Positions 1 to 64,000 of a stretch of DNA of 64,000 bases are shown piece after piece. A program made the translations under genes and the position numbers. The notes under the pieces were generated by a model. It was not told the origin of the DNA and searched no databases. It was given only the letters and a program-made list of their open reading frames with translations. This DNA comes from Patescibacteria group bacterium. Lineage in GTDB: Bacteria; Patescibacteriota; Patescibacteriia; Patescibacteriales; UBA12465. The stretch spans positions 8,986 to 72,985 of the forward strand of contig JBAZJV010000006.1 of NCBI GenBank assembly GCA_041651095.1. The letters run 5' to 3'. Each line of letters begins with the position of its first letter. Position 1 is the first letter of the stretch.

Positions 1-46
1 TTTAGAGTCATAGTTTTTGGTCCATACGGACTTAGTTTAATATATC

Positions 47-73
47 TAACATTATGTTATATTATTCTAACAT
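47..73. promoter_or_regulatory. TAACAT/ATGTTA boxes (candidate operator) upstream of the first operon
   Basis: TAACAT-t-ATGTTA inverted repeat at 47-59 plus another TAACAT at 68-73. The same hexamer builds the palindromes at 2251-2310. Confidence 0.3.
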
Positions 74-106
74 TAATGTCAATATTTTTATTATTATATT
101 TTATTA

Positions 107-135
107 TTGACTTTTTTTAGAAAAAGTGCTATTAT
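107..135 (+). promoter_or_regulatory. sigma70-type promoter candidate
   Basis: TTGACT (107-112), 17-nt spacer, TATTAT (130-135), with TG at 127-128. A second extended -10, TGTTATAAT, lies at 173-181. Confidence 0.4.
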
Positions 136-208
136 TATTTGTTAGCGAAATTTGGCCATATTACCTAAATATTGTTATAATAATAGCAATACGCTAAATT
201 ATCAAAAT

Positions 209-388
209 ATGGCCCCGAAAATTTTTCCGTCCGATAAAATTAAGCTCATCAAAGATATCTATGGCCGGGCTTTAGCCGACATCAATCAGATCAGGAAAGA
301 CAGGGATCGGAAGATAAATGCCCTGGTCAAAACCATAGATAAAAGGAGCGCCGACCGGATATTGCGCGACATCAAAGGCTCTAAGTGA
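209..388 (+). CDS. hypothetical small K/R/D-rich helical protein (59 aa from ATG 209; ORF track starts at TTG 152)
   Basis: ORF 152..388. The in-frame ATG at 209 lies just downstream of the TGTTATAAT -10, and the sequence before it looks intergenic (A/T-rich). No family recognised. Confidence 0.35.
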   Translation: MAPKIFPSDKIKLIKDIYGRALADINQIRKDRDRKINALVKTIDKRSADRILRDIKGSK

Positions 389-403
389 TAATTTATAAAA
401 TAT

Positions 404-2089
404 ATGCCTATCGAAGATCGAAAGGCGGAAACGCCTTTAGAAAAAGCAAAAAGATTGAAAGCTGAGAAAGAGGAACGTGATCGGTCTAAGTTTGAGGCGT
501 CTGCCGCAGCAGAGGCCACAGCCGCGGCGCGAGAGGAACAACTAAATTCTTTAAACGGCCAGAAGGCTGATTTGGAGAACGCTTTACGTGAAATCGACAT
601 CAGGATTGAGGCCTCTCGGGGCGAAGCCCATGAGACCAGGGGCACTATGCGGGAGGCGGGCTTAGATCAGGATCCGGAGTTCGCGGGCGATTATAAAGCC
701 ACGGTTTCTGAAGTCGCCGGCAACTTGAATGAATTAAGGAATGAGCGCAATAGAATCAAGTCGGAGTTGGAACAAATTAATTTTAACATAGAAAATATTG
801 ATGTCGTGGCAGCCGTGCAGGAAGGCGAGAATGAGGTTAAGGGTTCCTTGGAGACGGTTGATCGGGAAAACCTCGAAACTGTCGATCAAATAAAAAATTA
901 TCCCAATGCCGAACTGTCAGACATTAATTCGGCTGCGGAAATTACCACGGCAACCGGAGCTGACGCGACAAAAGTCGCCGCGAGAGCTACCGCCGAAACG
1001 GCCGCGGTCGTCGATCCGGAACCCGGGGCGGATCAGGAGGTTTCTGACCGCCAATCAGAACAAACGGAAGAAGCCGCGCTATTCGCGGAATTTGATGCCA
1101 TGGACGTTTTCGTCGAGGAAAAAGAAAAAGGCGGCGACACCAGGCAGGCGCGCGATATCGGACGGGAGTTTTTAGGCATCAGCGACGAAGACTACAAAAA
1201 GGATCCGGCGGCGCAAGAAAGGCTGGATAGGATCTATGAGGTGCCGCGCTATCGGATGACTAAAGATATCTATTGTACCGGCGATATTACCTTTGATAAG
1301 TTCTATGCTCGCAAGAAAGATATCGTCCAAGCGATCATTAATACTAATAGGATTAATCGGACCTTGGAAGATTTAGAAAGGGCGAAGAAAGAGACGGCCG
1401 GCGTTTTTGACGGTAAATATAAATTAGATAATCTGTCCGAACAAGACAAACGGGAGATAAAGACAAAAGTGCAGACAGCTGATTTTAATAATCTTCAAGA
1501 TTTAGATCATCTGGAGACTCTTTTGGACAATCATGTCATCGATTCCCAGGATATTGTAAAGTGCATCAGACAGCGCGCGGCTAAGCACAAGATGTCAGCG
1601 TTTAACTCGCTGACCGGTTTGCCAGACTCTCTGCTTAATAAGCTGGATTTAAGGAAAGACTTTAAAGAGGAGGCGGAAGAAGAAATAAAGCAACCATTGC
1701 CGGATCTCCACACCCCGGGGGACATCGGCCATACGGCGATGCACAAGGTTACAGCCGCCGAGATCTTATACGGCAAACAGGCCGGCGAACTGAACGGTAA
1801 AGTATTCAACCATATTAATAATGTCGTGAATGATTTAGCTGCGAAAAATGACCCGGCGGATATTGCTACATTTTTTTCCGGCACCAAATACATGCAATGG
1901 CTAATCAGCCGACCAGAGATAAACCAACCGGCCATGAAAAAGCTTTTTAATAAATATCTTGATTATTTAAAACAGAATTCAGGCGCCCTAGAACATGGCG
2001 GCATCCATAAAGCTTGGTTAGCTAAGCAGCAAGGCTATATCAGTGAAGAAGAATTTAAGAAGATTTATCCGGAGAAAATAAAGCTTTAA
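404..2089 (+). CDS. hypothetical 561-aa protein with a coiled-coil N-terminus, an acidic low-complexity centre and a globular C-terminal part
   Basis: Long ORF 16 nt after the previous stop. The N-terminus is E/K/A-rich with heptad-like periodicity, and the centre is A/E/T/D-rich. No catalytic motif recognised. Confidence 0.6.
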   Translation: MPIEDRKAETPLEKAKRLKAEKEERDRSKFEASAAAEATAAAREEQLNSLNGQKADLENALREIDIRIEASRGEAHETRGTMREAGLDQDPEFAGDYKATVSEVAGNLNELRNERNRIKSELEQINFNIENIDVVAAVQEGENEVKGSLETVDRENLETVDQIKNYPNAELSDINSAAEITTATGADATKVAARATAETAAVVDPEPGADQEVSDRQSEQTEEAALFAEFDAMDVFVEEKEKGGDTRQARDIGREFLGISDEDYKKDPAAQERLDRIYEVPRYRMTKDIYCTGDITFDKFYARKKDIVQAIINTNRINRTLEDLERAKKETAGVFDGKYKLDNLSEQDKREIKTKVQTADFNNLQDLDHLETLLDNHVIDSQDIVKCIRQRAAKHKMSAFNSLTGLPDSLLNKLDLRKDFKEEAEEEIKQPLPDLHTPGDIGHTAMHKVTAAEILYGKQAGELNGKVFNHINNVVNDLAAKNDPADIATFFSGTKYMQWLISRPEINQPAMKKLFNKYLDYLKQNSGALEHGGIHKAWLAKQQGYISEEEFKKIYPEKIKL

Positions 2090-2133
2090 TTTGGTTGCGC
2101 CCGGTTAAAAAATAGGAATTTCGTGTTTCAAAA

Positions 2134-2158
2134 GGCCCGGCTATCGCCGGGTCTTTTT
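2134..2158 (+). terminator. rho-independent terminator candidate
   Basis: GGCCCGGC-tatc-GCCGGGTC stem (one G.U pair) followed by TTTTT, 45 nt after the stop of the 561-aa ORF. Confidence 0.6.
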
Positions 2159-2250
2159 ATTTTATAATTTTAAGATTCCAGTCCCGCCTTTATACGCAAA
2201 ATCGCGTATTTTAGATATTTTTAGCTAAAAACAAACAAAAAATTAATATT

Positions 2251-2310
2251 ATGTTAACTATTGATTATTTAGTTAACATATGTTAATATATAAATATATG
2301 ATGTTAACAT
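2251..2310. promoter_or_regulatory. array of ATGTTAA half-sites (candidate operator of the HTH-Doc operon)
   Basis: ATGTTAAC at 2251-2258. 14-bp perfect palindrome TTAACATATGTTAA at 2273-2286. 10-bp perfect palindrome ATGTTAACAT at 2301-2310, 7 nt before the ATG at 2317. Confidence 0.5.
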
Positions 2311-2316
2311 GAAAAT

Positions 2317-2589
2317 ATGAAAAATATAAATAATCAAAATCAAAACTTTTTAACAGTAAAACAGTTGGCCGATATTTTAGGCATAAGCCGTATTGCCGTT
2401 TTTAATAAAATAAAAAAAGGACAACTGATGGCGGCAAAAGCCGGTAAAACTTATCTAATTCCGAAGGACCAATTAACCGGCATCATTAATAATAATCTGT
2501 CTGAAGAAGAAAAAGTAAAAATTAAAAAAGGGGTCAGCAAGGTCATTCGTGATTACGGCGAAACTTTAAAGATGCTAGGCAAAGAATAA
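2317..2589 (+). CDS. excisionase/MerR-type helix-turn-helix DNA-binding protein, putative antitoxin
   Basis: The N-terminus LTVKQLADILGISRIAVFNKIKKGQL...YLIP resembles the excisionase-family HTH. The stop lies 1 nt before the Doc-like gene. The C-terminal tail is charged. Confidence 0.7.
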   Translation: MKNINNQNQNFLTVKQLADILGISRIAVFNKIKKGQLMAAKAGKTYLIPKDQLTGIINNNLSEEEKVKIKKGVSKVIRDYGETLKMLGKE

Positions 2590-2590
2590 T

Positions 2591-3022
2591 ATGGTTAAAC
2601 CAATAACTTTGGAAAAAATACAATATATCGCTTTCTCTTTAGCCAAGGATACCTTAGAGTGGGACGAACCGATTCCTCCTTTCGAATCTCGCCTTCCTAA
2701 TATATTAGAGAGTTGTGCTGCGACCCCATTCCAAAGATTTAATAAAAAATCATTATATCTCGGCCTGATCGGCAAAGGGGCGATTTTGTTTTACTTATTA
2801 ATAAAAAATCATCCTTTTCAAAATGGAAATAAACGGATTGCGGTTACCTCGCTTTTAGTTTTTCTTTACATTAATGATAAATGGCTAAAGGTAGACTCCA
2901 AAGAGTTATATAATTTTTCTGTTTGGATCGCGCAAAGTCCGCCTAAATTAAAACAAGAAGTTATTAAAGCGATTGAAAGATTTATTAAAACTTATTTAGT
3001 AGATTTTGAACCCACTCAATAG
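2591..3022 (+). CDS. doc: Fic/Doc family protein, Doc (death-on-curing) type toxin
   Basis: The motif HPFQNGNKRIA matches the Doc-type variant HxFx(D/N)(A/G)NKR of the Fic motif. The 143-aa size and tight coupling to an upstream small DNA-binding gene also fit. Confidence 0.8.
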   Translation: MVKPITLEKIQYIAFSLAKDTLEWDEPIPPFESRLPNILESCAATPFQRFNKKSLYLGLIGKGAILFYLLIKNHPFQNGNKRIAVTSLLVFLYINDKWLKVDSKELYNFSVWIAQSPPKLKQEVIKAIERFIKTYLVDFEPTQ

Positions 3023-3032
3023 ATTGAGCACC

Positions 3033-3060
3033 AAAAAGACCCCAATTGAGGAGTCTTTTT
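3033..3060. terminator. bidirectional hairpin terminator candidate
   Basis: An imperfect AGACCCC...GAGGAGTCT stem with A5 before and T5 after, between the convergent doc gene and tRNA-Glu. Confidence 0.45.
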
Positions 3061-3066
3061 ATTTTG

Positions 3067-3138
3067 TAGTCCCTAGGGGAATCGAACCCCTCTTACCAGG
3101 ATGAGAACCTGGCGTCCTAGCCGATAGACGAAGGGACC
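3067..3138 (-). tRNA. tRNA-Glu (anticodon CUC)
   Basis: The reverse complement folds as a cloverleaf: acceptor GGTCCCT/AGGGACT, anticodon stem CCAGG/CCTGG, loop TTCTCAT, T-arm AGGGG-TTCGATT-CCCCT. No encoded CCA. Confidence 0.85.
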
Positions 3139-3176
3139 ATCAATTATCCGTATTTATGCTTAATTCGTATCTATGC

Positions 3177-4136
3177 TTAGTGCAGTATCTGGCCGATCAA
3201 AGCGCTATGGCCGCGCTTAAATTCTTCCGCCGAGAGCGGCTTGCCGCCGGCCATTTGTAATCTTAATATACTGAGCGCCGCTTGTCCACACTGGACCAGT
3301 AATTTCCCGTCGCTCAGGAACATTTCTCCGATTTGATGATTGGCGCTGCCGATTGGTTCGCGCTCGACGGACAAGATTTTCAATGATTTACCGTCCGGGG
3401 AAACCGTATAACTGCCCGGCCAGGGATCATAAGCGCGAACTTGGCGCTCTATCTCTATTGCCGGTTTCGACCAATCAATGCGGCCGTCCGTTTTATTCAG
3501 GATTTTTACGTAACTGGCTCGGCTTTCATCCTGCGCTTGCGGCTTGATCTTCCCCTGGACGAAGTCCTTAATGGTTGGAATCAACTCCTTAGCGCCGAGC
3601 TCGGCTAGCCGGTCATGCAGGTCGGACAGGGTTTCGCGGCCGGATAATTTTATCTTAGCTTGCCGTAAAATCGGGCCGGTGTCAAGGCCGGCGTCTATTT
3701 GCATAATCGTCACGCCGGTTTCGGCGTCACCGTTCAAGATCGGCGCGTTCAGGCAGCTGGCCCCGCGGTATTTCGGCAAGAGCGAAGCATGGACGTTCAG
3801 GCAGCCGTATTCGGGAATAGTTAATATTTCCGGCGGGATTATTTTGCCGTAAGCGATGACGATGATCAGATCTGGTTGCAGGTCTCGGATAGCCTGGGTA
3901 GCCGTCTTAATCTTAGCCGGCTGGAAAACCGGGATCTGGTGCTGCTCGGCCAATCGTTTTATCGGCGGCGGAGTAAGGGCTTGTCGCCGGCCGACCGGCT
4001 TATCGGCCTGAGTAAAAACGGCGGCCAGTTCAAAAGACGGCTCATCCAAGAGAGCTTGCAAGCCGGGGCAGGCGAATTCCGGCGTGCCCATGAAAATCAG
4101 GCGTAACTTTTTATCGGCGAGGCGCGTTGATGGCAT
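3177..4136 (-). CDS. fmt: methionyl-tRNA formyltransferase
   Basis: 319 aa. The N-terminus reads RLIFMGTPEFA. The motifs NVHASLLPKYRGA and PIxxG are present, together with the C-terminal Fmt domain. Confidence 0.9.
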   Translation of the reverse strand: MPSTRLADKKLRLIFMGTPEFACPGLQALLDEPSFELAAVFTQADKPVGRRQALTPPPIKRLAEQHQIPVFQPAKIKTATQAIRDLQPDLIIVIAYGKIIPPEILTIPEYGCLNVHASLLPKYRGASCLNAPILNGDAETGVTIMQIDAGLDTGPILRQAKIKLSGRETLSDLHDRLAELGAKELIPTIKDFVQGKIKPQAQDESRASYVKILNKTDGRIDWSKPAIEIERQVRAYDPWPGSYTVSPDGKSLKILSVEREPIGSANHQIGEMFLSDGKLLVQCGQAALSILRLQMAGGKPLSAEEFKRGHSALIGQILH

Positions 4137-4210
4137 AGTATCGGTGGACAGTCCTGGTAAGGGGATGATATGATGAAATTAGATTTTATTATGGTTTATC
4201 CATTATAGCT

Positions 4211-4840
4211 ATGTGGGAGGAGTTAATCAATTGGGTGCTCGACGTGACGCAAGGCTTGGGCTATACCGGCATTACGATTCTGATGGCTATTGAGAGTTCG
4301 ATCCTGCCTTTGCCTTCGGAAATCGTGATCCCGCCGGCCGCCTATCTGGCCAGCCAGGGCAAGCTGGAACTATGGCTGATCATCTTGGCCGGCACGCTCG
4401 GCAGCGTTATCGGGGCGACCGTCAATTATGTCATCTCTCTGTATTTGGGTCGGCCCTTGGTCTATAAGCTGGCCGGGACGCGCTATGCTCGCTGGTTGTT
4501 GATCACGCCGGAAAAGATCACCCGCGCTGAACAGTATTTCCTGGCGAACGACCGTTCCGCTACTTTTTTCGGACGTCTGATTCCGGTGGTCCGCCACCTG
4601 ATTTCCATTCCGGCCGGATTTTCACGCATGCCTTTCGGCTTATTCATCGTCTATACGGCTTTAGGGGCGGCGGTTTGGGTCAGCATCCTGGCCGCGCTCG
4701 GTTATTTCGTCGGCGCCAACCAGGCGCTTTTGCTAAAATATTATCGGGAGATTTCCTGGGGCTTGCTGCTCTTAGGCGTCACCTGGGTCGGTTGGAAAAT
4801 GATCAAGAATTTCGGGCAGGGAGGCGAGCTTAAAAAATAA
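4211..4840 (+). CDS. DedA/SNARE-associated family membrane protein
   Basis: 209 aa, multi-pass. Carries the DedA-type motifs ESSILPLPSEIVIPPAAY and FFGRLIPVVRHLISIPAG. Confidence 0.8.
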   Translation: MWEELINWVLDVTQGLGYTGITILMAIESSILPLPSEIVIPPAAYLASQGKLELWLIILAGTLGSVIGATVNYVISLYLGRPLVYKLAGTRYARWLLITPEKITRAEQYFLANDRSATFFGRLIPVVRHLISIPAGFSRMPFGLFIVYTALGAAVWVSILAALGYFVGANQALLLKYYREISWGLLLLGVTWVGWKMIKNFGQGGELKK

Positions 4841-4912
4841 AACAGATCAAGACGGGAAGCGGCGCGGTTGATGCGGCTTCGCGAAATCGATTTTAAAATA
4901 GGATTAGCCACC

Positions 4913-5407
4913 CTATTTTTTTGCCGGTTTTTTCGGCCGCGGGGCGATCTTATCGATGAATAAGATCCCGTCCAGGTGGTCGATTTCGTGCTGGATGACG
5001 CGCGCCAGCATCTTGGCGGCGCTGATTTTTTGTTTGTTCCCCCGGGCGTCCAGATAAACGCAATTCACTTTCTTGTAGCGTTCGACCGGCGCGTAGATGA
5101 TTTCGCCCTGGTCGTTTAAGACCGAGAGGCAGCCCTCTTCCTCTATTTCCCGCACCCAGGACCGTTTAGTGATCTGGGGATTGACCAGCGTCAGCGTCTT
5201 TTCTTCATCGCCCACGACGATGATCCGCAAGTGCTTATCGACTTGCGGCGCGGCCAGGCCGGCGCCGTCTTTCCGGCGCATGGTTTCCCCCAGGTCGGCA
5301 ATCAGTTCCTGGATCGCCGGACTCTTAAGCTCCTCGTCCGTCACCGGGCGCGATTTTTTACGCAGCCCCGGGTCGGGATGTATTAATATTGGTAATTCTT
5401 TAGGCAT
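4913..5407 (-). CDS. def: peptide deformylase
   Basis: 164 aa with the three PDF motifs GAGLAAPQV, EGCLS and QHEIDHLDG. Confidence 0.92.
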   Translation of the reverse strand: MPKELPILIHPDPGLRKKSRPVTDEELKSPAIQELIADLGETMRRKDGAGLAAPQVDKHLRIIVVGDEEKTLTLVNPQITKRSWVREIEEEGCLSVLNDQGEIIYAPVERYKKVNCVYLDARGNKQKISAAKMLARVIQHEIDHLDGILFIDKIAPRPKKPAKK

Positions 5408-5411
5408 AAAT

Positions 5412-5669
5412 TTAATATTGATCGATGATCTTGAAGAAATATTTCCATCGGGCGCCGTCGCGGCAGAGTTCTTTGGTGTCGTTCAAAGCCAGTTCCACGC
5501 GGCCGGCCGGTTTTTCCTTGCAGACTTTGAAGACGGCGGAGCGTTTGAAGTTCGGGACGGACAATTCTTTGATGACGCGCAAGGCCAAATCCTGCCAGGG
5601 ATAGCTCGGTGCTTTGACGGCCGGCTTCTTTTGGAAAATTTCCGATACGGAACTGAAATGGCCAGACAT
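5412..5669 (-). CDS. hypothetical 85-aa protein (internal ATG of ORF 5412..5771)
   Basis: Starting at ATG 5669 removes the overlap with the upstream gene, whose stop is at 5693. Codon style matches the backbone. No family recognised. Confidence 0.35.
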   Translation of the reverse strand: MSGHFSSVSEIFQKKPAVKAPSYPWQDLALRVIKELSVPNFKRSAVFKVCKEKPAGRVELALNDTKELCRDGARWKYFFKIIDQY

Positions 5670-5692
5670 ATATATAGGACGGGCAAGGTCCG

Positions 5693-6496
5693 TTATGATG
5701 GCAGCTGGAAATCCACGCTGAGATAACCGACGCCGAAATCGGTCTGATAGGCGAGGATTGCCGGTTGCCAAGCGGCGGCCGGCAGTATTCCCAGCAAGAT
5801 GAGCAGCGGCTTAAGGCCACATTCCAGCGCTTCCGAGACGAATTTCGGGTCCATTTTCAAGATATTGTCAGCAGCCGTCGCCGGCTCGCTTAAGTATTCT
5901 ATGAGCTTGTTGTCGAATTTCGCGCCTTTGGGCGAATAACCGCCCGGCGATTTCTTTTTCAGGCGGTGGGACAGGTCGCCGGAGGCGATAACCGCCAAAC
6001 GCTTGCCGCTTTCCGCCAGGGCGGTTTGCAATTTCTGTCCGAACGCTAACTGATCTGGCAAATCCAGGGCTTCGCCCGGCGAGATTACCAGCGCCTTGGC
6101 TTGCGGCAGTGATTGGCGCAGTAAGTATAGAGGAACGGCGCTGCCGTTATCGAGCACGCTTTCCGAGACTAATTGTACCGAAAAGTCAGGGCGCAGGGCG
6201 GCCGTGATTTGGTCGGCCAGGCGGGCGTCTCCCGGCCAGGCGGTCTTAGACGGAATGAAACCGAAATCTTTCAGATCGACGGCCATTTCCGGCGCGACAT
6301 TGAGGAGAAAAGAGTCGTGACTTCCGCCGGCATGCGGGCTGAGCACGATGATCGTTTCAATCTCGGCAGCCTGCAATTTAGCCGCTATCCGTTCGTAGGC
6401 GGCGGCGCTTTTGGCCAGGAATTTATAATTAGCCTGGCCGATTTCCGGAATCAGCAAGGGCGAATGTGGCAATAGGGCGGCGACGCTTAAGGGCAT
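5693..6496 (-). CDS. LigB/MEMO-like (class III extradiol dioxygenase superfamily) protein
   Basis: 267 aa. LLPHSP, IVLSPHAGG and IASGDLSHRL resemble the His-containing motifs of the LigB/AmmeMemoRadiSam-B fold. The specific function is unknown. Confidence 0.5.
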   Translation of the reverse strand: MPLSVAALLPHSPLLIPEIGQANYKFLAKSAAAYERIAAKLQAAEIETIIVLSPHAGGSHDSFLLNVAPEMAVDLKDFGFIPSKTAWPGDARLADQITAALRPDFSVQLVSESVLDNGSAVPLYLLRQSLPQAKALVISPGEALDLPDQLAFGQKLQTALAESGKRLAVIASGDLSHRLKKKSPGGYSPKGAKFDNKLIEYLSEPATAADNILKMDPKFVSEALECGLKPLLILLGILPAAAWQPAILAYQTDFGVGYLSVDFQLPS

Positions 6497-6501
6497 ATGG
6501 A

Positions 6502-7983
6502 TTATTGAATAGGCTCTCCCATGTCGTAGTTGTATAGGAATTGCGAAGAAACGGTTAAGACGTTAGCCGGATCATAGTTATACTTAGTAAAGGTTGCGTC
6601 ATCGGCAAAGGGGCGTTTCTTGCCGCCGGAGATCAGGTAAACGGTCGGGTAACTGGCCGTTCTGGCCAGCGTGCCTTCGTCTAAGAGCACGGGCGTGGTC
6701 GTGGCATAAGTCTTTAGTTCTTTCGTCGTTTTCTTGATTATTTTCTGGTCGGCGAACTTGCTATCGAGCAGCGCCTTGTCGACCGGCGCTTTCTGGCCGT
6801 CCTGGACATAGAAAATATCGCCGGTCTTGGTATCTTGCAGCAGGGCGCCGGTCACGTAGCTGGAAGTTGCCGTGATGGTCGGCCCGACCTGATAAGACAG
6901 GAGGTCGTCAGCCGTCACCTGATCGATTTCTTCCGGATTGAAACCGATTTTTTTGAAGACCGCAGGGCTGGCGAAAGGCCGCTTGGCGCCGTCGACCAAC
7001 AGGTAGATCTTCTTGTCCGGCGTCTGGACCAGCGAGTAGTTGGCAAATTTTATTTCATCGCCCGCCGGATAGTTGCCTAAGTCATCGGCTGTAACGGTTA
7101 CGATTTGATTCGGCTTGAAACGGGAGATGAAAGCCGACCAGTTGGCGAAAGGCTGTTTTTTGCCGTCTTTGATCAACCAGACTTTCGGATCGCCTTCGGC
7201 TTTGATGACCGAACCGTCCGGATAACGGCGATCGACTTGCGGGAAGTAACGCTTCCAGAGCCGGAAGACGTTGTAATTGCCGTTGAAGACGTGCGGCGTG
7301 TAGTTATACAAGGCGGCGGTCGCTTGGTTTTGCGGCGTGATGCTCGACGTGGCGTCGCTCGTGTAGGAGCCGGTCGTATTCTTGACCACGTAGCTTTGCC
7401 CGACCTTATAAGTATATTTCCCGGGTTCGTTCATATAGGCGCGGAATTGTAGCGCCGCGCTGTTGACCTGCTTGCCAAAACCTTTGTAGTAAGGATTGCA
7501 GACCCAGCTGTCCGGGCAGCCGTAGCCGGTCGCCCAATCCAGCCGGCCTTGGGACGGATTGCCGTCTTCTACCAGGCTGGCCTCTTTTTGTAAGAGGACC
7601 AGGAGGAATTTAGGATTGACCGTAGTAATGTGCCGGCATTTGGCCGCTTTTTCCGCCTCGGTCGGCTGATCGCTCAAGGTAACGCCGTCGCAATCGTAAT
7701 TATTGTGCGTCGCGTCATAGATGATTTCGGCCGCCGACTTCAAGTCGCCGTGCGTATTTATCGCCGTGTAGTTGGCCAGGAAGCTGCCGCGAGCTTGCAG
7801 AAAATTCTGGATATCGGACAGGTTCATGGCGTCATAAGCCATGAGCTCGCTATCCTCGACGATCCGGTTCGGGTTGAAATTAGGGTCAGGGGTTATTTGG
7901 GCGTTCGTCGGGGTAGAGACAAATAAAAAGGGGATGAGTAGCACCGCCCCCCAAATGGCGATAGTAGTTGTTTGGTTTTTCAT
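6502..7983 (-). CDS. secreted protein with four C-terminal ~55-aa repeats
   Basis: 493 aa. N-terminal signal peptide (IAIWGAVLLIPFLFVSTPTNA). The C-terminal half carries four repeats of the type (V/I)(W/Y)L(I/L)xxGKK(Q/R)PFxxxxxF. Confidence 0.6.
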   Translation of the reverse strand: MKNQTTTIAIWGAVLLIPFLFVSTPTNAQITPDPNFNPNRIVEDSELMAYDAMNLSDIQNFLQARGSFLANYTAINTHGDLKSAAEIIYDATHNNYDCDGVTLSDQPTEAEKAAKCRHITTVNPKFLLVLLQKEASLVEDGNPSQGRLDWATGYGCPDSWVCNPYYKGFGKQVNSAALQFRAYMNEPGKYTYKVGQSYVVKNTTGSYTSDATSSITPQNQATAALYNYTPHVFNGNYNVFRLWKRYFPQVDRRYPDGSVIKAEGDPKVWLIKDGKKQPFANWSAFISRFKPNQIVTVTADDLGNYPAGDEIKFANYSLVQTPDKKIYLLVDGAKRPFASPAVFKKIGFNPEEIDQVTADDLLSYQVGPTITATSSYVTGALLQDTKTGDIFYVQDGQKAPVDKALLDSKFADQKIIKKTTKELKTYATTTPVLLDEGTLARTASYPTVYLISGGKKRPFADDATFTKYNYDPANVLTVSSQFLYNYDMGEPIQ

Positions 7984-8110
7984 GCCTTCATTATAATATA
8001 ATTTTCGATTAGGGACAAATTAGCCTTATTTTTTTTAATTTTAGCTTATTTTATAATTTTTTGGTTTATCGGTCGCGAGCCGTCTTAACTTGGTTATTCT
8101 TAATTTTCTA

Positions 8111-8139
8111 TTGACAAAAATTAATAAATAATGTACAAT
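8111..8139 (+). promoter_or_regulatory. sigma70 promoter (TTGACA-17-TACAAT, TG-extended)
   Basis: TTGACA at 8111-8116, 17-nt spacer, TG at 8132-8133, TACAAT at 8134-8139. The 30-mer matches 32924-32953 at 28 of 30 positions. Confidence 0.55.
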
Positions 8140-8196
8140 TTGAGCATTAATTAAGCTAGTTCGTTTAACAAATCATTCATTAAATTGGGAGTTATC

Positions 8197-8760
8197 ATGA
8201 ATAAGCCATCTTTTAAGCAGTTTTTCGGTCTTTTCCTGAAATGGGCGGCGGTTAATCTTATCTTTGTTGCCATAACTGTTATTTCGGCTGGCTGGTCTTC
8301 ATTGCACCATTTTTACTTTACTATCCCGTCCGCCGGCCTGATCTACTTGATTATCTACGGTTTCTGGCACAGCAATCGCAAAGGTTTAATTTTTTCTTTA
8401 ACCTTTGTTATCTCCGGCATGTTGGCAATGTTCATGGGTGGTATCGCCAGTCTGGAAATTTCGCATTACGTTATGGTTAATCAAGCTATCATTTTTAGCG
8501 CCGTATTAATGATTCATGGCTTTAATAAGGAAAAGCCGGTTCTGATAAGCGATGCGTTAATCATGATAGCTTTGGCCGCAATTTTTGGCGGTATCGGCTA
8601 CCTATACATTGCCGAAGATTTATTCGGCGCATTGCGTATCGTTACCATACTCGGTTATGGTTCCGCCCTGGCTTTTTTGATCTTAATCGGCGGTTTTACC
8701 TATTTATTAAAACCGTTGCTCCGCTTCATGTTTGGAATCAAAAAATCCGGCGCGGCCTAA
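8197..8760 (+). CDS. hypothetical multi-pass membrane protein
   Basis: ORF track starts at TTG 8185. ATG 8197 has GGGAG (8187-8191) 5 nt upstream. About 6 hydrophobic segments. The gene is A/T-richer than its neighbours. Confidence 0.55.
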   Translation: MNKPSFKQFFGLFLKWAAVNLIFVAITVISAGWSSLHHFYFTIPSAGLIYLIIYGFWHSNRKGLIFSLTFVISGMLAMFMGGIASLEISHYVMVNQAIIFSAVLMIHGFNKEKPVLISDALIMIALAAIFGGIGYLYIAEDLFGALRIVTILGYGSALAFLILIGGFTYLLKPLLRFMFGIKKSGAA

Positions 8761-8785
8761 TCTCGAAAGTTTCAAAAGACTTTCA

Positions 8786-8813
8786 AAAACCCTGACTTTA
8801 AGCCAGGGTTTTT
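8786..8813. terminator. bidirectional hairpin terminator
   Basis: AAAACCCTG...CAGGGTTTT stem with flanking A and T runs, between convergent genes (8760 end and clpB end 8819). Confidence 0.6.
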
Positions 8814-8818
8814 AAATT

Positions 8819-11458
8819 TCAACCGTTGACTTTCAGGACTAAGACTTCCTTTTCGCCTAAATCGATCCGGACCTTGTCGCCCTCCTTTATTTTGCCTTCG
8901 ATTATTTCGAGCGCCAGTTCGTCCAGGATCATGGTTTGGATGATGCGTTTCAAGGGGCGGGCGCCGTAAGTGATGTCATAACCTTTTTCAGCGAGCAGTT
9001 TTTTGATTTTTGGGTTGATCTTAACCAGGATATTCTTATTGCCCAGGCGTTTCTCGACTTTAAGCATCTCCAGGTCGACGATCTTTTCTAAGGCCAGCGG
9101 CGTCAGGCTTTGGAAGAGCACGATCTCGTCGATGCGGTTCAGAAATTCCAGCTTGAAATGGTTCTTGAGGATCTTGTCGATTTTTTCTTTCATCTCCGTG
9201 GTGCGCAGGCGGTTAGCCTGGACTTGGTCGCTGGCATCGCTGAAGCCGATGGAGTATTGCTTGATGATCTCGTTGCCCAAATTGGAAGTCATTATCACGA
9301 TGGTGTTCTTGAAATTGACGACGCGGCCTTTGGAATCGGTCAGGCGGCCGTCGTCTAAGATCTGCAGCAGCATATTGAACATGTCCGGATGCGCTTTTTC
9401 GATCTCATCGAAGAGCACGACGGAATAGGGATGGCGCCGGACGCGATCGGTCAGCTGGCCGCCTTCGTCATAGCCGACATAGCCGGGCGGCGAACCGATC
9501 AGCTTGGCCACGCTGTGCTTTTCCATATATTCGCTCATGTCCAGGCGGATCAGGGCTTTCTCGTCGTCAAAAATGAATTTGGCCAGAGCTTTCGCCAGCT
9601 CAGTCTTGCCGACGCCGGTCGGACCGACGAAGAGGAAGGAGCCGATGGGTTTCTTTTCTTCGTTGATGCCGGCGCGGCTGCGGCGCAAAGCATTGGCGAC
9701 CGCTTTTATCGCTTCGTCCTGGCCGACCACTTCCTGGCTGAGCGCGGTTTCGGCGCCGCTGAGCTTATGGATCTCGTCCTGCAGCATCCGGTTGACCGGA
9801 ATGCCGGTCCAGCGGGCCACGACCTTGGCGATGTCTTCCTCGTCGACTTCTTCTTTCAAGATCCGCTGGCCCTTCTTCTGGATCTTGATCAATTCTTCTT
9901 GGGATTTTTTGATCTTGCTTTCCAGTTCGGGAATCAGGCCGTACTTGATCTTGGCTACTTCGGTCAGGTCGGCGCCTTGGCGCTGGGCGATTTCCGCTTT
10001 TATTTTCAGGTCTTCGATCTCTTTTTTGGAATTGCGGATTTGGGAAATTATGGACTTTTCATTGTTCCAATGCAGTTCCAGCTGGTCCGCCTTTTCTTTC
10101 AGTTTGGCCAGTTCGGCGTTTAAGGCCCGCAACCGCGGGGAGCGCTTGGCCGCGGTCATGAGGCCGGCCTTGTTCAGTTCCAACTGGTTGATGCGGCGCT
10201 TTAATTGGTCCAGTTCGTCGGGCATGGAATCTATCTCCATGCGCAGGGAAGAAGTCGCTTCGTCAATCAGGTCGACGGCCTTGTCCGGCAGATAGCGGTC
10301 GCTGATGTAGCGGTTGGATAGCTTGGCCGCGGCGACCAGGGCATTATCGGTTATTCTCACGCCGTGGTGAACCTCATATTTTTCCTTGATGCCGCGCAGC
10401 ATGCTGATGGTATCGTCGACGTTCGGTTCGTTGACCAGGATCGGCTGGAAGCGGCGTTCCAGGGCCGCGTCCTTCTCGATGTATTTCTGGTATTCCTTGG
10501 TCGTGGTCGCGCCGATGGTCCGGAGTTCGCCGCGAGCGAGCGCCGGTTTGAGCATATTGGAGGCGTCCATGGAGCCTTCGGAAGCGCCGGCGCCGATGAG
10601 CGTGTGCAGTTCGTCAATAAACAGGATGATACGGCCGCTCTGCGACTTTACTTCCTTTAAGACCGCTTTCAGGCGGTCCTCAAATTCGCCGCGGAATTTG
10701 GCCCCGGCGACCAGCGCGCCGAGGTCCAGAGTAACGATTTCCTTGTTCTTCAGATTTTCCGGCACGTCGCCGGCGATGATGCGCTGGGCCAGACCTTCGA
10801 CGATCGCCGTCTTGCCGGTACCGGCTTCGCCGATGAGCACCGGATTATTCTTGGTCCGGCGCAAGAGGACCTGCATGATCCGGCGGATTTCCTGGTCCCG
10901 GCCGACGACCGGATCCAATTTTTCCTGGCGGGCCAGTTCGGTCAGGTTGGTCGTATATTTCTCCAGCACCTTATACTTATTTTCCGGGAACGGATCATTA
11001 ATCGTCTGGCTGCCGCGCAGCTCTTTCAAGATATTCTTGACCGCCTGGTATTCGACGCGAAAATTCAGGAGGACGCTCTGGGCGGGGGAGGGCACGCCGA
11101 TGAGCGCCAAGAGGATGTGCTCGGTGGAAATGAATTCATCATTCATGCCGTCCGCTTCCTTCTGGGCGCGTTCTAGGATCAAAGCGGTTTCCGCCGTGCC
11201 GGAAACAGCCTGCACCGGACCGACGCCGCGGCTGACTTTCACCCGCGGCAGTTTTTTGATCTCGTTAATGGTATACGCCTCCATGATTTCCGGATCGATT
11301 TTCATCTTTTCCAAAATCGGCTTGATCAGGCTCTCGTTCTGCTCCAAAAGCGCCAGGAGGATGTGCAGCGCTTCAATATTGGGCTGGCCGTAGGAAGCGG
11401 CCAGCATCTGCGAATTGATGATGGCTTCCTGCGATTTATCGGTAAATTTATTGAACAT
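8819..11458 (-). CDS. clpB: ATP-dependent chaperone ClpB
   Basis: 879 aa. Clp_N repeats. NBD1 has [15 protein letters not shown] and FIDELHTL, followed by a long coiled-coil middle domain. NBD2 has [15 protein letters not shown] and [11 protein letters not shown]. Confidence 0.95.
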
Positions 11459-11487
11459 ATGGTTTGATGTTTAAAAGGAGAATTTTG

Positions 11488-11514
11488 TTAGCACTCTTAT
11501 TATTAGAGTGCTAA
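11488..11514. promoter_or_regulatory. CIRCE element (HrcA operator)
   Basis: TTAGCACTC-ttattatta-GAGTGCTAA is a perfect match to the consensus TTAGCACTC-N9-GAGTGCTAA. It lies 30 nt upstream of the clpB start. Confidence 0.85.
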
Positions 11515-11519
11515 TTTAT

Positions 11520-11548
11520 ATGATAATATAAGCCTTATCAGTTGTCAA
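11520..11548 (-). promoter_or_regulatory. clpB promoter candidate
   Basis: The minus strand reads TTGACA (11548-11543), 17-nt spacer, TATCAT (11525-11520). CIRCE begins 6 nt downstream of the -10. Confidence 0.5.
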
Positions 11549-11612
11549 TCAAGGAACGATTATGTTATTATATTAAAGTAAAAATATCTTTATTTTTAGC
11601 CGACTAAGCTCC

Positions 11613-11978
11613 ATGTTAAATCATAATTTCCTGACTTATAGCGTTCAGATTATTATCCAGATTTTAGGAGAAATCCTATATTTTCCGGTTTGGTGGTATA
11701 CGGTCGGTTTTGGGCGTTTGGTCAAAGGCGCTTGGCGCTTCTGGCGGAATCAGGAGCAGATCCTCGGTTTCAGCGTCTGGCTGAAGAATTTATTCGTGCC
11801 CATGTACGGCCAACGTGATTTTGCCGGCCGGCTCATCAGCTTTGTAATACGCCTGGTCCAGGTAATTTTTCGCGGCGTGATCTTATTAGCCTGGCTAGCT
11901 GCTCTATTAGTACTGTTCTTGTCGTGGTTGGCCTTGCCGCTCACTCTGCTGTTTATTACGGCTTGGCAGTTTAAATAA
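11613..11978 (+). CDS. hypothetical membrane protein
   Basis: 121 aa with W/F-rich hydrophobic segments. It ends 15 nt before the Clp-like gene, so co-transcription is likely. Confidence 0.5.
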   Translation: MLNHNFLTYSVQIIIQILGEILYFPVWWYTVGFGRLVKGAWRFWRNQEQILGFSVWLKNLFVPMYGQRDFAGRLISFVIRLVQVIFRGVILLAWLAALLVLFLSWLALPLTLLFITAWQFK

Positions 11979-11993
11979 GCATTACCGGTAAAT

Positions 11994-14675
11994 ATGGAGG
12001 AAGAAGTCATCACTTTCACCGAAGAACAGAACAGCGGCGGGCGCGGCGCCTGGTTTTCCGGCCGCTTCTTATTTTGGGGCGCGACTATTAAGCGTTCTCT
12101 TATTGCTTTAGCTCGGCTGCGGGGAAAGATCGACCGAGTGGCCGCCGTCTTGGCCTGGTTAGTGGTGTTCGCCGGCTGGCTGGCTTTCGGCGTCTGGTTG
12201 GCCAATAACAGCGCGATCTGGCTGAAACGGCCGCTCAGCCTGCTGTTTTTCTGGAAGGAATTTGATCCGCTGATTCTGATTTTTCTGCTGTCCTTATGGG
12301 TCGATATGTTCCTGTTCTACCACCATAGCCAGAATCGGGCGGCGGCTCGCAAGATCAATTATCGCTTGTTTAAGGCTGATGATAAGCGGCCGGCCCGCGG
12401 TTCCAAAAAATATAACGTCGCGCTGGCTTATAGCGCGGCGGCCCGGCGAGCGGTCGAAGACGCCTATGTGCTGGCCAATAAGCTGCGCCAGTCCGAGGTT
12501 CGCGTCATCCATCTGTTCCGCATCCTTTTGAAAGACAAAGAAATCCAAAGCCTGTTCATCCGCCTGAATGTCGATGCCAAGAGACTGGTGGAAACGGTCG
12601 ATCGCCATCTGGTCAAGCCCCAGGACGCGCCAACCCGGGGACACATCGGTCTGGCCCCCGTCTTGCAGGAGGCCTTAACCCTGGCTTTTATCGACGCTTA
12701 TCGCCTGAAACAGGACAGCGTCGATGCTTTGAACATCATCCTGTTCTGCTATGACCGGGACCCGCTCTTAGCCGAAGTGCTCTATGATCTGGAAATCGAT
12801 CAGGACAAGATCAAAAATACCGTCGCCTGGTTCCGCGTCAACCGGCGTTTGGCTGATAATTACCGCCGTTACCGCCGGCTGGCGATCCTGAAGCCCGGCA
12901 ATAACATGAACCGGTCCTATACGGCCATCGCGACGCCGACTTTGGATCACTTTTCTCATGATCTGACGGTCAGCGCCAAGTACGGCGGCCTGGAAATCTG
13001 CGTCGGCCGGGATAAAGAGATCAATACTATTTTTGAATCGTTCACCGGCGGCCATAACGGCGTGCTTCTGGTCGGTCCGGTCGGCGTCGGCCGGAGCGCG
13101 ATCGTCGAAGGCTTGGCGCAGCTCATGGTGGAAGAAAACGTGCCGGAATTTTTGAAAGACAAGCGCCTGGTGGAGCTTGACGTGCCGCGCCTGGTCGCCG
13201 GCGCTAACGCCAGCGAAGCGGAAGCCCGGCTGCTTAATGCTATCAGCGAAGTCAGCCGTTCCGGGAACATCATTTTATATCTGGACAATATTGAGAATAT
13301 CATCGGCATCAGCGCCGGCGCCCAGGAAAGCCTGGACTTGTCCGAAGTCTTGGCTGAGGCGATCAATCGCCGCCGCCTGTTCTGCCTCGGCTCGGCGACT
13401 ACGGAGAATTACGCCCGTTATGTGGAAAACAAGGCGCTCGGCAACGCTTTCACGACTATCGGCGTCAAAGAACCGGACGTCAACCAGACCATTCAAATCT
13501 TGGAGAGCAAGGTCGGTTTTCTGGAAGCGAAATATGATATTTACTTGCTTTATGGCGCCCTGGAACAATCAGTCCTGATGTCCGCCCGCTATCTGCATGA
13601 AAAGTGCTTGCCGCTTAAGGCGATCAATCTTCTGGAAAAGGCGGCTATGGCCGCCGCCAAGCGGGCCAAAAATAATCCGGCCGACTCCTTCTGCGGCCAG
13701 GCGGAAGTGGCCGCCGCGATCAGCGAGCTCACCGGCATCCCGGCCAGCAAGGTCACGGCTTCCGAAAGTCAGAAATTGCTCAATCTCGAAGCGGAGATCC
13801 ATCGGCGCCTGATTGATCAGGCGGAAGCGGTCAAGGCCGTGTCCGCCAGCCTGCGCCGCGCCCGCGCCGAATTAAAGGATAGCCAGCGGCCGATCGCCAG
13901 TTTCCTGTTCCTCGGCCCGACCGGCGTCGGCAAGACCGAACTGGCCAAAGCGGTCAGCGAAATCTATTTTGGCGACGAGGCTTATCTGATCCGGCTGGAC
14001 ATGAGCGAATATCAGACGACGGACAGCATTCCCAAGATGATCGGCGACGCGTCCGGCACGCTCGGTTATCTGACCGAAGCGGTCCGCAAGAAACCGTTCT
14101 CCCTGGTCCTGCTCGATGAAGTGGAAAAGGCGCATCCGGATATCCTAAACCTTTTCCTGCAGCTGCTGGACGACGGCCGGCTGACGGACGGACAGGGAAG
14201 AACCATCAGTTTCGCCGAATCCATCATTATCGCCACCTCCAATATCGGCGCCGTCTACATTCAGGAACAGATCCGGGCGAACACCGCCCTGGCTTTGATC
14301 CGGCAGGAATTGATTGATAACCAGCTGAACAAATACATGCGGCCGGAGCTCATCAACCGTTTCGACGGCGTTATCGTCTTCAAGCCGCTCAGCGAAGAAG
14401 ACATCTATGCCGTCGCCACCCTGATGCTCAAGAAGATCAAGAAGAACCTGGCGGCGAAGGGAATCGGCCTGAAGGCCGACAAGGACGGCGTCGCCGTCCT
14501 GGCCAAGGCCGGCTATGATCCGAAATTCGGCGCCCGGCCGATGCGCCGTCTGCTGCAGGAGCGGGTCGAAGATATCGTGGCCAACAAGATCCTGAGCGGC
14601 GATCTCAAGCGTCGGGATACGGTCATTATCAATACCCAAGCCGATATTGAGATCGAGAAAGCGCCTGAATTATAG
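11994..14675 (+). CDS. membrane-anchored Clp/Hsp100-family AAA+ ATPase with degenerate NBD1
   Basis: 893 aa. Two N-terminal hydrophobic helices, then Clp_N repeats. NBD1 has GPVGVGRSAIVEGLA (K to R) and LYLDNIEN (DE to DN). NBD2 is intact, with [13 protein letters not shown] and LLDEVEKAHPD. No ClpB-type middle domain. Confidence 0.85.
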   Translation: MEEEVITFTEEQNSGGRGAWFSGRFLFWGATIKRSLIALARLRGKIDRVAAVLAWLVVFAGWLAFGVWLANNSAIWLKRPLSLLFFWKEFDPLILIFLLSLWVDMFLFYHHSQNRAAARKINYRLFKADDKRPARGSKKYNVALAYSAAARRAVEDAYVLANKLRQSEVRVIHLFRILLKDKEIQSLFIRLNVDAKRLVETVDRHLVKPQDAPTRGHIGLAPVLQEALTLAFIDAYRLKQDSVDALNIILFCYDRDPLLAEVLYDLEIDQDKIKNTVAWFRVNRRLADNYRRYRRLAILKPGNNMNRSYTAIATPTLDHFSHDLTVSAKYGGLEICVGRDKEINTIFESFTGGHNGVLLVGPVGVGRSAIVEGLAQLMVEENVPEFLKDKRLVELDVPRLVAGANASEAEARLLNAISEVSRSGNIILYLDNIENIIGISAGAQESLDLSEVLAEAINRRRLFCLGSATTENYARYVENKALGNAFTTIGVKEPDVNQTIQILESKVGFLEAKYDIYLLYGALEQSVLMSARYLHEKCLPLKAINLLEKAAMAAAKRAKNNPADSFCGQAEVAAAISELTGIPASKVTASESQKLLNLEAEIHRRLIDQAEAVKAVSASLRRARAELKDSQRPIASFLFLGPTGVGKTELAKAVSEIYFGDEAYLIRLDMSEYQTTDSIPKMIGDASGTLGYLTEAVRKKPFSLVLLDEVEKAHPDILNLFLQLLDDGRLTDGQGRTISFAESIIIATSNIGAVYIQEQIRANTALALIRQELIDNQLNKYMRPELINRFDGVIVFKPLSEEDIYAVATLMLKKIKKNLAAKGIGLKADKDGVAVLAKAGYDPKFGARPMRRLLQERVEDIVANKILSGDLKRRDTVIINTQADIEIEKAPEL

Positions 14676-14699
14676 CGTTACAGCCCGACTCGTCAATTT

Positions 14700-15746
14700 A
14701 TGTTTTATTTTCTTATTTTTCTAGCGGCTTTCATTCTCTCGGCCGCCCTGACCTGGCTGGTCAGTCGGCTGGCGCTCCGTCTGGGAATCGTCGATCGACC
14801 GGATTCAGCCGATGCGCCCGGCCGCAAGATCCATAAGCGCTCGACGCCGCTCCTGGGCGGCTTGGCGATTTTTGGCGCTTATTTCAGCCTCTTGTTTATT
14901 TTTGCCGGCTATTTTCTGGCCGGCAATTTGCGCTGGTCGCACCTGGTCGGTTTTTTTCTGGGCGCGCTTATTATCGTTATCGGCGGCGGCCTGGATGATA
15001 AGTATGACTTGCCGCCGGCCCGGCAATTCGCCTTCCCGCTGCTGGCCGCCGCGGCCGTCATCGCCGGCGGCGTGGAAATCGCCAAACTGAGCAATCCCTT
15101 CGGCGGTTTTATTAATTTGAGCGCGCTCCCCTGGCTTTCGCCGGTTTTGATCCTCTTATGGCTTTTGGGCATGATGTATACGACCAAGCTCTTAGACGGC
15201 GTCGACGGGCTGGTGAGCGGCATCAGTGCCAGCGGCAGCTTCATTATTTTTTTATTTACCCTGACCACCCGCTATTATCAGCCGGACATCGCTTTCGCGG
15301 CCATCCTGTTGACCGGCGCGACCGTCGGCTTCCTGGTTTTTAATTGGCATCCGGCCAAGATTTTTTTGGGCGAGGGCGGTTCCTTGCTGCTCGGCTACAT
15401 CTTGGGCGTATTGGCGATAATTTCCGGCGGCAAGATCGCTATCGCTCTGCTCATCATGGGTATTCCCATAATGGATGTCGCCTGGACCATTATTCGCCGG
15501 CTGGCTGGCGGCCAGAATCCGTTCAAATTCGCCGACCGCCGCCACCTGCATCATCGCTTGCTGGCTCTGGGTTTGGGCCAGCGGGCGACGGTCCTGGTTT
15601 TCTGCGGCCTGGCCCTGCTTTTCGGTCTGGCCGGCCTTTTCCTGCAAAGCCGCGGCAAATTCTGGGCGCTGGTCGCGCTGGCCGGGCTGATGCTCCTGTG
15701 CGTTATTGGTTTCTGGTTCGCCGACCGCCGACATTCGCGCGTTTAA
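14700..15746 (+). CDS. glycosyltransferase family 4 (MraY/WecA-type polyprenyl-phosphate sugar-1-phosphate transferase)
   Basis: 348 aa with about 10 TM segments. Carries the motifs GGLDDKYDL, NLLDGVDGL and FLGEGGS. Confidence 0.8.
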   Translation: MFYFLIFLAAFILSAALTWLVSRLALRLGIVDRPDSADAPGRKIHKRSTPLLGGLAIFGAYFSLLFIFAGYFLAGNLRWSHLVGFFLGALIIVIGGGLDDKYDLPPARQFAFPLLAAAAVIAGGVEIAKLSNPFGGFINLSALPWLSPVLILLWLLGMMYTTKLLDGVDGLVSGISASGSFIIFLFTLTTRYYQPDIAFAAILLTGATVGFLVFNWHPAKIFLGEGGSLLLGYILGVLAIISGGKIAIALLIMGIPIMDVAWTIIRRLAGGQNPFKFADRRHLHHRLLALGLGQRATVLVFCGLALLFGLAGLFLQSRGKFWALVALAGLMLLCVIGFWFADRRHSRV

Positions 15747-15753
15747 TCGACTT

Positions 15754-16317
15754 ATGAAAAAACTACTGTTCCATATCTGTTGCGCGCCCTGCGCTACCTA
15801 TGTCAGCCGGGAACGCCTGGCGCCGCGCTATGAGCTGACTTGGTATTTTTATAATCCCAATCTGCTGTCGGCGGAAGAGTATGAACGCCGCCTGGACGCT
15901 GTCCGGCAAATGGCTGACCAGTTTTCCTGGCCGCTCATTATTGAGCCCTATGACCATGCGCCGTGGCAGGCCTTCGCCGACTGCCGGGCCGCGGATCCGG
16001 AGCGAGGCCTGCGCTGCCGGCTCTGTTATGCTGATCGGCTGGCGAGAACCGCCCGCCTGGCCCGGGAAAAAGGTTTTGACTTGTTCGGTACGAGCCTGGC
16101 GGTCAGTCCGTATAAGGATACGGCCGCCATTCTGAGCCTGGGACAGTCCTTGGCCGCCGCCGGCGGTCCGGCCTGGCTGGCCGAAGACCTGCAATCTGAC
16201 AATGCTTTCCGTAATAGCCAGGCTTTAGCCAGGGAACTGGGTTTATATCGCCAGAAATTTTGCGGCTGCGAATATTCTCTAAATCCTCAAACATGCGTTA
16301 TTCCCTCTGCCGTTTAA
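15754..16317 (+). CDS. queH: epoxyqueuosine reductase QueH (DUF208 family)
   Basis: Carries LLFHICCAPCATY, CRLCYADRL and FCGCEYS cysteine motifs. ATG 15754 is chosen because the ORF-track start at 15706 overlaps the upstream gene. Confidence 0.75.
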   Translation: MKKLLFHICCAPCATYVSRERLAPRYELTWYFYNPNLLSAEEYERRLDAVRQMADQFSWPLIIEPYDHAPWQAFADCRAADPERGLRCRLCYADRLARTARLAREKGFDLFGTSLAVSPYKDTAAILSLGQSLAAAGGPAWLAEDLQSDNAFRNSQALARELGLYRQKFCGCEYSLNPQTCVIPSAV

Positions 16318-17006
16318 ACATAATCGGTCGCAGCTTAGCCGTTATCTTAATTTTGACGGCGTTTTTATTCGTCCGGCCGGCTTTGACCAGGGCGGACGAT
16401 CAGCCGGATTCCGATCAGGACGGTTATCCGGATGCCCAGGAAATTAAGCATGGCTATTCGCCGTTCAACCCGGATCAGGTCAAGATTACCGAGAGCGATG
16501 CCGACACTGACGGGTTGAACGATTATTGGGAGTTGCAATTCAAGACCGATCCGTATAATCCGGATACGGACGGCGACGGTTATCCGGACGGCACGGAAGT
16601 GGATGCCGCCTATGATCCAAATGGCGCTGCCGCCAAATTGCCGGTCGGTCTCGAGATCAACCGGAAACAGCAGCAGCTGACTTATCTGGTCGGCGGCCAG
16701 GCTTGGAAAAAGTTTGCGGTTTCGACCGGCAAGGCCAGCATGCCCACCCCGGCCGGAACTTTCCAGGTGGTCAATAAGGTGCCTAAAGCCTGGTCCCGGG
16801 CCTATGGCCTCTGGATGCCTTATTGGCTGGGCTTGGATCGCGGCCAATTCGGCATCCACGAATTGCCGGTCTGGCCCAACGGTTATCGGGAGGGCGCCGA
16901 TCATCTGGGCAAAGCCGTTTCGCACGGCTGCATCCGCCTGGGTGTCGGCCCGGCCGAATATTTGTATGACCGGGTCGCGACCGGCACGCGCGTCGTTATA
17001 AAATAG
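16293..17006 (+). CDS. L,D-transpeptidase (YkuD domain) with thrombospondin type-3-like Ca-binding repeats
   Basis: Signal/TM segment, then DxDxDG repeats (DSDQDGYPD, DADTDGLND, DTDGDGYPD). The catalytic motif HGCIRL sits near the C-terminus. Confidence 0.8.
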   Translation: MRYSLCRLNIIGRSLAVILILTAFLFVRPALTRADDQPDSDQDGYPDAQEIKHGYSPFNPDQVKITESDADTDGLNDYWELQFKTDPYNPDTDGDGYPDGTEVDAAYDPNGAAAKLPVGLEINRKQQQLTYLVGGQAWKKFAVSTGKASMPTPAGTFQVVNKVPKAWSRAYGLWMPYWLGLDRGQFGIHELPVWPNGYREGADHLGKAVSHGCIRLGVGPAEYLYDRVATGTRVVIK

Positions 17007-17057
17007 CGGAATTTATGATATAATCATCGTAGCTGAATTAACGCTCAATTTTTGTCT

Positions 17058-19454
17058 ATGTCTAAAAAATTTTTTAGGCTCGTTCTGGCCCTTGCTCTGC
17101 CAATTTTAGCCATGAGCGGCTGCACCTTCCCCTGGCGGCAAGTCCGGCCAGCTCAGACGCCGGAAGTGGTACCATCCGCTCCGGCGGCGACCACGCCCGT
17201 CGGGGAGGCTAACACCAGCAAGTTGAAGAAATTTGACAATTATGAACAGCTGGCCGAGTTTTTGGCCGCCAATAATAATCCGGAAGCCAGCGTGACGCGC
17301 GATTTCATGATGAAAAATCTGCTGGCGCCGGCCGCTCAGAACACGGTGACCGGGTTGGCCGCCGCCGACAGCAGCACCGGCGGTAATGATCAGATCAATT
17401 CTCTGGGTTACTCGACGACCAATAATCAGGTCGCGGGCGTAGACGAACCCGATATCATCAAGACGGATGGCAAATATATTTACGCCCTGGTCCGCAAAGA
17501 GCTGTCTATCATCAAGGCGGCGCCGGCCGATGCCGCCGCTGTCGTCAGCCGCATAACTTTTAAATCGCGGCCGCAGGACATCTTTATCGATGGGAACTAT
17601 CTGGCCGTTTTCGGTTCGGATAATCAGATTTATGCGCAAGCGGTCTATGCCGGTTTCCGCCGCCAAAATCCTTATACTTTTTTCAAAGTCTTTGATCTGA
17701 GCGATCCGGCCAATCCGCGCCAGGTCCGCGATCTTAATTTTGAAGGCAATTATTATGACGCCCGCCTGGTCGGCGATTACGTCTATTTCCTGACCAACAC
17801 TTATAGCCGGTACCTGGCCAATGAGGCGCCGCTGCCGCGGCTCCTGGACAGCGGCCAGGTCGTAGCTAACAAATGCGAGGGCGTCCAGAAATGCTTTACG
17901 CCGGAAGTATTTTATTTCGACATCCCTTATGACAGCTATTCTTTTTTCAATATCGCGGCGATAAATATCAAGGATAACAGCGAGCCGCTCAGCGGCCAGT
18001 CCTATCTGCTCAGCAGCAGCCAGAACCTTTACGTTTCCCGCCAGAATATCTATATCACCTATACCCAGTATCTGAGCGAATATGATCTGGAACAGCAGGT
18101 TAAGCGGGAATTGCTTTATCCGCAGCTCTCGGCCGACGATCAGGCTAAAATCACGCAGATCGAAACGGCTCCCGGCTTTATCCTGAATAACCATGAAAAA
18201 CAAAGCAAGGTCGCGGCCGTCATTGACCATTATTTGGATTTCTTGAATGCCGCCGACCGAACGGCGCGGCAGACGGAGATCGACCAGGGCCTGAAAAACA
18301 AACTGATCCAACGAGCCAAAGAATTGGAAAAGACAGTGGTCCATAAGATCGGCATTAACGGCCGCCAACTGGTTTATCGAGCCATGGGCGAGGTGAACGG
18401 CCAGGCGTTGAACCAATTTTCCATGGACGAGGACGGCGACTATTTCCGGATCGCGACGACGCGCAGCCGGCAGTATTCGCGTTTTTCCGATCTCTCGGCC
18501 GATTCTTACAGCAACATCTACGTCCTGGATGCCAATCTGAAAACCATAGGCAGCTTGGAAAATTTGGCGACTACCGAAAAGATCTACGCCGCCCGTTTTC
18601 TGGGCGACCGGGTCTATCTGGTCACTTTCAAGCAGACCGACCCCTTATTCGTCATCAGCCTGAAAGACCCGGCTAAGCCGACCGTCTTGGGCGCTTTGAA
18701 GATTCCGGGCTTCTCCAACTATCTGCACCCGGTAACGCCGGACGGCTCGCAACTGCTCGGCCTGGGCCGCGCCACGGAAGAAACCGCTTCCGGCGGCGTC
18801 AAAATCAACGGGCTGAAACTGTCCTTGTTCGATTTCAGCGACCTGACCAAACCGAAGGAGCTGGACAGCTTCTTGATCGGTGACGCTTCCAGCGATTCGA
18901 TCGCTCTCAGCGACCATAAAGCTTTCTTATATTCGCCGGAACAGCGCCGGCTGGTGATTCCGGCCGTGCTGCGCGACAACGGCCGCCTGTCTTTCGCCGG
19001 CGCTCTGGCCTTTAACGTAGACAATAATCGCTTGACGCTGACCGGCCGGGTAGACCATTCCGCCGGCGGGCATTTTGCCCAGCCGGATTATTGGGACGGT
19101 TTCGATTACTATGACAATACGGTCAAGCGCAGCCTGTATATCGGCGACGATCTTTTCACTTTTTCCAATAAATTCTTGAAAGTTAACCGTTGGGGCGATT
19201 TGAGCGAGGTTAAGAGCCTGGAGTTGACTAGCGGCGGCGATGATTATATCATTACGACGCCGAACCGTCCGGAAAAATCCGCTTCGTCTTCGCCCGTTGC
19301 CGCCGGGGGGCCTGACACGACGACCAGCACGCCAGTTGCTTCAGACGGTACGCCGGATGCTGCGGCCGATACGCCGGAACTGCCGCCCGCATCGGATAAT
19401 GCCGGTCCGACCGCCGACTCTACTTCGACCGGCGCGACTTCCACTCAGCCTTAA
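17058..19454 (+). CDS. beta-propeller domain lipoprotein
   Basis: Lipobox LAMSGC. VDEPDIIKTDGKYIYAL is typical of the secreted beta-propeller family seen in archaea and CPR. The C-terminal tail is P/T/S/A-rich. Confidence 0.7.
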   Translation: MSKKFFRLVLALALPILAMSGCTFPWRQVRPAQTPEVVPSAPAATTPVGEANTSKLKKFDNYEQLAEFLAANNNPEASVTRDFMMKNLLAPAAQNTVTGLAAADSSTGGNDQINSLGYSTTNNQVAGVDEPDIIKTDGKYIYALVRKELSIIKAAPADAAAVVSRITFKSRPQDIFIDGNYLAVFGSDNQIYAQAVYAGFRRQNPYTFFKVFDLSDPANPRQVRDLNFEGNYYDARLVGDYVYFLTNTYSRYLANEAPLPRLLDSGQVVANKCEGVQKCFTPEVFYFDIPYDSYSFFNIAAINIKDNSEPLSGQSYLLSSSQNLYVSRQNIYITYTQYLSEYDLEQQVKRELLYPQLSADDQAKITQIETAPGFILNNHEKQSKVAAVIDHYLDFLNAADRTARQTEIDQGLKNKLIQRAKELEKTVVHKIGINGRQLVYRAMGEVNGQALNQFSMDEDGDYFRIATTRSRQYSRFSDLSADSYSNIYVLDANLKTIGSLENLATTEKIYAARFLGDRVYLVTFKQTDPLFVISLKDPAKPTVLGALKIPGFSNYLHPVTPDGSQLLGLGRATEETASGGVKINGLKLSLFDFSDLTKPKELDSFLIGDASSDSIALSDHKAFLYSPEQRRLVIPAVLRDNGRLSFAGALAFNVDNNRLTLTGRVDHSAGGHFAQPDYWDGFDYYDNTVKRSLYIGDDLFTFSNKFLKVNRWGDLSEVKSLELTSGGDDYIITTPNRPEKSASSSPVAAGGPDTTTSTPVASDGTPDAAADTPELPPASDNAGPTADSTSTGATSTQP

Positions 19455-19459
19455 GTTTT

Positions 19460-20221
19460 ATGAATTATAAACGCCTGCTACCCTTATTTGTTCCTGTTTT
19501 GCTTTGGCTGCTCAGCCAGGCCTTCTTGTGGGCGCCGTATTTCTTTTACGCCAGCTTAGCTTTGGGAGCTTTACTGATCGTTTTAAGCCTTAAGCATCTG
19601 GTGTCCCGGTCGCAGGCTTTCTGGCTGCCGTTCGCGATCCCGCCGGTGTTGTTCTTCCTGTCTTTCAGCGCTTACACCGCGATCATTGCCAGGAATTTCT
19701 GGATCCAGATTTTGGATATCGCCCTGCTTGGATTCATGTTCTGGTATTTGCGGGATATCTATTATTATTTTTATGGCCGTGAAAACGACCGTTGGGCCAA
19801 GCGTTTGGATAACCTGCTGTTATCCGGCGGCTTCCTGACCGCTTTTACCGCCTCCGCCTTCTTATTCGATCTTTCCGTGTTCATTAATTGGCCGTTTTAT
19901 TTCTTGTTGCCGTCCTTGGCGGCGCTCAGTGCGTGCTTATTCTGGCAATTTCGGCTGTTGCCGCGGCCGGAACGGTCCGCCGGAACCGCCTGGTGGCCGG
20001 CTTTAAGCGTTCTAGCGCTGGTCGAGCTCGCCGGCGCCTTTATTCTCCTGCCTCTGAATTTTAATATTTTGGCTTTATTCTTCGCGATTTTCTATTATCT
20101 CGGATTAATTATTATTCGTCTGGCGGAAAGCGGCGGTCTGGGGCGGCGCGCCGTCAAATTGCCGCTCATTCTCGGCGTCGTGATCATCCTGGCTCTATTG
20201 CTTACTTCCCGGTGGCTCTAA
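19460..20221 (+). CDS. hypothetical multi-pass membrane protein
   Basis: 253 aa with 7-8 hydrophobic segments. It starts 5 nt after the previous stop. Confidence 0.5.
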   Translation: MNYKRLLPLFVPVLLWLLSQAFLWAPYFFYASLALGALLIVLSLKHLVSRSQAFWLPFAIPPVLFFLSFSAYTAIIARNFWIQILDIALLGFMFWYLRDIYYYFYGRENDRWAKRLDNLLLSGGFLTAFTASAFLFDLSVFINWPFYFLLPSLAALSACLFWQFRLLPRPERSAGTAWWPALSVLALVELAGAFILLPLNFNILALFFAIFYYLGLIIIRLAESGGLGRRAVKLPLILGVVIILALLLTSRWL

Positions 20222-20254
20222 ATCCGGGGCCGGCATCTTTAAATTCAAACACTT

Positions 20255-21406
20255 ATGTCTAAGCTGTCTCAGTATCAAGGAAGTTGGGGAATGGTCATCG
20301 GCCTCGCGCTGCTTAGCGGCGCTCTGGCCGGCGTCTGTGGCGGGATTATCGGCCGGGTCTATATCTGGCCGGATCTGGCTCCGTCTTTTTCCAGCGAAGT
20401 GAATCTTTCCAACCTCAACGCTAATAACGCCGGCCTGGTCATTCAGGATCCTAAGACCGTGGTCGTCAACCAGGACCTTAAAGTAGCGGAAACAGCCAGC
20501 AATATCCGGCCGGTTCTGGTCGGCATCTTTAAAGAGCTGGCGACCAGCAGTCCGGCGTCCGCCAAGGAGAGGGCGGAGTATTATAAATTGGATGAACCGC
20601 TGTTTGTGGGGCTCATCATTACGGCCGACGGCTGGGTGATGGCTTTGCCGCCGGCCGACTCGAAAACTGATTTCAAGGCCAAAGATTACGTGGCGATCGG
20701 GGCTGACCGCCGGATTTATCAGATTGACCAGCCGATTAATTTGAAAAGCCAGCCCGGCGCCCCTTTGATCTTCCGCCTGGTCGGCGCCAGCAACCTGCCG
20801 GTCAAGAAGATCGCGCCGCGCGCCGATTTGACGATGGGGCAAAGCCTGTTGATCGTCCAGGACGCCAACTCGGTTCGGCCGGCTACTTTAGCCTCGATCA
20901 CTAAGACGCCGGCGGTGCTGAGCAGCGACCAGACCGGCGCCCGCCTGAGCCTGAACGGCGCCGCTGATGATTCCCGGAACGCTTTCGTCTTTGACCTGGC
21001 CGGCAATCTGGTCGCCGTGATTACGGCCGATCAATCCGTGGTGCCAGCTTTTTCCTATGCGGCCGCCTGGTCGGCCTTATCCGCTGGCGGCCCGGCCAAA
21101 CCGCTTTATCTCGGAGTCAATTACCTGGACTTGAGCACGGTCAAGACAACGGCTCTGAATTTGGATAAGGGCGCCTGGCTGTATCCATCGACCAGCAGCC
21201 CGGCCGTTTTGAAAGGTAGCCCGGCGGCTTTAGCCGGACTCCAGGCGGGTGACGTCATCACCTGGGTCAACAATCAGGAAATCAATGCCGCTAACGACCT
21301 GGCCGACCTGTTGGCGGCTTACCGTCCCGGCAATGTCGTGACTTTGACTTATCAGCGGGCCGGCGTGGAAAAATCAGTGGAGATAAAATTGGGCGAGCGG
21401 AAATAA
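20255..21406 (+). CDS. membrane-anchored HtrA-like protein with C-terminal PDZ domain; catalytic residues absent
   Basis: The PDZ-like C-terminus reads GSPAALAGLQAGDVITWVNNQEI. The trypsin-fold skeleton is recognisable, but the protein contains no His at all, and the GNSGGP position reads DSRNAFVFD. Confidence 0.65.
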   Translation: MSKLSQYQGSWGMVIGLALLSGALAGVCGGIIGRVYIWPDLAPSFSSEVNLSNLNANNAGLVIQDPKTVVVNQDLKVAETASNIRPVLVGIFKELATSSPASAKERAEYYKLDEPLFVGLIITADGWVMALPPADSKTDFKAKDYVAIGADRRIYQIDQPINLKSQPGAPLIFRLVGASNLPVKKIAPRADLTMGQSLLIVQDANSVRPATLASITKTPAVLSSDQTGARLSLNGAADDSRNAFVFDLAGNLVAVITADQSVVPAFSYAAAWSALSAGGPAKPLYLGVNYLDLSTVKTTALNLDKGAWLYPSTSSPAVLKGSPAALAGLQAGDVITWVNNQEINAANDLADLLAAYRPGNVVTLTYQRAGVEKSVEIKLGERK

Positions 21407-21426
21407 TTTTTAAGAGGCATTTGCCT

Positions 21427-22611
21427 ATGCAGATCAGATCGGTGGCCAAATTAAGGAACTTATCCGGAAAAAAAGTTTTTCTCCGGGTAGATTTGAACGT
21501 GCCTGTAGCCGCCGGCCGGATCCAGGATGATTATAAGATTCGGGCCGCTCTGGCCACCATTGATTGGTTGCGGACGCGGGGCGCCCGGATTATCATTGCC
21601 ACTCACTTGGGTGAGCCGGCCGGTCCGGAGCGAGCCTGGTCAGCGCGGCCTCTGGCGCGCCGCTTAAGCGCTTTGCTCAAGCGCCCGGTAGTTTTTTCCG
21701 GCGCCTGGCATGGCGCCGCGGTATCCCGGGCCGCCAGGGCCATCGATCGTCTGCGTCCCGGCGGTCTGCTGATGCTGGAAAATCTGCGTTTCGAACCGGG
21801 AGAGTATACTGATGACGCTAAGTGGGCCAAAGCCCTGGCCGGTCTGGCCGAACTCTACGTCAATGACGCTTTCGCCGTCTGCCATCGGCGGCAGGCCTCG
21901 GTCTCGGCGATCAAGAAATATTCGCCGTCTTATGCCGGTCTCTTATTGGAACAGGAAGTCAAGGCGCTGTACCGCGTCCGGAAACCGCGCAAGCCGCTGG
22001 TCGTAGTCATGGGCGGAGCTAAGATCAAGACTAAGGCGCCGCTGATCAGCAAACTGCGTCCGGCCGCCGCCCGGATTCTGCTCGGCGGCGGGCTGGCTAA
22101 TAATTTTTTCAAATTCCAAGGCCGGGAAGTCGGCCGTTCGTTAGTAGATCAAGACAGCGCTCCTATCGTGCGGCAATTTTTTTCCGGCCGGCGGCTGGAT
22201 CCGAAGATCATTCTGCCGCTTGATGTCGTTGTGGCCGACCGGAAAGGCCGGCCGCGCGCCGTTTTGCCGACGGCCGTTAGGCCGAGCGACCGGATCCTGG
22301 ATATCGGCCCGCGCACCATCGCCGCTTACGCCGCCTATATCCGTTCGGCGCAGACCCTGGTTTGGAACGGTCCGCTCGGCAAGTTCGAAGAGGCGAGTTT
22401 CAAGCACGGCACTCTGGCGATCGCCGGCTTGATCGCCTCCCGTTCTTCCGGCCGCGCCTATGGCGTCATCGGCGGCGGCGAAACGGTCGCCGCCCTGCAG
22501 CTGACCAAGATGGCCGAATACGTGGATTGGATTTCGACGGCCGGCGGCGCGATGCTGTCCTATTTGGGCGGCGAGCGGATGCCGGGTTTGGCAAAGATAG
22601 TTAAGCCTTAA
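21427..22611 (+). CDS. pgk: phosphoglycerate kinase
   Basis: About 394 aa. VFLRVDLNVP, THLGEP and the C-terminal GGGETVAA-type motifs are present. ATG 21427 is 6 nt inside the TTG-started ORF. Confidence 0.9.
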   Translation: MQIRSVAKLRNLSGKKVFLRVDLNVPVAAGRIQDDYKIRAALATIDWLRTRGARIIIATHLGEPAGPERAWSARPLARRLSALLKRPVVFSGAWHGAAVSRAARAIDRLRPGGLLMLENLRFEPGEYTDDAKWAKALAGLAELYVNDAFAVCHRRQASVSAIKKYSPSYAGLLLEQEVKALYRVRKPRKPLVVVMGGAKIKTKAPLISKLRPAAARILLGGGLANNFFKFQGREVGRSLVDQDSAPIVRQFFSGRRLDPKIILPLDVVVADRKGRPRAVLPTAVRPSDRILDIGPRTIAAYAAYIRSAQTLVWNGPLGKFEEASFKHGTLAIAGLIASRSSGRAYGVIGGGETVAALQLTKMAEYVDWISTAGGAMLSYLGGERMPGLAKIVKP

Positions 22612-22615
22612 TTTT

Positions 22616-23866
22616 ATGGCCAAGATCAAAAACATCACGGCCCGGGAAATCCTGGATACCCGGGGTTACCCGACCATCGAAGCCAGACTCAGCCTGGATG
22701 ACGGCCGGAGCGCGGCGGCCAGCGTGCCCGGCGGCACTTCGGTCGGCCGACATGAAGCCAAGGAGCTTCGGGACGGCGACCGCCGGCGCTATAGTGGGCG
22801 AGGCGTCTTGCAAGCGATCGGAAAGGTTCATGATCTGATCGCGCCGGCGCTCAAGGGACGGGATATTACGGATCAGGCCGGTTTGGATCAGCGCCTGGCC
22901 GCGCTCGATGGCAGCGCGGATAAGCATAATCTGGGAGCTAATGCCATGTTGGCGGTCTCTTTGGCGGCGGCGCGCGCGGCCGCGCTCAGTGAAGATCAGG
23001 AATTGTTCGTTTATTTGAAGCAGGCCTACGGTTTAGGCGAGCCGCGCCTTCCGGTTCCACTATTCAATATTTTCAACGGCGGCCGGCACGCCGACACTAA
23101 TCTGGATTTTCAGGAATTTTTACTCATTCCCAAGAAGAGTCCGGCCGCGGACATGGTCCGTCTGGGCGTTGAAGTTTTCCATGAATTAGGGGCGGTTTTG
23201 AAGGAAGCCGGCTATGATACCGATACCGGCCTGGAAGGCGGCTATGCGCCCGATCTTGATTCCAGCATCGAGGCGCTGGAAATGATCCTGGCTGCCGGCA
23301 TCCGCGCCGGTTACCGGCCGGAACAAGATTTCCAATTAGGCATCGACGTCGGCTCTTCGCTCCTTTATGACCCGGCCGCCAAGCGATACATTTTCCCCTT
23401 GGACCAGGCGCAATTCAGCGCCGCTAATCTGATCGGGTTGTATAATGAATGGCTGAAAAAATATCCGCTGCTGTATCTGGAGGACGGACTGGCGGAAGAT
23501 GCCTGGGAGGACTGGCGGGAGTTGACCGCCGAATTGGGCGACCGCTTGCTTATCGTCGGCGATGATCTTTTTGCCACCAACACCGGCCGCTTGCGGCAAG
23601 GCTTGCAAGAAAAAGCGGCCAATGCGATCATTATCAAGCCGAACCAGGTCGGTACTTTGACGGAGGCGGTCGACTGTTTGAAACTGGCGCAGAAGCATCA
23701 TTATAAGACCATCGTTTCCCATCGGAGCGGCGAGACGACCGACGACTTCATCGTCGACCTGGCAGTCGCCTCCGGCGCCGATTATCTGAAAGCCGGCTCC
23801 TTGTCGCGCGGCGAACGCGTGGCCAAATATAACCGGCTGCTCGCTATCGCCGACTTATTAAATTAA
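22616..23866 (+). CDS. eno: enolase
   Basis: 416 aa. Carries AREILDTRGYPTIE, IKPNQVGTLTE and SHRSGETTD. Confidence 0.95.
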   Translation: MAKIKNITAREILDTRGYPTIEARLSLDDGRSAAASVPGGTSVGRHEAKELRDGDRRRYSGRGVLQAIGKVHDLIAPALKGRDITDQAGLDQRLAALDGSADKHNLGANAMLAVSLAAARAAALSEDQELFVYLKQAYGLGEPRLPVPLFNIFNGGRHADTNLDFQEFLLIPKKSPAADMVRLGVEVFHELGAVLKEAGYDTDTGLEGGYAPDLDSSIEALEMILAAGIRAGYRPEQDFQLGIDVGSSLLYDPAAKRYIFPLDQAQFSAANLIGLYNEWLKKYPLLYLEDGLAEDAWEDWRELTAELGDRLLIVGDDLFATNTGRLRQGLQEKAANAIIIKPNQVGTLTEAVDCLKLAQKHHYKTIVSHRSGETTDDFIVDLAVASGADYLKAGSLSRGERVAKYNRLLAIADLLN

Positions 23867-23874
23867 TCATCATT

Positions 23875-24771
23875 ATGCCTGAAGGAAATACTGCCGGCGA
23901 CGCCGGGCCGCTTATATCCCGACCGGTCGTCCTGTTGCTGTTAGACGGTTGGGGCGTGGCGCCGCTCGGCGAAGCCAACGCTTTTTCTGGCGCCAAGACG
24001 CCGGTTTTTTTGGAATTAACTAAAGAATACCCGGTCGCCCTCCTTGATCCGGGCGCGCAGAACTTGAACGCGCGCTATCTGAGCCTGGGCGCCGGCCGGC
24101 CGGTAACCGATGAAAACGAACCGGTCGAAACGACCCTGAGCGCCGTTCTGTCCGCTAGCGGCCGGACGCAAAGCAAAATCGCGGAAACGGAACGCTTTGC
24201 CGCGCTGACCCATTTTTTCAACGGTCATGCCGAGCAGCAGTTCGCGGGTGAAAGCTGGCAAATAATTTCTTCGGAAGCCGGCGATAAGACGGATAAGCCG
24301 CTCCTAGCTTTGAAGCGGACGGCCAAAGCGATCTTGGCGGCCGTCGAGGCCGATCCGGCGCCGGATTTCATCGCTGCCGCCATGCCTTATCTGGATCGGA
24401 TAGCGAGCAGCGGCGATCTAGACGCCATTCAAAAGGCGATTGCCGCCTTGGATAAGTATCTGCACCGCATCTGGTCGGCAGTTGCCGCCAAACATGGCAT
24501 CTTGATCGTGACGGCGGCCGGCGGCAACGTGGAACGTTTTAAGAATTTGGCGATCGATCTGGCCGATAAGAATCTGACCAATAATCCCGTGCCGCTGATT
24601 ATCGCCGGGCCGGAATTGGCCGGCCGGACCATCGGCCTGGCCGAACCGCCCAGCTCCGATCTGAGCTTATTGGCGCCGGCCGGCACCCTGGCCGATCTAG
24701 CTCCGACCATTTTAGACCTCTTGGGTTTGGCCAAGCCGGCAACGATGACCGGCGAGAGCTTATTAAGATAA
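23875..24771 (+). CDS. truncated iPGM-like protein (phosphatase-domain halves only, catalytic residues substituted)
   Basis: LLLLDGWG at the N-terminus and NPVPLII...LADLAPTILDLLGL...MTGESLL at the C-terminus match cofactor-independent phosphoglycerate mutase. The roughly 230-aa transferase domain is missing. The MGNSEVGH region reads AQNLNARY, and TADHGN reads TAAGGN. Confidence 0.7.
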   Translation: MPEGNTAGDAGPLISRPVVLLLLDGWGVAPLGEANAFSGAKTPVFLELTKEYPVALLDPGAQNLNARYLSLGAGRPVTDENEPVETTLSAVLSASGRTQSKIAETERFAALTHFFNGHAEQQFAGESWQIISSEAGDKTDKPLLALKRTAKAILAAVEADPAPDFIAAAMPYLDRIASSGDLDAIQKAIAALDKYLHRIWSAVAAKHGILIVTAAGGNVERFKNLAIDLADKNLTNNPVPLIIAGPELAGRTIGLAEPPSSDLSLLAPAGTLADLAPTILDLLGLAKPATMTGESLLR

Positions 24772-24813
24772 TCGGCCGGATAAATTTTAGCTAAGTCGGC
24801 TGAGTCGCTACCT

Positions 24814-25449
24814 ATGTCTACTTTATTTTTGCTATCAAGCACGAAATTCCTGGCCGATCACGATTTGGCGCAGATCGTCGGCCGTCCTTGGCCGGAACTG
24901 CGCATCGCCCATATCATTACCGCCTCTAAGGGGCAAGGTGTCGACGATTTGTCATATCTGGACCGAACCAGGGGAATTTTCCGGCAGGGCGGTGCCTATT
25001 TTGAAGATTTTGATCTGGACGGCCATGACGCCGATAGCCTGCGAGCGGCTTTGAAAAATTTCAACGCCGTCTTCATTAACGGCGGCAGCAGTTTTTATCT
25101 GTTGCGGGCGATTAGGCAGAGCGGTTTTGAGGCGGTGATCAAAGAACTGTTGCCGCAAGGGTTTATTTATATGGGCGGCAGCGCCGGCACCTATGTCGCC
25201 TGTCCGACCATCGAGATGGCTCTCTGGCGGCATCAGGACCGATATGACCATTGCGGCTTAAGCGACCTGAGCGCCATGAATTTGGTGCCATTCTTGGTGA
25301 CTGTCCACTACCGGCCTGAATACCGCGAGTTATTACAGGCAGAGATTCCGCACGCCAGCTGCCCGGTCAGGATTTTATCCGACGGCCAAGCTCTGTTGAT
25401 CAAAGACGGCCGGGAAGAGCTGATTGGCGAACCGGAGATGAGATTATAG
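24814..25449 (+). CDS. peptidase E-like (S51 family) protein
   Basis: FINGGSSFYLL, YMGGSAGTYVA (nucleophile Ser context) and VPFLVTVHY resemble PepE motifs. Confidence 0.7.
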   Translation: MSTLFLLSSTKFLADHDLAQIVGRPWPELRIAHIITASKGQGVDDLSYLDRTRGIFRQGGAYFEDFDLDGHDADSLRAALKNFNAVFINGGSSFYLLRAIRQSGFEAVIKELLPQGFIYMGGSAGTYVACPTIEMALWRHQDRYDHCGLSDLSAMNLVPFLVTVHYRPEYRELLQAEIPHASCPVRILSDGQALLIKDGREELIGEPEMRL

Positions 25450-25471
25450 GCGGACTAAATAAATTTACAGC

Positions 25472-25500
25472 AAGCCGTTATTTCAATAACGGCTTTTTAA
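25472..25500 (+). repeat. 29-bp inverted-repeat copy A; itself a hairpin terminator
   Basis: AAGCCGTTATTTCAATAACGGCTTTTTAA: a 10-bp stem, ttca loop and T-run, 23 nt after the pepE-like stop. The exact reverse complement recurs at 27246-27274. Confidence 0.75.
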
Positions 25501-25513
25501 TTTTTCAGGCGAC

Positions 25514-25542
25514 TTTACACAATATGATAAAAGTGGTAATCT
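25514..25542 (+). promoter_or_regulatory. sigma70 promoter candidate for the 523-aa gene
   Basis: TTTACA (25514-25519), 17-nt spacer, TAATCT (25537-25542), with TG at 25534-25535. Confidence 0.4.
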
Positions 25543-25587
25543 AAAAAGCTATTAAGTTCATTTACAAAAAGCCTTGGTTAATTTATG

Positions 25588-25625
25588 GGTTATCTTAGTC
25601 CTTGAATTAGAGGTTTAAGATAACC
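25588..25625 (+). promoter_or_regulatory. leader stem-loop (10-bp perfect stem)
   Basis: GGTTATCTTA (25588-25597) pairs with TAAGATAACC (25616-25625) around an 18-nt loop. It lies about 20 nt upstream of the SD. Confidence 0.4.
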
Positions 25626-25656
25626 TATAAATTAATCATTAAACAGGAGAATGATA

Positions 25657-27228
25657 ATGAATCAGAAAATCATCGATTTGCAGCAATTTGTCAGCGGGAA
25701 AGCGATCGATTATTCCAAGGTGACTGATTTTACCGAGCTTAAGAGCCATTGGCAAAGCTCTTACGAATTTCCGCGGATCCAAGAATTGATTATGAAGAGG
25801 ATGCTCGAAATCTTACCGGCCGCCTTAAATGAGGCCAATATCGATCAATTACTGTCGTGGATAAATAAACACTTGGAATACTATAAAGCCAATATTTTAA
25901 TTGAAGCGCGTTTGGTTGAAATATTACCCCAAGTTTTATCTGGTATTAAAGATTTTAAGCAATTAGCTCGTTATTCTAATTCAGTTCGAACCGGTTCGGC
26001 CCCGAGTAAATTAATTTCTGATCAAATCAGCGTGGCTCTTCAGTTTTTTTCTTCAATTGAAGAGTTGCATGCCGAGCTTGAAGCCATGCAGCAGTCATCA
26101 ACGTATTTATCGGAGGGCGGCATGAGTCGCCTCCACATCAGAGAGAATGAGCTGCTTGAGCAAATTTCCGAATTTCCCAAATTGTTATCGTATTGGCGGC
26201 CGCAACCAGACGGTCAGCCGATCAAGAGCCAATTTATGATCTTGGTCGAATCCCGCGTGGAAACGGTGTTAGCCAAGATTACTGATTTGCCGTCCTTGTT
26301 AAGTTATTATCAGCAGACGCCATCTCTTAAACCTCTTGCTCAGCGGATTACTAATCTGCTGCCGTCAGTCATACCGCTTACTGAAGATTTGTCGCGGCTG
26401 ATGGACTATCTCAAGATAATCAGGCGGTATAAGGAAGAGTTTTTTCAGTCGCCCCCGAATCTTATCCAAGTCCGCCAGCTTATTGACGACCGTCTAAACG
26501 AGCTGTTACCGGACAATCTGCCCCTTATCGGATCAATGCCGGATTTATTTGATTATTATATCCTGACCAAGGGATTGTCAGGCAACAAATTAATCGAGAT
26601 CAGGCTGATCGAACTACTTAGCGAGACGTTGCCAGACATTAACGACGTCGAACCCATTCTAGCTTTTAGCCAGCAGATCAAAAAGGGGCTCAGAAGCAGT
26701 TATGAGGTCGACAAATTACTTGCCGCCAGATTGGAGAAAATAATAAAGCCGCTGTTTCTATGCGAAAGGCACTATATTTATTCTAATTTCACGGACGTTT
26801 GCGACCTGTTACCCCAAGCCGCTAACGGCTCCGCAGTACGGGCAGTAATTTGGCATAAGGCCGTAGAGGTAGCCTTAGCTTCCGGATTAGTTGATATAAC
26901 TATCATGTGGAATTGGTTACACTCTTCTGACTCCAGTGCAATTATGCTTCAGGCCGTCAAGCAGTTATTAGAGAACAGGGAGCCGGCCATTGTTGACCTG
27001 ATGGAAACATTCACCGCTTATAAAAAGATTACTCGGGAAGAGTTATTCCATACTCCGAACAGTTATAACTCTCAGCTCAGGTCCTTGATCGGAAATCACC
27101 TAGCACAAATTTTGCAGCTGATTACTAAGGAAAATATTCCCAATGATTTTATAGCTATAATCAAAGGGAATATTCCTGAAGGCCTAGAGAAGATGTTTAA
27201 AAATAAAGCCATGAATTTATTGAATTAG
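25657..27228 (+). CDS. hypothetical alpha-helical repeat protein
   Basis: ORF track starts at 25651. ATG 25657 sits 7 nt after AGGAG. There are at least 7 degenerate ~40-45-aa repeats of the type xRLxE(I/L)LPxxLxxxxDxxxLLSYY. The gene is A/T-richer than its neighbours. Confidence 0.6.
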   Translation: MNQKIIDLQQFVSGKAIDYSKVTDFTELKSHWQSSYEFPRIQELIMKRMLEILPAALNEANIDQLLSWINKHLEYYKANILIEARLVEILPQVLSGIKDFKQLARYSNSVRTGSAPSKLISDQISVALQFFSSIEELHAELEAMQQSSTYLSEGGMSRLHIRENELLEQISEFPKLLSYWRPQPDGQPIKSQFMILVESRVETVLAKITDLPSLLSYYQQTPSLKPLAQRITNLLPSVIPLTEDLSRLMDYLKIIRRYKEEFFQSPPNLIQVRQLIDDRLNELLPDNLPLIGSMPDLFDYYILTKGLSGNKLIEIRLIELLSETLPDINDVEPILAFSQQIKKGLRSSYEVDKLLAARLEKIIKPLFLCERHYIYSNFTDVCDLLPQAANGSAVRAVIWHKAVEVALASGLVDITIMWNWLHSSDSSAIMLQAVKQLLENREPAIVDLMETFTAYKKITREELFHTPNSYNSQLRSLIGNHLAQILQLITKENIPNDFIAIIKGNIPEGLEKMFKNKAMNLLN

Positions 27229-27245
27229 CCAAGAGGCTAGACAAC

Positions 27246-27274
27246 TTAAAAAGCCGTTATTGAAATAACGGCTT
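27246..27274. repeat. 29-bp inverted-repeat copy B; bidirectional hairpin terminator
   Basis: TTAAAAAGCCGTTATTGAAATAACGGCTT is the exact reverse complement of 25472-25500. It lies between the convergent 523-aa gene and the DUF212-like gene. Confidence 0.75.
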
Positions 27275-27294
27275 TTAAATTTGCTAGCTAGTTT

Positions 27295-27726
27295 CTAGAA
27301 CAGCCAGAACCCCAAAATACTGGTCAGCGTGCCGACGAGCGCGCCGATAATGACCTGGATCGGCGTGTGCCCGATATGTTCGAGCAGTTTCGGGTAGCTC
27401 CGGTCCAGGAATTCGTCTTCTTTCAGATCTTTGACCAGGATGTTCAGGGTCTTGCCGTGCTGGCCGAGATAATTACGCAGGCCGATAGCGTCCACGATGA
27501 CGATGGTCGCGAAAACGAAAGCCGCCGCGAAAATCGGCGAGCCTAAACCCAGCTTCAAGCCCAGGATGACGACCAGCGCGGTCACGACGGCGGTGTGCCC
27601 GGACGGCATATCCGAATAAGCGAAAATATCGTGCCAGGTGATCCGGTGGTCAAAGGAACGCAGGAGCACTTTAGTCCCCTGGGCCAGGATGAAGGCGACG
27701 ATGGGACAGATGAGATAAATATACAT
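27295..27726 (-). CDS. divergent PAP2 / DUF212-family membrane protein
   Basis: 143 aa. The pattern MPSGHTA...LLEHIGHTPIQV and about 4 TM segments fit the acid-phosphatase/vanadium-haloperoxidase-related family. Confidence 0.65.
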   Translation of the reverse strand: MYIYLICPIVAFILAQGTKVLLRSFDHRITWHDIFAYSDMPSGHTAVVTALVVILGLKLGLGSPIFAAAFVFATIVIVDAIGLRNYLGQHGKTLNILVKDLKEDEFLDRSYPKLLEHIGHTPIQVIIGALVGTLTSILGFWLF

Positions 27727-27757
27727 ATGATAATCTTCCGCCGGTCCGGCGGAAGGC

Positions 27758-29809
27758 TTAGATATCTAAATTTTCCACTTTCTTGGCGTGGGTCTGGATG
27801 AAATTCTTGCGCGGGGCGACATTGTCGCCCATGAGCATGTCGAAGATCTGATCGGCTTTGGCCGCGTCCTCGACCGTCACCTGCTTGACGATACGGCGTT
27901 CCGGGTCCATGGTCGTTTCCCAAAGCTGGTCCGGATTCATTTCGCCCAAACCTTTGTAGCGCTGAATGGTGATCTTGGCGCTCTTCTTGTCCGCTTCCGG
28001 GGTTTTGCCTTTCTTGCCGGCCGGCTCTTCCGTCCCTTCCACCGCCAAACTTTCGCCTTCGTCAGTCTCTTCGCCGATTTCTTCCACTTCCTGCAGGTTG
28101 CCGCCGAGTTCCTTGATGATCCGTTCCTTTTCTTCGTCGGAATAGGCATAGCGCACGGCCGCGCCTTTTTTCAGCTGATAGAGCGGCGGCTGGGCGATAT
28201 ACATGTGGCCGTTATCCAAGAGCGGCGTGAAATGCCGGAAGAACAAGGTGAGGAGCAGAGTGCGGATATGGGCGCCGTCCACGTCGGCATCGGTCATGAT
28301 GATGATGCGGTGATAGCGCAGCTTGCTGATATCGAATTGGTCGTCGATGTTGGTGCCTAAAGCGATGACCAGGTTCTTGATCTCGTTATTGGCCAGCATC
28401 TTATCCAGCCGGGCGCGCTCCACATTCAGGATTTTGCCGCGCAAGGGAAGGATCGCCTGGAATTTGCGGTTGCGGCCCTGTTTAGCCGAACCACCGGCCG
28501 AATCGCCTTCCACTATATATAGTTCGCATTCTTCCGGGTGCCGGCTGGAACAGTCGGCCAGCTTGCCGGGCAAAGTCATGCCCTCCAGGGCGCCCTTGCG
28601 CAGGATGGTCGCCCGCGCCGTGCGCGCCGCGAGACGCGCCTGAGCTGAAAGCAAACATTTGCCGATGATCGCTTCCGCTTCCTTCGGATGTTCTTCCAGA
28701 AAGGTATTGAAGCTTTCGCCGAAGACCGTTTCCACGTAGCCTTTCATTTCGGCATTCCCGAGCTTGCCCTTGGTCTGGCCTTCGAATTGAGGGTCCGGCA
28801 GCTTGACGCTGATGATGCCGGTCAGGCCTTCGCGGACATCTTCGCCGGTCAGGTTTTCCTGCTTTTCCTTGATCAGGTTCTTGTTGCGGGCGTAGTTATT
28901 GAGCACGCGGGTGAGCGCGGTGCGGAAGCCGATCATATGCGTGCCGCCTTCCGGATTATAGACGTTATTGGCGAAGGCTATGACCGTTTCGTTGAACTCG
29001 TCGTTGTACTGCAGGGCGACTTCGACCTTGCACTTCGCGATATCCTTATCGACGTAGAAGACCGTCTCGTTCTTGACGGCCTTGTTGCGGTGCAGAGATT
29101 TGATGTACGACTTGATGCCGCCTTCGAAATGGAATTTATAGCGTTTCGGACGGTGGCCGGCGCGTTCGTCGAAGATGTTGACAGTCACGCCTTTAGTGAG
29201 ATAGGCCTGCTGGCGCAGGTGGTCCAGGATCTTGCCCCAGCTGAATTCCAGCTCAGTGAAGATTGTCGCGTCGGGCTTGAAGATTATAGTCGTGCCCGTA
29301 CCCTTGGCCGGGCCGATCGCTTTTACCGGCTTTACTGGTTTGCCAGCCTTATACTCCTGCATCCAGACCTTGTCGTCGCGCCGGACTTCGGCGCGCAGAT
29401 ACTCGCTCAGCGCATTGACGACTGAGACGCCGACGCCGTGCAAGCCCGAGGAGACCTTATAACCCTCGCCGCCGAATTTGCCGCCGGCATGCAGCTTGGT
29501 CAGCACGGTCTCGAGCGCGGAAACGCCGGTTACCTTGTGCTTGTCGACCGGGATGCCGCGTCCGTTGTCGGTTTCTTCTACCATGCCGTCTTTAGTCAGA
29601 CGTACGGATATCTCAGTAGCATAGCCGGCCATGGCTTCATCAATGGAATTGTCCACCACTTCCCAGATCAGATGGTGCAATCCAGTCGCGGAGGTCGAAC
29701 CAATATACATGCCCGGACGCTTGCGCACCGGATCCAGGCCTTCTAAGACCGTGATTTGTTCCGCGCCGTAGTTACTGGAACCGCTGGTTTTTTTCAACTC
29801 TTTCGCCAT
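27758..29809 (-). CDS. gyrB: DNA gyrase subunit B
   Basis: 683 aa. Carries YGAEQITVLEGLDPVRKRPGMYIG, the GHKL ATPase motifs, the Toprim EGDSAGG motif and QRYKGLGEMNP. Confidence 0.95.
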   Translation of the reverse strand: MAKELKKTSGSSNYGAEQITVLEGLDPVRKRPGMYIGSTSATGLHHLIWEVVDNSIDEAMAGYATEISVRLTKDGMVEETDNGRGIPVDKHKVTGVSALETVLTKLHAGGKFGGEGYKVSSGLHGVGVSVVNALSEYLRAEVRRDDKVWMQEYKAGKPVKPVKAIGPAKGTGTTIIFKPDATIFTELEFSWGKILDHLRQQAYLTKGVTVNIFDERAGHRPKRYKFHFEGGIKSYIKSLHRNKAVKNETVFYVDKDIAKCKVEVALQYNDEFNETVIAFANNVYNPEGGTHMIGFRTALTRVLNNYARNKNLIKEKQENLTGEDVREGLTGIISVKLPDPQFEGQTKGKLGNAEMKGYVETVFGESFNTFLEEHPKEAEAIIGKCLLSAQARLAARTARATILRKGALEGMTLPGKLADCSSRHPEECELYIVEGDSAGGSAKQGRNRKFQAILPLRGKILNVERARLDKMLANNEIKNLVIALGTNIDDQFDISKLRYHRIIIMTDADVDGAHIRTLLLTLFFRHFTPLLDNGHMYIAQPPLYQLKKGAAVRYAYSDEEKERIIKELGGNLQEVEEIGEETDEGESLAVEGTEEPAGKKGKTPEADKKSAKITIQRYKGLGEMNPDQLWETTMDPERRIVKQVTVEDAAKADQIFDMLMGDNVAPRKNFIQTHAKKVENLDI

Positions 29810-29952
29810 ATGTGATTATTACTCTTAACAACAAAAAACTCCCGAATTTTGGGGTATTTTTGCTTGGTTTTTAAACTTATTATCTAGTATTATTTTAGCA
29901 AAAAAATAGGGAAGAAGCAAGAGCTTTTTCTTGGGCCTTTTATTGCTATAAT

Positions 29953-29981
29953 TTGACATTTATTAATAATTATGGTTTAAT
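29953..29981 (+). promoter_or_regulatory. sigma70 promoter candidate for the 62-aa ORF
   Basis: TTGACA (29953-29958), 17-nt spacer, TTTAAT (29976-29981), with TG at 29973-29974. Confidence 0.4.
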
Positions 29982-30019
29982 ATAACATTAAATATTTTTT
30001 TAACATTCTGGAGCTAAAA

Positions 30020-30208
30020 ATGAAGGATCTGTTGGTTCTTTTTATCATTGTTTTTTCCGCGGTTCTATCAGTTTCGTTAGCCGCGCTACGCAAGGGATTG
30101 ACTAGAACTTACTCCCTACATGTGCCTGAAAAATTCCTGTTCAACTGGGTTATCGTATTTTCTCTGTTAATCCTGATATGCGGTACCGTAGCGATATTTA
30201 TACCATAA
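30020..30208 (+). CDS. small hydrophobic two-TM peptide (62 aa)
   Basis: GGAG lies 6 nt upstream of the ATG. The ORF has its own promoter candidate and its own terminator (30237-30269). Two hydrophobic helices are joined by a basic loop. Confidence 0.45.
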   Translation: MKDLLVLFIIVFSAVLSVSLAALRKGLTRTYSLHVPEKFLFNWVIVFSLLILICGTVAIFIP

Positions 30209-30236
30209 AACAGAAGTCGGCGAGCCAACCAACCGG

Positions 30237-30269
30237 AAGCAGGTGACAACTATTCATCTGCTTTTTTTA
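30237..30269 (+). terminator. hairpin terminator candidate
   Basis: AAGCAG, 15-nt loop, CTGCTT, followed by a T7 run. Confidence 0.5.
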
Positions 30270-30302
30270 TATCTTTACTCCAGGTATGCTATAATATTAT
30301 AT

Positions 30303-31232
30303 ATGTCTAAAATACTCGTAACCGGCGGCGCCGGTTTTATCGGTTCCAACCTGGTCGACCGGCTGATCGCCGACGGGCATCAGGTCGCGGTTATCGACAT
30401 TCTGTCTTCCGGCCGGGAAGATTATCTGAATCCGGCCGCGACTTTTTACCAGCTTGATATCGGTTCGCCGGAAGTGGCGGCTATTTTCGCGCAATTCCAG
30501 CCGGAGGCGGTCTACCATCTGGCCGCGCAAATCGAAGTAGCCAAGTCCATGGCCGATCCGGTGAACGATAACCGGATCAACCTGCTCGGCGGACTGAACA
30601 TTTTGGAAAACTGCCGGACGCACGGCGTCAAGAAGATAATCTTTTCTTCCACCGGCGGCGCGATTTACGGCGATGCCGAAGAGATTCCGACGACCGAATC
30701 ATTCCCGCCTTATCCGGTCTCGTTCTACGGCATCCATAAGCTGGCTTTTGAAAAATATCTGAATTGCTATTATCAGGTCTACGGATTGGACTATACCATT
30801 TTACGTTTTGCCAATGTCTACGGCCCGCGCCAGTTCAAGGGCGGGGAAGCCGGCGTTATCGCCATTTTCGTGGACAACGCGGTCAAAGGGCAAGCCAGCA
30901 CGCAGTACGGCGACGGCAAGCAAACCAGGGATTTCGTCTATATAGACGACGTGGTTAACGCTCTGGCGTTAGCTAAGGACATCACCTGCCACGGCGAGGT
31001 TAATATCGGCTTAGGCGTGGAAACCGATCTCTTGCAAATTCGCGCCGCTATTGAACAAGCGCTGGGCCGGGCCATAGAGGTCAAGGAAGTTCCCGCTAAG
31101 CTCGGTGAACAGCGGCGCAGCTGCCTGAGCTGCCAGCGCGCCAAGAGCGTCCTGAATTGGGAGCCGCGCGTCACGCTCGCAGAAGGCATTAAGCGGACCA
31201 TTGAGTGGGCCGCTTCCCAAATCAAGAAATAA
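30303..31232 (+). CDS. NAD-dependent epimerase/dehydratase (UDP-glucose 4-epimerase-like)
   Basis: ILVTGGAGFIGSNL Rossmann motif and a YGIHK (YxxxK) catalytic motif. ATG 30303 is chosen, and TGCTATAAT ends 7 nt upstream of it. Confidence 0.8.
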   Translation: MSKILVTGGAGFIGSNLVDRLIADGHQVAVIDILSSGREDYLNPAATFYQLDIGSPEVAAIFAQFQPEAVYHLAAQIEVAKSMADPVNDNRINLLGGLNILENCRTHGVKKIIFSSTGGAIYGDAEEIPTTESFPPYPVSFYGIHKLAFEKYLNCYYQVYGLDYTILRFANVYGPRQFKGGEAGVIAIFVDNAVKGQASTQYGDGKQTRDFVYIDDVVNALALAKDITCHGEVNIGLGVETDLLQIRAAIEQALGRAIEVKEVPAKLGEQRRSCLSCQRAKSVLNWEPRVTLAEGIKRTIEWAASQIKK

Positions 31233-31234
31233 TT

Positions 31235-31972
31235 ATGCAAAAAACCATTATCGCCAATTGGAAAATGCAATTAAGCTACCGGGCCAGTCTGGATTTGGCG
31301 CGCGCTTATGTCCGGCAGATCAAGAACGTTAAACATGAACCGGTTTTATGTCCCGATTACCTGGCTTTACCGGATATTGCCAGACTGCTCAAGAACAGCC
31401 GCATCAAGCTCGGCGCGCAGGACAGCGCGGCTGCTCCGGCCGGCGCCTATACCGGCGAAGTTTCGCCCGCCAATCTCAAAGCGCTGGGCGCCAGTTACGT
31501 GATTTTGGGCCACAGCGAACGGCGGGAACATCTGCATGAGAATTCCGCTCTGATAAACGCCAAACTCAGGGCGGCGCTAAACGCCGGGCTGACGCCGGTC
31601 TTATGCATCGGCGAGAAGCTGATTGAGAAAGAAAACGGCGAGACTAAAAAATATTTGGCCGCGGAGCTGAAGCACGCGCTTAAAGGGGTTAAGCTGACGG
31701 GCCGCAGCCGTTTGCTCATCGCCTATGAACCGGTTTGGGCGATAAGCAGCAACCAGAACGCCAAGCCGCTCGCCGCTCAGGAAGCCGCCGCCATTCATCG
31801 CTTCATCAAACAGCGCGCGCGGGTTTTGTTGAAGAAGACCGCGCCGGTCTTATACGGCGGCAGCGTGAATGCCGGCAACGCAGCAGAGTTTCTGCGCCAG
31901 CCGGCGATAGACGGCCTCTTGATCGGCGGCGCCTCCCTTAAATTGAGAGATTTTTTTGCCATATGCCTGTAG
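31235..31972 (+). CDS. tpiA: triosephosphate isomerase
   Basis: Carries IIANWKM, ILGHSERR, IAYEPVWAI and LYGGSV. ATG 31235 follows the upstream stop (31230-31232). Confidence 0.9.
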   Translation: MQKTIIANWKMQLSYRASLDLARAYVRQIKNVKHEPVLCPDYLALPDIARLLKNSRIKLGAQDSAAAPAGAYTGEVSPANLKALGASYVILGHSERREHLHENSALINAKLRAALNAGLTPVLCIGEKLIEKENGETKKYLAAELKHALKGVKLTGRSRLLIAYEPVWAISSNQNAKPLAAQEAAAIHRFIKQRARVLLKKTAPVLYGGSVNAGNAAEFLRQPAIDGLLIGGASLKLRDFFAICL

Positions 31973-32769
31973 CCCTGCCCTGGATAATTATCACCCTTGC
32001 TTTAATCGTTATCTTGTCCATCCTGGTCAAGAAGTTTCCGGCGCTCGCCCTGCTTAACGTTTCCAGTTTGCCGGGCGAGAAAGAAGCCAAGTTCAAGGAA
32101 GAGATAATCAAGACGCGAGTGAGCCGCGATCTGGCGCTCGTGAGCGGATTTTTCGGCCGTTTTTGGCTTTGGTTTTATAAGAAATTGTCCGGTTTATTGA
32201 AAGAGCGACAGGCGCAGCTGAAGAAGGTGCGGGCCAATCACCTGGCCAATATAAAAATGCCTTGGCGGGAGAAGCAGCAGAAGATCAGGGAGCTCGCCGT
32301 CGCCGCCCAGGAAGCCATCAAGAAAGAGGACGAAGACGTTTCCGAAGAAAAGCTGCTGGAAATAGTTAGCTTGGATCAGAAGAACCGCGAAGCTTTCTTC
32401 GCTTTAGGCAATCTGTATGCCAGCCAGCGGAAATGGCCGGAAGCGCGCGAAACTTATGAGTACACCCTGAAGCTGGTGCGCCAACCCAAGATCGAAGGCG
32501 AAGCGCCGAGCGACCTCACGCCGCAGGCCGTCTATTTCGCCCTGGCCAACCTGGCCAAGGACACCGATGATCCGGACGCCGCCCTGGAAAATATCCGCGA
32601 GGCCCTGGAACTGGAGCCGAACAACCCGCGTTATCTTGATTTAATTTTGGATTTAAGTATAATGAGGAAAGATAAGGCTCTGGCCCAAGAGTCTTTGGCC
32701 AAATTAGCCGCCGTTAACCCGGAGAATCAGAAGCTGGGGGAGTGGCAGGAAAAGATCGCCAATTTATAG
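31963..32769 (+). CDS. TPR-repeat protein with an N-terminal membrane anchor
   Basis: N-terminal TM segment (WIIITLALIVILSILV). The C-terminal TPR-like helices include FALGNLYASQRKWPEARETYEYTLKL and ALENIREALELEPNNP. Confidence 0.6.
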   Translation: MPVALPWIIITLALIVILSILVKKFPALALLNVSSLPGEKEAKFKEEIIKTRVSRDLALVSGFFGRFWLWFYKKLSGLLKERQAQLKKVRANHLANIKMPWREKQQKIRELAVAAQEAIKKEDEDVSEEKLLEIVSLDQKNREAFFALGNLYASQRKWPEARETYEYTLKLVRQPKIEGEAPSDLTPQAVYFALANLAKDTDDPDAALENIREALELEPNNPRYLDLILDLSIMRKDKALAQESLAKLAAVNPENQKLGEWQEKIANL

Positions 32770-32771
32770 TT

Positions 32772-32847
32772 GCCGTTGTAGCTCAGCTGGTAGAGCATCT
32801 CCATGGTAAGGAGAAGGTCACCGGTTCAATCCCGGTCAACGGCTCCA
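32772..32847 (+). tRNA. tRNA-Thr (anticodon GGU), CCA encoded
   Basis: Acceptor GCCGTTG/CAACGGC, anticodon arm TCTCC-ATGGTAA-GGAGA, T-arm ACCGG-TTCAATC-CCGGT, then T-CCA. Confidence 0.9.
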
Positions 32848-32854
32848 TTTTTCG

Positions 32855-32879
32855 AAACACTATTTAAATAGTGTTTTTT
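32855..32879 (+). terminator. hairpin terminator after tRNA-Thr
   Basis: Perfect palindrome AAACACTATTT/AAATAGTGTTT followed by a T-run. Confidence 0.6.
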
Positions 32880-32924
32880 ATTTTATTAAATTTAGCTAAT
32901 ATCAGTAATTATTAACCTAAAACA

Positions 32925-32953
32925 TTGACAAAAATTAAAAAATAATGTATAAT
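32925..32953 (+). promoter_or_regulatory. consensus sigma70 promoter (TTGACA-17-TATAAT, TG-extended)
   Basis: TTGACA at 32925-32930, 17-nt spacer, TG at 32946-32947, TATAAT at 32948-32953. It is near-identical to 8110-8139. Confidence 0.6.
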
Positions 32954-33057
32954 GTCCTATTACATAATGAGACTCTGGATGCCCTGGCAAAAGGAGTTAT
33001 TTAACAATTGAAAACAACAAAAACAAAAATAAACCGGTCGAGGAGGACCAAAAAACA

Positions 33058-33723
33058 ATGGCTACTTCAATAATTGATTTCTTGAAACAATTTGGCATGC
33101 ATCAAGCCTTGGAGCATGCCATTAAATCCGTCTTTGACTTAGGGATGGAAAAAGTTAAAGAAGGCTTGAAAGCTAGAAATTTCGGCTTAGGCGTAAATGA
33201 TGAGCTTTTGTTCTTATCAGCTTGTTATATTGCCCAGTCTGAGTTGAACGTTTCCAGCGAAGGCATCTTATTAGTATGTCGAGCGCTTGACACACTCGCT
33301 CCTGGCGACAGGAAAAGGGTCGTCAGGATGATCGGTTCTGATGAACAGGAAAGGAATATAAAAGAACCGGCTACCGACAAATCGAGCGGAGCGCCTTTGT
33401 CTGATAAAAAGGGTAACCCATTGTATAAGGAAACAAAAATAATCGAAAATACCAGAGGTGCCCAAATAGTCAAAATGCTTGCGGATTTGAACGATATTGA
33501 AAAAATCGTTTTAGTATTCAAATCAGTCGGCGCAGACGGCCAATCATTCAATTGGGCTGAAAAAATTCTCGAAGTTAGTAAAAACGCTGTTTCGAAAGTA
33601 AAATCAAGCAATATCGTGCAAGGTATTAAGAACAATACGGAGCTTTCCTTATCTAGCTTGGAACAAGCCCTGAATAATTCTGCTCATCCAGTCAGGGATT
33701 TAATTAACTTACTTGTAAAATAA
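33058..33723 (+). CDS. hypothetical soluble 221-aa protein
   Basis: Strong SD GAGGAGGA 10 nt upstream. The gene is A/T-richer than the backbone. No family recognised. Confidence 0.55.
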   Translation: MATSIIDFLKQFGMHQALEHAIKSVFDLGMEKVKEGLKARNFGLGVNDELLFLSACYIAQSELNVSSEGILLVCRALDTLAPGDRKRVVRMIGSDEQERNIKEPATDKSSGAPLSDKKGNPLYKETKIIENTRGAQIVKMLADLNDIEKIVLVFKSVGADGQSFNWAEKILEVSKNAVSKVKSSNIVQGIKNNTELSLSSLEQALNNSAHPVRDLINLLVK

Positions 33724-33740
33724 AGATTTGGGAGATAAAA

Positions 33741-34979
33741 ATGTATTGGATAATTGGTGTAACAATCGTTTTGTTGGCCGTTGTTCGACCCACCCTATTA
33801 GTTGCTCTTTTTAATTATATAAGAAGAGCGGTTCAAGACGTGACCGGTATACTCTTACCAATATTACCGGTCTATGCCATAGGGACCCTGGCCGTTATAA
33901 TATGGCTGACAGTATTAATTATTTTAGGGGCGCTGATTAACTCCCCGGTTATTACTGGAATTTGTTTTTTGTTGTCCATCCTATTATTCTATCTGGTATT
34001 CCTTATACCGGGTTTCGTGCTTAAGATAATAGGTGTGAATGAAAGGATATTCCCATTAGCTGTTAGGACTGCTGCCGCTTGGCTGGCTTTCTTCGGTTTT
34101 TTAGGCATGTTATATTCAGATATCTTAAATATTGAATTCCTAATAGCTTTAAGTCTATTAGGCTTCATAAGTTTAGGAGTCGCCTCCAAGGCCAATTTTC
34201 TGAAATCTGTGATTTATCCATTAGTCATAGTTATGTGCGTTATCGCCGTTTGGAAATATGCCGCGCCAGATAATTTTCGGGCTATTACCAGAAATATCAG
34301 CGCTACCGGTAAGCAGATAAATTCCTCCGCCGATAGAAATAGTCTGGGCAAAGAAGCTGATGCTGCTGTAACCTATGCCTATCTTAATCGCAGCGTCTCA
34401 GTTGTTTATACAGCGGTCATTAATCAGGATGACGATGGAAATGATTACATCGCGTCCCTACAGGATGTTACAAAGCATATAAGCGACACCGTTATGGTTA
34501 AAGTATATAACCATAAAGACGAAGTGCTCACTTATCAAGGGCAGGGTTTCGTCATGATCCAGGCACCTAAGACTAACGGATCGTTCGTTAATGCCACACA
34601 ATACTGGATTGAAGCTGATTATTTAAGTTTCTTATCACCAACTGATTTGGCAGCGGAAAGAGAACAAAAAAATAGATCCAAGAGAAACGAAACAGTTTTA
34701 GCATCTCAGAACATAACCACGCCCGCTGTTACCTCTCCGATTCCTAAATTCTATGATGCCATTGGAACTTACCCCCTCGGTGTCGGTAAAGGAGAACAAA
34801 CCGGCTGGATAAACGTCGGTCCATGCCATCGCTACAATTTTTCTTCGAATTCCATTACGCTTAAATATAAAGATCGTGATAGCGTAAACGTCTGGGAAAT
34901 TAAGAAGTTACCAGATGTCTCTACTTTCAGATTAATCAACCGCGGTGATGGTCCCGTCAATCTTTTAGTAAAGTCTTAA
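33741..34979 (+). CDS. hypothetical membrane protein (N-terminal ~5-6 TM segments plus a ~230-aa extracytoplasmic domain)
   Basis: GGGAG lies 6 nt upstream. Residues 1-175 are hydrophobic and the rest is a soluble, beta-rich-looking C-terminal half. No family recognised. Confidence 0.6.
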   Translation: MYWIIGVTIVLLAVVRPTLLVALFNYIRRAVQDVTGILLPILPVYAIGTLAVIIWLTVLIILGALINSPVITGICFLLSILLFYLVFLIPGFVLKIIGVNERIFPLAVRTAAAWLAFFGFLGMLYSDILNIEFLIALSLLGFISLGVASKANFLKSVIYPLVIVMCVIAVWKYAAPDNFRAITRNISATGKQINSSADRNSLGKEADAAVTYAYLNRSVSVVYTAVINQDDDGNDYIASLQDVTKHISDTVMVKVYNHKDEVLTYQGQGFVMIQAPKTNGSFVNATQYWIEADYLSFLSPTDLAAEREQKNRSKRNETVLASQNITTPAVTSPIPKFYDAIGTYPLGVGKGEQTGWINVGPCHRYNFSSNSITLKYKDRDSVNVWEIKKLPDVSTFRLINRGDGPVNLLVKS

Positions 34980-34998
34980 AAATAGTACATTCGCTATG

Positions 34999-35027
34999 CA
35001 GGTTAATCTTCGGATTAACCTGTTTTT
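34999..35027 (+). terminator. rho-independent terminator
   Basis: CAGGTTAATC-ttcg-GATTAACCTG is a perfect 10-bp stem with a tetraloop, followed by TTTTT. Confidence 0.7.
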
Positions 35028-35074
35028 ATTTTTCCGGGTATGTTATAATATAAATAACCAATATTTATAAAAAT

Positions 35075-35458
35075 ATGAAGCAGCGTTTATTTGCAGCCCT
35101 TATTTTATTAATTATGTTCTGTGCGTTCGTGCCGGTTTTAGCGGCGGATGACGCTCAGACCCCTGCTGTCGGCGATGCCCAGACTTCCTGCCCCGACGGC
35201 GCCTGCACCCTCACTAACCCCCTGGGCATCAGTACACCGCAGGCCTTCATTGGCCGCGTCGTCAACTCCGTCATGGGCCTGGTCGGCTCCATCGCCCTGG
35301 TCATGTTCGTCTATGGCGGCCTGACCTGGATGACTTCTTCGGGCAGCGAGGAGAAGGTCAAGAAGGGGCGCGATATCCTGGTCTGGTCGGCGGTCGGCCT
35401 GGTGGTGGTTTTTATGGCTTACGCGCTAACCCGCTTCGTCCTCAACGTGATCGTCTAA
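35075..35458 (+). CDS. TrbC/VirB2-like (T4SS-pilin-like) small secreted membrane protein
   Basis: 127 aa with a signal peptide and two C-terminal TM helices. The segment GGLTWMTSSGSEEKVKKGRDIL is typical of the pilin-like family abundant in CPR genomes. Confidence 0.6.
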   Translation: MKQRLFAALILLIMFCAFVPVLAADDAQTPAVGDAQTSCPDGACTLTNPLGISTPQAFIGRVVNSVMGLVGSIALVMFVYGGLTWMTSSGSEEKVKKGRDILVWSAVGLVVVFMAYALTRFVLNVIV

Positions 35459-35496
35459 ATAGTCGTGCGGCGCTTTAATCGGCTGTTCAAATAAGA

Positions 35497-35529
35497 ATAT
35501 CGGCGTTGACAAGCGCCGATATTTTTTTT
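35497..35529 (+). terminator. rho-independent terminator of the pilin-like gene
   Basis: ATATCGGCG-ttgacaag-CGCCGATAT stem followed by T8. Confidence 0.7.
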
Positions 35530-35534
35530 ATAGT
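35506..35534 (+). promoter_or_regulatory. sigma70 promoter candidate for tRNA-Tyr, with the -35 in the terminator loop
   Basis: TTGACA (35506-35511), 17-nt spacer, TATAGT (35529-35534). tRNA-Tyr starts 57 nt downstream. Confidence 0.5.
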
Positions 35535-35590
35535 TGTATTGCTCGCCGGTCCGGCTCTTCCGCCGTTTAAGGCCGGCGTTACATCAATAG

Positions 35591-35674
35591 GGGTCGATAC
35601 CAAAGCGGTCAACTGGGGCAGACTGTAAATCTGCTGGCCTTGTGCCTTCGTTGGTTCGAATCCAACTCGGCCCA
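35591..35674 (+). tRNA. tRNA-Tyr (anticodon GUA), class II with a long variable arm
   Basis: Acceptor GGGTCGA/TCGGCCC, anticodon arm GCAGA-CTGTAAA-TCTGC, 15-nt variable arm, T-arm GTTGG-TTCGAAT-CCAAC. No encoded CCA. Confidence 0.85.
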
Positions 35675-35678
35675 CCCT

Positions 35679-35783
35679 ATGCCTTTGATCAATCCGGACA
35701 AAATCGGTTTGGGACTGCTCAGGATTTTCCTGATCGAATTTATCGTTCTGGCGATCGTCATTTTCGTTTTACTCGCCCTGTAA
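35679..35783 (+). CDS. possible 34-aa hydrophobic micropeptide
   Basis: The ATG lies 5 nt after tRNA-Tyr. Product MPLINPDKIGLGLLRIFLIEFIVLAIVIFVLLAL. The stop lies 1 nt before the mutM ATG. Below the ORF-track size cutoff. Confidence 0.25.
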   Translation: MPLINPDKIGLGLLRIFLIEFIVLAIVIFVLLAL

Positions 35784-35784
35784 T

Positions 35785-36699
35785 ATGCCCGAACTTCCGG
35801 AAGTAGAAACTATCCGCCGCGATCTGGCCGGCCGCGCTTTAGGCCGTCGGATCAGCGCGGTTCATATCCTGTCTCCGAAAACCGCTTCGCACGCCGCGGC
35901 TTTTTTTAAAACCGTCCTGGTCGGCCGGCGGCTCATCAGTCTGGAACGGCGCGGCAAGCTGCTCATCCTCGGCCTGTCGCCGCTACTACCCAAGTCAAAA
36001 TTATCGCCAGCCGCTAGAATAAGCCACCTACTCATTCATCTCAAGATGACTGGCCAGCTGATCTATCTGGATCGGCGGAATAAGATCGCCGGCGGCCATA
36101 GCCTGGGCGGCCATTCCTTCGCCTCGGCCGTGGGCGGGGAATTGCCGAATAAGTATACCCGGGCCAGCCTGGAATTCGTGGGCGGCGGTAAATTATTTTT
36201 CAACGATCTCCGGAAATTCGGTTACTGGAAATTGGTCAGCGCGCCGGAACTCGCTAAGATTCTGGCGGCCGGTTACGGTCCGGAACCGTTAAGTCGGGAA
36301 TTCTCTTTGACTTTCCTGACTGCCTTGCTTAAAAATAGAAAAACTAAGATTAAGCCGCTGCTTCTGGACCAGAAAGCGATAGCCGGCTTAGGCAATATCT
36401 ACGTGGATGAGGTCTTGTGGGCTGCCCGCCTTAGGCCGGATCGCGCCGCCGGCTCGCTCCAGGCAGTAGAAATAAAACGCTTGCATCAAGCGATCAAGCG
36501 GCTGATCAAATTGGCCATCAAGCACCGCGGCACGACTTTCAGTGATTACGTCGATGCCCAGGGGCGGAAAGGGAATTTTTCCCGTTTGCTTAAAGTCTAT
36601 GGCCGACGCGGGGAATCATGTCCAAACTGCCGAAAGCCGATTATCCGGACCAAAATCGCCGGCCGCGGCACGCATTATTGTCCGCGTTGTCAAAAATAA
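35785..36699 (+). CDS. mutM: formamidopyrimidine-DNA glycosylase
   Basis: MPELPEVETIRR N-terminus, an H2TH region, and the C-terminal zinc finger CPNC...CPRCQ. Confidence 0.9.
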   Translation: MPELPEVETIRRDLAGRALGRRISAVHILSPKTASHAAAFFKTVLVGRRLISLERRGKLLILGLSPLLPKSKLSPAARISHLLIHLKMTGQLIYLDRRNKIAGGHSLGGHSFASAVGGELPNKYTRASLEFVGGGKLFFNDLRKFGYWKLVSAPELAKILAAGYGPEPLSREFSLTFLTALLKNRKTKIKPLLLDQKAIAGLGNIYVDEVLWAARLRPDRAAGSLQAVEIKRLHQAIKRLIKLAIKHRGTTFSDYVDAQGRKGNFSRLLKVYGRRGESCPNCRKPIIRTKIAGRGTHYCPRCQK

Positions 36700-36827
36700 G
36701 CCAAATTTAGCCAGAAATAGCCCGGCCGCGATTGACTTTTATCTGGGTTTTTTATATTGTTTAATTAGCTTATGCCGCTTAGCGACTAGACTATATTTTC
36801 GCTCGGCCTTATAAAAATAATATCAAT

Positions 36828-36983
36828 ATGTCCCAAGACAACATGATCAAGTTGGAATGCACGGTTTGCAAGACGACGACCCATCATTCTCATAAGAACA
36901 AGAAGACGCTTAAAGAGCGGTTGGAATTGTCCAAGTATTGCAATCATTGTAAGAAGCATACGCTCCACAAGGAGACAAAATAA
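36828..36983 (+). CDS. rpmG: 50S ribosomal protein L33 (zinc-ribbon form)
   Basis: A 51-aa ORF not in the track: [51 protein letters not shown]. It has the CxxC...CxxC pattern and the typical L33 length and charge. Confidence 0.85.
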
Positions 36984-37028
36984 GCTCGCTTAATCAGCCT
37001 GGCCGGCTCGGCCGGCGGCTCCCGTCAT

Positions 37029-38093
37029 ATGCCCACTAAATTAACCAAACCATTCCTGATCATCCTGATGGTTATCGTGCTCGTGGCCTGCTACTGGATT
37101 TTCAAGCCGTTTTTGACCGAAATTTTCGTGGCCGCCATCATGGCCTCGGTTTTCTATAAACCGTTCCGGTATCTGGCCAAGTTCCTGGGCGGCCGGCAGA
37201 AGCTGGCGGCGCTCTTGATGTGCCTGCTGCTCCTGGTAATCATCATCTTGCCGGCTTTCAACCTGATCGCCTATGCCGGCACGAAATCCGTTTCCGCCTA
37301 TAATGCCACGGTGGATTTCTTCAGCAACCATACGGTCAACGACTTGTTTCGAACAGATTTTTTCCAGCGCGGCGCCCTGCGTTACCTCAATCTTGACCAA
37401 TACAATTATTACAGCGAGACTTTCCAGAACACGCTCTTAGAAGTCCTGAAGCAGTCCAGCGACTGGCTGCTGTCCGGCGCGACCGTCGCTCTCCGGGAAA
37501 CCACTAACTTCGTGATTTCTCTGGCGCTCATCATCATTACCCTGTTCTTCTTCTTCGTGGACGGCGAAAAGATCCTGAAACGCCTCATGTATCTCTCGCC
37601 GCTCGCGGACAAATATGACCTGGCTCTGTTCCAGAAATTCCAGCGGGTCAGCTATACGACCTTCGTCTCTACTTTCGTCGTGGCTATCGCCCAGGGCGTG
37701 ATCGGCGCTCTTGGTTTCGCCATTGTCGGTTTTCCGGCTTTTTTAGCCGGCGTCCTGACCGCCCTCTTGTCGCTCATTCCCTATATCGGCTCGACTATTT
37801 TTTTCATCCCGGCCGGTTTGTATTACATTTTATCGGGTGAAATCTGGCAGGGCATCTTCATCCTGCTCTGGGGTTCGCTTGTAACCGGCACCGTTGATAA
37901 CATGATCCGAACCTATATGGTCAAGGACGACGCCGAAATCAATCCGATCTTCGTCCTCTTCTCGATCATGGGCGGCGTGGTTCTTTTCGGCTTCTGGGGC
38001 GTTATCCTCGGGCCGCTCATCGTCGCCTTGGCCGTCACCATTATTCATATCTACGAATTGGAATTCTGCGGCGAGGAGTTGCCGCATAAATGA
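37029..38093 (+). CDS. AI-2E family transporter (PerM/YhhT-like permease)
   Basis: 354 aa with about 8 TM segments and the family-typical architecture and C-terminal motifs. Ends with a TGA stop. Confidence 0.75.
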   Translation: MPTKLTKPFLIILMVIVLVACYWIFKPFLTEIFVAAIMASVFYKPFRYLAKFLGGRQKLAALLMCLLLLVIIILPAFNLIAYAGTKSVSAYNATVDFFSNHTVNDLFRTDFFQRGALRYLNLDQYNYYSETFQNTLLEVLKQSSDWLLSGATVALRETTNFVISLALIIITLFFFFVDGEKILKRLMYLSPLADKYDLALFQKFQRVSYTTFVSTFVVAIAQGVIGALGFAIVGFPAFLAGVLTALLSLIPYIGSTIFFIPAGLYYILSGEIWQGIFILLWGSLVTGTVDNMIRTYMVKDDAEINPIFVLFSIMGGVVLFGFWGVILGPLIVALAVTIIHIYELEFCGEELPHK

Positions 38094-38147
38094 TCGGGCG
38101 ACCGGAATAAGTAACATCGCGCCCGCCCGCCGAGCGCTTTAAAACAT

Positions 38148-38678
38148 ATGACTTTAGGACCGAAAACCAAGCAGAACCTGGAAACCGCCTTCGCCGGCGA
38201 ATCCATGGCCCGCAACAAGTACGATTATTTCGCTTCCGTTTTCCGCAAGGCCGGCTACGAACAGATCGCCAATCTGTTCACGGAAACCGCTTTGAACGAG
38301 AAAGAGCACGCCAAGGTTTGGGCTAAGCAGCTCGGGCTCATTGGAGAATTGGATGCCAATCTGGCGGAAGCGATAAAGGGCGAGCATTATGAGAACAGCG
38401 AGATGTATCCGCAGATGGCTAAAGACGCTATGGAAGAAGGCCACCCGGGCATCGCCAAACTGTTCCAGGAGGTCGGGGAAGTAGAAAAGGCTCATGAAGA
38501 GCGGTATCAGAAACTCTTAGCCAATTTGAAGAACGGCGAAGTCTTCAAGAAGCCGACGGTTCGCAAATGGAAATGCCTGAACTGCGGCTATATCTACGAA
38601 GGGGAAGAGCCGCCGAAAGTCTGCCCGGCCTGCAGCCATCCCCAGGGCTTTTTCGAGATTTGGGTGGAAACCTATTGA
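38148..38678 (+). CDS. rbr: rubrerythrin
   Basis: Ferritin-like di-iron helices carry ExxH motifs (NEKEHAKVW, VEKAHEERY). The C-terminal rubredoxin-like segment reads CLNCG...CPACS. Confidence 0.85.
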   Translation: MTLGPKTKQNLETAFAGESMARNKYDYFASVFRKAGYEQIANLFTETALNEKEHAKVWAKQLGLIGELDANLAEAIKGEHYENSEMYPQMAKDAMEEGHPGIAKLFQEVGEVEKAHEERYQKLLANLKNGEVFKKPTVRKWKCLNCGYIYEGEEPPKVCPACSHPQGFFEIWVETY

Positions 38679-38703
38679 TATTTCAGCCTCGTCCGGGGCG
38701 ATT

Positions 38704-38774
38704 GCGGGATTCGTATAGTGGTAGTACGGCGGTCTCCAAAACCGTTGGCGGGGGTTCGATTCCCTCATCCCGTG
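38704..38774 (+). tRNA. tRNA-Trp (anticodon CCA)
   Basis: Acceptor GCGGGAT/ATCCCGT, anticodon arm GCGGT-CTCCAAA-ACCGT, T-arm GGGGG-TTCGATT-CCCTC, discriminator G. No encoded CCA. Confidence 0.85.
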
Positions 38775-38785
38775 CGATAACAGAT

Positions 38786-38809
38786 AAAACCAGACATCGT
38801 CTGGTTTTA
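38786..38809 (+). terminator. hairpin terminator after tRNA-Trp
   Basis: AAAACCAGAC-atc-GTCTGGTTTT. Confidence 0.6.
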
Positions 38810-38825
38810 TCTTAATATTTCATAT

Positions 38826-39491
38826 ATGAAAGCCTATAAATATTTGAATATCATCAGCGCCCTGTTCGTGGCCGTCCTGCTTATTTCCAATGTCGCTTCG
38901 GCCAAGATCATTGATTTGCGCTGGTTCACCTTTGATGGCGGCACCCTGCTGTTTCCGCTCAGCTATATTTTTGGGGACATCCTGACCGAAGTCTACGGCT
39001 ACCGCCAGTCCCGGCAGACCATCTGGCTCGGTTTCTTTTCCGCCCTTTTGATGTCGGCCGTTTTCCTGGCTGTCGGCGTTTTGCCGCCGGCCGCCGGCTG
39101 GAATAACCAGGCCGCCTATGACGCGATTTTGGGCCTCACCCCGCGCCTCGTCGCCGCCAGCCTGATCGCTTATTTCTGCGGCGAATTCCTTAATTCTTTT
39201 GTCCTGGCTAAATTGAAAATCCTGACCAAGGGGCGCTGGCTCTGGGTCCGAACCATCGGTTCGACCATGGTCGGCGAACTGGCCGATACCTTGTTGTTCG
39301 TGACCATCGCTTTTGCCGGCCTGTTTCCGGCCGACTTATTGCTCGCTCTGATAATTTCCAATTATCTATTCAAGACCGGCCTGGAAATTATCCTCACCCC
39401 GCTCACCTATCGGGCGGTCGCTTTTTTGAAAAAGCGGGAACAGGCAGATTTTTACGATTATGGCACGGATTTCAATCCGTTTAGCCGTTAG
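38826..39491 (+). CDS. yhhQ: queuosine precursor transporter (YhhQ/VUT family)
   Basis: 221 aa with 6 TM segments. LLFPLSYIFGDILTEVYGY is typical of YhhQ. Confidence 0.8.
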   Translation: MKAYKYLNIISALFVAVLLISNVASAKIIDLRWFTFDGGTLLFPLSYIFGDILTEVYGYRQSRQTIWLGFFSALLMSAVFLAVGVLPPAAGWNNQAAYDAILGLTPRLVAASLIAYFCGEFLNSFVLAKLKILTKGRWLWVRTIGSTMVGELADTLLFVTIAFAGLFPADLLLALIISNYLFKTGLEIILTPLTYRAVAFLKKREQADFYDYGTDFNPFSR

Positions 39492-39531
39492 TGTTCCGTT
39501 TCGGCCATAAGACCTTATCGTCAAGGAACGG

Positions 39532-39563
39532 AAAATAAAAACTGCCCGGTAAGACTGGGCAGT
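39532..39563 (-). terminator. terminator of the ATCase-like gene
   Basis: ACTGCCC...GGGCAGT hairpin. On the minus strand it is followed by TTTTATTTT. Confidence 0.5.
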
Positions 39564-39626
39564 ATTGAACTTGGTTTTGTATTTTTTCGCGGAATATCCG
39601 CCAATGTTAAACTGCTTGATACGCTG

Positions 39627-40616
39627 TTAAGCCATGATATGCGGCACCAGGTCCGGTTTCAGGATCATGATGAGCAGAGCCATCCTGATGAACAATCCGT
39701 TTTGCGCCTGGATGAAATAATAGGCGCGCGGATCCGAGTCTACATATTTAGGAATTTCTCGCCCTCTGGGCAATGGGTGCATTATTATAGCTTCGGGCGA
39801 CAACATATCCAGGACTTCGTGATTAATGCTGAATAGTCCGGGCTTTCTTTCGGCCGGGGTCATTGAACTGCCGCGTTCGGTTTGGATCCTGGTCATATAG
39901 ACCACGTCCACTTTGCCGGCGACTTTTTTGATATCGTCGACTTCCCAATATTTGATGCCGCGGCGATCAAGATATTCTTTGATATCATCGCCCATTCTTA
40001 GAGACGGCGGAGCCACGAAATAGATCTTAACGCCTTTGAATTTTCCCAGCAGATAAGATAAAGATCTTACGGTCCGGCCGTTGTCTAAGTCGCCGACCAT
40101 AGCGATCCTTATGCCGTTTATCCGTCCGAACCGCTTATATATAGTATATATGTCTAGTAAGGCTTGGGTCGGATGCTGGTTGTTGCCGTCACCGGCGTTA
40201 ATTATCGGTATCTGGGCAACTCGGGCAGCTTTCTCGGCATGTTTGGCACGGGCAAATCTTCCGGCTAAGACATCAGCATAATAACCGTTCCAGATTTTTA
40301 TCGTATCGGTTATTGATTCGCCTTTCGCCCGGGAAGAAAATTGCATGGCATTTTCCGTGGAAAAGCTGACTTGACCGCCCAACAAATTCATCGCTTGGGC
40401 AAAAGAGCCATGTGTCCTGGTGCTGGATTCCTCAAACCAGTTGATGAGCCGTTTATTGTGGAGATAAGTGCAGTTTCTAATTTCCGCTAGCGTCGGCATC
40501 GCGTCGGCTAATGGGAAAATATAATTAAACAGTGTGTCTAAATCGAATTGCTGGGCCTGAATGATGTGCGACAGGCTCCGGCTGTTGTCATACAGCGGAA
40601 TAAGATTTTTTTTCAT
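39627..40616 (-). CDS. pyrB: aspartate carbamoyltransferase catalytic-chain-like protein
   Basis: STRTHGSF (the STRTR motif with R to H), SSRAKGES, HPTQALLD, GDLDNGRTVRS, MTRIQTER and HPLPRGREI all fit ATCase. Strong SD GGAGGAG. Confidence 0.7.
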   Translation of the reverse strand: MKKNLIPLYDNSRSLSHIIQAQQFDLDTLFNYIFPLADAMPTLAEIRNCTYLHNKRLINWFEESSTRTHGSFAQAMNLLGGQVSFSTENAMQFSSRAKGESITDTIKIWNGYYADVLAGRFARAKHAEKAARVAQIPIINAGDGNNQHPTQALLDIYTIYKRFGRINGIRIAMVGDLDNGRTVRSLSYLLGKFKGVKIYFVAPPSLRMGDDIKEYLDRRGIKYWEVDDIKKVAGKVDVVYMTRIQTERGSSMTPAERKPGLFSINHEVLDMLSPEAIIMHPLPRGREIPKYVDSDPRAYYFIQAQNGLFIRMALLIMILKPDLVPHIMA

Positions 40617-40699
40617 GTGACTCCTCCGTTTGGGATGTTGGGTTTTTAGTGATTATTTAAGAACAAATTGTTAATTTACTGGTTACAAGCATTTTTTCG

Positions 40700-40729
40700 A
40701 TTCTATCATGAAATCTATAAGATAGTAAA
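40700..40729 (-). promoter_or_regulatory. promoter candidate for the ATCase-like gene
   Basis: The minus strand reads TTTACT (40729-40724), 18-nt spacer, TAGAAT (40705-40700), preceded by TG. Confidence 0.4.
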
Positions 40730-40948
40730 GTGGTCGGCCGGCGTCTTGCCGCCGGGCGTCGGCTATCCCGATATTCCCTTGGTAGGGCCGTCAATTAATT
40801 TCATTTTTGTCCAATTTATGTGCTATAATTAAATTATCATTACCAGCCGCTGCCAGCATTGAAAGGTCGGTCCGCTACAGCTTAAATATTATTAGGTTTA
40901 TATAATAAGCACCCGCCTTCGCCTCTGGCTGCGGCGGAGCTAAAAACT

Positions 40949-41335
40949 ATGAAGATTTTAATCATCGACGATGAGATCAGCGCCGCCACTACGCTCAAAG
41001 CCTTGCTCATGAGCCAGGACGGCATGGAAATCGATATCGCCTATAACGGCCGGGAAGGACTGGCTAAAATGAAAGAAGCTCAGCCGCCCTATGACCTCTT
41101 GATTTTGGACGTGATGATGCCGGATTTCAGCGGTCTGGACGTCTGCAAAGCTATGCACGCGGATGAACAGTTGAAGAATACGCCGATTATCCTGGATTCG
41201 GCTCTGCCGATAGCTTCCAAGGAACTGCAAGGATTGCTCAACGAATTCCAGGCGCTCAACCCGATCAAGGGCGTGCTGGAAAAACCTTTCGTGCTGGAGG
41301 ATTTGTTAGCGGCCATCAAGGCCGCCAGGGCGTAG
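40949..41335 (+). CDS. stand-alone response-regulator receiver protein (CheY-like, no output domain)
   Basis: 128 aa. Carries IIDDE, LILDVMMP (phospho-acceptor Asp context), DSA and EKPF. Confidence 0.8.
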   Translation: MKILIIDDEISAATTLKALLMSQDGMEIDIAYNGREGLAKMKEAQPPYDLLILDVMMPDFSGLDVCKAMHADEQLKNTPIILDSALPIASKELQGLLNEFQALNPIKGVLEKPFVLEDLLAAIKAARA

Positions 41336-41363
41336 TTTTTAATGGCAGTATTTTAATATTTAT

Positions 41364-42413
41364 ATGAAAAAAATTATTATCGTGCTCGGCCTTCTGGCCG
41401 TAGCGGTCATCCTGACCTGGTGGCTCAATGTCAAGTTGACGCCTACGCCGCCGTCCACTCAGGAGAAGAATCCGCTGGTTATCGGTTTTTCCCTGGGGAC
41501 GATCCGGGAAGAGCGCTGGTTTACCGATCGCGATTTTTTCAAGCAGCGGGCCGAGGAATTGGGCGCCGCCGTCAGCGTCACGATGTCCGATTACGACGTC
41601 GCTTTGCAGATTTCCCAGATTCAGAACATGATCAGCCAAGGGATCAAGGTGATCGTGGTCATCCCGTCGGACTCGGAAAAGATCGCCCCGATCATCGAAG
41701 AGGCGCATCGGGCCGGCGTGCGGGTCATCGCCTACGATCGGCTGATCAAGGACGCGGACATCGATCTTTATTTGTCTTTTGACAACATCAGGGTCGGCGA
41801 GCTGGAAGCGCAGAGTATCGTTAGCGTCAAAGACCGCGGCAATTTCGCTTATATCGGCGGTTCACCGACGGACAATAATGCTTTTTTACTCCGGGAAGGA
41901 ACCATGTCGGTCCTGGAGCCCTTAATCACAAACGGCCAGATCAGTCTGGTGGTTAACCAGCTGACGGAAGGCTGGAAGCCGGACGAAGCTTATAAGACTA
42001 TCAAGAATTATCTGGCGACCGGGCAACCTTTGGACGCGGTCGTTGCCGCTAACGACGGTACGGCTTTCGGCGTTATCCAGGCCCTGAAAGAGCGGGGTTT
42101 GGCCGGCAAAGTGCCGGTTTCCGGCCAGGACGCCGAACTCTCCGCCTGCCAGCGAATAGTTGACGGCACGCAGACAGCCACGGTCTACAAGCCGATCAAG
42201 CAATTAGCCTATCGCGCGGCTGAGATCGCCGTGGCTATGGCTGAAGGTCATGAACCGGATGTCAATAATACTACCGACAACGGTAAAGTTCAAGTGCTCT
42301 CATATTTTCTCGACCCGATCCTGGTCACTAAGGAGAACATGATGACTACCGTCGTGGCCGACGGCTTCCATGCCGCCGATGAAATCTATCGCGGCCAGGC
42401 GAACCAGCCGTAG
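41364..42413 (+). CDS. membrane-anchored D-xylose-binding-protein-like (XylF family) periplasmic binding protein
   Basis: N-terminal TM anchor. AYDRLIKDADIDLYLSFDNIRVGELEA, GGSPTDNNA, VSGQDAEL and GTQTATVYKPI closely track XylF motifs as I recall them. Confidence 0.8.
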   Translation: MKKIIIVLGLLAVAVILTWWLNVKLTPTPPSTQEKNPLVIGFSLGTIREERWFTDRDFFKQRAEELGAAVSVTMSDYDVALQISQIQNMISQGIKVIVVIPSDSEKIAPIIEEAHRAGVRVIAYDRLIKDADIDLYLSFDNIRVGELEAQSIVSVKDRGNFAYIGGSPTDNNAFLLREGTMSVLEPLITNGQISLVVNQLTEGWKPDEAYKTIKNYLATGQPLDAVVAANDGTAFGVIQALKERGLAGKVPVSGQDAELSACQRIVDGTQTATVYKPIKQLAYRAAEIAVAMAEGHEPDVNNTTDNGKVQVLSYFLDPILVTKENMMTTVVADGFHAADEIYRGQANQP

Positions 42414-42419
42414 CGGCTT

Positions 42420-44405
42420 ATGCACAAAAGCATCCGGCTTAAATTATTTACGGCCTTTCTGACGATTATCGCGGTTTTTACCATCGTCGAAGGTTTTTTT
42501 ATTGCCATCAACTTCAATATCGTCAAGCGCTATCAGGGCTTGACCGATATCATGGTTTCCGAATACCGCCTGATCGGCACGACGGCTGACCTGATCGAAT
42601 CTTTTAAGAGCTTTATCAAATACACCGGCGACGACCAGAAGCGGCAGGACTTTCTGAATACGCGCGGCGATCTGCGCGGCCTGCTCGTCAAGATCGATTC
42701 GGCTATCGTCGATACGGACAGCCGGGTCGCTTTTACCGGCCTGCGTAATACGATCACCAAAATCATTGCGGAAGTGGACAGCGGCCTGGCGGAAGCGACC
42801 AGGGGCGACTACTCGCAGACGACCATCCGTTACGATAATGCCAACCGCCTCAATAGCTTCGTCAAGGATAATACCACCAGCCTGCTGCTGTTCCAATTGG
42901 CTTATGCCAAATCCTTGGAGGCGGAAATCGGGCAGATCCAAATTTGGAGCGAAATCGTCGCGCTACTGATGTTTCTGGTCGCGGCGGCCGGTTCGCTCTG
43001 GTACGCGATTAGCTTTTCCAATAAGATCGTGGCCCCCTTGATCGGCCTGACCAGGCTGGCCAAGGCGATCGAAGGCGGCGACCTGAAAGCGGTCGTCGGC
43101 AAAGAGATCCTTATCGGCGACGACGAAGTGGCGAGCCTGGCCAACTCTTTCAACATGATGGTCTTTTCCTTGCGCCAGAGCATCAAGAAGCTGCAGTCCT
43201 ATAATCTGGAGATCAAGGATTCCCGGAACCGGCTGAAGGCGGAGAAGAATAAGCTGCAGCAGTATCTGGATATCGCCGGCGTCATCGTCATGATTTTTTC
43301 GCCCCACACTAACAACGTTTTCTTGGTCAACAAGAAAGGGCGGGAGCTTTTGGGCATCGAAGCCGGCGAGATCATGGGCAAGGATTGGGTCGGACTTTTC
43401 GTTTCGGCTAATACTCGGCTCAAGACCAAGGCTTTTTTAAATTTACTTATTTCCGGCGCGACGCCGCCGGAAAATACGCTGGAAAACGTCCTGATCACTA
43501 AGGATAACAAGCAGAAAAATCTGGTCTGGCATTTCAGCCTTTTGAAAAACGAGAGCGGCGCGCCGCAGGCCGTCCTGGCGACCGGCGTGGACGTGACCGA
43601 ACTTACCGCCGCCAAGGTGACCATCAATCAACTGAAAGAACTGGACCGCTTGAAGAACGAAGTGATGAATATCGCCACGCACGAATTGAAGACGCCGCTC
43701 ATTTCCATCGTCGGCTTGTCCGAGGTCATGGAGAAGAAGCCGGAAGCCTTGCCGCCGGATTACCGCAACTATGTTTCGATCATCCATCAGGAAGGCGTCA
43801 AGCTGACCAATCTGATCAAATCTATGCTCTCGGCCAGCCGGAACGAATTGGGCAAGATCACGGTGGTCAAAGAAAAATTCGACCTGGCCGAACTGGCGCG
43901 GTCGCTCCAGACCTCTTTGTCAATTCTGGTCAAGCGGACCGATTCGCAGGTCGCTTTCGATATCCAGGGTGAGGGATTCGCCATGGAAAGCGATCGGGCC
44001 AAGATTTCCCAGGTCATTTATAATTTCGTGGATAACGCCGTCAAATACGGCCCCCGCCAGCAGACAATCAAGATCGCTTTATCCAAGCTCGATGCCCATA
44101 CCGCCAAGGTGGCCGTGACCGGTGCCGGCGAAGGCATTTCGGAGGAAGACCAAAAGAAATTATTTTTGAAATTTTCCCAATTGGAACCCTCGCTGTCCCG
44201 CTCCCAGGACGGCATGGGTCTGGGGTTATATATCTGTAAGCAGAACATCGAGAATTTAGGCGGCCAGATCGGCGTCTTCAGCCAACCGAAGCAGGGAGCG
44301 ACTTTTTATTTCACTTTACCGCTGGCGGCCTCAGCCGACGCCAAACCGGCGGCCGCGCCGGGGCGGAAAGGCCGGAACGATGCTCGAACGGTTAAAAAAG
44401 ATTAA
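42420..44405 (+). CDS. sensor histidine kinase (2 TM, extracytoplasmic domain, HAMP, PAS, HisKA, HATPase)
   Basis: H-box ATHELKTPL and G-box GMGLGLYICK. A HAMP-like segment follows TM2, and a PAS-like region spans about residues 290-400. Confidence 0.85.
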   Translation: MHKSIRLKLFTAFLTIIAVFTIVEGFFIAINFNIVKRYQGLTDIMVSEYRLIGTTADLIESFKSFIKYTGDDQKRQDFLNTRGDLRGLLVKIDSAIVDTDSRVAFTGLRNTITKIIAEVDSGLAEATRGDYSQTTIRYDNANRLNSFVKDNTTSLLLFQLAYAKSLEAEIGQIQIWSEIVALLMFLVAAAGSLWYAISFSNKIVAPLIGLTRLAKAIEGGDLKAVVGKEILIGDDEVASLANSFNMMVFSLRQSIKKLQSYNLEIKDSRNRLKAEKNKLQQYLDIAGVIVMIFSPHTNNVFLVNKKGRELLGIEAGEIMGKDWVGLFVSANTRLKTKAFLNLLISGATPPENTLENVLITKDNKQKNLVWHFSLLKNESGAPQAVLATGVDVTELTAAKVTINQLKELDRLKNEVMNIATHELKTPLISIVGLSEVMEKKPEALPPDYRNYVSIIHQEGVKLTNLIKSMLSASRNELGKITVVKEKFDLAELARSLQTSLSILVKRTDSQVAFDIQGEGFAMESDRAKISQVIYNFVDNAVKYGPRQQTIKIALSKLDAHTAKVAVTGAGEGISEEDQKKLFLKFSQLEPSLSRSQDGMGLGLYICKQNIENLGGQIGVFSQPKQGATFYFTLPLAASADAKPAAAPGRKGRNDARTVKKD

Positions 44406-44415
44406 TTATAAAAAT

Positions 44416-44811
44416 ATGAAAATTTTGATCGTGGACAATGACCTCGGCACGGTCACGACGCTCAAAGCGCTGCTCTTGGATCAGGCGGATTTCCAGATCG
44501 ATACCGCCGCCGGCGGCCAGGAAGGACTGGACAAGATGTCCGCCCATCCGGATTACGACTTGGTTATCCTCGATATCATGATGCCGAAGGTAAGCGGCAT
44601 GGATGTCTGCCAGGCGATGGTCAAAGATTGGAAGCTGCGGGACATTCCGGTTCTGCTGATGTCTTCCGCTTTGCCGATCCCGCCCGAGGAATTTCACAAT
44701 TCCCTGGAAAAATTCAGCGGCCTGAGCGTGGTCAAGGGCGTCCTGGAAAAGCCCTTCGTCATCCCGGACCTCCTGGCGCAGATCCGTCAGGTCGCCCGGA
44801 AGCCGCTTTAA
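44416..44811 (+). CDS. stand-alone response-regulator receiver protein, paralog of 40949..41335
   Basis: Carries IVDND, VILDIMMP, MSSA and EKPF. It is collinear with the first receiver along its whole length. ATG 44416 is chosen (ORF track 44380 overlaps the kinase). Confidence 0.8.
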   Translation: MKILIVDNDLGTVTTLKALLLDQADFQIDTAAGGQEGLDKMSAHPDYDLVILDIMMPKVSGMDVCQAMVKDWKLRDIPVLLMSSALPIPPEEFHNSLEKFSGLSVVKGVLEKPFVIPDLLAQIRQVARKPL

Positions 44812-44833
44812 GCGTTCGGGGCGGCCAGTCTAT

Positions 44834-44866
44834 AAAAAAAGGCTCTTTGTCGAGCCTTTTATTTTT
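44834..44866. terminator. bidirectional hairpin terminator
   Basis: A7, then AAAGGCTC-tttgtc-GAGCCTTT, then a T-run. It lies between convergent genes. Confidence 0.65.
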
Positions 44867-44884
44867 TACTGCTTATTACATTTT

Positions 44885-45961
44885 TTACTGCATTTTTTGG
44901 CGCAGGACCTGGAATAATATCGCCGCCGTCGGGTCGCTGACCGTAACATCATGCATCCGACCGCCGGTCCGGTTTTCATAGTTGCGCGGTATGGAGTCGG
45001 CGATGAATATTTTGTCGAAGGGGTTATCGTAGAATAGCCTTCTTTGCCAGCCCGGTACGCAGATAGCGTGCGTGGCCGCGAACATGATCGCTTTGGCGCC
45101 GAAGGACTTGAGCAGCCGACCGGTATTATTGGCTGTTTCGCCGGAAGCGATTTCGTCTTCGACCATCAGGACGACTTTATCCTTGATGTTTTCCGCCGTG
45201 GCATAAGACAGGCGGTCAAAAGCGAATTTTTCCTTGAGCTGGCTGATAAGAGTTTCAATACTTTCCTTTTCCGCCTGGACGATAGCGGGAGAATTATTCA
45301 GTTCTCGCTTTTTCAGATTAAAGGTTACGCCGCAACCGATGATTTGAGCCAAGGCGAGAGCGCGGCGAATGGACCCTTCGTCCGGAGCGTAGGCGACGAC
45401 CTCAGGTTGGTCTGACGAGAGTGTTTTTTCAGCTTCCAAGAACGGCCGGATGTTGCGGGCGAATATTTCCGACATATCGACCGGGTAGAAACCGATATTG
45501 TATTCTTGGCAATTTCTGGCCAAGCTCCCAGCCGAATGAGGGGTGACCACGATCAGGTCATTGACGCCGGCATGCGCCATACGGTCGATTAGCATGCGCA
45601 AACGGTTGATTTCTTCCGTCTTTTCCCAGTGGTCTTGGCGTCGGAAACGCAGGAAAGGGATGACGGCGATCAAGCTTTTGGCCTGATATTGCCTGGTGAT
45701 CGCCCAACTTAATTGCAGGAATTCTTCCAGTAAGTCAGCCGTATACGTGCTTTGGCAGAGCACTACGGTCTTGCCGGCCAGTTGTTCATAGCGGGGAATC
45801 TTGTCGTCCGGTTCCTGATCGCCGAATTTGGCGAAATTGATATGTTGGAAATTCAGATCGGTTCCCAGGAATTCTCCCAGGCAATTAATTATCTTAAGTC
45901 CTAGCGGATGATTGCCGTTGCCGCTGAAGAACAAGACTTTTTGCTTAATGATTTCTTTCAT
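44885..45961 (-). CDS. divergent ribose-phosphate pyrophosphokinase (Prs) family protein
   Basis: The N-domain pattern FFSGNGN...FAKFGDQEP...AVIPFLRFRRQDH fits Prs. The PRPP-loop-like segment reads VLMVEDEIASGETANNTG. The catalytic flexible-loop region is diverged. Confidence 0.55.
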   Translation of the reverse strand: MKEIIKQKVLFFSGNGNHPLGLKIINCLGEFLGTDLNFQHINFAKFGDQEPDDKIPRYEQLAGKTVVLCQSTYTADLLEEFLQLSWAITRQYQAKSLIAVIPFLRFRRQDHWEKTEEINRLRMLIDRMAHAGVNDLIVVTPHSAGSLARNCQEYNIGFYPVDMSEIFARNIRPFLEAEKTLSSDQPEVVAYAPDEGSIRRALALAQIIGCGVTFNLKKRELNNSPAIVQAEKESIETLISQLKEKFAFDRLSYATAENIKDKVVLMVEDEIASGETANNTGRLLKSFGAKAIMFAATHAICVPGWQRRLFYDNPFDKIFIADSIPRNYENRTGGRMHDVTVSDPTAAILFQVLRQKMQ

Positions 45962-46111
45962 GGCTGCTACTCCATATTTATGGTTATTTTAAAGTACTTT
46001 TGACTATTATTAGCTGAATAGATTATTATCCGGCTTTTTCGGGCACAAGTCAAGACGGCGGCAAGAAAGCCGGCTGTAACGGCGTATTAATTTTCAGGCG
46101 GCCTTATCGTG

Positions 46112-46140
46112 TTATCTAATTGTCCGCTTAATGGTATAAT
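46112..46140 (+). promoter_or_regulatory. promoter candidate placing the sigma-factor ATG at the transcription start (leaderless)
   Basis: TTATCT, 17-nt spacer, TG-extended TATAAT (46135-46140). Only 6 nt separate the -10 from ATG 46147. Confidence 0.45.
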
Positions 46141-46146
46141 CACTAC

Positions 46147-46734
46147 ATGCTGGAAGCTAAAAATGCCGCCAAGGTCAGCGACGAAGAACTGATCGGCCTG
46201 ATTCTCCAGGATCAGGACAATTTTTTATATTTGGTCGATCGCTATAAGCACCGTCTGCTCAGCTATATCCGCCGCCTGACTAACGTCAATAATGAAGATG
46301 CCGAAGACATCCTGCAGGAAGTGTTCATCAAGATCTATCTCAACTTGAACGATTTCAACCGGGATCTTAAATTTTCTTCCTGGGCCTACCGCATCACGCA
46401 TAATCAGGTGATCAGCCGCCATCGTAAATTGCAGGCGCGACCGGAAGGGCACGCGGTCAATATCGAGGACCAGGCCGCCCGGCGGCTGGCGGCGGAAATC
46501 GATATCGCCGCCGCCGCCGATTTGCAGCTGTTGAAAGATCATACGGCGCGAATCCTGGCGCAGCTGGACGCCAAATACCGGGAAATCCTGATCCTTAAAT
46601 TCTGGGAAGAGAAGAATTACCAGGAGATTTCCGATATCATCGAGAAGCCGCCGGGCACGGTCGCCTCCACCCTTAATAAGGCTAAGCAGGAGTTCAAGAA
46701 AGAATTAGCCAGACAGCAATTAAATCTTAATTAA
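46147..46734 (+). CDS. RNA polymerase sigma-70 family (ECF-type) sigma factor
   Basis: 195 aa. Region 2 reads AEDILQEVFIKIY...FSSWAYRITHN. The region 4 HTH reads NYQEISDIIEKPPGTVASTLNKA. Confidence 0.8.
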   Translation: MLEAKNAAKVSDEELIGLILQDQDNFLYLVDRYKHRLLSYIRRLTNVNNEDAEDILQEVFIKIYLNLNDFNRDLKFSSWAYRITHNQVISRHRKLQARPEGHAVNIEDQAARRLAAEIDIAAAADLQLLKDHTARILAQLDAKYREILILKFWEEKNYQEISDIIEKPPGTVASTLNKAKQEFKKELARQQLNLN

Positions 46735-46735
46735 T

Positions 46736-47518
46736 ATGTCCGTCACCAATCAAGACAACGATTTCGACCGGAAACTGGTCGCCAAAATAAAAGCCGAAAA
46801 GATCTCGCCCAAGCCGCGCTGGCATTTTCTCTTGAAGGATTCGGTCATCTGGGCCGCCGGCACGTTCTCGCTGCTGGTCGGCGCCGGCGCGGTTTCCGTG
46901 CTGATTTATTTTTTCAAATACAGCGGCTGGGAAATGCGCGAAGCGATGCATAAGAGCTGGGGGGAATTTTTCTTGCTGACCCTGCCTTACTTCTGGATCA
47001 TTTTTCTCGGCCTCTTCGTCTTTATCCTGTATTATAATCTGCAGCACACGAAGCACGGCTACCGTTATCCGGTCTGGTTCATCATTTCTTCTTCCGTCCT
47101 GTCCAGCGTCATCCTGGGCGGTATCTTTTTCCTGGCCGGCCTGGGCGAACGCATAGACAACCTGCTCGGCGTCCAGGCGCCTTTCTACAATACGGTCATT
47201 AACCGTCATTTAGATTTCTGGTTCAATCCGGCGGAAGGTCGGCTGGTCGGCATAGTCACGGACAAGAACGACGATAATTCTTTCACGATCATCGATCCAT
47301 CCGGCAATGAATGGCTGGTTTCCGCCGACTCCTGCGCCAGTTCCATGTTTTTGCTGCATCTGCGCGAACCGGTGGATATCATCGGGCAGGTGACGGATGA
47401 CCATCGTTTCGCGGCGCGCAGAATCAAGCCCGGCCATCCGGGACGCAGCTTCCTGTCCCGACCGAGGCCGCGGCCTAGCCGGACGAACTTGCCACCCTTG
47501 CTCTTACCCAGTCCTTAA
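46736..47518 (+). CDS. membrane protein, anti-sigma-factor candidate by position only
   Basis: The ATG lies 1 nt after the sigma-factor stop. About 4 TM segments plus an extracytoplasmic C-terminal domain. No recognisable ZAS motif. Confidence 0.4.
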   Translation: MSVTNQDNDFDRKLVAKIKAEKISPKPRWHFLLKDSVIWAAGTFSLLVGAGAVSVLIYFFKYSGWEMREAMHKSWGEFFLLTLPYFWIIFLGLFVFILYYNLQHTKHGYRYPVWFIISSSVLSSVILGGIFFLAGLGERIDNLLGVQAPFYNTVINRHLDFWFNPAEGRLVGIVTDKNDDNSFTIIDPSGNEWLVSADSCASSMFLLHLREPVDIIGQVTDDHRFAARRIKPGHPGRSFLSRPRPRPSRTNLPPLLLPSP

Positions 47519-47689
47519 ATTTATCTAAGGACAGTCTATTTTACGGAAGAAAATTTTATCGGCAGCGTAATATATCAAGACCGGGCTATTGTTTTGTGCT
47601 ATGTTCCGGTAAAATGAAAACGTTTATTTTAGACATCTGCTAAGGGGTGTTTTTTTATTATTTTTAATGGCTAAGATTAAACAAATTTT

Positions 47690-48322
47690 ATGCAAAAAAC
47701 CTTGATCCTCGCCGCGGTCATGTCCATCGTATTACTGTCGGCGACGGCTTGCAGCCTGCCGTTCGGCCAGAGCAATCGCCCTCAGGCGGCCGGTAATGTT
47801 AACCGTAATCTGCGCCGCCCAGACTTCGGGCAGCCGCAGCGACAGGCCGACTTGCGAGGCGTCGTGACCTCGGTTATCGGCAATGAAGTGAACGTTTTGA
47901 AAATTGCCAATAATGCCGGCCGGCGAGCCAGTTCTACGCCGGAAGATGCCGGCGCTGCCGCGACGTCCGGCGCACCTAACATTTCTTTAAGCGGAACGGG
48001 CAATAATCGTGCCGGCTCGCCCGGCGGCTTTGCCGCCGGGGGCCAGCGAGGCGGCGGTCCGGCCGGCAATCCCGGTTTCAGCGGCGGGCAGACCGATCGG
48101 GCGGCGATGTTGGAGCAGTTGAAGGCCATGAGCACCGGTCAGGAAACGATCATTATCCCGGTCGGCAGCAAGATGATGAAATTCAGCGTTGACGCGGGCA
48201 CTAAGCAGCGGACCGCGATAGAAGCCAATCTGACTGATATCAGCGCGGATAAGATGATTACGGTTTGGCTGGACAGCAGTGTTACAGATAAATCGGTGGC
48301 GGAATTCGTCCTTATTAATTAA
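47690..48322 (+). CDS. hypothetical lipoprotein with a Gly-rich segment
   Basis: Lipobox LSATAC. The low-complexity stretch reads GGFAAGGQRGGGPAGNPGFSGGQ. It heads the efflux operon. Confidence 0.5.
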   Translation: MQKTLILAAVMSIVLLSATACSLPFGQSNRPQAAGNVNRNLRRPDFGQPQRQADLRGVVTSVIGNEVNVLKIANNAGRRASSTPEDAGAAATSGAPNISLSGTGNNRAGSPGGFAAGGQRGGGPAGNPGFSGGQTDRAAMLEQLKAMSTGQETIIIPVGSKMMKFSVDAGTKQRTAIEANLTDISADKMITVWLDSSVTDKSVAEFVLIN

Positions 48323-48330
48323 GCAACTTT

Positions 48331-50205
48331 ATGGCTCAATCAATTTTAGCCGAAAGCCGGCAGGCTAAACGACGCGGTCTGATCGGTTTTTTCCTAAGCA
48401 AGAAATTTTTAGTTTCCCTGGCCGTAGCGTTGGCGCTTGGCGGCGCGGCTTATTATGTTTATGCCCGCAATCATCAGGCCGAGAGCGTAATCGCGCAACC
48501 CAAGCAATGGACCGTCAAGTCTGACGATTTGCAGATTGCCATCCAATCCGACGGCAAGGTCGTTTCCAAGGACCAGGTCTCGCTGTCTTTCCCGGTCAGC
48601 GGCAACCTGGAAGTTGACAACGTCTATGTAAAAGAAGGCGATCGGGTCAAGAAAGGAGATAAGATCGCTTCGGTCAAGACTGAAAGCCTGCAACTAGACT
48701 TACGCAATGCTTATACCAATTACCAGTCGGCCTTGGCCAATCTGGAAGCCAAGCAAGCGCCGCCTACCGACGCGGAAATCAGCAGCGCTAAAGCCGCGAT
48801 TTCTCAGGCTCAGATCAGTTTGGACCAAGCTAAGATCAGCTTGGAACAAGCCAAATCCACCGCCCAGCAGCAAGTGGACAATGCCCAGGCTTCGGTCGAT
48901 TCGGCCAAGAATAATCTTCAGCTTAACCCCAGCGTCAATGACAGCACCATTGTCCGCAACGCTTATTCCAGCCTGTATAATTCCTTGCAATCATTGGGCG
49001 TCGGTTTGCAGCGCGACTTGCAGGATTCCGACAATATCTTAGGCGTGGATAACACCGCCGTGAACCAGTCTTTCAAGAGCATCCTGGGCGCGACCAATCC
49101 GAGCACCTTCTTTATTTCCCAGGCCAGCTATGGCCAAGTCAAAGCTTTGAAACTTTCCTTGGACGCGGCGACCAAATCTTTGGATAGCAACGACCAGGAA
49201 GCCCTGGATCGGGTCGCCAAACAGGCAGCCGATACGCTCCGCGGCTTTCAGACCCATTTGAATAATGTCCAATTAATGCTGAACGCGACCATCGTGGCCG
49301 GCGGACTGACCCAAGCTCAGTTGGACGGCTTCCGCTCGACCATCGCCAGCGATATCTCCAGTCTCAGCGCGACCATCAGCAGCCTGGATAATACTATCCA
49401 GGCCGTGAGCAGCGCTAAAAGCAGCCTGAGCAATCTGCAGATCGCTTACAATACGGCTTTGAATAACCTGAAGGTGGCGCAGACTCAAACCGAGCAGAAC
49501 CTCAATACCGCCCGGATAAATGTCCAATCCAAAGAACTGGCCCTGGAACAAGCCAATAATTCTTATCAGGACCTGTTGACGCCGGCGCGGGAAGTGGATT
49601 TGGCCGCTGCCCGGGCCCAGTTGGCTTCGGCCGCGATTTCCGTCGACCGGGCCAAATATAATATGAGCCAGGCGACCCTGATTTCGCCGATTGACGGCGT
49701 TATTTCCGCGCTGAATTATAAGGTCGGCGACATCATCATTTCCAACAGCAATGTCGATACGACGGTAGCGACCATTATCAATACCAACACCTTATTCATC
49801 GAGGCTAATGTGGAAGAAGCGAGCATCAGCAAGCTGAAAGTCGGCGAAAAAGCCGTCGTCACTTTCGACGCGATCGACGGCCTGACCCTGAACGGAGAAA
49901 TCAGTTTCATTTCCCTGACGTCGACCACAAGCGCCAACGGCATCGTTACTTACCTGGTCCGGGTCATCGTCGATAATCCGGCCGATTCGCCGGTCCGCGA
50001 AGGCATGACCGCGGCCATTAATTTCGTGACCGCCGAAGCCAAGGATGTCTTGATCGCGCCGATTTCCGCGGTCCGGAACATCAACGGTTCACCGGCGGTC
50101 GAAATGGTAGACGGCGAATACGCGCCGGTAACGACCGGTTTCACTGACGGCACCAGCGTGGCGATCCTGACCGGCCTCAAAGCCGGTGACGTGATTTTGT
50201 ATTAG
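48331..50205 (+). CDS. HlyD/MacA-type periplasmic adaptor with a very long coiled coil
   Basis: TM anchor, then a lipoyl-like segment (VKEGDRVKKGDKIASV). Next come about 300 aa of Q/A/S/N/L-rich helical repeats, then beta-barrel and MP domains (LISPIDGVISAL, GMTAAINFV). Confidence 0.75.
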   Translation: MAQSILAESRQAKRRGLIGFFLSKKFLVSLAVALALGGAAYYVYARNHQAESVIAQPKQWTVKSDDLQIAIQSDGKVVSKDQVSLSFPVSGNLEVDNVYVKEGDRVKKGDKIASVKTESLQLDLRNAYTNYQSALANLEAKQAPPTDAEISSAKAAISQAQISLDQAKISLEQAKSTAQQQVDNAQASVDSAKNNLQLNPSVNDSTIVRNAYSSLYNSLQSLGVGLQRDLQDSDNILGVDNTAVNQSFKSILGATNPSTFFISQASYGQVKALKLSLDAATKSLDSNDQEALDRVAKQAADTLRGFQTHLNNVQLMLNATIVAGGLTQAQLDGFRSTIASDISSLSATISSLDNTIQAVSSAKSSLSNLQIAYNTALNNLKVAQTQTEQNLNTARINVQSKELALEQANNSYQDLLTPAREVDLAAARAQLASAAISVDRAKYNMSQATLISPIDGVISALNYKVGDIIISNSNVDTTVATIINTNTLFIEANVEEASISKLKVGEKAVVTFDAIDGLTLNGEISFISLTSTTSANGIVTYLVRVIVDNPADSPVREGMTAAINFVTAEAKDVLIAPISAVRNINGSPAVEMVDGEYAPVTTGFTDGTSVAILTGLKAGDVILY

Positions 50206-50237
50206 GGTTTTGGCATATTAGATTTACTATCAGCACT

Positions 50238-50966
50238 ATGGTTAGCCAAGAACATCGGAAAAACGTGATCGCCATCAAGTTGGAAGACGCCCGCAAGTCT
50301 TATTATCTGTCAAATGACGAAGAGATCCCGGTTCTAAACGGCGTCGATCTGAGTATCAGGTCGGGTGAATTCGTGGCGATCATGGGCGAATCCGGCGGCG
50401 GCAAGACGACTCTGCTTAACATCATCGGTTGTCTGCATCCTTTGACGGCCGGGCAATATTTTCTGGACGGCGAAGACATTGGGGCGGTTCAGGATGATTT
50501 TACCCTGGCGTTCATCAGGAATAAGAAAATGGGTTTCGTCTTCCAGCAGTTTAACCTGTTCATGCGCTTTTCCGCCCTGAAGAACGTGGCCTTGCCGGCG
50601 CTTTACGCCGGCGTACCGACCACCGTTCGGGAAGAGAAGGCTAAAGCTTTACTGGAATCCGTCGGCCTGGGCGATCGCCTGTTGCATCGGCCGACCGAGC
50701 TCTCCGGCGGCCAGCAGCAGCGCGTAGCCATTTGCCGGGCGCTCATCAACGATCCGGAAATTATCCTGGCGGACGAACCGACCGGCGCCCTGGACTCCAA
50801 GTCCGGCCTGGAAGTTATGGAAATTTTCACCAAGTTCAAGCAGCAGGGGCGAACCGTCGTGATGGTGACGCATACCGCCGAGGTCGCCAAATATGCCGAC
50901 CGGATTATCTATTTGCGCGACGGCCGGGTCTTGGATCATGATTATAAGCTGCATAGCCACTATTAA
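50238..50966 (+). CDS. ABC transporter ATP-binding protein (MacB/LolD type)
   Basis: Walker [10 protein letters not shown], signature [11 protein letters not shown], Walker [12 protein letters not shown]. Confidence 0.9.
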
Positions 50967-50967
50967 T

Positions 50968-52167
50968 ATGACTTGGGAGATCATTAAAATGGCTTTTGAA
51001 TCGCTGATGGCCAAGAAAACCCGGACTTTCCTGTCTATGTTGGGCGTGATTATCGGCGTGGCTACGGTCATCGCCGTCTTCGCCGTCGGACAGGGAGCGC
51101 AGAATTCGGTGAACGCCCAATTCCAGAACCTGAGCGTCAATTCCATTATTATCATGCCGAACCGCGGCCGAGGGTTTACCAGCAGCTCCCGCCTGGCGAC
51201 CGCCGACGCCCAGGTGATCCTGAACAAGTCGGAAAATATTGTTTCCGCGACCGGCGCTATTCAGGGGCAGGCGTCCGTTTCTTACGGCTCGGTGGACAAG
51301 AATTACAGCGTGGTCGGCGTCGATCAGAATTATTTTATGATTTCCAACCTGCGTCTCGCCAGCGGCCGGGCAATAACCGAAGCGGACATCAAGGATAAGG
51401 CCATGGTGGCCGTTATCGGCAGCACGGCCGTTTCCGATCTTTATGAATCCGGGTCAGATCCGTTAAATACCATGATCACGGTCGCCGGCAAGAAGCTAGC
51501 CGTCATCGGCGTGCTTCAGCCGGTCGGTTCCCGCATCGGTCCCTTGTCCATTGATTCCGCGGTCATCGTGCCGAGCACGACCGCCGAAAAGAGCCTCTTG
51601 GGCACGCGCGGAGAAGTGATGATCACCGCCCAGGTCGACGATGTCGCTAATACTTCGGCCGCCACTACCAGCATCACCAGCGCCTTAAGGACCGAACATA
51701 AGCTGAGCCTCAGCCAGGCGGATGATTTCCGGATTTTGGATGCCGGCAGCATGGTCGCCGCCGCCCAGGAATCAGCCAACACCCTGACCGCGCTCCTGAC
51801 CGCCATCGCGGCCATCACCTTGCTCGTTTCCGGCATCGGCATCATGAACGTGATGTTCGTGATCGTTTCCGAGCGGACCAAGGAAATCGGCATCGCCAAA
51901 GCGATCGGCGGCAAGCAGGCCGATATCTTGAGCCAGTTTTTATTGGAGTCAATCATCTTGTCGGTTATCGGCGGCCTCGTCGGCATGCTCATCGGCCAGG
52001 TCGCGATTCCGGTCATTTCCTACTTCAACTGGATTGCCGTGGGCAGCTCCGCCACCGGGCCGATCCTGGGCTTTTCTTTTTCGGTTCTGGTCGGCGTTTT
52101 TTTCGGATTTTATCCGGCCTATAAGGCCAGCCGTTTGGATCCCGTGGATGCTTTGCGCAGCGAATAG
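50968..52167 (+). CDS. ABC transporter permease (FtsX/MacB-type)
   Basis: The N-terminus reads ESLMAKKTRTFLSMLGVIIGV. A large periplasmic loop is followed by the C-terminal FtsX helices. ATG 50968 follows the upstream stop. Confidence 0.85.
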   Translation: MTWEIIKMAFESLMAKKTRTFLSMLGVIIGVATVIAVFAVGQGAQNSVNAQFQNLSVNSIIIMPNRGRGFTSSSRLATADAQVILNKSENIVSATGAIQGQASVSYGSVDKNYSVVGVDQNYFMISNLRLASGRAITEADIKDKAMVAVIGSTAVSDLYESGSDPLNTMITVAGKKLAVIGVLQPVGSRIGPLSIDSAVIVPSTTAEKSLLGTRGEVMITAQVDDVANTSAATTSITSALRTEHKLSLSQADDFRILDAGSMVAAAQESANTLTALLTAIAAITLLVSGIGIMNVMFVIVSERTKEIGIAKAIGGKQADILSQFLLESIILSVIGGLVGMLIGQVAIPVISYFNWIAVGSSATGPILGFSFSVLVGVFFGFYPAYKASRLDPVDALRSE

Positions 52168-52195
52168 CGGAGAATCTATGACGCGGGACGACCGC

Positions 52196-52224
52196 TTTAC
52201 AGCGCGGCACGGATATTTTATAAT
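52196..52224 (+). promoter_or_regulatory. sigma70 promoter placing ATG 52231 at the transcription start (leaderless)
   Basis: TTTACA (52196-52201), 17-nt spacer, TATAAT (52219-52224), 6 nt, then ATG. Confidence 0.5.
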
Positions 52225-52230
52225 TAAGCC

Positions 52231-52713
52231 ATGTTCAGGAGAAAACGGATTATTTTTCCTTTAGTGTTCGCCTTTATCATATCATTCGTCGTTTCCAGCG
52301 CGGTTTGTCTGGATTTTTTGCCGTCCGCGGCCTTAGCCGCTGACAGCAGTCCGGCTGCCCCAATGTCTAAACCGGACGCCACGGGGGGCGCCCGGCACCC
52401 GGTTATGGCGCCCGCGGTCCGCGAACATTGCGGCAGCGTCGGGCCGGTGCCGACAGAACAGCGCACCAGCCAGGCCGCGCCGATGCTGGCGGGATCCGCG
52501 GCTCCGGATGCAGTCCGCGATTGCTGCCTCAGCCAGGACCATCACCCCAGCGCCGCGAGCACTGATAGCCTCCAATCATTCCAGCCGCTGGCGGCCCTGC
52601 TGTCTTCCGCCGTCCAGCCCCGGCTATCTTTATTTATCCAGCCGTCTTACCGGGCAGAAATTTTTCCGCCCCCGGAAGCGGCCGCCTTGCTCACCATCGT
52701 CAAAAGGGAATAA
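52231..52713 (+). CDS. hypothetical signal-anchored protein with His/Cys/Met-containing disordered region
   Basis: 160 aa with an N-terminal TM segment. Contains HPVMAPAVREHCG and DCCLSQDHHP. It sits directly upstream of the copper locus. Coding status is supported mainly by the promoter geometry. Confidence 0.4.
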   Translation: MFRRKRIIFPLVFAFIISFVVSSAVCLDFLPSAALAADSSPAAPMSKPDATGGARHPVMAPAVREHCGSVGPVPTEQRTSQAAPMLAGSAAPDAVRDCCLSQDHHPSAASTDSLQSFQPLAALLSSAVQPRLSLFIQPSYRAEIFPPPEAAALLTIVKRE

Positions 52714-52786
52714 CTTTTAATTTTTCCGACCATCTTTTTGGCACCGGCCGTTTAGCGCTGGCTTGAGAAGGTGGTTTTTGATTGGT

Positions 52787-52798
52787 TGATAATTATCA
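52787..52798. promoter_or_regulatory. 12-bp perfect palindrome TGATAATTATCA upstream of the copper locus
   Basis: Perfect 6-0-6 palindrome, 28 nt upstream of ATG 52826. Confidence 0.3.
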
Positions 52799-52825
52799 TT
52801 TTTTAATATCATCGTCTTAATATAT

Positions 52826-54658
52826 ATGGATAAGCAACAAAAAATCATTGTTCCCATTCGGGGCATGCACTGCCGGTCTTGTGAAATTCTGATCGAAGAC
52901 GAACTAACCGCGCTTAAAGGCGTCCAACGAGCCGAAGCGGATTGGCGGCGCAGCCAGGTGGCATTGCAGTTTTCCGGCCAGCAGCCGGATGAGGGCCAAA
53001 TTAGGGAAGCCATACGCCGAGCCGGCTATGAAGTGGGTGAAAACGGTAAAACCGGATTTTTCAGCCGTAATAAGGAAGACTATAAGGATTTAGGACTGGC
53101 TTTCCTGGCTTTGCTCGGGATTTATCTTATTCTGAAGGGTTTGGGCATCAGCAGTATTAATATCAACACCTCTAACGACCTGACGGTCCCCGTCATTCTC
53201 TTGATCGGTTTGACCGCCGGCTTCTCAACCTGCATGGCCCTGGTCGGCGGCTTGATCCTGGGCGTGTCGGCCCGTTATACGGAAAGCCGTCCCGAGGCGA
53301 CGTCCGGAGAAAAATTTTATCCGCATCTGCTCTTTAATTCCGGCCGAGTCATCGGCTTCGCCGTTTTGGGCGGGATTCTAGGCTTGGTCGGATCAGCGTT
53401 CCAGTTGTCCGGATCGGTGCTGGGTTTTATTACCATTGCCGCCGGCTTGCTGATGCTGGTTATGGGTTTGCAGCTGACCAATATTTTCCCCTGGTTGGAA
53501 CGATTCAAACTTACTCTGCCCAAAGGGCTCAGCCGTTATCTGGGCTGGTCTAAGAGCCGGCAATCTTATAGCCATAATAACGCTTTCATTCTGGGCGCTT
53601 TGACCTTTTTCCTGCCTTGCGGCTTTACTCAGGCCATGCAGATTTATGCCGTCAGCACCGGCAGCTTTCTGGATGGCGCCGTTGTCATGGGCGCTTTTGC
53701 CCTCGGTACGATGCCGGGTCTGCTGGGCATCGGCGGCCTGACGGCCTCGGTCAAAGGACTGTTTGCCCAACGCTTCTTCAAGTTCGCCGGTCTGGCCGTC
53801 ATTTCCTTCGCCTTCTTCAATATCGCCAACGGCCTGGCGCTCAGCGGCTTCAGTCCGGCTTACGGTTCAGCGGCTCCAGCCGTCTCGACCGATCCTAATG
53901 TCACTATGGAAAACGGCGTACAGGTCGTCCGGATGACGGAAACCGCTTCCGGTTATCAGCCCAATAGTTTTACGATTAAGAAAGGCCGGCCGGTGCGCTG
54001 GGTCATTGACGCGCGGGATCCATATTCTTGCGCCTCCACCATCTTGTTGAATAAATATGGAATCCGTAAAAATCTGCGCGCCGGTGAAAATGTCATTACT
54101 TTCACGCCGACCGAGGCCGGCCGCCTGCCTTTTTCCTGTTCCATGGGTATGTATACCGGCGTCTTTAACGTGATCGAGGACGATAATCCGGCCGCGGGCA
54201 TAATCAGTCCGGCTTTGGCCGCGGCCTCTGAAATCGCCGCGCCGGCGCCTGGCGGCGCTTGCCGGGTCGGCGGTTGCGGCGGCTCCGGTTCCGGCGGCTG
54301 CGGTTGCGGCGGCAATCGGGAATTTATTCCGAGCGCCGGTCCGGTCGCGACGGCTCCGGACGAAGAAGCCGGTCCGGGCGCGGCCGTTCAGAATATTACC
54401 AGCGTTTATACGGTTAATGACGATATCGTGCCCAATACTTTTACCGTCAAAGCCGGCCGGCCGGTCCATTATAGTGTAGACGTCCGGGAAACCGCTTACG
54501 GCTGCATGTCGGAAATTATGATCCAGAATTTATATGATCAGTCCATTCCGCTCGTTGCCGGTGAACCGTTGGCCATGGATTTTACCCCATCACAGCCCGG
54601 TACTTATCTGATCACTTGCGCTATGGGCGTACCGCGAGGCAAGATCATCGTGGAATAG
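52826..54658 (+). CDS. fusion protein: HMA domain + TauE/DsbD_2-like membrane domain + two cupredoxin-like domains
   Basis: The N-terminus has GMHCRSCE. About 6-8 TM segments carry FLPCGFTQAMQ. A Gly/Cys linker reads CRVGGCGGSGSGGCGCGG. Two C-terminal repeats (FTIKKGRPVRW...FSCSMGMY and FTVKAGRPVHY...ITCAMGV) follow. Confidence 0.7.
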   Translation: MDKQQKIIVPIRGMHCRSCEILIEDELTALKGVQRAEADWRRSQVALQFSGQQPDEGQIREAIRRAGYEVGENGKTGFFSRNKEDYKDLGLAFLALLGIYLILKGLGISSININTSNDLTVPVILLIGLTAGFSTCMALVGGLILGVSARYTESRPEATSGEKFYPHLLFNSGRVIGFAVLGGILGLVGSAFQLSGSVLGFITIAAGLLMLVMGLQLTNIFPWLERFKLTLPKGLSRYLGWSKSRQSYSHNNAFILGALTFFLPCGFTQAMQIYAVSTGSFLDGAVVMGAFALGTMPGLLGIGGLTASVKGLFAQRFFKFAGLAVISFAFFNIANGLALSGFSPAYGSAAPAVSTDPNVTMENGVQVVRMTETASGYQPNSFTIKKGRPVRWVIDARDPYSCASTILLNKYGIRKNLRAGENVITFTPTEAGRLPFSCSMGMYTGVFNVIEDDNPAAGIISPALAAASEIAAPAPGGACRVGGCGGSGSGGCGCGGNREFIPSAGPVATAPDEEAGPGAAVQNITSVYTVNDDIVPNTFTVKAGRPVHYSVDVRETAYGCMSEIMIQNLYDQSIPLVAGEPLAMDFTPSQPGTYLITCAMGVPRGKIIVE

Positions 54659-54707
54659 GGAGCATCGTTCGCATCTTATTAATTATAACCACTTAATCAT
54701 TATTTTT

Positions 54708-54917
54708 ATGAAGACTCAATTCAAGATAAACGGCTTGACCTGTGCCGCCTGCGAAAAGCTAAGCGCTAAACGTCTGGCCAAAATCAACGGCGTGACCGGC
54801 GTCCAGGTCAGCCGGGACAGCGGCGTAGCCGATATTGAAGCGGATCGTCCGATTACGCTCACGGAAGCAAGCGCCGCTCTGTCCGGCACGGATTACCGGG
54901 CCGCGGCGCTCCATTGA
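54708..54917 (+). CDS. copZ: copper chaperone CopZ-like HMA protein
   Basis: 69 aa with GLTCAACE. Confidence 0.8.
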
Positions 54918-54930
54918 TATTTATTCATAT

Positions 54931-57600
54931 ATGAAAAGAATACATCTTAAAGTCCAAGGCATGCACTGCCCGTCCTGCGAGCAGCTAATAAAAGAAGAAT
55001 TAACGGATATCGGCGGACAGGATATTCGGGCGGACTATCACGCCGGGACAGCGGAAGCTCTGTTCGGCGATGAAACACCGGTCGCCGATGAAGAAATCCT
55101 GGCAGCAGTCAAACGCGCCGGCTATGAAGCGGTTATTGTTAAATCGGAACATCTCAGCGGGCCAGCAGCTGATCGGACGGTCGCGGTCCCCCGGCCAGGG
55201 GCGGTTCCGGATATTGCCGCTCCGGCAGCTGAAATCAAACAGTCCGCCGGCACCCAGCGCGTCATGCTTTCGCTCAGCGGCATGCATTGCGCTTCCTGCG
55301 CCAGCCTTATCGAGCGCTCTTTAAGGAGAGTGCCAGGCGTCAAGGAGGGAAATGTTAATTTTGCGACGGAAAAAGCGGCGGTTTTATTCGACGCTACGGC
55401 CACGAATCAGGCGGCCCTGATCGCGGCTGTGCAGCAAGCCGGTTATCAGGCGACCCTGGTTGATGCGCGCGATACGGAATTTGACCGCCGGAAACGGCAG
55501 GCGGCAATGCAGGACTATTTCCGAAAATTCCTCTTCAGCTTGCTGTTGAGCCTGCCGCTCCTTTATTTCATGCTGCTGGATTTCTGGTCATGGCTGCCCG
55601 GCGCCGGTTTTCTGCCGCCCTATGTCGGGATAATTTCCTTGCTGCTCACCGCGCCGATCCAGGTATTTATCGGCGCCGGTTTCTACCAGGGAGCCTGGGC
55701 CGGCCTGCGGATGAAAACCTTCAATATGGACAGCCTGATCGCTATCGGCACCACCACCGCCTTTTTGTACAGTCTGGTTTATTATCTGATTTATGTCCGC
55801 CAGACCGGTTCGCTGGTCGGGCTGAACGGCGCCAAGATTCCGGAATTATATTTTGAAACCGCCGCCTTCCTCTTCACTTTCGTCATTCTCGGCAAGTGGC
55901 TGGAAGCCCGGGCCAAGGGGCGGACTTCCGATTCGATTCAGAAATTAATGGGCTTGCAGGCCAAGACGGCGCGGGTTATTCGGAACGGTTTCACTCAGGA
56001 CGTGTCGATTGAAGAAGTGGTTACCGGCGATACGGTTATCGTCCGGCCGGGCGAGAAGATCCCGGTCGACGGAAAAATCAGCCGGGGCCATTCGGCGGTC
56101 GATGAGTCCATGCTGACCGGCGAAAGCCTGCCGGTAGAAAAAAAAGCCGGCGATACGGTCATCGGGGCAACTTTGAATAAAAACGGCAGCTTCGAATTCG
56201 TGGTTACGCGGGTCGGGGCCGAAACGGCGCTGGCTCAGATCATCCGTCTGGTCGAGGAAGCTCAGGGTTCCAAGGCGCCGATCCAGGCTTTTGCCGATCG
56301 GGTGGCGGCGGTGTTCGTTCCGACCGTCATCAGCCTGGCGCTCCTGGCTTTTTTCGTTTGGTATTTCTGGCTGGGCGCCGGTTTAAGTTTTTCCTTAATG
56401 GCGTTTACGGCGGTTATTGTCATCGCTTGCCCCTGCGCTTTGGGCTTGGCGACGCCGACGGCGATCATAGTCGGTACCGGTCGCGGGGCGGAGCAAGGCA
56501 TTCTGATCAAAGGCGGCGAGCCGCTCGAAGCGGCCTGCCGTCTTCAGGCGGTCGTCTTCGATAAGACCGGCACCTTGACGCACGGACAGCCGGCAGTTAC
56601 CGACGTGATCGCTTTCGGACCGAGAGATCGGGCCGCCGTCACCGCTCTGACCGGCAGCCTGGAGAAATTATCCGAACATCCTCTGGCCGAAGCGATTTAT
56701 AATCATGCTCAGGAACAGCGCTCGGCGCTGGCAGCAGTCCATGATTTCCGGGCCATTCCCGGCCACGGCGTCAGCGGGGAAATCGACGGCCAAAAATATT
56801 TTCTCGGCAACCGCAAGCTGATTAGCGCCGAGGCCGGACTTTCCATTCAGGGGCTGGACACCCGCTTGGCCGAACTGGAAGCGGCGGGCAAGACGGTCAT
56901 GCTCTTGGCCGATACTCGGGAGGTCATCGGCGCTCTGGCCGTGGCGGACACCGTTAAAGAGACTTCGCGCGAAGCCGTCGCCCGCTTGCGGCAGCTGGGG
57001 CTGGCCGTCTATATGATTACCGGCGATAACGCCCGGACGGCCGCCGCGATTGCTGCGCAGGTCGGCATCACCGATATTTTGTCCGAAGTCTTGCCGGAAG
57101 ATAAGGCCAACGAGATCAAAAAGATCCAAGCTAGCGGCCAAAAAGTAGCTATGGTCGGCGACGGCATCAATGACGCGCCGGCGCTGGCTCAGGCCGACTT
57201 GGGCATCGCCATGGGCAGCGGCACGGACGTTGCCATGGAAACCGGCGGCTTGGTTATTATCAAGAACGATTTGAACGAGGTCATCACCGCGATCGAATTG
57301 TCGCGGGAAACCGTGGCTAAGATCAAGCAGAACCTGTTTTTCGCTTTGTTCTATAATGTCATCGGCATTCCTATAGCCGCCCGGGTTTTTATCGGCTTCG
57401 GCCTGGTCTTGAAGCCGGAATTGGCCGGCTTGGCTATGGCGCTCAGTTCGATTTCGGTCGTCACCAATTCCTTGCTACTGAAATATTTCCGGCCGCGCCG
57501 CCGCAACTATCTGTCCTTGGCCGCTCCGGCGCTGATGGTTATATTATTCAGCTGGCTGTTCTTCGAATTCGCCCGCCTGAGCGCGGTGATGGGCGGATAA
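54931..57600 (+). CDS. copA: copper-translocating P1B-type ATPase
   Basis: Two N-terminal HMA domains ([16 protein letters not shown]). CPC in TM6, then [15 protein letters not shown] and MVGDG. ATG 54931 is chosen over ORF-track 54835, which overlaps copZ. Confidence 0.9.
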
Positions 57601-57622
57601 ACGCAATAACTAGGAGGAAAAA

Positions 57623-57649
57623 AGAGGGTCTGAAGGCCCTCTTTTCTTT
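57623..57649 (+). terminator. rho-independent terminator after copA
   Basis: AGAGGGTC-tgaa-GGCCCTCT followed by TTTTCTTT. Confidence 0.6.
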
Positions 57650-57699
57650 AGGTTTTAGTCTATGGTATACTGGAAAAAGCTTTCGGCTTAGGCAGAGAA

Positions 57700-57723
57700 A
57701 ATAACCGCGAGGGTTATTTTTTT
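57700..57723 (+). terminator. second hairpin terminator
   Basis: AATAACC-gcgag-GGTTATT followed by T6. Confidence 0.5.
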
Positions 57724-57727
57724 AATC

Positions 57728-57756
57728 TTGACAGTTAGCAATATAAATGATATATT
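57728..57756 (+). promoter_or_regulatory. sigma70 promoter of the RND operon
   Basis: TTGACA (57728-57733), 17-nt spacer, TG-extended TATATT (57751-57756). Confidence 0.5.
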
Positions 57757-57810
57757 TGGCGGTAATTATCAGAAATATTTTTATCGTCATCACTAGCACT
57801 AACATATTAT

Positions 57811-59727
57811 ATGAATATAAAAATGAAAAAAATCGCTTGGTTATCGTTGCTATTCGGGGTAACTTTAAGCCTCAGCGCTTGCGGCAGCAAGACGGCTGAA
57901 CCGGCCGCACCGCCGGCGCCGATTGAGGTCAAAGCCCAGACCGTGTCTCAAAGCCTGAGCGTCAAGCAGACTTTGTCTTATCCGGCCCTGGTCGTAGCGG
58001 ACAGCGAGGCGACCATCGTCGCTAAAGCCGGCGGCAATCTGACCGCCGCCCGGTTCCAGGTCGGCGACACGGTTACGCTCGGCCAGGAACTGGCCAAGAT
58101 CGACGATGTCAATTCGGCGGATTTTAACGCGAATAATTTTAATACCAACCAGATCAAGCAGGCGAAAATCGCCGTCTCCCAGGCGGCCAGCGCTTATGAG
58201 CTGGCTAAAACCAATTATAATAGCTCGTTGCTGTCCTCGGTTAAGGATTTGCGGAGCGCGGAAATCGCCCGCGATCAGGCGGCCAAGAATCAGAGCAATT
58301 TGGACATCACCACCGCGGAGGCCTTGAAAAGCGCGCAACTGGCTTATGAAACCGCGCAGCTGGCTACGGCGGCCGCCAGTTCTACGCTGGTTAATCGGGA
58401 AAAACTGGCAGCGCAGAGCGCCAAGGATACGGCGACTAATGCCGATCTGGCGGCCGATTCCGCCGCTTCCACCGCCGGTACGATCCTGACTAATATCAAT
58501 AATTTCGCCGCTTTCGACGATAAGAACAATTCTAATTCCGTCGGCTACCGGGCGTCGCTAGGCGTATTAGCGCCCGGTTCCTATGATACGGCGAAGGCCG
58601 CTTATGCCGCGGCGAAAGATGCTTATACCGGTTATACTGCTGAGACCTTCAACGACGTTAATGACCAAGTCGCCGCCGCCGGCCGGCTGGCCGAGCAGAT
58701 CAAGAAACTGGCGGACGATACCAAATATTTACTGGACAAGAGCGTGCCTTCTTCCAGCCTGCCCTTAAACGCCGCGACCGGCCTATCGCTTTCCGGATTA
58801 CAAGCCGCCGCCGCCGGTTATCAGACTCAGGCCGCCGCCGCCCTTAATCAGGTCAACAGCGCGAGCCAGGCGCTCGTCAATGTCAGTTTGAACAACGCTA
58901 CGCTATTAGACAGCTTACGGCAGGCTCTGCAAATCGCCCAACAGCAGGAGGCCAGCGCCAAACAGAATCTGGCTAATCTGCAGTCCGGCAATACCAGCCA
59001 GCAGAATCAGGCCGGTTTTGCCGCCAGTCTGGCCCAGAACCAGTATGATAACGCCAAAGTCAAGATCGAGGCGCAGATCAGCGCCGCCCGGACCCAGTTA
59101 GAGAGTACCCAGCTGCAATATAATAATGCGGTCGTGGCCTTACAGAGTCTCTATGACGCCCATTCAGTCATCGCGCCTTTAGACGGCACGATTACCAAAG
59201 TTTTTATCGCCGACGGCCAGGCCGTTTCGGCCGGTCAGCCGATAGCGACCGTTTCCCAAATCAAGAATTTGAAGGTCCAATTCTATGTGGAGGCTGAGAA
59301 CTTGAGCGAGATCAAGGCCGGCTTGCCGGTGCAGGTCGCGGACAATAACAGCCAGAACTATAATGGCGTAATCGCCGCCGTCTCGCCGCAGGCCGACTCG
59401 GTCAGCAAACGTTTTCTGGCCGAAGTCAAAGTGGCCGATCCGGCCGGTTTGTTATTAGGCACGGTCGTAACCGTCAATTTGGACATTACCCGTCAGGCGG
59501 GCCGCTCGGGCCTGGTTATTTTGCCTCTTTCGTCCGTAACCGTCGGCCAGAACGGCAGTTCTATCTTCATCAATGATAACGGCCGGGCCAAGAAAATCAC
59601 CGTAACGGTCCAGGAAGTCATTGGCGAGCTGGCTCAGGTGCAGGTCGATCTGCCATCGGACGCCCTGATTATAACCGACGGCAACCGTCTGCTCACGGAC
59701 GGGGAAGCGATTTCCGTCAAACCGTAA
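57811..59727 (+). CDS. RND-type efflux periplasmic adaptor lipoprotein with an extended coiled coil
   Basis: Lipobox LSLSAC. A lipoyl-like half (RFQVGDTVTLGQELAKID) is followed by about 330 aa of A/Q/S/N-rich helical sequence, then IAPLDGTITKV and beta-barrel/MP domains. Confidence 0.75.
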   Translation: MNIKMKKIAWLSLLFGVTLSLSACGSKTAEPAAPPAPIEVKAQTVSQSLSVKQTLSYPALVVADSEATIVAKAGGNLTAARFQVGDTVTLGQELAKIDDVNSADFNANNFNTNQIKQAKIAVSQAASAYELAKTNYNSSLLSSVKDLRSAEIARDQAAKNQSNLDITTAEALKSAQLAYETAQLATAAASSTLVNREKLAAQSAKDTATNADLAADSAASTAGTILTNINNFAAFDDKNNSNSVGYRASLGVLAPGSYDTAKAAYAAAKDAYTGYTAETFNDVNDQVAAAGRLAEQIKKLADDTKYLLDKSVPSSSLPLNAATGLSLSGLQAAAAGYQTQAAAALNQVNSASQALVNVSLNNATLLDSLRQALQIAQQQEASAKQNLANLQSGNTSQQNQAGFAASLAQNQYDNAKVKIEAQISAARTQLESTQLQYNNAVVALQSLYDAHSVIAPLDGTITKVFIADGQAVSAGQPIATVSQIKNLKVQFYVEAENLSEIKAGLPVQVADNNSQNYNGVIAAVSPQADSVSKRFLAEVKVADPAGLLLGTVVTVNLDITRQAGRSGLVILPLSSVTVGQNGSSIFINDNGRAKKITVTVQEVIGELAQVQVDLPSDALIITDGNRLLTDGEAISVKP

Positions 59728-59728
59728 T

Positions 59729-62700
59729 ATGAATATCCATATCCATCATCGTGGCGTTGAGCCGAAAGATCCCGTGCCGGTAGACATCGACGAGACCGCT
59801 TCGTCGGCCGCCGACTCGGCCGGCCGTCAGGCCGCGGTCCATTCCGGCAACCGCACCTCCGACCATCTTTATTTGGAACGCCTGCATTTTAATCCGGAGC
59901 TTAAGAAGAGCTGGATTCATTTTTTCATCGTCAATTTCCGTGTCGTCATCTTGCTGATCATCCTGCTCACCGGTCTGGGCCTGTATGCATTTTTTGCCTT
60001 GCCGCGCGAATCCAATCCGGAAGTGAAGATCCCAATCGCCGTCGTCTTTACGATTTATCCCGGCGCTTCGCCCGCTGATATCGAGGAACTGGTGACCAAG
60101 AAGATCGAGACCAAGATTTCCAGCGTCAAGAATCTCGACAAGATCACTTCCAATTCCTCTAATTCCGTATCGTCGATTACCGTGGAATTCGATTCCAAGG
60201 CCAATTTGGACGATTCCTTGCGCAGCCTGCGCGACGCCGTGAATAATGCCAAGCCCGATCTGCCGGCCGAGGCCGACGATCCTATAGTCAAGGAGATTTC
60301 CCTGGACGATTCGCCGATATTGACCCTGGCCTTGTCCGGACCTTATGACGGCTTTGTCGTCCGGCAGGCCGGCGATCAGATCAAGGATGAATTGGAAAAG
60401 ATTCCCGGCATCCGCGAGGTGAATATTTCCGGCGGCGACGAAAGGGAATTCATCGTCAGCTACGATCCACAGAAACTGGCTTTATATAATCTGTCCGCCG
60501 ACCAGGCTAACGCCAAGATCAAAGCGGCTAACCTGGCCATTCCGTCCGGCAATTTCGACGGTGTGCGTTTTTCCTATCCGGTCCGTTCCGACGGTCGTTT
60601 CTTTACGGCGGAAGCGCTCGGCCATACGCCGATCTTCCATACTGAGGCGGGAGCAATCATTTATCTGAAAGACCTGGCGACGGTCCAGGATTCGTCAGTC
60701 AAGAAAACCGTCTATTCCCGCGTGTCTTCGCACGGCCAGCCGGCCGCCGAGGCGGTCACTTTGCAAATCATCAAGAAGACCGGCGGCAATATCATCCAAA
60801 CGGTCGATCAGGCCAAGCAAGTCATGGACGAGCAGCTGGCCGAGCTGCCGCGCGGTCTGCATTACGATACGACCGTGGACATGTCCGAAGAAATAGTCAA
60901 GAATTTCGATCAGCTGACTCATGATTTCATCCTGACGCTTGTCCTGGTGTTCGCCATCCTGTTCCTGATCGTCGGCTTGAAGGAAGCGCTCGTCGCCGGT
61001 CTGGCTATCCCGTTGGTTTTTTTCGCTTCTTTCGGCGTCATGCTGCAGACCGGTATCAGCCTTAATTTCCTGTCGTTATTTTCCCTGATCCTCGCCTTGG
61101 GGCTCCTGGTCGATGACGCCATCGTCGTAGTTTCAGCGACTAAGCAGTACATGAAAATCGGCAAGTTCACGCCGGAAGAGGCCGTTCTGCTGGTGCTCCA
61201 TGATTTCCAGGGCGTCCTATTGACCACCACTTTGACCACGGTCTGGGCTTTCCTGCCCCTGCTCATGTCGACCGGCATCATCGGCCAGTTCATCAAATCT
61301 ATTCCGATCACCGTATCCGTAACCCTGATCTCTTCGCTGCTTATTGCGCTCATGATCAACCATCCTTTGGCTGCGGTCCTGGAACGCATCCGTTTGACGC
61401 GCAATTTCTTCTTCTTCTTTATCGCCCTGATCTTAGCTTTAGCCATCGCCCTCGGCTTATGGCTGGGCTTGGTCGGGATCCTGCTGGGGCTCATCCTGCT
61501 GGCCACCGACATCATCCTGATCATGTGGTACCGCAGCCGCGGCCGCAACATCCTGAAGCTGAACGCCGAATTAGTCGAACGCGAATGGGCGGATGATGAG
61601 CTGATCAAGAAGAAGTTGCGCGAACAGAGCAATCATGAAAGCGATAATCTCTGGCACCGCTTCCTGCACGGCATCATCCATTTCGACGTCTTTTTGCCGA
61701 TTTATGAAAAATACCTGCGCGTTCTGATAAGAACCAAGAAATCACGCCGCACGACGCTGGCCGTCGTCCTATTGTTGTTTTTAATTGCCGTCGCTTTGCC
61801 GGCGACCGGCATCGTCCAGAATCAGTTTTTCCCGCCGTCCGATTCCACGCAGATCGATATCAGCCTGGAAGGACCGACCGGCCTGAAGCTGGATGAAACC
61901 AACAAGATCGCCCGGCAAGTGGAAGAGCGTCTTTATAAATATCCGGAAATCGAGAATTTTTCAACCCTAGTCGGCGCTGGCTCCGGCTCCCACCTGACTA
62001 GCGGTTCTAATTCTTCCAATCTGGCCTCCTTTACTTTGAAGCTCACGCCGGAAAAGGATCGGAAAATAAGAGCCTATGAATTAGCGGACCAGATTACTGC
62101 CGACGTCGCCGACATCAAGGAAGCGACTATTAAAGCGGAAGCGCCGTCCGGCGGTCCGCCTTCCGGAGCGGCTTTCGAGGCTCATATCAACGGCGACGAC
62201 TTGCAGACTTTGGATAAGATCGCTCATGACCTGGAACCGATCCTCAAAAGCATTCCGGCCGTGTCCCAGACCGATGTTTCTCTCAAGGACGCGCCGGCCG
62301 ATTATACTTTCACTCTGGACCCGGCTCGGATGGAACTTTATGATCTTAACGCCGCCTATGTCGGTTCGGCTTTGCGCCTGGCGATCGCCGGCATGGAGGT
62401 GACCAAGGTTGTCGAACAGGGCAAGGAAGTTAAAGTCCTGGCCCAGTTCGCGCCGGATCGCCTGCCGAATCTGGAAGCGATCCAGAATCTGCAGATTTTA
62501 AACACCAAGAACCAGCCGGTCTTCCTGAAGGATGTCGCCAAGATAGAGCTCAAGCCTTCGGTCGCCACGATTACCCGCATCAACCAGCGCCGCACCACCC
62601 TCTTATCCGCCAGCCTTAAAGGCGGCGCCAATTCCAACTTGGTCGTCGCGGAATTCCAGAAAAAGGTTAAGAGCTACGCCATGCCGGATGGTTATAACAT

Positions 62701-63229
62701 TACTTACGGCGGCGAGAACGAACAGAACGCCGAATCGGTCCAGTCTATCCTGCGGGCGATGCTGGTCGCTTTCTTGCTGATCATTTCCACGCTGATTATC
62801 CAGTTTAATTCTTTCCGCAAGGCTTTCATCGTGCTAGTGACCATCCCCTTGGCGCTCATCGGCGTCTTCTTCGGCTTGGCGCTGGCGCGTCTACCTCTGT
62901 CTTTTCCGGGCCTGATCGGCATTTTGGCTCTCTGTGGCATCGTCGTCAAAAACGCCATCATCCTGGTCGACAAGATCAATCTTAATTTGAAAACCGGCAT
63001 CCCGTTCACGGCGGCGGTCGTTGACGCCGGCAAATCCCGGCTGGAAGCGATATTTATCACCTCTATTTGCACCATCTTAGGCATCATTCCGGTCACTTTT
63101 TCCAATGAGACCTGGCGGGCGCTCGGCAGCGTCGTGATTTTCGGACTCTTACTGTCTTCTTTCCTGACCTTATTCATCGTGCCGACGATGTTCATCTCCT
63201 TCATCAAGGAGAAGAAACGTTACGAATAG
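59729..63229 (+). CDS. RND family efflux transporter (AcrB/HAE-like)
   Basis: 1166 aa. Two large periplasmic loops and 12 or more TM segments. The TM4 motif reads LGLLVDDAIVVV and the C-terminal half has GIVVKNAIILVD. The ATG lies 1 nt after the adaptor stop. The ~60-aa N-terminal extension is uncertain. Confidence 0.85.
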   Translation: MNIHIHHRGVEPKDPVPVDIDETASSAADSAGRQAAVHSGNRTSDHLYLERLHFNPELKKSWIHFFIVNFRVVILLIILLTGLGLYAFFALPRESNPEVKIPIAVVFTIYPGASPADIEELVTKKIETKISSVKNLDKITSNSSNSVSSITVEFDSKANLDDSLRSLRDAVNNAKPDLPAEADDPIVKEISLDDSPILTLALSGPYDGFVVRQAGDQIKDELEKIPGIREVNISGGDEREFIVSYDPQKLALYNLSADQANAKIKAANLAIPSGNFDGVRFSYPVRSDGRFFTAEALGHTPIFHTEAGAIIYLKDLATVQDSSVKKTVYSRVSSHGQPAAEAVTLQIIKKTGGNIIQTVDQAKQVMDEQLAELPRGLHYDTTVDMSEEIVKNFDQLTHDFILTLVLVFAILFLIVGLKEALVAGLAIPLVFFASFGVMLQTGISLNFLSLFSLILALGLLVDDAIVVVSATKQYMKIGKFTPEEAVLLVLHDFQGVLLTTTLTTVWAFLPLLMSTGIIGQFIKSIPITVSVTLISSLLIALMINHPLAAVLERIRLTRNFFFFFIALILALAIALGLWLGLVGILLGLILLATDIILIMWYRSRGRNILKLNAELVEREWADDELIKKKLREQSNHESDNLWHRFLHGIIHFDVFLPIYEKYLRVLIRTKKSRRTTLAVVLLLFLIAVALPATGIVQNQFFPPSDSTQIDISLEGPTGLKLDETNKIARQVEERLYKYPEIENFSTLVGAGSGSHLTSGSNSSNLASFTLKLTPEKDRKIRAYELADQITADVADIKEATIKAEAPSGGPPSGAAFEAHINGDDLQTLDKIAHDLEPILKSIPAVSQTDVSLKDAPADYTFTLDPARMELYDLNAAYVGSALRLAIAGMEVTKVVEQGKEVKVLAQFAPDRLPNLEAIQNLQILNTKNQPVFLKDVAKIELKPSVATITRINQRRTTLLSASLKGGANSNLVVAEFQKKVKSYAMPDGYNITYGGENEQNAESVQSILRAMLVAFLLIISTLIIQFNSFRKAFIVLVTIPLALIGVFFGLALARLPLSFPGLIGILALCGIVVKNAIILVDKINLNLKTGIPFTAAVVDAGKSRLEAIFITSICTILGIIPVTFSNETWRALGSVVIFGLLLSSFLTLFIVPTMFISFIKEKKRYE

Positions 63230-63292
63230 TGGTCCCGTCCGCCGACGGGAGCCTGATAGCGGAGTTAATCTTAATCAATTAACTATAAATTT

Positions 63293-63961
63293 ATGGCTAA
63301 CCCCATCAAGCCAAGCCTGAAGACCGAATGGCTCGCCTGGCTGTTGATCGTCTTGAGCGCCGTAATCGCCGTCTATTTCTATCAGCATTTTCCGGACCGG
63401 GTCCCGACGCATTGGGATTTTAGCGGCCAGGTGGACGGTTACAGCTCGCGCGCCGTCGGCGCTTTCATTATGCCGCTGATGATGCTCGGCCTGTACCTGC
63501 TGTTCCTGTTTATTCCGTATCTGGATCCGCGGCGGGAGCAGTATGCCGCCTTCGCCGGCACCTACCATCAGTTCAAGAACCTGCTGGTCGCGTTTTTCTT
63601 CGTCATTTCCATCCTGACTGGCCTGAGCGGCTTAGGCTACGCGGTCAATATCGGTTTCCTGATACCGGTGCTGATCGGTTTGCTGTTCATACTGATCGGT
63701 TCTTTGCTGCACCGGGTCAAGATGAATTGGTTCATGGGCATCAGGACGCCCTGGACCATGTCCTCGGAAACGGTCTGGGACAAGACCCACGCTTTAAGCG
63801 GCCGGGTTTTTATGCTCTCTGGCCTGCTGATCGCCGCGACGGCGCTAGTCGCTAACCCCTGGAAACTGATCTTATTCATCGCGGCCATCGCCATCTTGGT
63901 CCTGGCTTTGCCGGTTTATTCTTATGTCCTGTTCCGGCAGGAAAAAGCCGGGAAAAAGTAA
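63293..63961 (+). CDS. SdpI/YhfL-family membrane protein (DUF1648 + SdpI-like)
   Basis: The N-terminus reads FPDRVPTHWDFSGQVDGY. RVKMNWFMGIRTPWTMSSETVWDKTH is typical of the SdpI immunity family. Confidence 0.65.
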   Translation: MANPIKPSLKTEWLAWLLIVLSAVIAVYFYQHFPDRVPTHWDFSGQVDGYSSRAVGAFIMPLMMLGLYLLFLFIPYLDPRREQYAAFAGTYHQFKNLLVAFFFVISILTGLSGLGYAVNIGFLIPVLIGLLFILIGSLLHRVKMNWFMGIRTPWTMSSETVWDKTHALSGRVFMLSGLLIAATALVANPWKLILFIAAIAILVLALPVYSYVLFRQEKAGKK

Positions 63962-64000
63962 CTTCAGATTTGTGGATATAAAAAACCCTTCTTGAAAAAA

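Follow-up and report, generated by a model that had tools for sequence, protein, structure and literature searches.

What might a Clp/Hsp100-type ATPase do at the membrane if only one of its two rings can hydrolyse ATP? The question is raised by a locus from a Patescibacteria group bacterium, lying within a 64,000-nucleotide stretch of DNA (the window, by which the whole of the analysed stretch is meant), where the gene of a membrane-anchored ATPase of 893 residues follows that of a 121-aa partner. The ATPase is called ClpT here, a label coined for this work, and the partner is labelled p121. With regard to identity and architecture we are highly confident that ClpT is a two-ring class-I Clp/Hsp100 ATPase. 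The ClpT-p121 pair is real and its class is apparently undescribed; the initial annotation of this DNA had likewise seen in it no described Clp class, and no description was found here either. The features of the locus are collected in Table 1.

Table 1. Features of the ClpT-p121 locus, in positions of the window
Feature	Position	Strand	Basis or remark
clpB, 879 aa, divergently transcribed; full middle domain and canonical motifs	8819-11458	-	ORF, Pfam, NCBIfam
Perfect CIRCE element TTAGCACTC-N9-GAGTGCTAA	11488-11514	.	clpB leader; 0 expected by chance
Promoter-like site TTGTCA, 18 nt, TG-TATTAT	11542-11571	+	consensus scan only
p121, 121-aa partner ORF	11613-11978	+	ORF list
ClpT, 893-aa Clp/Hsp100-type ATPase, membrane-anchored	11994-14675	+	ORF, Pfam, NCBIfam, alignments
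N-terminal segment, aa 1-48, predicted cytoplasmic	11994-12137	+	conserved motif GGRGAWF.GRFLFWG
TM hairpin: TM1 aa 49-70, loop aa 71-91, TM2 aa 92-110	12138-12323	+	hydropathy, invariant columns, charge, AF2
Basic juxtamembrane linker, aa 111-147, K+R = 10, conserved KKINYRLF	12324-12434	+	low AF2 pLDDT
Clp N-domain, aa 148-297	12435-12884	+	weak Pfam, AF2, Foldseek
NBD1 (D1), degenerate	12981-13673	+	alignments, family column counts
D1 Walker A GPVGVGRS, K367R	13074-13097	+	alignment
D1 pore-loop remnant AGANASEAEA, no Tyr	13197-13226	+	alignment
D1 Walker B ILYLDN, E432N	13272-13289	+	alignment
D1 arginine-finger positions N484, A485	13443-13448	+	alignment
NBD2 (D2) and D2-small	13791-14672	+	Pfam, alignments, family counts
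D2 Walker A GPTGVGKT	13914-13937	+	alignment
D2 pore loop GDASGTLGYL, shortened, non-aromatic	14043-14072	+	alignment
D2 Walker B LVLLDE	14103-14120	+	alignment
WecA-like polyprenyl-phosphate sugar-phosphate transferase (Glycos_transf_4)	14700-15746	+	Pfam; co-oriented, 3' of ClpT

Architecture and membrane anchor of ClpT

ClpT is built, in order, of an N-terminal segment, a transmembrane hairpin, a basic linker, a Clp N-domain and the AAA+ modules D1 and D2. Pfam returns AAA_2 (2.6e-51), ClpB_D2-small (6.2e-22), AAA_lid_9 (1.3e-10) and a weak Clp_N match (3.9e-4, residues 157-205). Although the last of these is weak in Pfam, the Clp_N region called in the initial annotation is a genuine Clp N-domain by Foldseek, which pairs it with the N-domains of ClpC1, ClpB, Hsp104 and ClpA (target TM ~0.74-0.87, E to 6e-07); in the AlphaFold2 (AF2) model it comprises blocks of pLDDT 80-93. 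The combination that marks class I of Clp/Hsp100, namely a Clp N-domain and two AAA+ modules with AAA_2 and ClpB_D2-small, is therefore present in full, and the PDB sequence matches are to ClpC/ClpB (E ~1e-132).

ClpT falls short of the curated cutoffs of ClpB and ClpA. It scores 563.7 bits, in two stretches, against the ClpB model TIGR03346 (cutoff 1232.1) and 477.7 bits against the ClpA model TIGR02639 (cutoff 993.15), the latter model being collinear with ClpT in a single stretch (148-880 vs 3-733 of 734). Moreover, both NBDs of a ClpB are catalytically competent, whereas ClpT has an intact NBD2 and an NBD1 with K367R, E432N and RR to NA. By sequence, ClpT is ClpB/ClpC-derived, with two scores that point different ways on the source: NBD2 scores highest against the ClpB model (383.9 bits), and for the whole protein ClpC and ClpB structures give equal scores.

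The alignment to the neighbouring ClpB gives no counterpart in ClpT of the coiled-coil middle domain of ~120 residues; ClpB residues ~403-540 are unmatched, and ClpT 552-569 links the NBD1 lid straight to NBD2. The ~50-residue middle domain of ClpC type (MecA-type adaptor) is absent as well, the alignment breaking at S. aureus ClpC 411-460. A ClpP-docking motif of the kind that marks the ClpP partners ClpA, ClpC, ClpE and ClpX, [IVLM]G[FLM] within 45 residues after the TSN sensor-1, occurs in none of 74 ClpT orthologs, while the orthologs of the neighbouring ClpB carry IGF in 59 of 59. In these respects the initial annotation, which had described a protein divergent from clpB with neither a ClpB-type middle domain nor a ClpP-docking loop, is borne out, identity to ClpB being ~28% in NBD1 and 41% in NBD2.

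The two N-terminal hydrophobic helices that had also been described are upheld by hydropathy, charge, AF2 and conservation alike. The 19-residue Kyte-Doolittle profile peaks at 2.34 for the stretch that starts at residue 49 and at 2.04 for that starting at residue 90, and AF2 places helices at 34-71 and 92-118 (block pLDDT ~70-89). Lysine and arginine together number 8 ahead of TM1, 3 within the loop and 10 beyond TM2, a distribution that fits an N-in/C-in hairpin, the loop of which, predicted to be extracytoplasmic, bears a conserved P80 and LLFFW. A true start downstream of the helices had to be considered; it is not so, since 118 full-length homologs conserve both the hairpin and the sequence ahead of it. 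Distant family members have a DnaJ-type zinc ribbon at the N-terminus; in 60 of 80 of them a pair of CxxC motifs precedes TM1 within residues 1-75. This ribbon is lost in the ClpT of the window, the first 48 residues of which read as a cysteine-less remnant of the CxxCxGxG x2 type.

Two unequal rings

In alignments to both the neighbouring ClpB and S. aureus ClpC, LYLDNIE of ClpT lies opposite LFIDELH, and GPVGVGRS opposite the canonical Walker A. Since the two alignments agree, the replacement of the Walker A Lys (K to R) and of the Walker B Glu (E to N), both of which had been noted from the start, is real, and misalignment is excluded. The arginine fingers have also gone, ERRF having become GNAF (RR to NA), and the NBD1 pore motif KYRGEFE of ClpB reads NASEAEA in ClpT, with no tyrosine. 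Losses of the Walker B glutamate, the arginine fingers and the pore-loop tyrosine are family-wide, with N in place of the glutamate in 114 of the 118 close relatives. In contrast, the Walker A Lys is retained in 111 of the 118, and its change to R is a minor, recurrent family variant. That most relatives have the Walker A Lys and not the Walker B Glu argues for a first ring that is hydrolysis-dead and probably structural, with nucleotide binding probably kept. In other words, the initial verdict of an inactivated first ATPase stands for hydrolysis, but is too strong with regard to nucleotide binding.

NBD2 had been described as canonical, and in its ATP site it is so: the Walker A and B motifs, the arginine finger RPELINR and the sensor-2 GARPMRR are all present in ClpT, and across the family the finger (R/K)PE(L/F)xN(R/K) is found in 178 of 188 members and the GAR sensor-2 in 186. 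The description fails for the pore loop, which is short and non-aromatic. No aromatic is found there in 176 of the 188 members, and in 124 members the loop has 8 residues vs 13 in ClpB; at the Tyr position of GYVG, ClpT has a T in the HMMER alignment, while in the MAFFT alignment the motif is deleted. Across the close family the loop is nearly invariant as GD.DGTLGYL, and Leu690 or Tyr692 may therefore still grip substrate. Twelve distant members keep an APPGY or APPGF pore loop, from which it follows that the ancestral protein probably threaded.

The D2 pore tyrosine of ClpB/Hsp104 is required for threading. Without a pore-loop aromatic in either ring, processive threading or extraction by ClpT is doubtful. 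The loss of the aromatics is a negative argument; aromatic-free rings, such as p97 D1, can still touch substrate.

Against this background, the relation of ClpT to the known Clp proteins can be set out. With ClpB/Hsp104 it shares the N-domain, the two AAA+ modules and ClpB_D2-small, and classical ClpB also has no ClpP loop; it differs in lacking the middle domain and the pore tyrosines, in its apparently dead D1 and in the added membrane hairpin. With ClpA it shares a collinear N-D1-D2 arrangement without a middle domain, but it has neither the IGL ClpP-docking loop nor pore aromatics, its D1 is predicted to be dead, and it is anchored in the membrane. S. aureus ClpC is the best PDB sequence match (445 bits), and the N-domain fold is closest to that of ClpC1-NTD. 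ClpE has an N-terminal zinc-binding domain, which the N-terminal zinc ribbon of distant ClpT relatives recalls. From ClpC and ClpE, ClpT differs in having no short middle domain and no VGF loop, in its probably dead D1 and in its hairpin; moreover, the ribbon of the distant relatives, which ClpT has lost, belongs to the DnaJ CxxCxGxG type.

The gene pair, its neighbours and its family

As had been noted, the ATPase gene is preceded by that of a co-oriented 121-residue membrane protein, on which ORF, helices and hydropathy agree. p121 consists of two long helices (6-51 and 70-120 in an AF2 model of pLDDT 87.6), the first hydrophobic in its N-terminal half and the second with a strongly hydrophobic TM segment at its C-terminal end (residues 88-118). 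A basic tip, predicted to be cytoplasmic, bears the conserved motifs FPxWWY..G and PMYGQxD...R.IS, and the termini (HNF...) are conserved too. p121 has no Pfam or NCBIfam match and no structural relatives were found; a cofactor of AAA+ fold was considered and rejected, the AF2 model being a two-helix hairpin. Its homologs, named only 'hypothetical', form 313 clusters from Patescibacteria/Falkowbacteria and measure 120-149 aa, mostly 121-123, among the 120 matches listed.

Co-occurrence of the two genes across genomes, a check that the initial annotation had proposed, is complete: in all 76 loci whose flank is usable, the gene directly 5' of ClpT encodes a p121 homolog. Most of the gaps fall between -11 and +16 nt, a spacing that looks operonic. 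At all six distant loci the p121 position is taken by a gene of ~120-130 aa with no Pfam hit, for which homology is confirmed in three, the other neighbours differing.

The family includes at least 118 full-length homologs that are 59-78% identical to ClpT across its first 560 residues, which served as the query, and is present in 125 GTDB species; the N-terminal profile matches 392 clusters at 50% identity. Named ClpT members come from Patescibacteria, Parcubacteria, Falkowbacteria, Uhrbacteria and Kerfeldbacteria only, and among named members the conserved gene pair is so far seen only in Patescibacteria. The TM hairpin, the Clp_N domain, a D1 without its Walker B residue, an intact D2 ATP site and a p121-type gene 5' are found in the protein of the window and family-wide. 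Rough estimates of dN/dS, for which dS is saturated, are ~0.05-0.15 in every domain and ~0.07-0.11 in D1; all ClpT domains, D1 included, are thus under purifying selection.

On the 5' side lies clpB, which had been put ~500 nt away; from its start codon to the start of the 893-aa ORF is 536 nt. The gene adjoins in most of 80 close loci and, among the distant ones, in that from Kerfeldbacteria (L081), there on the other side, being non-adjacent in the other five of the six. It is best taken as context and not as a proven component of the system. The clpB product has an unusual insertion containing IGF. The promoter-like site lies 42 nt 5' of the p121 start codon, and the CIRCE element, sitting 5' of the -35 hexamer on the + strand, is not part of the predicted promoter of the pair.

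On the 3' side, the WecA-like gene begins 25 nt past the ClpT stop, with no terminator-like site between the two in a terminator scan. Its product scores 123.9 bits against the NCBIfam WecA model vs 63.7 against MraY, both under cutoff. The gene follows ClpT in all 74 loci that have enough flank; among the distant loci it is also present at L083, L084 and L085, and is not beside the pair in the other three (L081, L082 and L086). Genes further downstream keep their place in 65 and 51 of the 80 loci. Synteny in the close clade is thus high overall, and the WecA-like adjacency there is accordingly weak evidence.

Proposed function and competing explanations

From these features we infer a mechanism that is tentative as a whole, though quite possibly right, in which ClpT, independent of ClpP and close to the membrane, would work with p121 as a switch or remodeller driven by ATP. 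A putative ClpT hexamer would be tethered by twelve TM helices, its N-domain/D1 face to the membrane. D1 would be a nucleotide-stabilised, non-hydrolysing assembly ring, as are NSF-D2 and p97-D1, and D2 the sole ATPase, as predicted from sequence. The likeness to NSF D2 and p97 D1 is that one stacked ring does not hydrolyse and that the P-loop is kept in most ClpT members, probably for oligomer stability; NSF and p97 belong to other AAA+ clades, however, and the dead ring of ClpT, whose role is proposed, would be the membrane-proximal N-terminal one. ClpT could then act as an ATP-driven clamp or switch, in client binding and release or in local remodelling, at the cytoplasmic membrane face, contacting clients through its N-domain, the former zinc-ribbon segment at its N-terminus and the conserved tip that p121 is predicted to expose to the cytoplasm. 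Because there is no middle domain, no coupling to Hsp70 is expected, and because there is no docking loop, none to ClpP; lacking both, and the aromatic paddles, ClpT is probably not a processive unfoldase. Since the WecA-like operon partner is invariant or frequent, envelope-biogenesis membrane proteins would be the likely clients, although going from the architecture to a client and an output is conjectural.

Torsin is closest to Clp/Hsp100, and has no aromatic pore loops, an N-terminal hydrophobic membrane domain and transmembrane cofactors (PMC5425593). ClpT is also Clp-related, without aromatic pore loops and with an N-terminal hydrophobic membrane tether. The likeness to Torsin with LAP1/LULL1 (metazoan ER, nuclear envelope) is one of functional analogy only. 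Torsin is a luminal protein with one AAA+ module, and its arginine finger comes from the cofactor, whereas ClpT has two rings, is predicted to be cytoplasmic and has its own D2 finger. ClpT as a Torsin proper was rejected, given the two modules, the RPELINR finger and a p121 not of AAA+ fold; there is no Torsin among its PDB sequence hits. By analogy, ClpT and p121 might be a bacterial counterpart of Torsin and cofactor, a non-threading membrane-held ring in which D2 turnover would remodel or license envelope-biogenesis machinery, e.g. the WecA-like transferase; in so specific a form the proposal is unlikely. If true, it would mean a distinct, undescribed functional Hsp100 class across a large branch of the Patescibacteria.

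Of the competing explanations, a D2-powered extractase or dislocase, passing damaged or mislocalised membrane proteins through its channel with p121 as a recruiting or lipid-thinning adaptor, is doubtful but has a real chance. Its geometry would be FtsH-like, the N-terminal anchor bringing the entry face, formed by N-domain and D1, up to the membrane. FtsH and Msp1/ATAD1 likewise have an N-terminal TM anchor and a ring entry face against the cytoplasmic membrane side, but they are single-ring AAA proteins of the classical clade whose pore loops are aromatic and whose threading is proven, FtsH adding a protease domain, and homology to ClpT is limited to the AAA+ fold. The intact D2 ATP site, the retention of the Clp N-domain, known as a platform for substrates and adaptors, the strong conservation of the D2 loop in the close family and the aromatic loops of some distant members all accord with extraction. 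The aromatic missing from both rings and a D2 loop ~5 residues shorter do not, and without a protease partner loop the extracted proteins would have no obvious fate. Extraction of membrane proteins, as suggested initially, hence finds no sequence support in the form of threading.

Degenerate AAA+ paralogs often partner active ones, e.g. in Torsin-LAP1. ClpT could, by the same token, be a membrane tether or co-factor that recruits ClpB to the membrane or hetero-oligomerises with it there, passing aggregated or misinserted proteins near the membrane to a competent disaggregase and itself providing binding and regulation but not force. The frequent adjacency of clpB, the best score of NBD2 being against ClpB and the CIRCE heat-shock element of the clpB leader in the shared intergenic region all point this way. 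Most distant loci have no adjacent clpB, however, the CIRCE lies outside the predicted promoter of the pair, ClpT has no middle domain, its low identity to ClpB makes mixed rings unlikely, and the adjacency could merely reflect an old tandem duplication; the explanation is quite improbable.

Very unlikely indeed is a gated channel or translocase, in which six ClpT and six p121 hairpins (24 helices) would enclose a pore, coaxial with the AAA+ ring, that D2 gates or through which it moves folded cargo or a lipid-linked intermediate, on the pattern of Bcs1 or of HSP101-EXP2 in PTEX. Conservation of the outer loop (P80, LLFFW) and of the p121 termini does suggest a specific structure in the membrane or on its outer face, a lipid-carrier glycosyltransferase is encoded alongside, and Bcs1 is reported to be a membrane-anchored AAA protein that moves a folded protein across a membrane (PMC7994207). 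Against this, the pore in PTEX is met by the C-terminal ring and not by the N-terminal face, no structural relatives of p121 were found, and nothing in the sequence signals a hydrophilic pore lining.

Finally, that ClpT is a decaying, functionless ClpB/ClpC paralog, as the many lost catalytic and pore residues and the Walker A Lys that varies in some members might suggest, is effectively refuted by conservation over the full length, with few indels, in 125 species whose genomes are ~1 Mb or less and in 392 clusters, by the low dN/dS of every domain, saturated as dS is, by an invariant D2 ATP site and by a strictly conserved partner gene.

Class membership and membrane anchoring of ClpT

The 893-aa protein to which we give the working name ClpT belongs to the class-I Clp/Hsp100 superfamily. 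The Pfam families that it matches are AAA_2 (2.6e-51), ClpB_D2-small, AAA_lid_9 and, weakly, Clp_N; it is collinear with the ClpA model over a single stretch, and among solved structures it scores best with S. aureus ClpC (445 bits), followed by E. coli ClpB (435 bits). Every NCBIfam Clp equivalog cutoff lies far above its score (ClpB, 563.7 versus a cutoff of 1232 bits; ClpA, 477.7 versus 993; ClpV, 435 versus 885), and model and PDB scores favour neither ClpB nor ClpC descent decisively. In this regard, ClpT differs from ClpB in lacking the middle domain, two active nucleotide-binding domains (NBDs), the pore tyrosines and a score at the model cutoff, from ClpA in lacking the IGL loop and likewise such a score, and from ClpC in lacking the short middle domain and the VGF loop; nor does it share the Torsin hallmarks of a single module and an absent arginine finger. 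The initial annotation had remarked on the lack of a coiled-coil middle domain and of a ClpP-docking loop, and both absences hold: BLASTP against the neighbouring ClpB left the middle domain of the latter (~120 residues) with no counterpart in ClpT, and the (I/V/L)G(F/L) tripeptide is missing after the NBD2 sensor-1 (TSN) in ClpT and in all 74 orthologs. It had also regarded the protein as belonging to no described Clp class, with which our searches agree, in that a full-text literature search brought up no account of a membrane-anchored Clp of class I or of the ClpT family, and NCBIfam no curated model for a membrane-integral class-I Clp or for the pair formed by ClpT and p121, the small membrane protein encoded directly upstream. 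Database labels on the family are generic, either 'ATP-dependent Clp protease ATP-binding subunit (ClpC)' or 'Clp R domain-containing protein'.

Table. Positions in the window of ClpT, p121 and the surrounding features
Feature	Position	Strand	Remark
ORF without family match	404-2089		in low-GC stretch
191-aa multi-helix hydrophobic ORF	8185-8760	+	between clpB and the upstream gene
clpB ORF, 879 aa	8819-11458	-	transcribed divergently from p121-ClpT
CIRCE inverted repeat	11488-11514		in clpB leader
Promoter TTGACA...TATCAT	11548-11520	-	near-consensus
p121 ORF, 121 aa	11613-11978	+	ORF call
ClpT ORF, 893 aa	11994-14675	+	starts 15 nt past p121 ORF
WecA-like polyprenyl-phosphate sugar-phosphate transferase (Glycos_transf_4)	14700-15746	+	starts 25 nt past ClpT
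203-aa Cys-rich protein	15706-16317	+	overlaps end of the transferase gene
248-aa protein	16260-17006	+	acidic calcium-binding-type repeats
800-aa lipoprotein	17052-19454	+	PF09826 beta-propeller
ORF without family match	33058-34979		in low-GC stretch

The topology of ClpT was assessed from hydropathy, charge bias, AlphaFold and conservation, which together support the N-terminal membrane helices first noted from the sequence. Kyte-Doolittle averages over 19 residues have two maxima, one of 2.34 starting at residue 49 (VAAVLAWLVVFAGWLAFGV) and one of 2.04 starting at residue 90, and Lys plus Arg residues number eight ahead of TM1, three in the 21-residue loop and ten past TM2 (family means 8.7, 2.3 and 10.4). 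An AlphaFold2 model of the first 335 residues, built on a 21-sequence alignment, contains helices at 34-71 and 92-118 (block pLDDT ~70-89), beyond which lie a low-confidence basic linker and then a well-predicted N-domain that superposes on those of ClpC1, ClpB, Hsp104 and ClpA with target TM-scores of ~0.74-0.87. This pattern fits an N-in/C-in hairpin that would place the AAA+ rings in the cytoplasm. Conservation in all close homologs extends over the 48 residues that precede TM1 (with GGRGAWF.GRFLFWG), the loop between the helices on the extracytoplasmic side (P80, LLFFW) and a KKINYRLF motif beside the membrane, and the true start is therefore not downstream of the helices; indeed, a start-codon artefact is ruled out by the conservation of the N-terminal 48 residues and both helices in 118 homologs.

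Residues 1-560 as query gave at least 118 full-length homologs (~890-910 aa, 59-78% identity), the named ones carrying only the labels 'Patescibacteria group' or 'Candidatus Falkowbacteria', and a scan of GTDB, taking one genome per species and using family-specific N-terminal patterns, confirmed 125 relatives. The 335-residue N-terminal profile extends the family to 392 clusters (50% identity), of which 239 reach E <= 1e-10, and many are proteins of 870-960 aa matched from about profile position 15, TM region included; named distant members are from Uhrbacteria, Kerfeldbacteria, Parcubacteria and Patescibacteria. Some records are titled 'uncultured Gammaproteobacteria', and since their sequences are those of ordinary family members we infer that these titles are submission placeholders. 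Among 80 distant homologs (P0250-P0393), 60 carry two N-terminal CxxC motifs (e.g. L082:6001-8745), typically CxxCxGxG (e.g. CPTCHGRGR...CPDCHGAG) just ahead of an FxYWG motif and TM1, which from its motifs is a DnaJ-type zinc ribbon on the cytoplasmic side. In ClpT and its Falkowbacteria-type relatives the cysteines are lost and the flanking G.W(F).G.F.YW is kept. An origin in a defence island or mobile element was ruled out by conserved housekeeping synteny and by GC and GC3 in line with those of neighbouring genes.

The two ATPase rings

In the first ring, the Walker A motif GPVGVGRS aligns with GEAGTGKT of ClpB (K367R) and the Walker B motif ILYLDNIE with ILFIDELH (E432N), GNAF replaces the ERRF that holds the arginine-finger pair, and the pore loop reads AGANASEAEA. 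The NBD1 registers of the initial annotation recur in BLASTP against the neighbouring ClpB and in HMMER against ClpC, and the Arg and Asn substitutions, when checked as possible misalignments, fall in the same registers with MAFFT too, such that misalignment is ruled out. Across 118 close homologs Asn occupies the Walker B position in 114 and Asp does so in four, and neither an RR arginine-finger pair nor a pore-loop aromatic occurs in any. The Walker A residue, by comparison, is Lys in 111, Arg in six (ClpT included) and Gln in one, which rules out K-to-R as a hallmark of the family; the Arg variants are 68-74% identical to ClpT and a 78% relative carries Lys, so the R variants are not nearest relatives of ClpT and the change arose more than once. 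Of 76 distant full-length representatives, P0371 alone keeps the Walker B Glu (LLIDEIH), most retain the Walker A Lys, and RRF persists in a handful. With the Glu lost and the Lys mostly retained across the family, NBD1 is, on its motifs, a hydrolysis-dead ring, which in most members probably still binds nucleotide. Its dN/dS of 0.07-0.11, rough values with saturated dS (>1), is like that of NBD2 and argues for purifying selection.

The second ring had been called canonical, a description that stands for its ATP site and fails for its pore loop, which is shortened and has no aromatic. The ATP-site motifs are intact, GARPMRR included; of 188 members, 178 have the arginine-finger motif and 186 have GAR. 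The pore loop reads IGDASGTLGYLT, where E. coli ClpB has IGAPPGYVGYEEGGYLT. HMMER sets Thr689 of ClpT opposite the pore tyrosine and MAFFT deletes the PGYVG segment in ClpT, and in both alignments the aromatic-hydrophobic-Gly motif is left without its aromatic. The loop has eight residues in 124 members versus 13 in ClpB, and contains no aromatic residue in 176 of 188; APPGY or APPGF persists in twelve distant members. Pore-loop aromatics are, in other words, absent from both rings of ClpT. The loop is nonetheless nearly invariant in the close family (G688, G691, Y692 and L693 in 118/118, L690 in 113/118) and therefore has some role.

The p121 partner and possible modes of action

In 76 of 80 GTDB loci a p121 homolog lies directly upstream of ClpT and co-oriented with it, and as the other four end at or just before the ClpT start, the pair is intact in 76/76 informative loci. 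The distance from p121 stop to ClpT start is mostly -11 to +16 nt. In six distant loci (L081 and L082 from Kerfeldbacteria, L083 and L085 from Uhrbacteria, L084 and L086) the surroundings differ, with YidC, TGT, Pup-ligase-like, glycosyltransferase and pilin genes, and in all six a 121-130-aa gene without Pfam match abuts or overlaps the ClpT start; three of these, when aligned, share FPxWW(Y/F)..G and PMYG..D.....IS...R. On this gene order p121 appears to be an obligate partner gene of ClpT. Its family comprises 313 clusters, and relatives among the matches listed (120 of 313) are of 120-149 aa, mostly 121-123, and bear only the name 'hypothetical'. AlphaFold2 (52 sequences, pLDDT 87.6) predicts a pair of long helices running antiparallel (6-51 and 70-120); hydrophobicity is strong over residues 88-118 (Kyte-Doolittle up to 2.7) and moderate over 10-32, and the middle 55 residues hold nine Lys plus Arg. 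From the helices, the hydropathy and this charge pattern, p121 is likely an N-out/C-out hairpin with its conserved tip in the cytoplasm, where it would be adjacent to the N-terminal segment and N-domain of ClpT and could contact them. A fold search of the PDB gave nothing significant for p121 (best E = 3.4, with PspA/Vipp1-like hairpins at chance level).

Hsp100/Clp proteins are soluble threading machines: ClpA, ClpC, ClpE and ClpX feed ClpP, ClpB/Hsp104 disaggregate with Hsp70, and the pore-loop tyrosines of ClpB, Hsp104, ClpA and ClpX grip and translocate the polypeptide. ClpT is unlike these textbook cases, being membrane-integral, with a structural pseudo-ATPase ring, both tyrosine pore loops lost and a dedicated small membrane protein. 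From the architecture, motif states, conservation, operon structure and predicted topology established for the pair, a mechanism can be proposed in which twelve helices would tether a ClpT hexamer with its N-domain/D1 face toward the membrane, D1 (the NBD1 ring) would serve as a non-hydrolysing assembly ring, and D2 (NBD2) would be the only ATPase. Without a middle domain or docking loop, ClpT would be uncoupled from Hsp70 and from ClpP. Because the aromatic pore loops are lost in both rings, we tentatively favour, as the most likely mode, a clamp or switch at the membrane that is driven by ATP and non-processive and that would act, together with p121, on clients in the membrane or in envelope biogenesis; what these clients and the output are is conjecture. 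The idea that the Clp scaffold can serve purposes other than processive unfolding has until now drawn chiefly on eukaryotic Torsins; if ClpT is active, it would extend to bacteria. By analogy, Torsin with its transmembrane cofactors is the closest functional precedent for ClpT-p121: Torsins are the AAA+ proteins most like Clp/Hsp100, have no aromatic pore loops and carry an N-terminal hydrophobic membrane segment (PMC5425593).

An extractase that threads its clients by means of the non-canonical D2 loop is the next candidate, somewhat unlikely in our estimation. The near invariance of that loop in the close family speaks for it, as does the fact that rings free of aromatics, such as p97 D1, can still contact substrate; it is not adopted as the best explanation mainly because neither ring of ClpT has a pore-loop aromatic. 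The earlier suggestion that the protein might extract or remodel membrane proteins is retained only in part, extraction being disfavoured by the loss of these aromatics and a non-threading action at the membrane being kept as a proposal. That ClpT acts as a membrane tether or co-factor for ClpB is improbable, and a gated channel or Bcs1-like translocase very improbable indeed, while a decaying paralog is effectively excluded by the conservation data; some other mode of action takes up the rest of the probability.

Complete or near-complete assemblies with ClpT are of ~0.9-1 Mb, and as it is retained in such reduced genomes ClpT is probably important for envelope or membrane proteostasis in Patescibacteria, on which we know of almost no functional data. 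The family series amounts to a natural experiment in unfoldase conversion, with zinc ribbon, RRF arginine fingers and APPGY pore loop at one end, and at the other ClpT-like members without cysteines, arginine fingers or pore aromatics. ClpT should be expressible in E. coli, by which the main predictions become testable.

Neighbouring genes

The WecA-like gene downstream scores 123.9 bits against WecA and 63.7 against MraY in NCBIfam, each under its cutoff, and no terminator-like site lies between it and ClpT. It follows ClpT in 74/74 close loci with enough flank and in three of the six distant loci (L083-L085), touching or overlapping ClpT; this adjacency may reflect a functional link to cell-envelope glycopolymer synthesis. 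In most lineages only a few nucleotides separate the two genes, or they overlap. In L085 three GT2 glycosyltransferase genes come after it.

The clpB gene adjoins ClpT in most close loci, mainly divergently, lies downstream in Kerfeldbacteria L081 (9333-11906) and is missing from beside ClpT in the remaining five distant loci. Its product in the window aligns full-length with ClpB structures from M. tuberculosis, T. thermophilus and E. coli (~890-916 bits) and is a genuine ClpB whose middle domain is complete. NBD2 of this ClpB has an insertion of ~10 residues with an invariant IGF tripeptide, at the exact site of the ClpP-docking loop of ClpA and ClpC (IGL/VGF), which is also where the engineered 'BAP' variant of ClpB reportedly received the ClpA loop; IGF occurs in 59/59 ClpB orthologs of the close clade and is absent from Kerfeldbacteria ClpB. 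The protein could be a natural ClpP-coupled ClpB. No clpP was found by tblastn with an E. coli ClpP query in the 64-kb window and 80 locus flanks. The clpB leader holds a perfect CIRCE (HrcA operator) inverted repeat, TTAGCACTC-N9-GAGTGCTAA (0 expected by chance), just downstream of the minus-strand promoter, and upstream of, not within, the predicted p121-ClpT promoter; a loose CIRCE pattern is present in 24 of 80 related loci, nearly always right upstream of clpB.

The 191-aa ORF beside clpB (GC 0.42 versus 0.52 for the window) matches nothing in Pfam or NCBIfam, lacks homologs in the 80 related loci, and may be a lineage-specific insertion. Low GC (0.42-0.44 versus ~0.52-0.59 elsewhere) also marks positions 1-4000 and 32001-34000, where the ORFs without family match lie. 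In distant loci, a TGT (queuine tRNA-ribosyltransferase family) gene is found upstream of the pair, at a distance of a few genes, in L081, L083, L084 and L086, and a large CLIPPER/DUF11-repeat protein is encoded upstream in L081, L084, L085 and L086. The 203-aa protein of the window has no NCBIfam match, and the 248-aa protein matches CglD/MtsD weakly; towards its C terminus the sole NCBIfam matches, weak ones, are to models named 'hypothetical protein', and this region is taken as putatively YkuD-like. The lipoprotein beyond them combines its beta-propeller (E = 3e-142) with a low-complexity Pro/Thr/Ser/Ala tail. Of the 80 loci, 65 keep the 203-aa gene downstream and 51 the 248-aa gene.

Follow-up and report, generated by a model that had tools for sequence, protein, structure and literature searches.

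A xylose-type binding protein, a kinase with a LytS-like sensor and two stand-alone receivers form a probable sugar-sensing cassette in a Patescibacteria bacterium

Among the described systems in which a binding protein assists a sensor kinase, the one closest to the locus presented here is XylFII-LytS-YesN of Clostridium beijerinckii (PDB 5XSJ), where the gene of a xylose-type co-sensor of the Peripla_BP_4 family adjoins the kinase gene. LytS kinases belong to the LytS/YesM His_kinase class and sense through a mono-modular four-helix bundle, the regulator YesN combines a receiver with an AraC-type domain, and the Bacillota arrangement lies upstream of xylFGH. ChvE-VirA, TorT-TorS, LuxP-LuxQ and HptA-HptS pass their signals on to hybrid relays or to regulators that bind DNA. 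In these four systems a periplasmic binding protein serves as ligand adaptor for the kinase sensor, and in XylFII-LytS it was the ligand-loaded binding protein that reshaped the sensor dimer (PMC8050422). The chemoreceptors Tar and Trg, which act through CheA and CheY, possess a four-helix-bundle sensor contacted by the sugar-binding proteins MBP, RBP and GBP, which are primarily transport components encoded together with their transporters. A dual role in transport and signalling has been described for ChvE, MBP and GltB (PMC8050422).

The four-gene cassette analysed here (positions 40949-44811 of a 64-kb stretch of DNA, referred to as the window) is probably a binding-protein-dependent two-component sugar sensor of a Patescibacteria (CPR) bacterium with a tiny genome. 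All four genes are encoded on the forward strand, at the position and in the order given in the preliminary description: the receiver REC1 (40949-41335, 128 aa), a XylF-like D-xylose-binding protein (41364-42413, 349 aa), a sensor histidine kinase (42420-44405, 661 aa) and the receiver REC2 (44416-44811, 131 aa). For REC2, an upstream start at 44380 (a mechanically called ORF of 143 aa overlapping the kinase) was rejected, as gene callers and an ortholog alignment favour 44416 and with it the previously stated length of 131 aa. The genes are separated by 28, 6 and 10 nt, the gap between binding protein and kinase being the shortest. Upstream, a 332-bp intergenic region (40617-40948, forward strand), which presumably contains the promoter of the cassette, separates REC1 from a divergent carbamoyltransferase-like gene (39627-40616, reverse strand); it includes a single, weak sigma-70-like match (40682-40709) that is no better than expected from shuffled sequences. 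Between REC2 and a convergent PRPP-synthetase-like gene, pattern matching identified a terminator-like hairpin followed by a T-run (44837-44870, forward strand; 9-bp stem, ATTTTTTACT tail). The four genes hence look like one operon closed by this hairpin.

The assignment of the binding protein to the XylF family, already proposed in the preliminary description, agrees with its matches to Peripla_BP_4 (E 1.8e-62) and to the NCBIfam xylF model TIGR02634 (372.2 bits). As the latter score is a mere 17 bits under the equivalog cutoff of 389.55, the protein is very near the transport XylFs. Its next-best NCBIfam match was ChvE (233 bits), and the models for RbsB, LsrB and MglB scored 5-16 times lower than XylF. 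The identity to XylFs from E. coli and Bacillota was 47-50% (~50% and E 1e-91 for E. coli XylF, PDB 3M9W), and the score against E. coli XylF was 309 bits versus 20-36 bits against XylFII-like proteins. By these similarities the protein is of the transport-type XylF lineage and not a XylFII. It has the same fold family as XylF of the XylFGH importer (PDB 3M9W, 3MA0), and an inspection of the ligand contacts, as had been suggested beforehand, revealed that all eight residues which form hydrogen bonds with xylose in E. coli XylF are retained (R51, D125, R126, D170, N172, N230, D256 and K276). Each of these positions, as well as both stacking Trp residues, is kept in 118-120 of 120 clade members. 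The earlier guess of a pentose as ligand is supported by this conservation.

Unlike transport XylFs, the cassette protein is encoded between a receiver and a kinase without xylG or xylH, falls into a separate clade and under the equivalog cutoff, and has no lipobox and presumably no cleavable signal. Its N-terminus consists of KK, a hydrophobic stretch of 18 residues (aa 4-21, nt 41373-41426) and a Pro/Thr linker, and contains neither Cys nor lipobox. A tethering to the membrane through this hydrophobic helix, which had been assumed before, is therefore plausible. Lipobox-like motifs were found in two of 117 clade members versus 39 of 42 Bacillota XylFs, which suggests that the tethering mode in the clade has shifted from a lipoprotein to a hydrophobic anchor.

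No transporter accompanies the binding protein in the window. In a six-frame ORF search of its 64 kb with XylG, XylH, XylA and XylR from E. coli only one weak match was obtained (62 bits; 50238-50966), which was rejected as a sugar ATPase because it is a MacB-type ABC ATPase adjoining an FtsX/MacB permease. A Pfam inventory of the other long ORFs of the window included no sugar ABC permease, and neither a sugar ABC ATPase nor xylA is present in the window. The preliminary statement that xylGH is missing from it thus holds, and no xylFGH target operon adjoins the cassette as it does in the XylFII-LytS-YesN arrangement.

For the kinase, an extracytoplasmic domain of about 150 aa had been predicted, and an AlphaFold2 model (pLDDT 89.1) placed a domain of four helices (aa ~32-176; 42513-42947) between TM1 and TM2. 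TM2 is followed by HAMP (aa 200-253; PF00672, E 1.9e-7) and a cytoplasmic PAS domain (aa 291-394; PF13426, E 2.5e-7), together at 43017-43601, and by HisKA (aa 412-477; PF00512, E 1.7e-11) and HATPase_c (aa 525-636; PF02518, E 9.8e-25) at 43653-44327. No Pfam model matches the sensor domain. Its top Foldseek match, and the only one with E<=1e-3, was 5XSJ_L, the LytSN of the XylFII-LytS complex (TMt 0.85, rmsd 1.9 Å); four-helix-bundle domains that bind ligands occupied ranks 3 to 24. An hhalign comparison with LytS-type N-termini, which were themselves validated against 5XSJ, resulted in a probability of 95.9% (E 5.8e-9, 196 columns). On the basis of these profile and fold matches, the sensor is a remote homologue of LytS-type sensors and shares with LytS the mono-modular four-helix bundle, whereas the kinase core is of the HAMP-PAS-HisKA type. 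The sensor differs from the bimodular four-helix bundle of TorS and the dCache-like sensors of LuxQ and HptS. The domain is represented by 181 cluster representatives among 1.84 billion proteins.

Full-length orthologs of the kinase (n=105) share 46-77% identity and are, where named, labelled as Patescibacteria, Falkowbacteria, Saccharimonadales or unclassified bacterium. All of these orthologs retain the phospho-acceptor H421 (43680-43682), the N-box and the G2-box unchanged, which speaks in favour of a functional nucleotide site and of phospho-His chemistry. In the G1 box, GAGEG, Gly568 (44121-44123) takes the place of the usual Asp, which in GHKL ATPases contacts adenine. At this position 78 orthologs contain Gly, 18 Asn, five Ser and four Asp.

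Both receivers were correctly described beforehand as devoid of an output domain, as each is a stand-alone Response_reg protein (REC1: E 1.4e-17, covering the whole protein; REC2: E 4.5e-15). With 54% identity over 125 aa (BLASTP E 4e-45), they are evidently paralogues. A 6-aa insertion ('SALPI...') close to helix 4 and, for REC2, an Asn in its acidic pocket mark them as a subfamily of their own. REC1 has the canonical residues D7-D8, D54, S84 and K112, which are conserved in nine of nine orthologs. In REC2 the acidic pocket is D7-N8, with D53, Ser and Lys retained, and the Asn recurs in all eight orthologs. This Asn and the Gly in the G1 box of the kinase are two conserved oddities of the cassette. 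As the kinase is without the G1 Asp and REC2 without the second acidic residue, canonical phosphotransfer is not assured.

Unlike YesN, the two regulators are receiver-only proteins like CheY, DivK, Spo0F and the CheY1/CheY2 sink pairs, and a paralogous pair on one kinase is reminiscent of carrier-plus-sink or branched designs. The window is, however, free of CheA, MCP, Hpt and flagellar genes. Neither an Hpt protein nor a DNA-binding response regulator was among the Pfam matches of its other long ORFs, and no output module was found in the window or among the conserved neighbours of related loci. As neither receiver has an output domain, the response would have to depend on contacts with other proteins, on an additional phosphorelay or on a sink arrangement. 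Downstream, an ECF sigma factor gene (46147-46734, forward strand; Sigma70_r2, r4_2) is tightly followed by the gene of a 260-aa membrane protein (46736-47518, forward strand). Orthologs of this pair lie 0.1-2.7 kb 3′ of REC2 on the same strand in several related loci (L004/L091, L012, L021, L092 and L099) and not downstream of REC2 in more distant ones. The pair (46147-47518) may be a downstream link of the cassette, or its position may be plain synteny.

The cassette is not peculiar to the present genome. Of 160 related loci, 71 have a binding protein gene immediately followed by the gene of a protein with this sensor domain (22 in reference genomes and 49 in metagenomes, with some counted in both sets). 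Nearly all of these 71 derive from MAGs labelled as Patescibacteria or DPANN or from unlabelled metagenome contigs, and the source names on binding protein, kinase and related loci include Patescibacteria, Falkowbacteria, Paceibacterota and Saccharimonadales. REC1 precedes the binding protein in eight genome loci and at least 11 metagenome loci, and the full order of receiver, binding protein, kinase and receiver was found in eight and 11, respectively. Judged from this gene content, the cassette is a widespread module of Patescibacteria. The pairing is kept when the output module is exchanged (histidine kinase, hybrid histidine kinase or a HAMP protein without kinase), and in a neighbour-joining tree 21 of 22 sensor-linked binding proteins group together, apart from the Bacillota XylFs. 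Across 39 pairs, divergence of the binding protein correlated more strongly with that of the extracellular sensor (r = 0.83; partial 0.67) than with that of the kinase core (r = 0.68; partial 0.14), mirror-tree values that are confounded by shared ancestry and domain swapping. For some binding proteins of the clade no kinase is encoded in the vicinity, and one such orphan belongs to a complete Falkowbacteria genome (L013). The sensor family is also found in fusions with MCP signalling domains.

Adjacency, the LytSN-like sensor, the pairing across outputs and the co-divergence together support the preliminary description, which had viewed the binding protein, from this one locus, as a sensor partner dedicated to the kinase and not as a component of transport. 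It appears unlikely that the protein instead serves, solely or in addition, a CUT2-type ABC transporter whose permease and ATPase genes lie elsewhere in the genome, with the adjacent kinase reflecting co-regulation or secondary signalling. Such a function would fit with the ~50% identity to bona fide transport XylF and the score barely under the equivalog cutoff; the examined genome portion comprises 64 kb, and dual-role binding proteins are documented, yet genes of kinase-stimulating binding proteins sit near signalling genes (PMC8050422). Moreover, neither XylG nor XylH was encoded in the surrounding 6-10 kb at any of the 22 + 49 sensor-linked loci, whereas most Bacillota XylFs from the same scans (42 in the tree) have xylG and xylH directly downstream. 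BPD_transp_2 is absent from the 25 most frequent Pfam families listed for 111 genes in the flanks, and the separate clade and its changed tethering also speak against transport. Highly improbable is a direct sensing of a small ligand by the four-helix bundle, as in Tar, PcaY and MCP2201, next to a functionally unrelated binding protein. The ligand-binding bundles in the fold search and distant sensor relatives in chemoreceptors without an adjacent binding protein (L090) would be in line with it, but the best structural match is the one bundle whose solved structure includes a bound xylose-binding protein, and the adjacency across 71 loci and different outputs, the co-divergence and the 6-nt gap also speak against it.

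The same architecture might also perceive a different pentose, a sugar from host cell walls or a molecule similar to AI-2, considering that Peripla_BP_4 includes LuxP, LsrB, RbsB and ChvE, that docking of other sugars to E. coli XylF is possible and that the window contains no xylose metabolism genes. This is distinctly unlikely given the essentially invariant xylose pocket in 120 members and the low scores of the RbsB, LsrB and MglB models. Little probability is likewise assigned to a degenerate phosphotransfer, in which the kinase would work mainly as phosphatase or as scaffold, REC2 would be either a pseudo-receiver or a sink of slow kinetics, and the receivers would obtain their phosphate from another kinase or acetyl phosphate. 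The rarity of Asp in the G1 box (4/105, versus 78/105 with Gly), the constant Asn of REC2 and additional kinases and receivers near some related loci (L040, L092 and L114) point in this direction, whereas the fully canonical REC1 and the H-, N- and G2-boxes, invariant in orthologs down to 46% identity, argue against it. It would alter the biochemistry and leave the sensing logic intact.

Taken as a two-component sugar sensor, the cassette would keep its XylF-like protein on the outside of the membrane, tethered through the uncleaved N-terminal helix and the flexible Pro/Thr linker. The protein would bind D-xylose or a very similar pentopyranose, as suggested by the identity of the pocket, and, feeding no transporter, would dock on the LytS-like bundle of the kinase, as indicated by the conserved adjacency, the homology to the solved XylFII-LytSN pair and the co-divergence. 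This contact of a sugar-binding protein with a four-helix bundle would resemble that in Tar and Trg. By analogy to XylFII-LytS, the ligand-loaded protein is expected to shift the arrangement of the sensor dimer (PMC8050422), and the signal would pass from TM2 through HAMP and PAS to the HisKA/HATPase core. The kinase would then control the phosphorylation state of both receivers, with REC1 possibly being the carrier and REC2, owing to its Asn, a kinetically different branch or a sink.

Membership in the XylFII-LytS-YesN family itself was rejected, since the binding-protein lineage (XylF, with a hydrophobic anchor), the kinase class and the regulators all differ. With ChvE-VirA, TorT-TorS, LuxP-LuxQ and HptA-HptS the cassette shares the binding-protein adaptor logic, while their ligands are different and ChvE also serves a transporter. 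The cassette most likely represents a variant design on the previously known XylFII-LytS-like logic. If this model is true, xylose would be an environmental or host-proximity cue for these bacteria; genes for import or catabolism are not found alongside the module.

The cassette consists of four genes on the forward strand (40949-44811). The first encodes the receiver-only protein REC1 (128 aa; 40949-41335) and is followed by a periplasmic-binding-protein homologue (349 aa; 41364-42413), a histidine kinase with HAMP, PAS, HisKA and HATPase_c domains (661 aa; 42420-44405) and a second receiver-only protein, REC2 (131 aa). Pfam and NCBIfam searches bore out the domain reading which the preliminary description had given for all four genes. 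The mechanical ORF of REC2 begins at 44380; the best start is 44416, as supported by the alignment of orthologs and by gene calling on an identical contig. The intergenic gaps are 28, 6 and 10 nt, and a hairpin with a T-run (44837-44870) lies between the cassette and a convergent PRPP-synthetase-like gene.

The binding protein matches Peripla_BP_4 (Pfam, E 1.8e-62), and its top named family is xylF (TIGR02634; 372.2 bits, E 2.3e-111, positions 1-301 of 302 matched). The curated cutoff of this equivalog model, which applies to the whole-protein score, is 389.55 bits and is missed by 17 bits. The match to E. coli XylF (3M9W) has an E value of 1e-91 and about 50% identity, and XylFII is absent from the 60 best PDB matches with E ≤ 1e-5. 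Scores against the binding protein are 20-36 bits for XylFII-like proteins from Bacillota as compared to 309 bits for E. coli XylF. Used as a DNA query, the gene itself gave no match in E. coli genomes. In the closed form of E. coli XylF, xylose is hydrogen-bonded by R16, D90, R91, D135, N137, N196, D222 and K242 (PMC8753852). These align with R51, D125, R126, D170, N172, N230, D256 and K276 of the binding protein, so that the inspection of ligand-contact residues proposed in the preliminary description found all eight in place. Across the 120 closest relatives, each of these positions and each of the two pocket tryptophans is kept in 118-120 sequences. The xylose pocket of this XylF-type protein is thus intact by its residues, and xylose is the predicted ligand. 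At its N-terminus, a KK motif is followed by 18 hydrophobic residues and then a Pro/Thr linker, and cysteine is absent. Only two of 117 binding proteins of the window type (hereafter the clade) contain a lipobox-like motif, vs. 39 of 42 Bacillota XylFs. The protein is probably tethered to the membrane via an uncleaved helix.

No xylGH had been noticed anywhere in the window, and this held in both a six-frame ORF search and a Pfam inventory. E. coli XylG, XylH, XylA and XylR, compared with the six-frame ORFs, yielded only a weak 62-bit match, namely to an ATPase that is part of a MacB/FtsX-type ABC system (50238-52167). This system, which has a MacB_PCD/FtsX permease and a HlyD-like adaptor upstream, was rejected as transporter of the binding protein as it belongs with the efflux systems rather than with the CUT2 importers. 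Among the other long ORFs of the window, the Pfam inventory included no sugar permease, no xylose catabolic genes, no Hpt protein and no DNA-binding response regulator. The other content of the window comprises a Fic-domain gene (2591-3022), two divergent ClpB-like AAA+ genes (8819-11458 on the reverse and 11994-14675 on the forward strand), a T4SS-pilin-like gene (35075-35458), a copper-handling cluster of an HMA-DsbD_2-cupredoxin protein and a P-type ATPase (52826-57600), and an RND/HlyD efflux set. Two stretches (1-4000 and 32001-34000) have a markedly lower G+C content (42-44% vs. 49-59% across most of the window) and may represent acquired DNA. Two ORFs in the second stretch (33058-33723 and 33741-34979) have no Pfam match and adjoin a tRNA-Thr gene (32772-32847).

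The N-terminal region of the kinase, which contains the extracytoplasmic sensor domain (residues ~32-176), has no Pfam match over residues 1-200, and a word-indexed homology search with residues 1-207 alone gave no matches. An exhaustive search of representatives of 1.84 billion proteins found relatives of the sensor in 181 cluster representatives. With the ortholog alignment as input, AF2 modelled the domain at a pLDDT of 89.1, with TM1 running into helix 1, two shorter helices, and helix 4 running into TM2, that is, as a predicted mono-modular four-helix bundle. The top Foldseek match of this model in the PDB, and the sole one at E ≤ 1e-3, was LytSN (5XSJ_L, from the XylFII-LytSN complex of Clostridium beijerinckii; E 1.9e-4, TMt 0.85, rmsd 1.9 Å), with ligand-binding four-helix bundles of chemoreceptors ranking lower. 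Aligned by hhalign with eleven Bacillota LytS-type N-termini, the sensor matched end to end (95.9% probability, E 5.8e-9), and LytS was the only PDB match of the Bacillota profile. The relation, visible in the profile-profile comparison and in the fold search only, makes the sensor a remote homologue of LytSN, the sole four-helix bundle for which docking of a xylose-binding protein is known. The kinship is regarded as remote because an HMM of the sensor domains from Patescibacteria (CPR), searched against PDB sequences, returned chance matches only.

The distribution of this arrangement was followed in one genome per species, using the clade alignment as query; 80 loci were kept with 10-kb flanks and their ORFs labelled by phmmer. 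About 55 of them are Bacillota xylF-xylG-xylH loci. Upstream of xylF, these often encode a distant binding protein together with a kinase and a REC-AraC regulator, and validation against 5XSJ identified these upstream genes as the known XylFII-LytS-YesN system. In 22 further loci, a binding-protein gene is directly followed by one whose product shares homology with the window kinase over its N-terminal 200 residues (sensor-linked loci). A scan of metagenomes, likewise yielding 80 loci, gave the same picture, with 49 sensor-linked loci next to about 15 xylGH-linked ones and 10 cut at a contig end; as both collections overlap, some loci occur in both. The complete order of receiver, binding protein, kinase and receiver is present in eight genome loci and at least 11 metagenome loci. 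The cassette is conserved across many Patescibacteria lineages, with the 22 genome loci labelled as Patescibacteria, Falkowbacteria, Paceibacterota, Saccharimonadales and Roizmanbacteria, besides one Desulfocapsaceae. Some CPR-type loci carry other labels, namely 'uncultured Gammaproteobacteria' (L010, L012, L016, L021) and 'Woesearchaeota' or 'uncultured archaeon' (L019, L020, L023, L086). These labels are doubtful and reflect either mislabelled bins or, for DPANN archaea, a real spread of the module. A neighbour-joining tree placed 21 of the 22 sensor-linked binding proteins in one clade, apart from 42 xylG-linked proteins.

Several loci deviate from this pattern. Four clade members in the genome scan are orphans, one of them in a complete Falkowbacteria genome of 977 kb (L013; CP066698.1:492749-513780); around this one and those of two other loci (L011, L016), no kinase or transporter lies within 10 kb. 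In three loci, a gene for an amino-acid-type SBP_bac_3 protein lies directly upstream of the cassette (L006:6759-7562, L009:8714-9508, L017:9134-9937); these proteins are 59% identical between loci and represent a second orphan binding protein beside the kinase. Certain Bacillota encode, directly after a YesN-like regulator, a paralogue of the XylF and not the XylFII type (L062:8663-9712, L071:8651-9724; also L059, L067-L069, L072-L074, L078, L082 and L087). As the paralogues of L062 and L071 branch beside the sensor-linked clade, XylF-type proteins may act as co-sensors of kinases in Bacillota too.

The sensor is not confined to kinases. A set of 129 family members was classed by phmmer and motif searches, plus Pfam scans of ten representatives. 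The 150 best relatives comprise about 52 kinases (some hybrid or with multiple PAS domains), about five chemoreceptors and about 70 proteins without a kinase domain. The latter are 300-315 aa long, with the four-helix-bundle sensor and TM2 followed by HAMP and a coiled coil of about 55 aa with the motif M[VI]xRE[LM]KMxELK. This motif is also present in PAS-less kinases (P0243), immediately N-terminal to the H-box, and the kinase-less proteins therefore look like kinases ending ahead of the DHp domain. They, too, are encoded directly 3′ of XylF-like binding proteins (L018:1009-1947, L023:11111-12034, L089:5001-5924) and follow such proteins in the metagenome loci L111, L115, L117, L119, L129, L135-L137 and L164. 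One locus (L089:3934-8381) is a tandem of a XylF-like protein with a 307-aa HAMP protein and an SBP_bac_1 protein with a 319-aa HAMP protein, which suggests that the pairing of orphan binding proteins with small membrane sensors is a general CPR design. Across 39 distinct pairs, the distances of the binding protein correlate with those of the extracellular sensor (r 0.83) and of the kinase core (0.68), with partial correlations of 0.67 and 0.14, respectively. Co-divergence of binding protein and sensor as a unit is only suggestive, as shared ancestry and domain swapping both contribute to these values.

By analogy to the C. beijerinckii complex, the binding protein is predicted to dock on the LytS-like bundle. 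Such a working logic would be that of XylFII-LytS and, more loosely, of ChvE-VirA, TorT-TorS, LuxP-LuxQ and Tar-MBP (PMC8050422). The cassette shares with XylFII-LytS-YesN the binding-protein gene beside a kinase gene (a 6-nt gap in the window) with no adjacent permease, as found in 22 genome and 49 metagenome loci, and the LytSN-type four-helix-bundle sensor. Unlike that system, its binding protein is of the XylF and not the XylFII lineage, its kinase has HisKA and PAS domains and no LytS/YesM-class core, which is the core of LytS itself, its regulators are receiver-only whereas YesN combines REC with an AraC HTH controlling xylFGH, and no xylFGH accompanies it. Membership in the XylFII-LytS-YesN system was hence rejected on the binding-protein lineage, the kinase class and the regulator type. 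The pocket is that of a transport XylF, and a distant permease may serve the protein; it nevertheless scores below the TIGR02634 cutoff and has no XylG or XylH in its company, neither in the 64-kb window nor in the 6-10 kb searched at the 22 genome and 49 metagenome sensor-linked loci. On these two grounds, an assignment to the transport XylFs was rejected as well. The ligand, too, may be a different one, a reading to be held against the near-invariant xylose contacts. Docking of a xylose-loaded protein on the kinase sensor is preferred here, and the cassette would then be a LytS-type sensor bundle recombined with another binding-protein lineage, another kinase class and output-less receivers.

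Phosphotransfer within the cassette may likewise be non-canonical. The kinase core belongs to HisKA (PF00512), and none of 105 orthologs departs from H421, the N-box (DNAVKYG) or the G2-box (GMGLGL). The aspartate of the G1-box (DxGxG), which contacts adenine in GHKL ATPases, is replaced by Gly568 (nt 44121-44123); the orthologs have G in 78, N in 18, S in five and D in four cases, and the aspartate is retained in more distant PAS-less relatives. Conserved loss of this residue is unusual for a histidine kinase. REC1 and REC2 are paralogues (54% identity) and, with six residues inserted near helix 4, make up a subfamily of their own. REC1 has the full phospho-accepting set (D7, D8, D54, S84, K112), kept in nine of nine orthologs. 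REC2 possesses D7, N8, D53, Ser and Lys (D7-N8-D9, nt 44434-44442); its second acidic residue, equivalent to D13 of CheY, is replaced by Asn, as in eight of eight orthologs. Judged by these residues, both would be phospho-accepting receivers of the CheY fold, REC2 lacking the second acidic residue. With Gly568 in the kinase and Asn in REC2, canonical and non-canonical phosphotransfer are both possible.

A link to chemotaxis or motility is not apparent, as CheA, MCP and flagellar or pilus motor genes are absent from the window inventory and from the 25 most frequent families among 111 genes flanking 21 loci, and the NCBIfam CheY model, which has a cutoff of 189 bits, gives a score of 35. This census revealed no conserved partner gene, and the 25 families include neither a DNA-binding regulator nor an importer permease. 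The earlier wording of the output as 'protein-protein or phosphate sink' was thus pitched at the right level, no output gene being conserved among the neighbours. A candidate in the window is an ECF sigma factor gene with a tightly adjacent gene for a 260-aa multi-pass membrane protein that has no Pfam match (46147-47518). The pair recurs downstream of REC2 on the same strand in five related loci (L004:12808-14203, L012:14306-15758, L021:13437-14892, L092 and L099), in L021 beginning 66 nt past REC2. It may be an output link; as its position downstream of REC2 is confined to the subclade nearest the window, it may also reflect plain synteny.

A targeted literature search found no description of this cassette in CPR bacteria, and its occurrence there extends the XylFII-LytS design beyond Bacillota. 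As the stimulation of kinases by binding proteins is a well-established principle, the conceptual advance is moderate. It is conceivable, albeit rather unlikely in its entirety, that the cassette represents lineage-wide, transporter-independent xylose perception in Patescibacteria and possibly also in DPANN archaea. Xylose, maybe neither imported nor burnt by these ultra-small symbionts, would then be a cue for the breakdown of plant polymers or for host proximity. A non-canonical circuit, composed of a kinase without the adenine-binding GHKL aspartate, a carrier and an atypical receiver, would act on an ECF sigma factor or on a cell-surface or attachment programme, and the kinase-less sensor-HAMP-coiled-coil partners would provide a second route of transmission. 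To our knowledge, almost nothing is known about what Patescibacteria sense. With about 0.29 per 100 genes, they have the fewest histidine kinases among surveyed bacteria (PMC10805038), and it is therefore useful to have a sensor that is widely conserved and whose ligand can be predicted. As both the ligand (xylose) and the mechanism (docking on a LytS-like bundle) are predicted, the cassette is one of the few signalling systems of CPR bacteria that are directly testable with purified parts.
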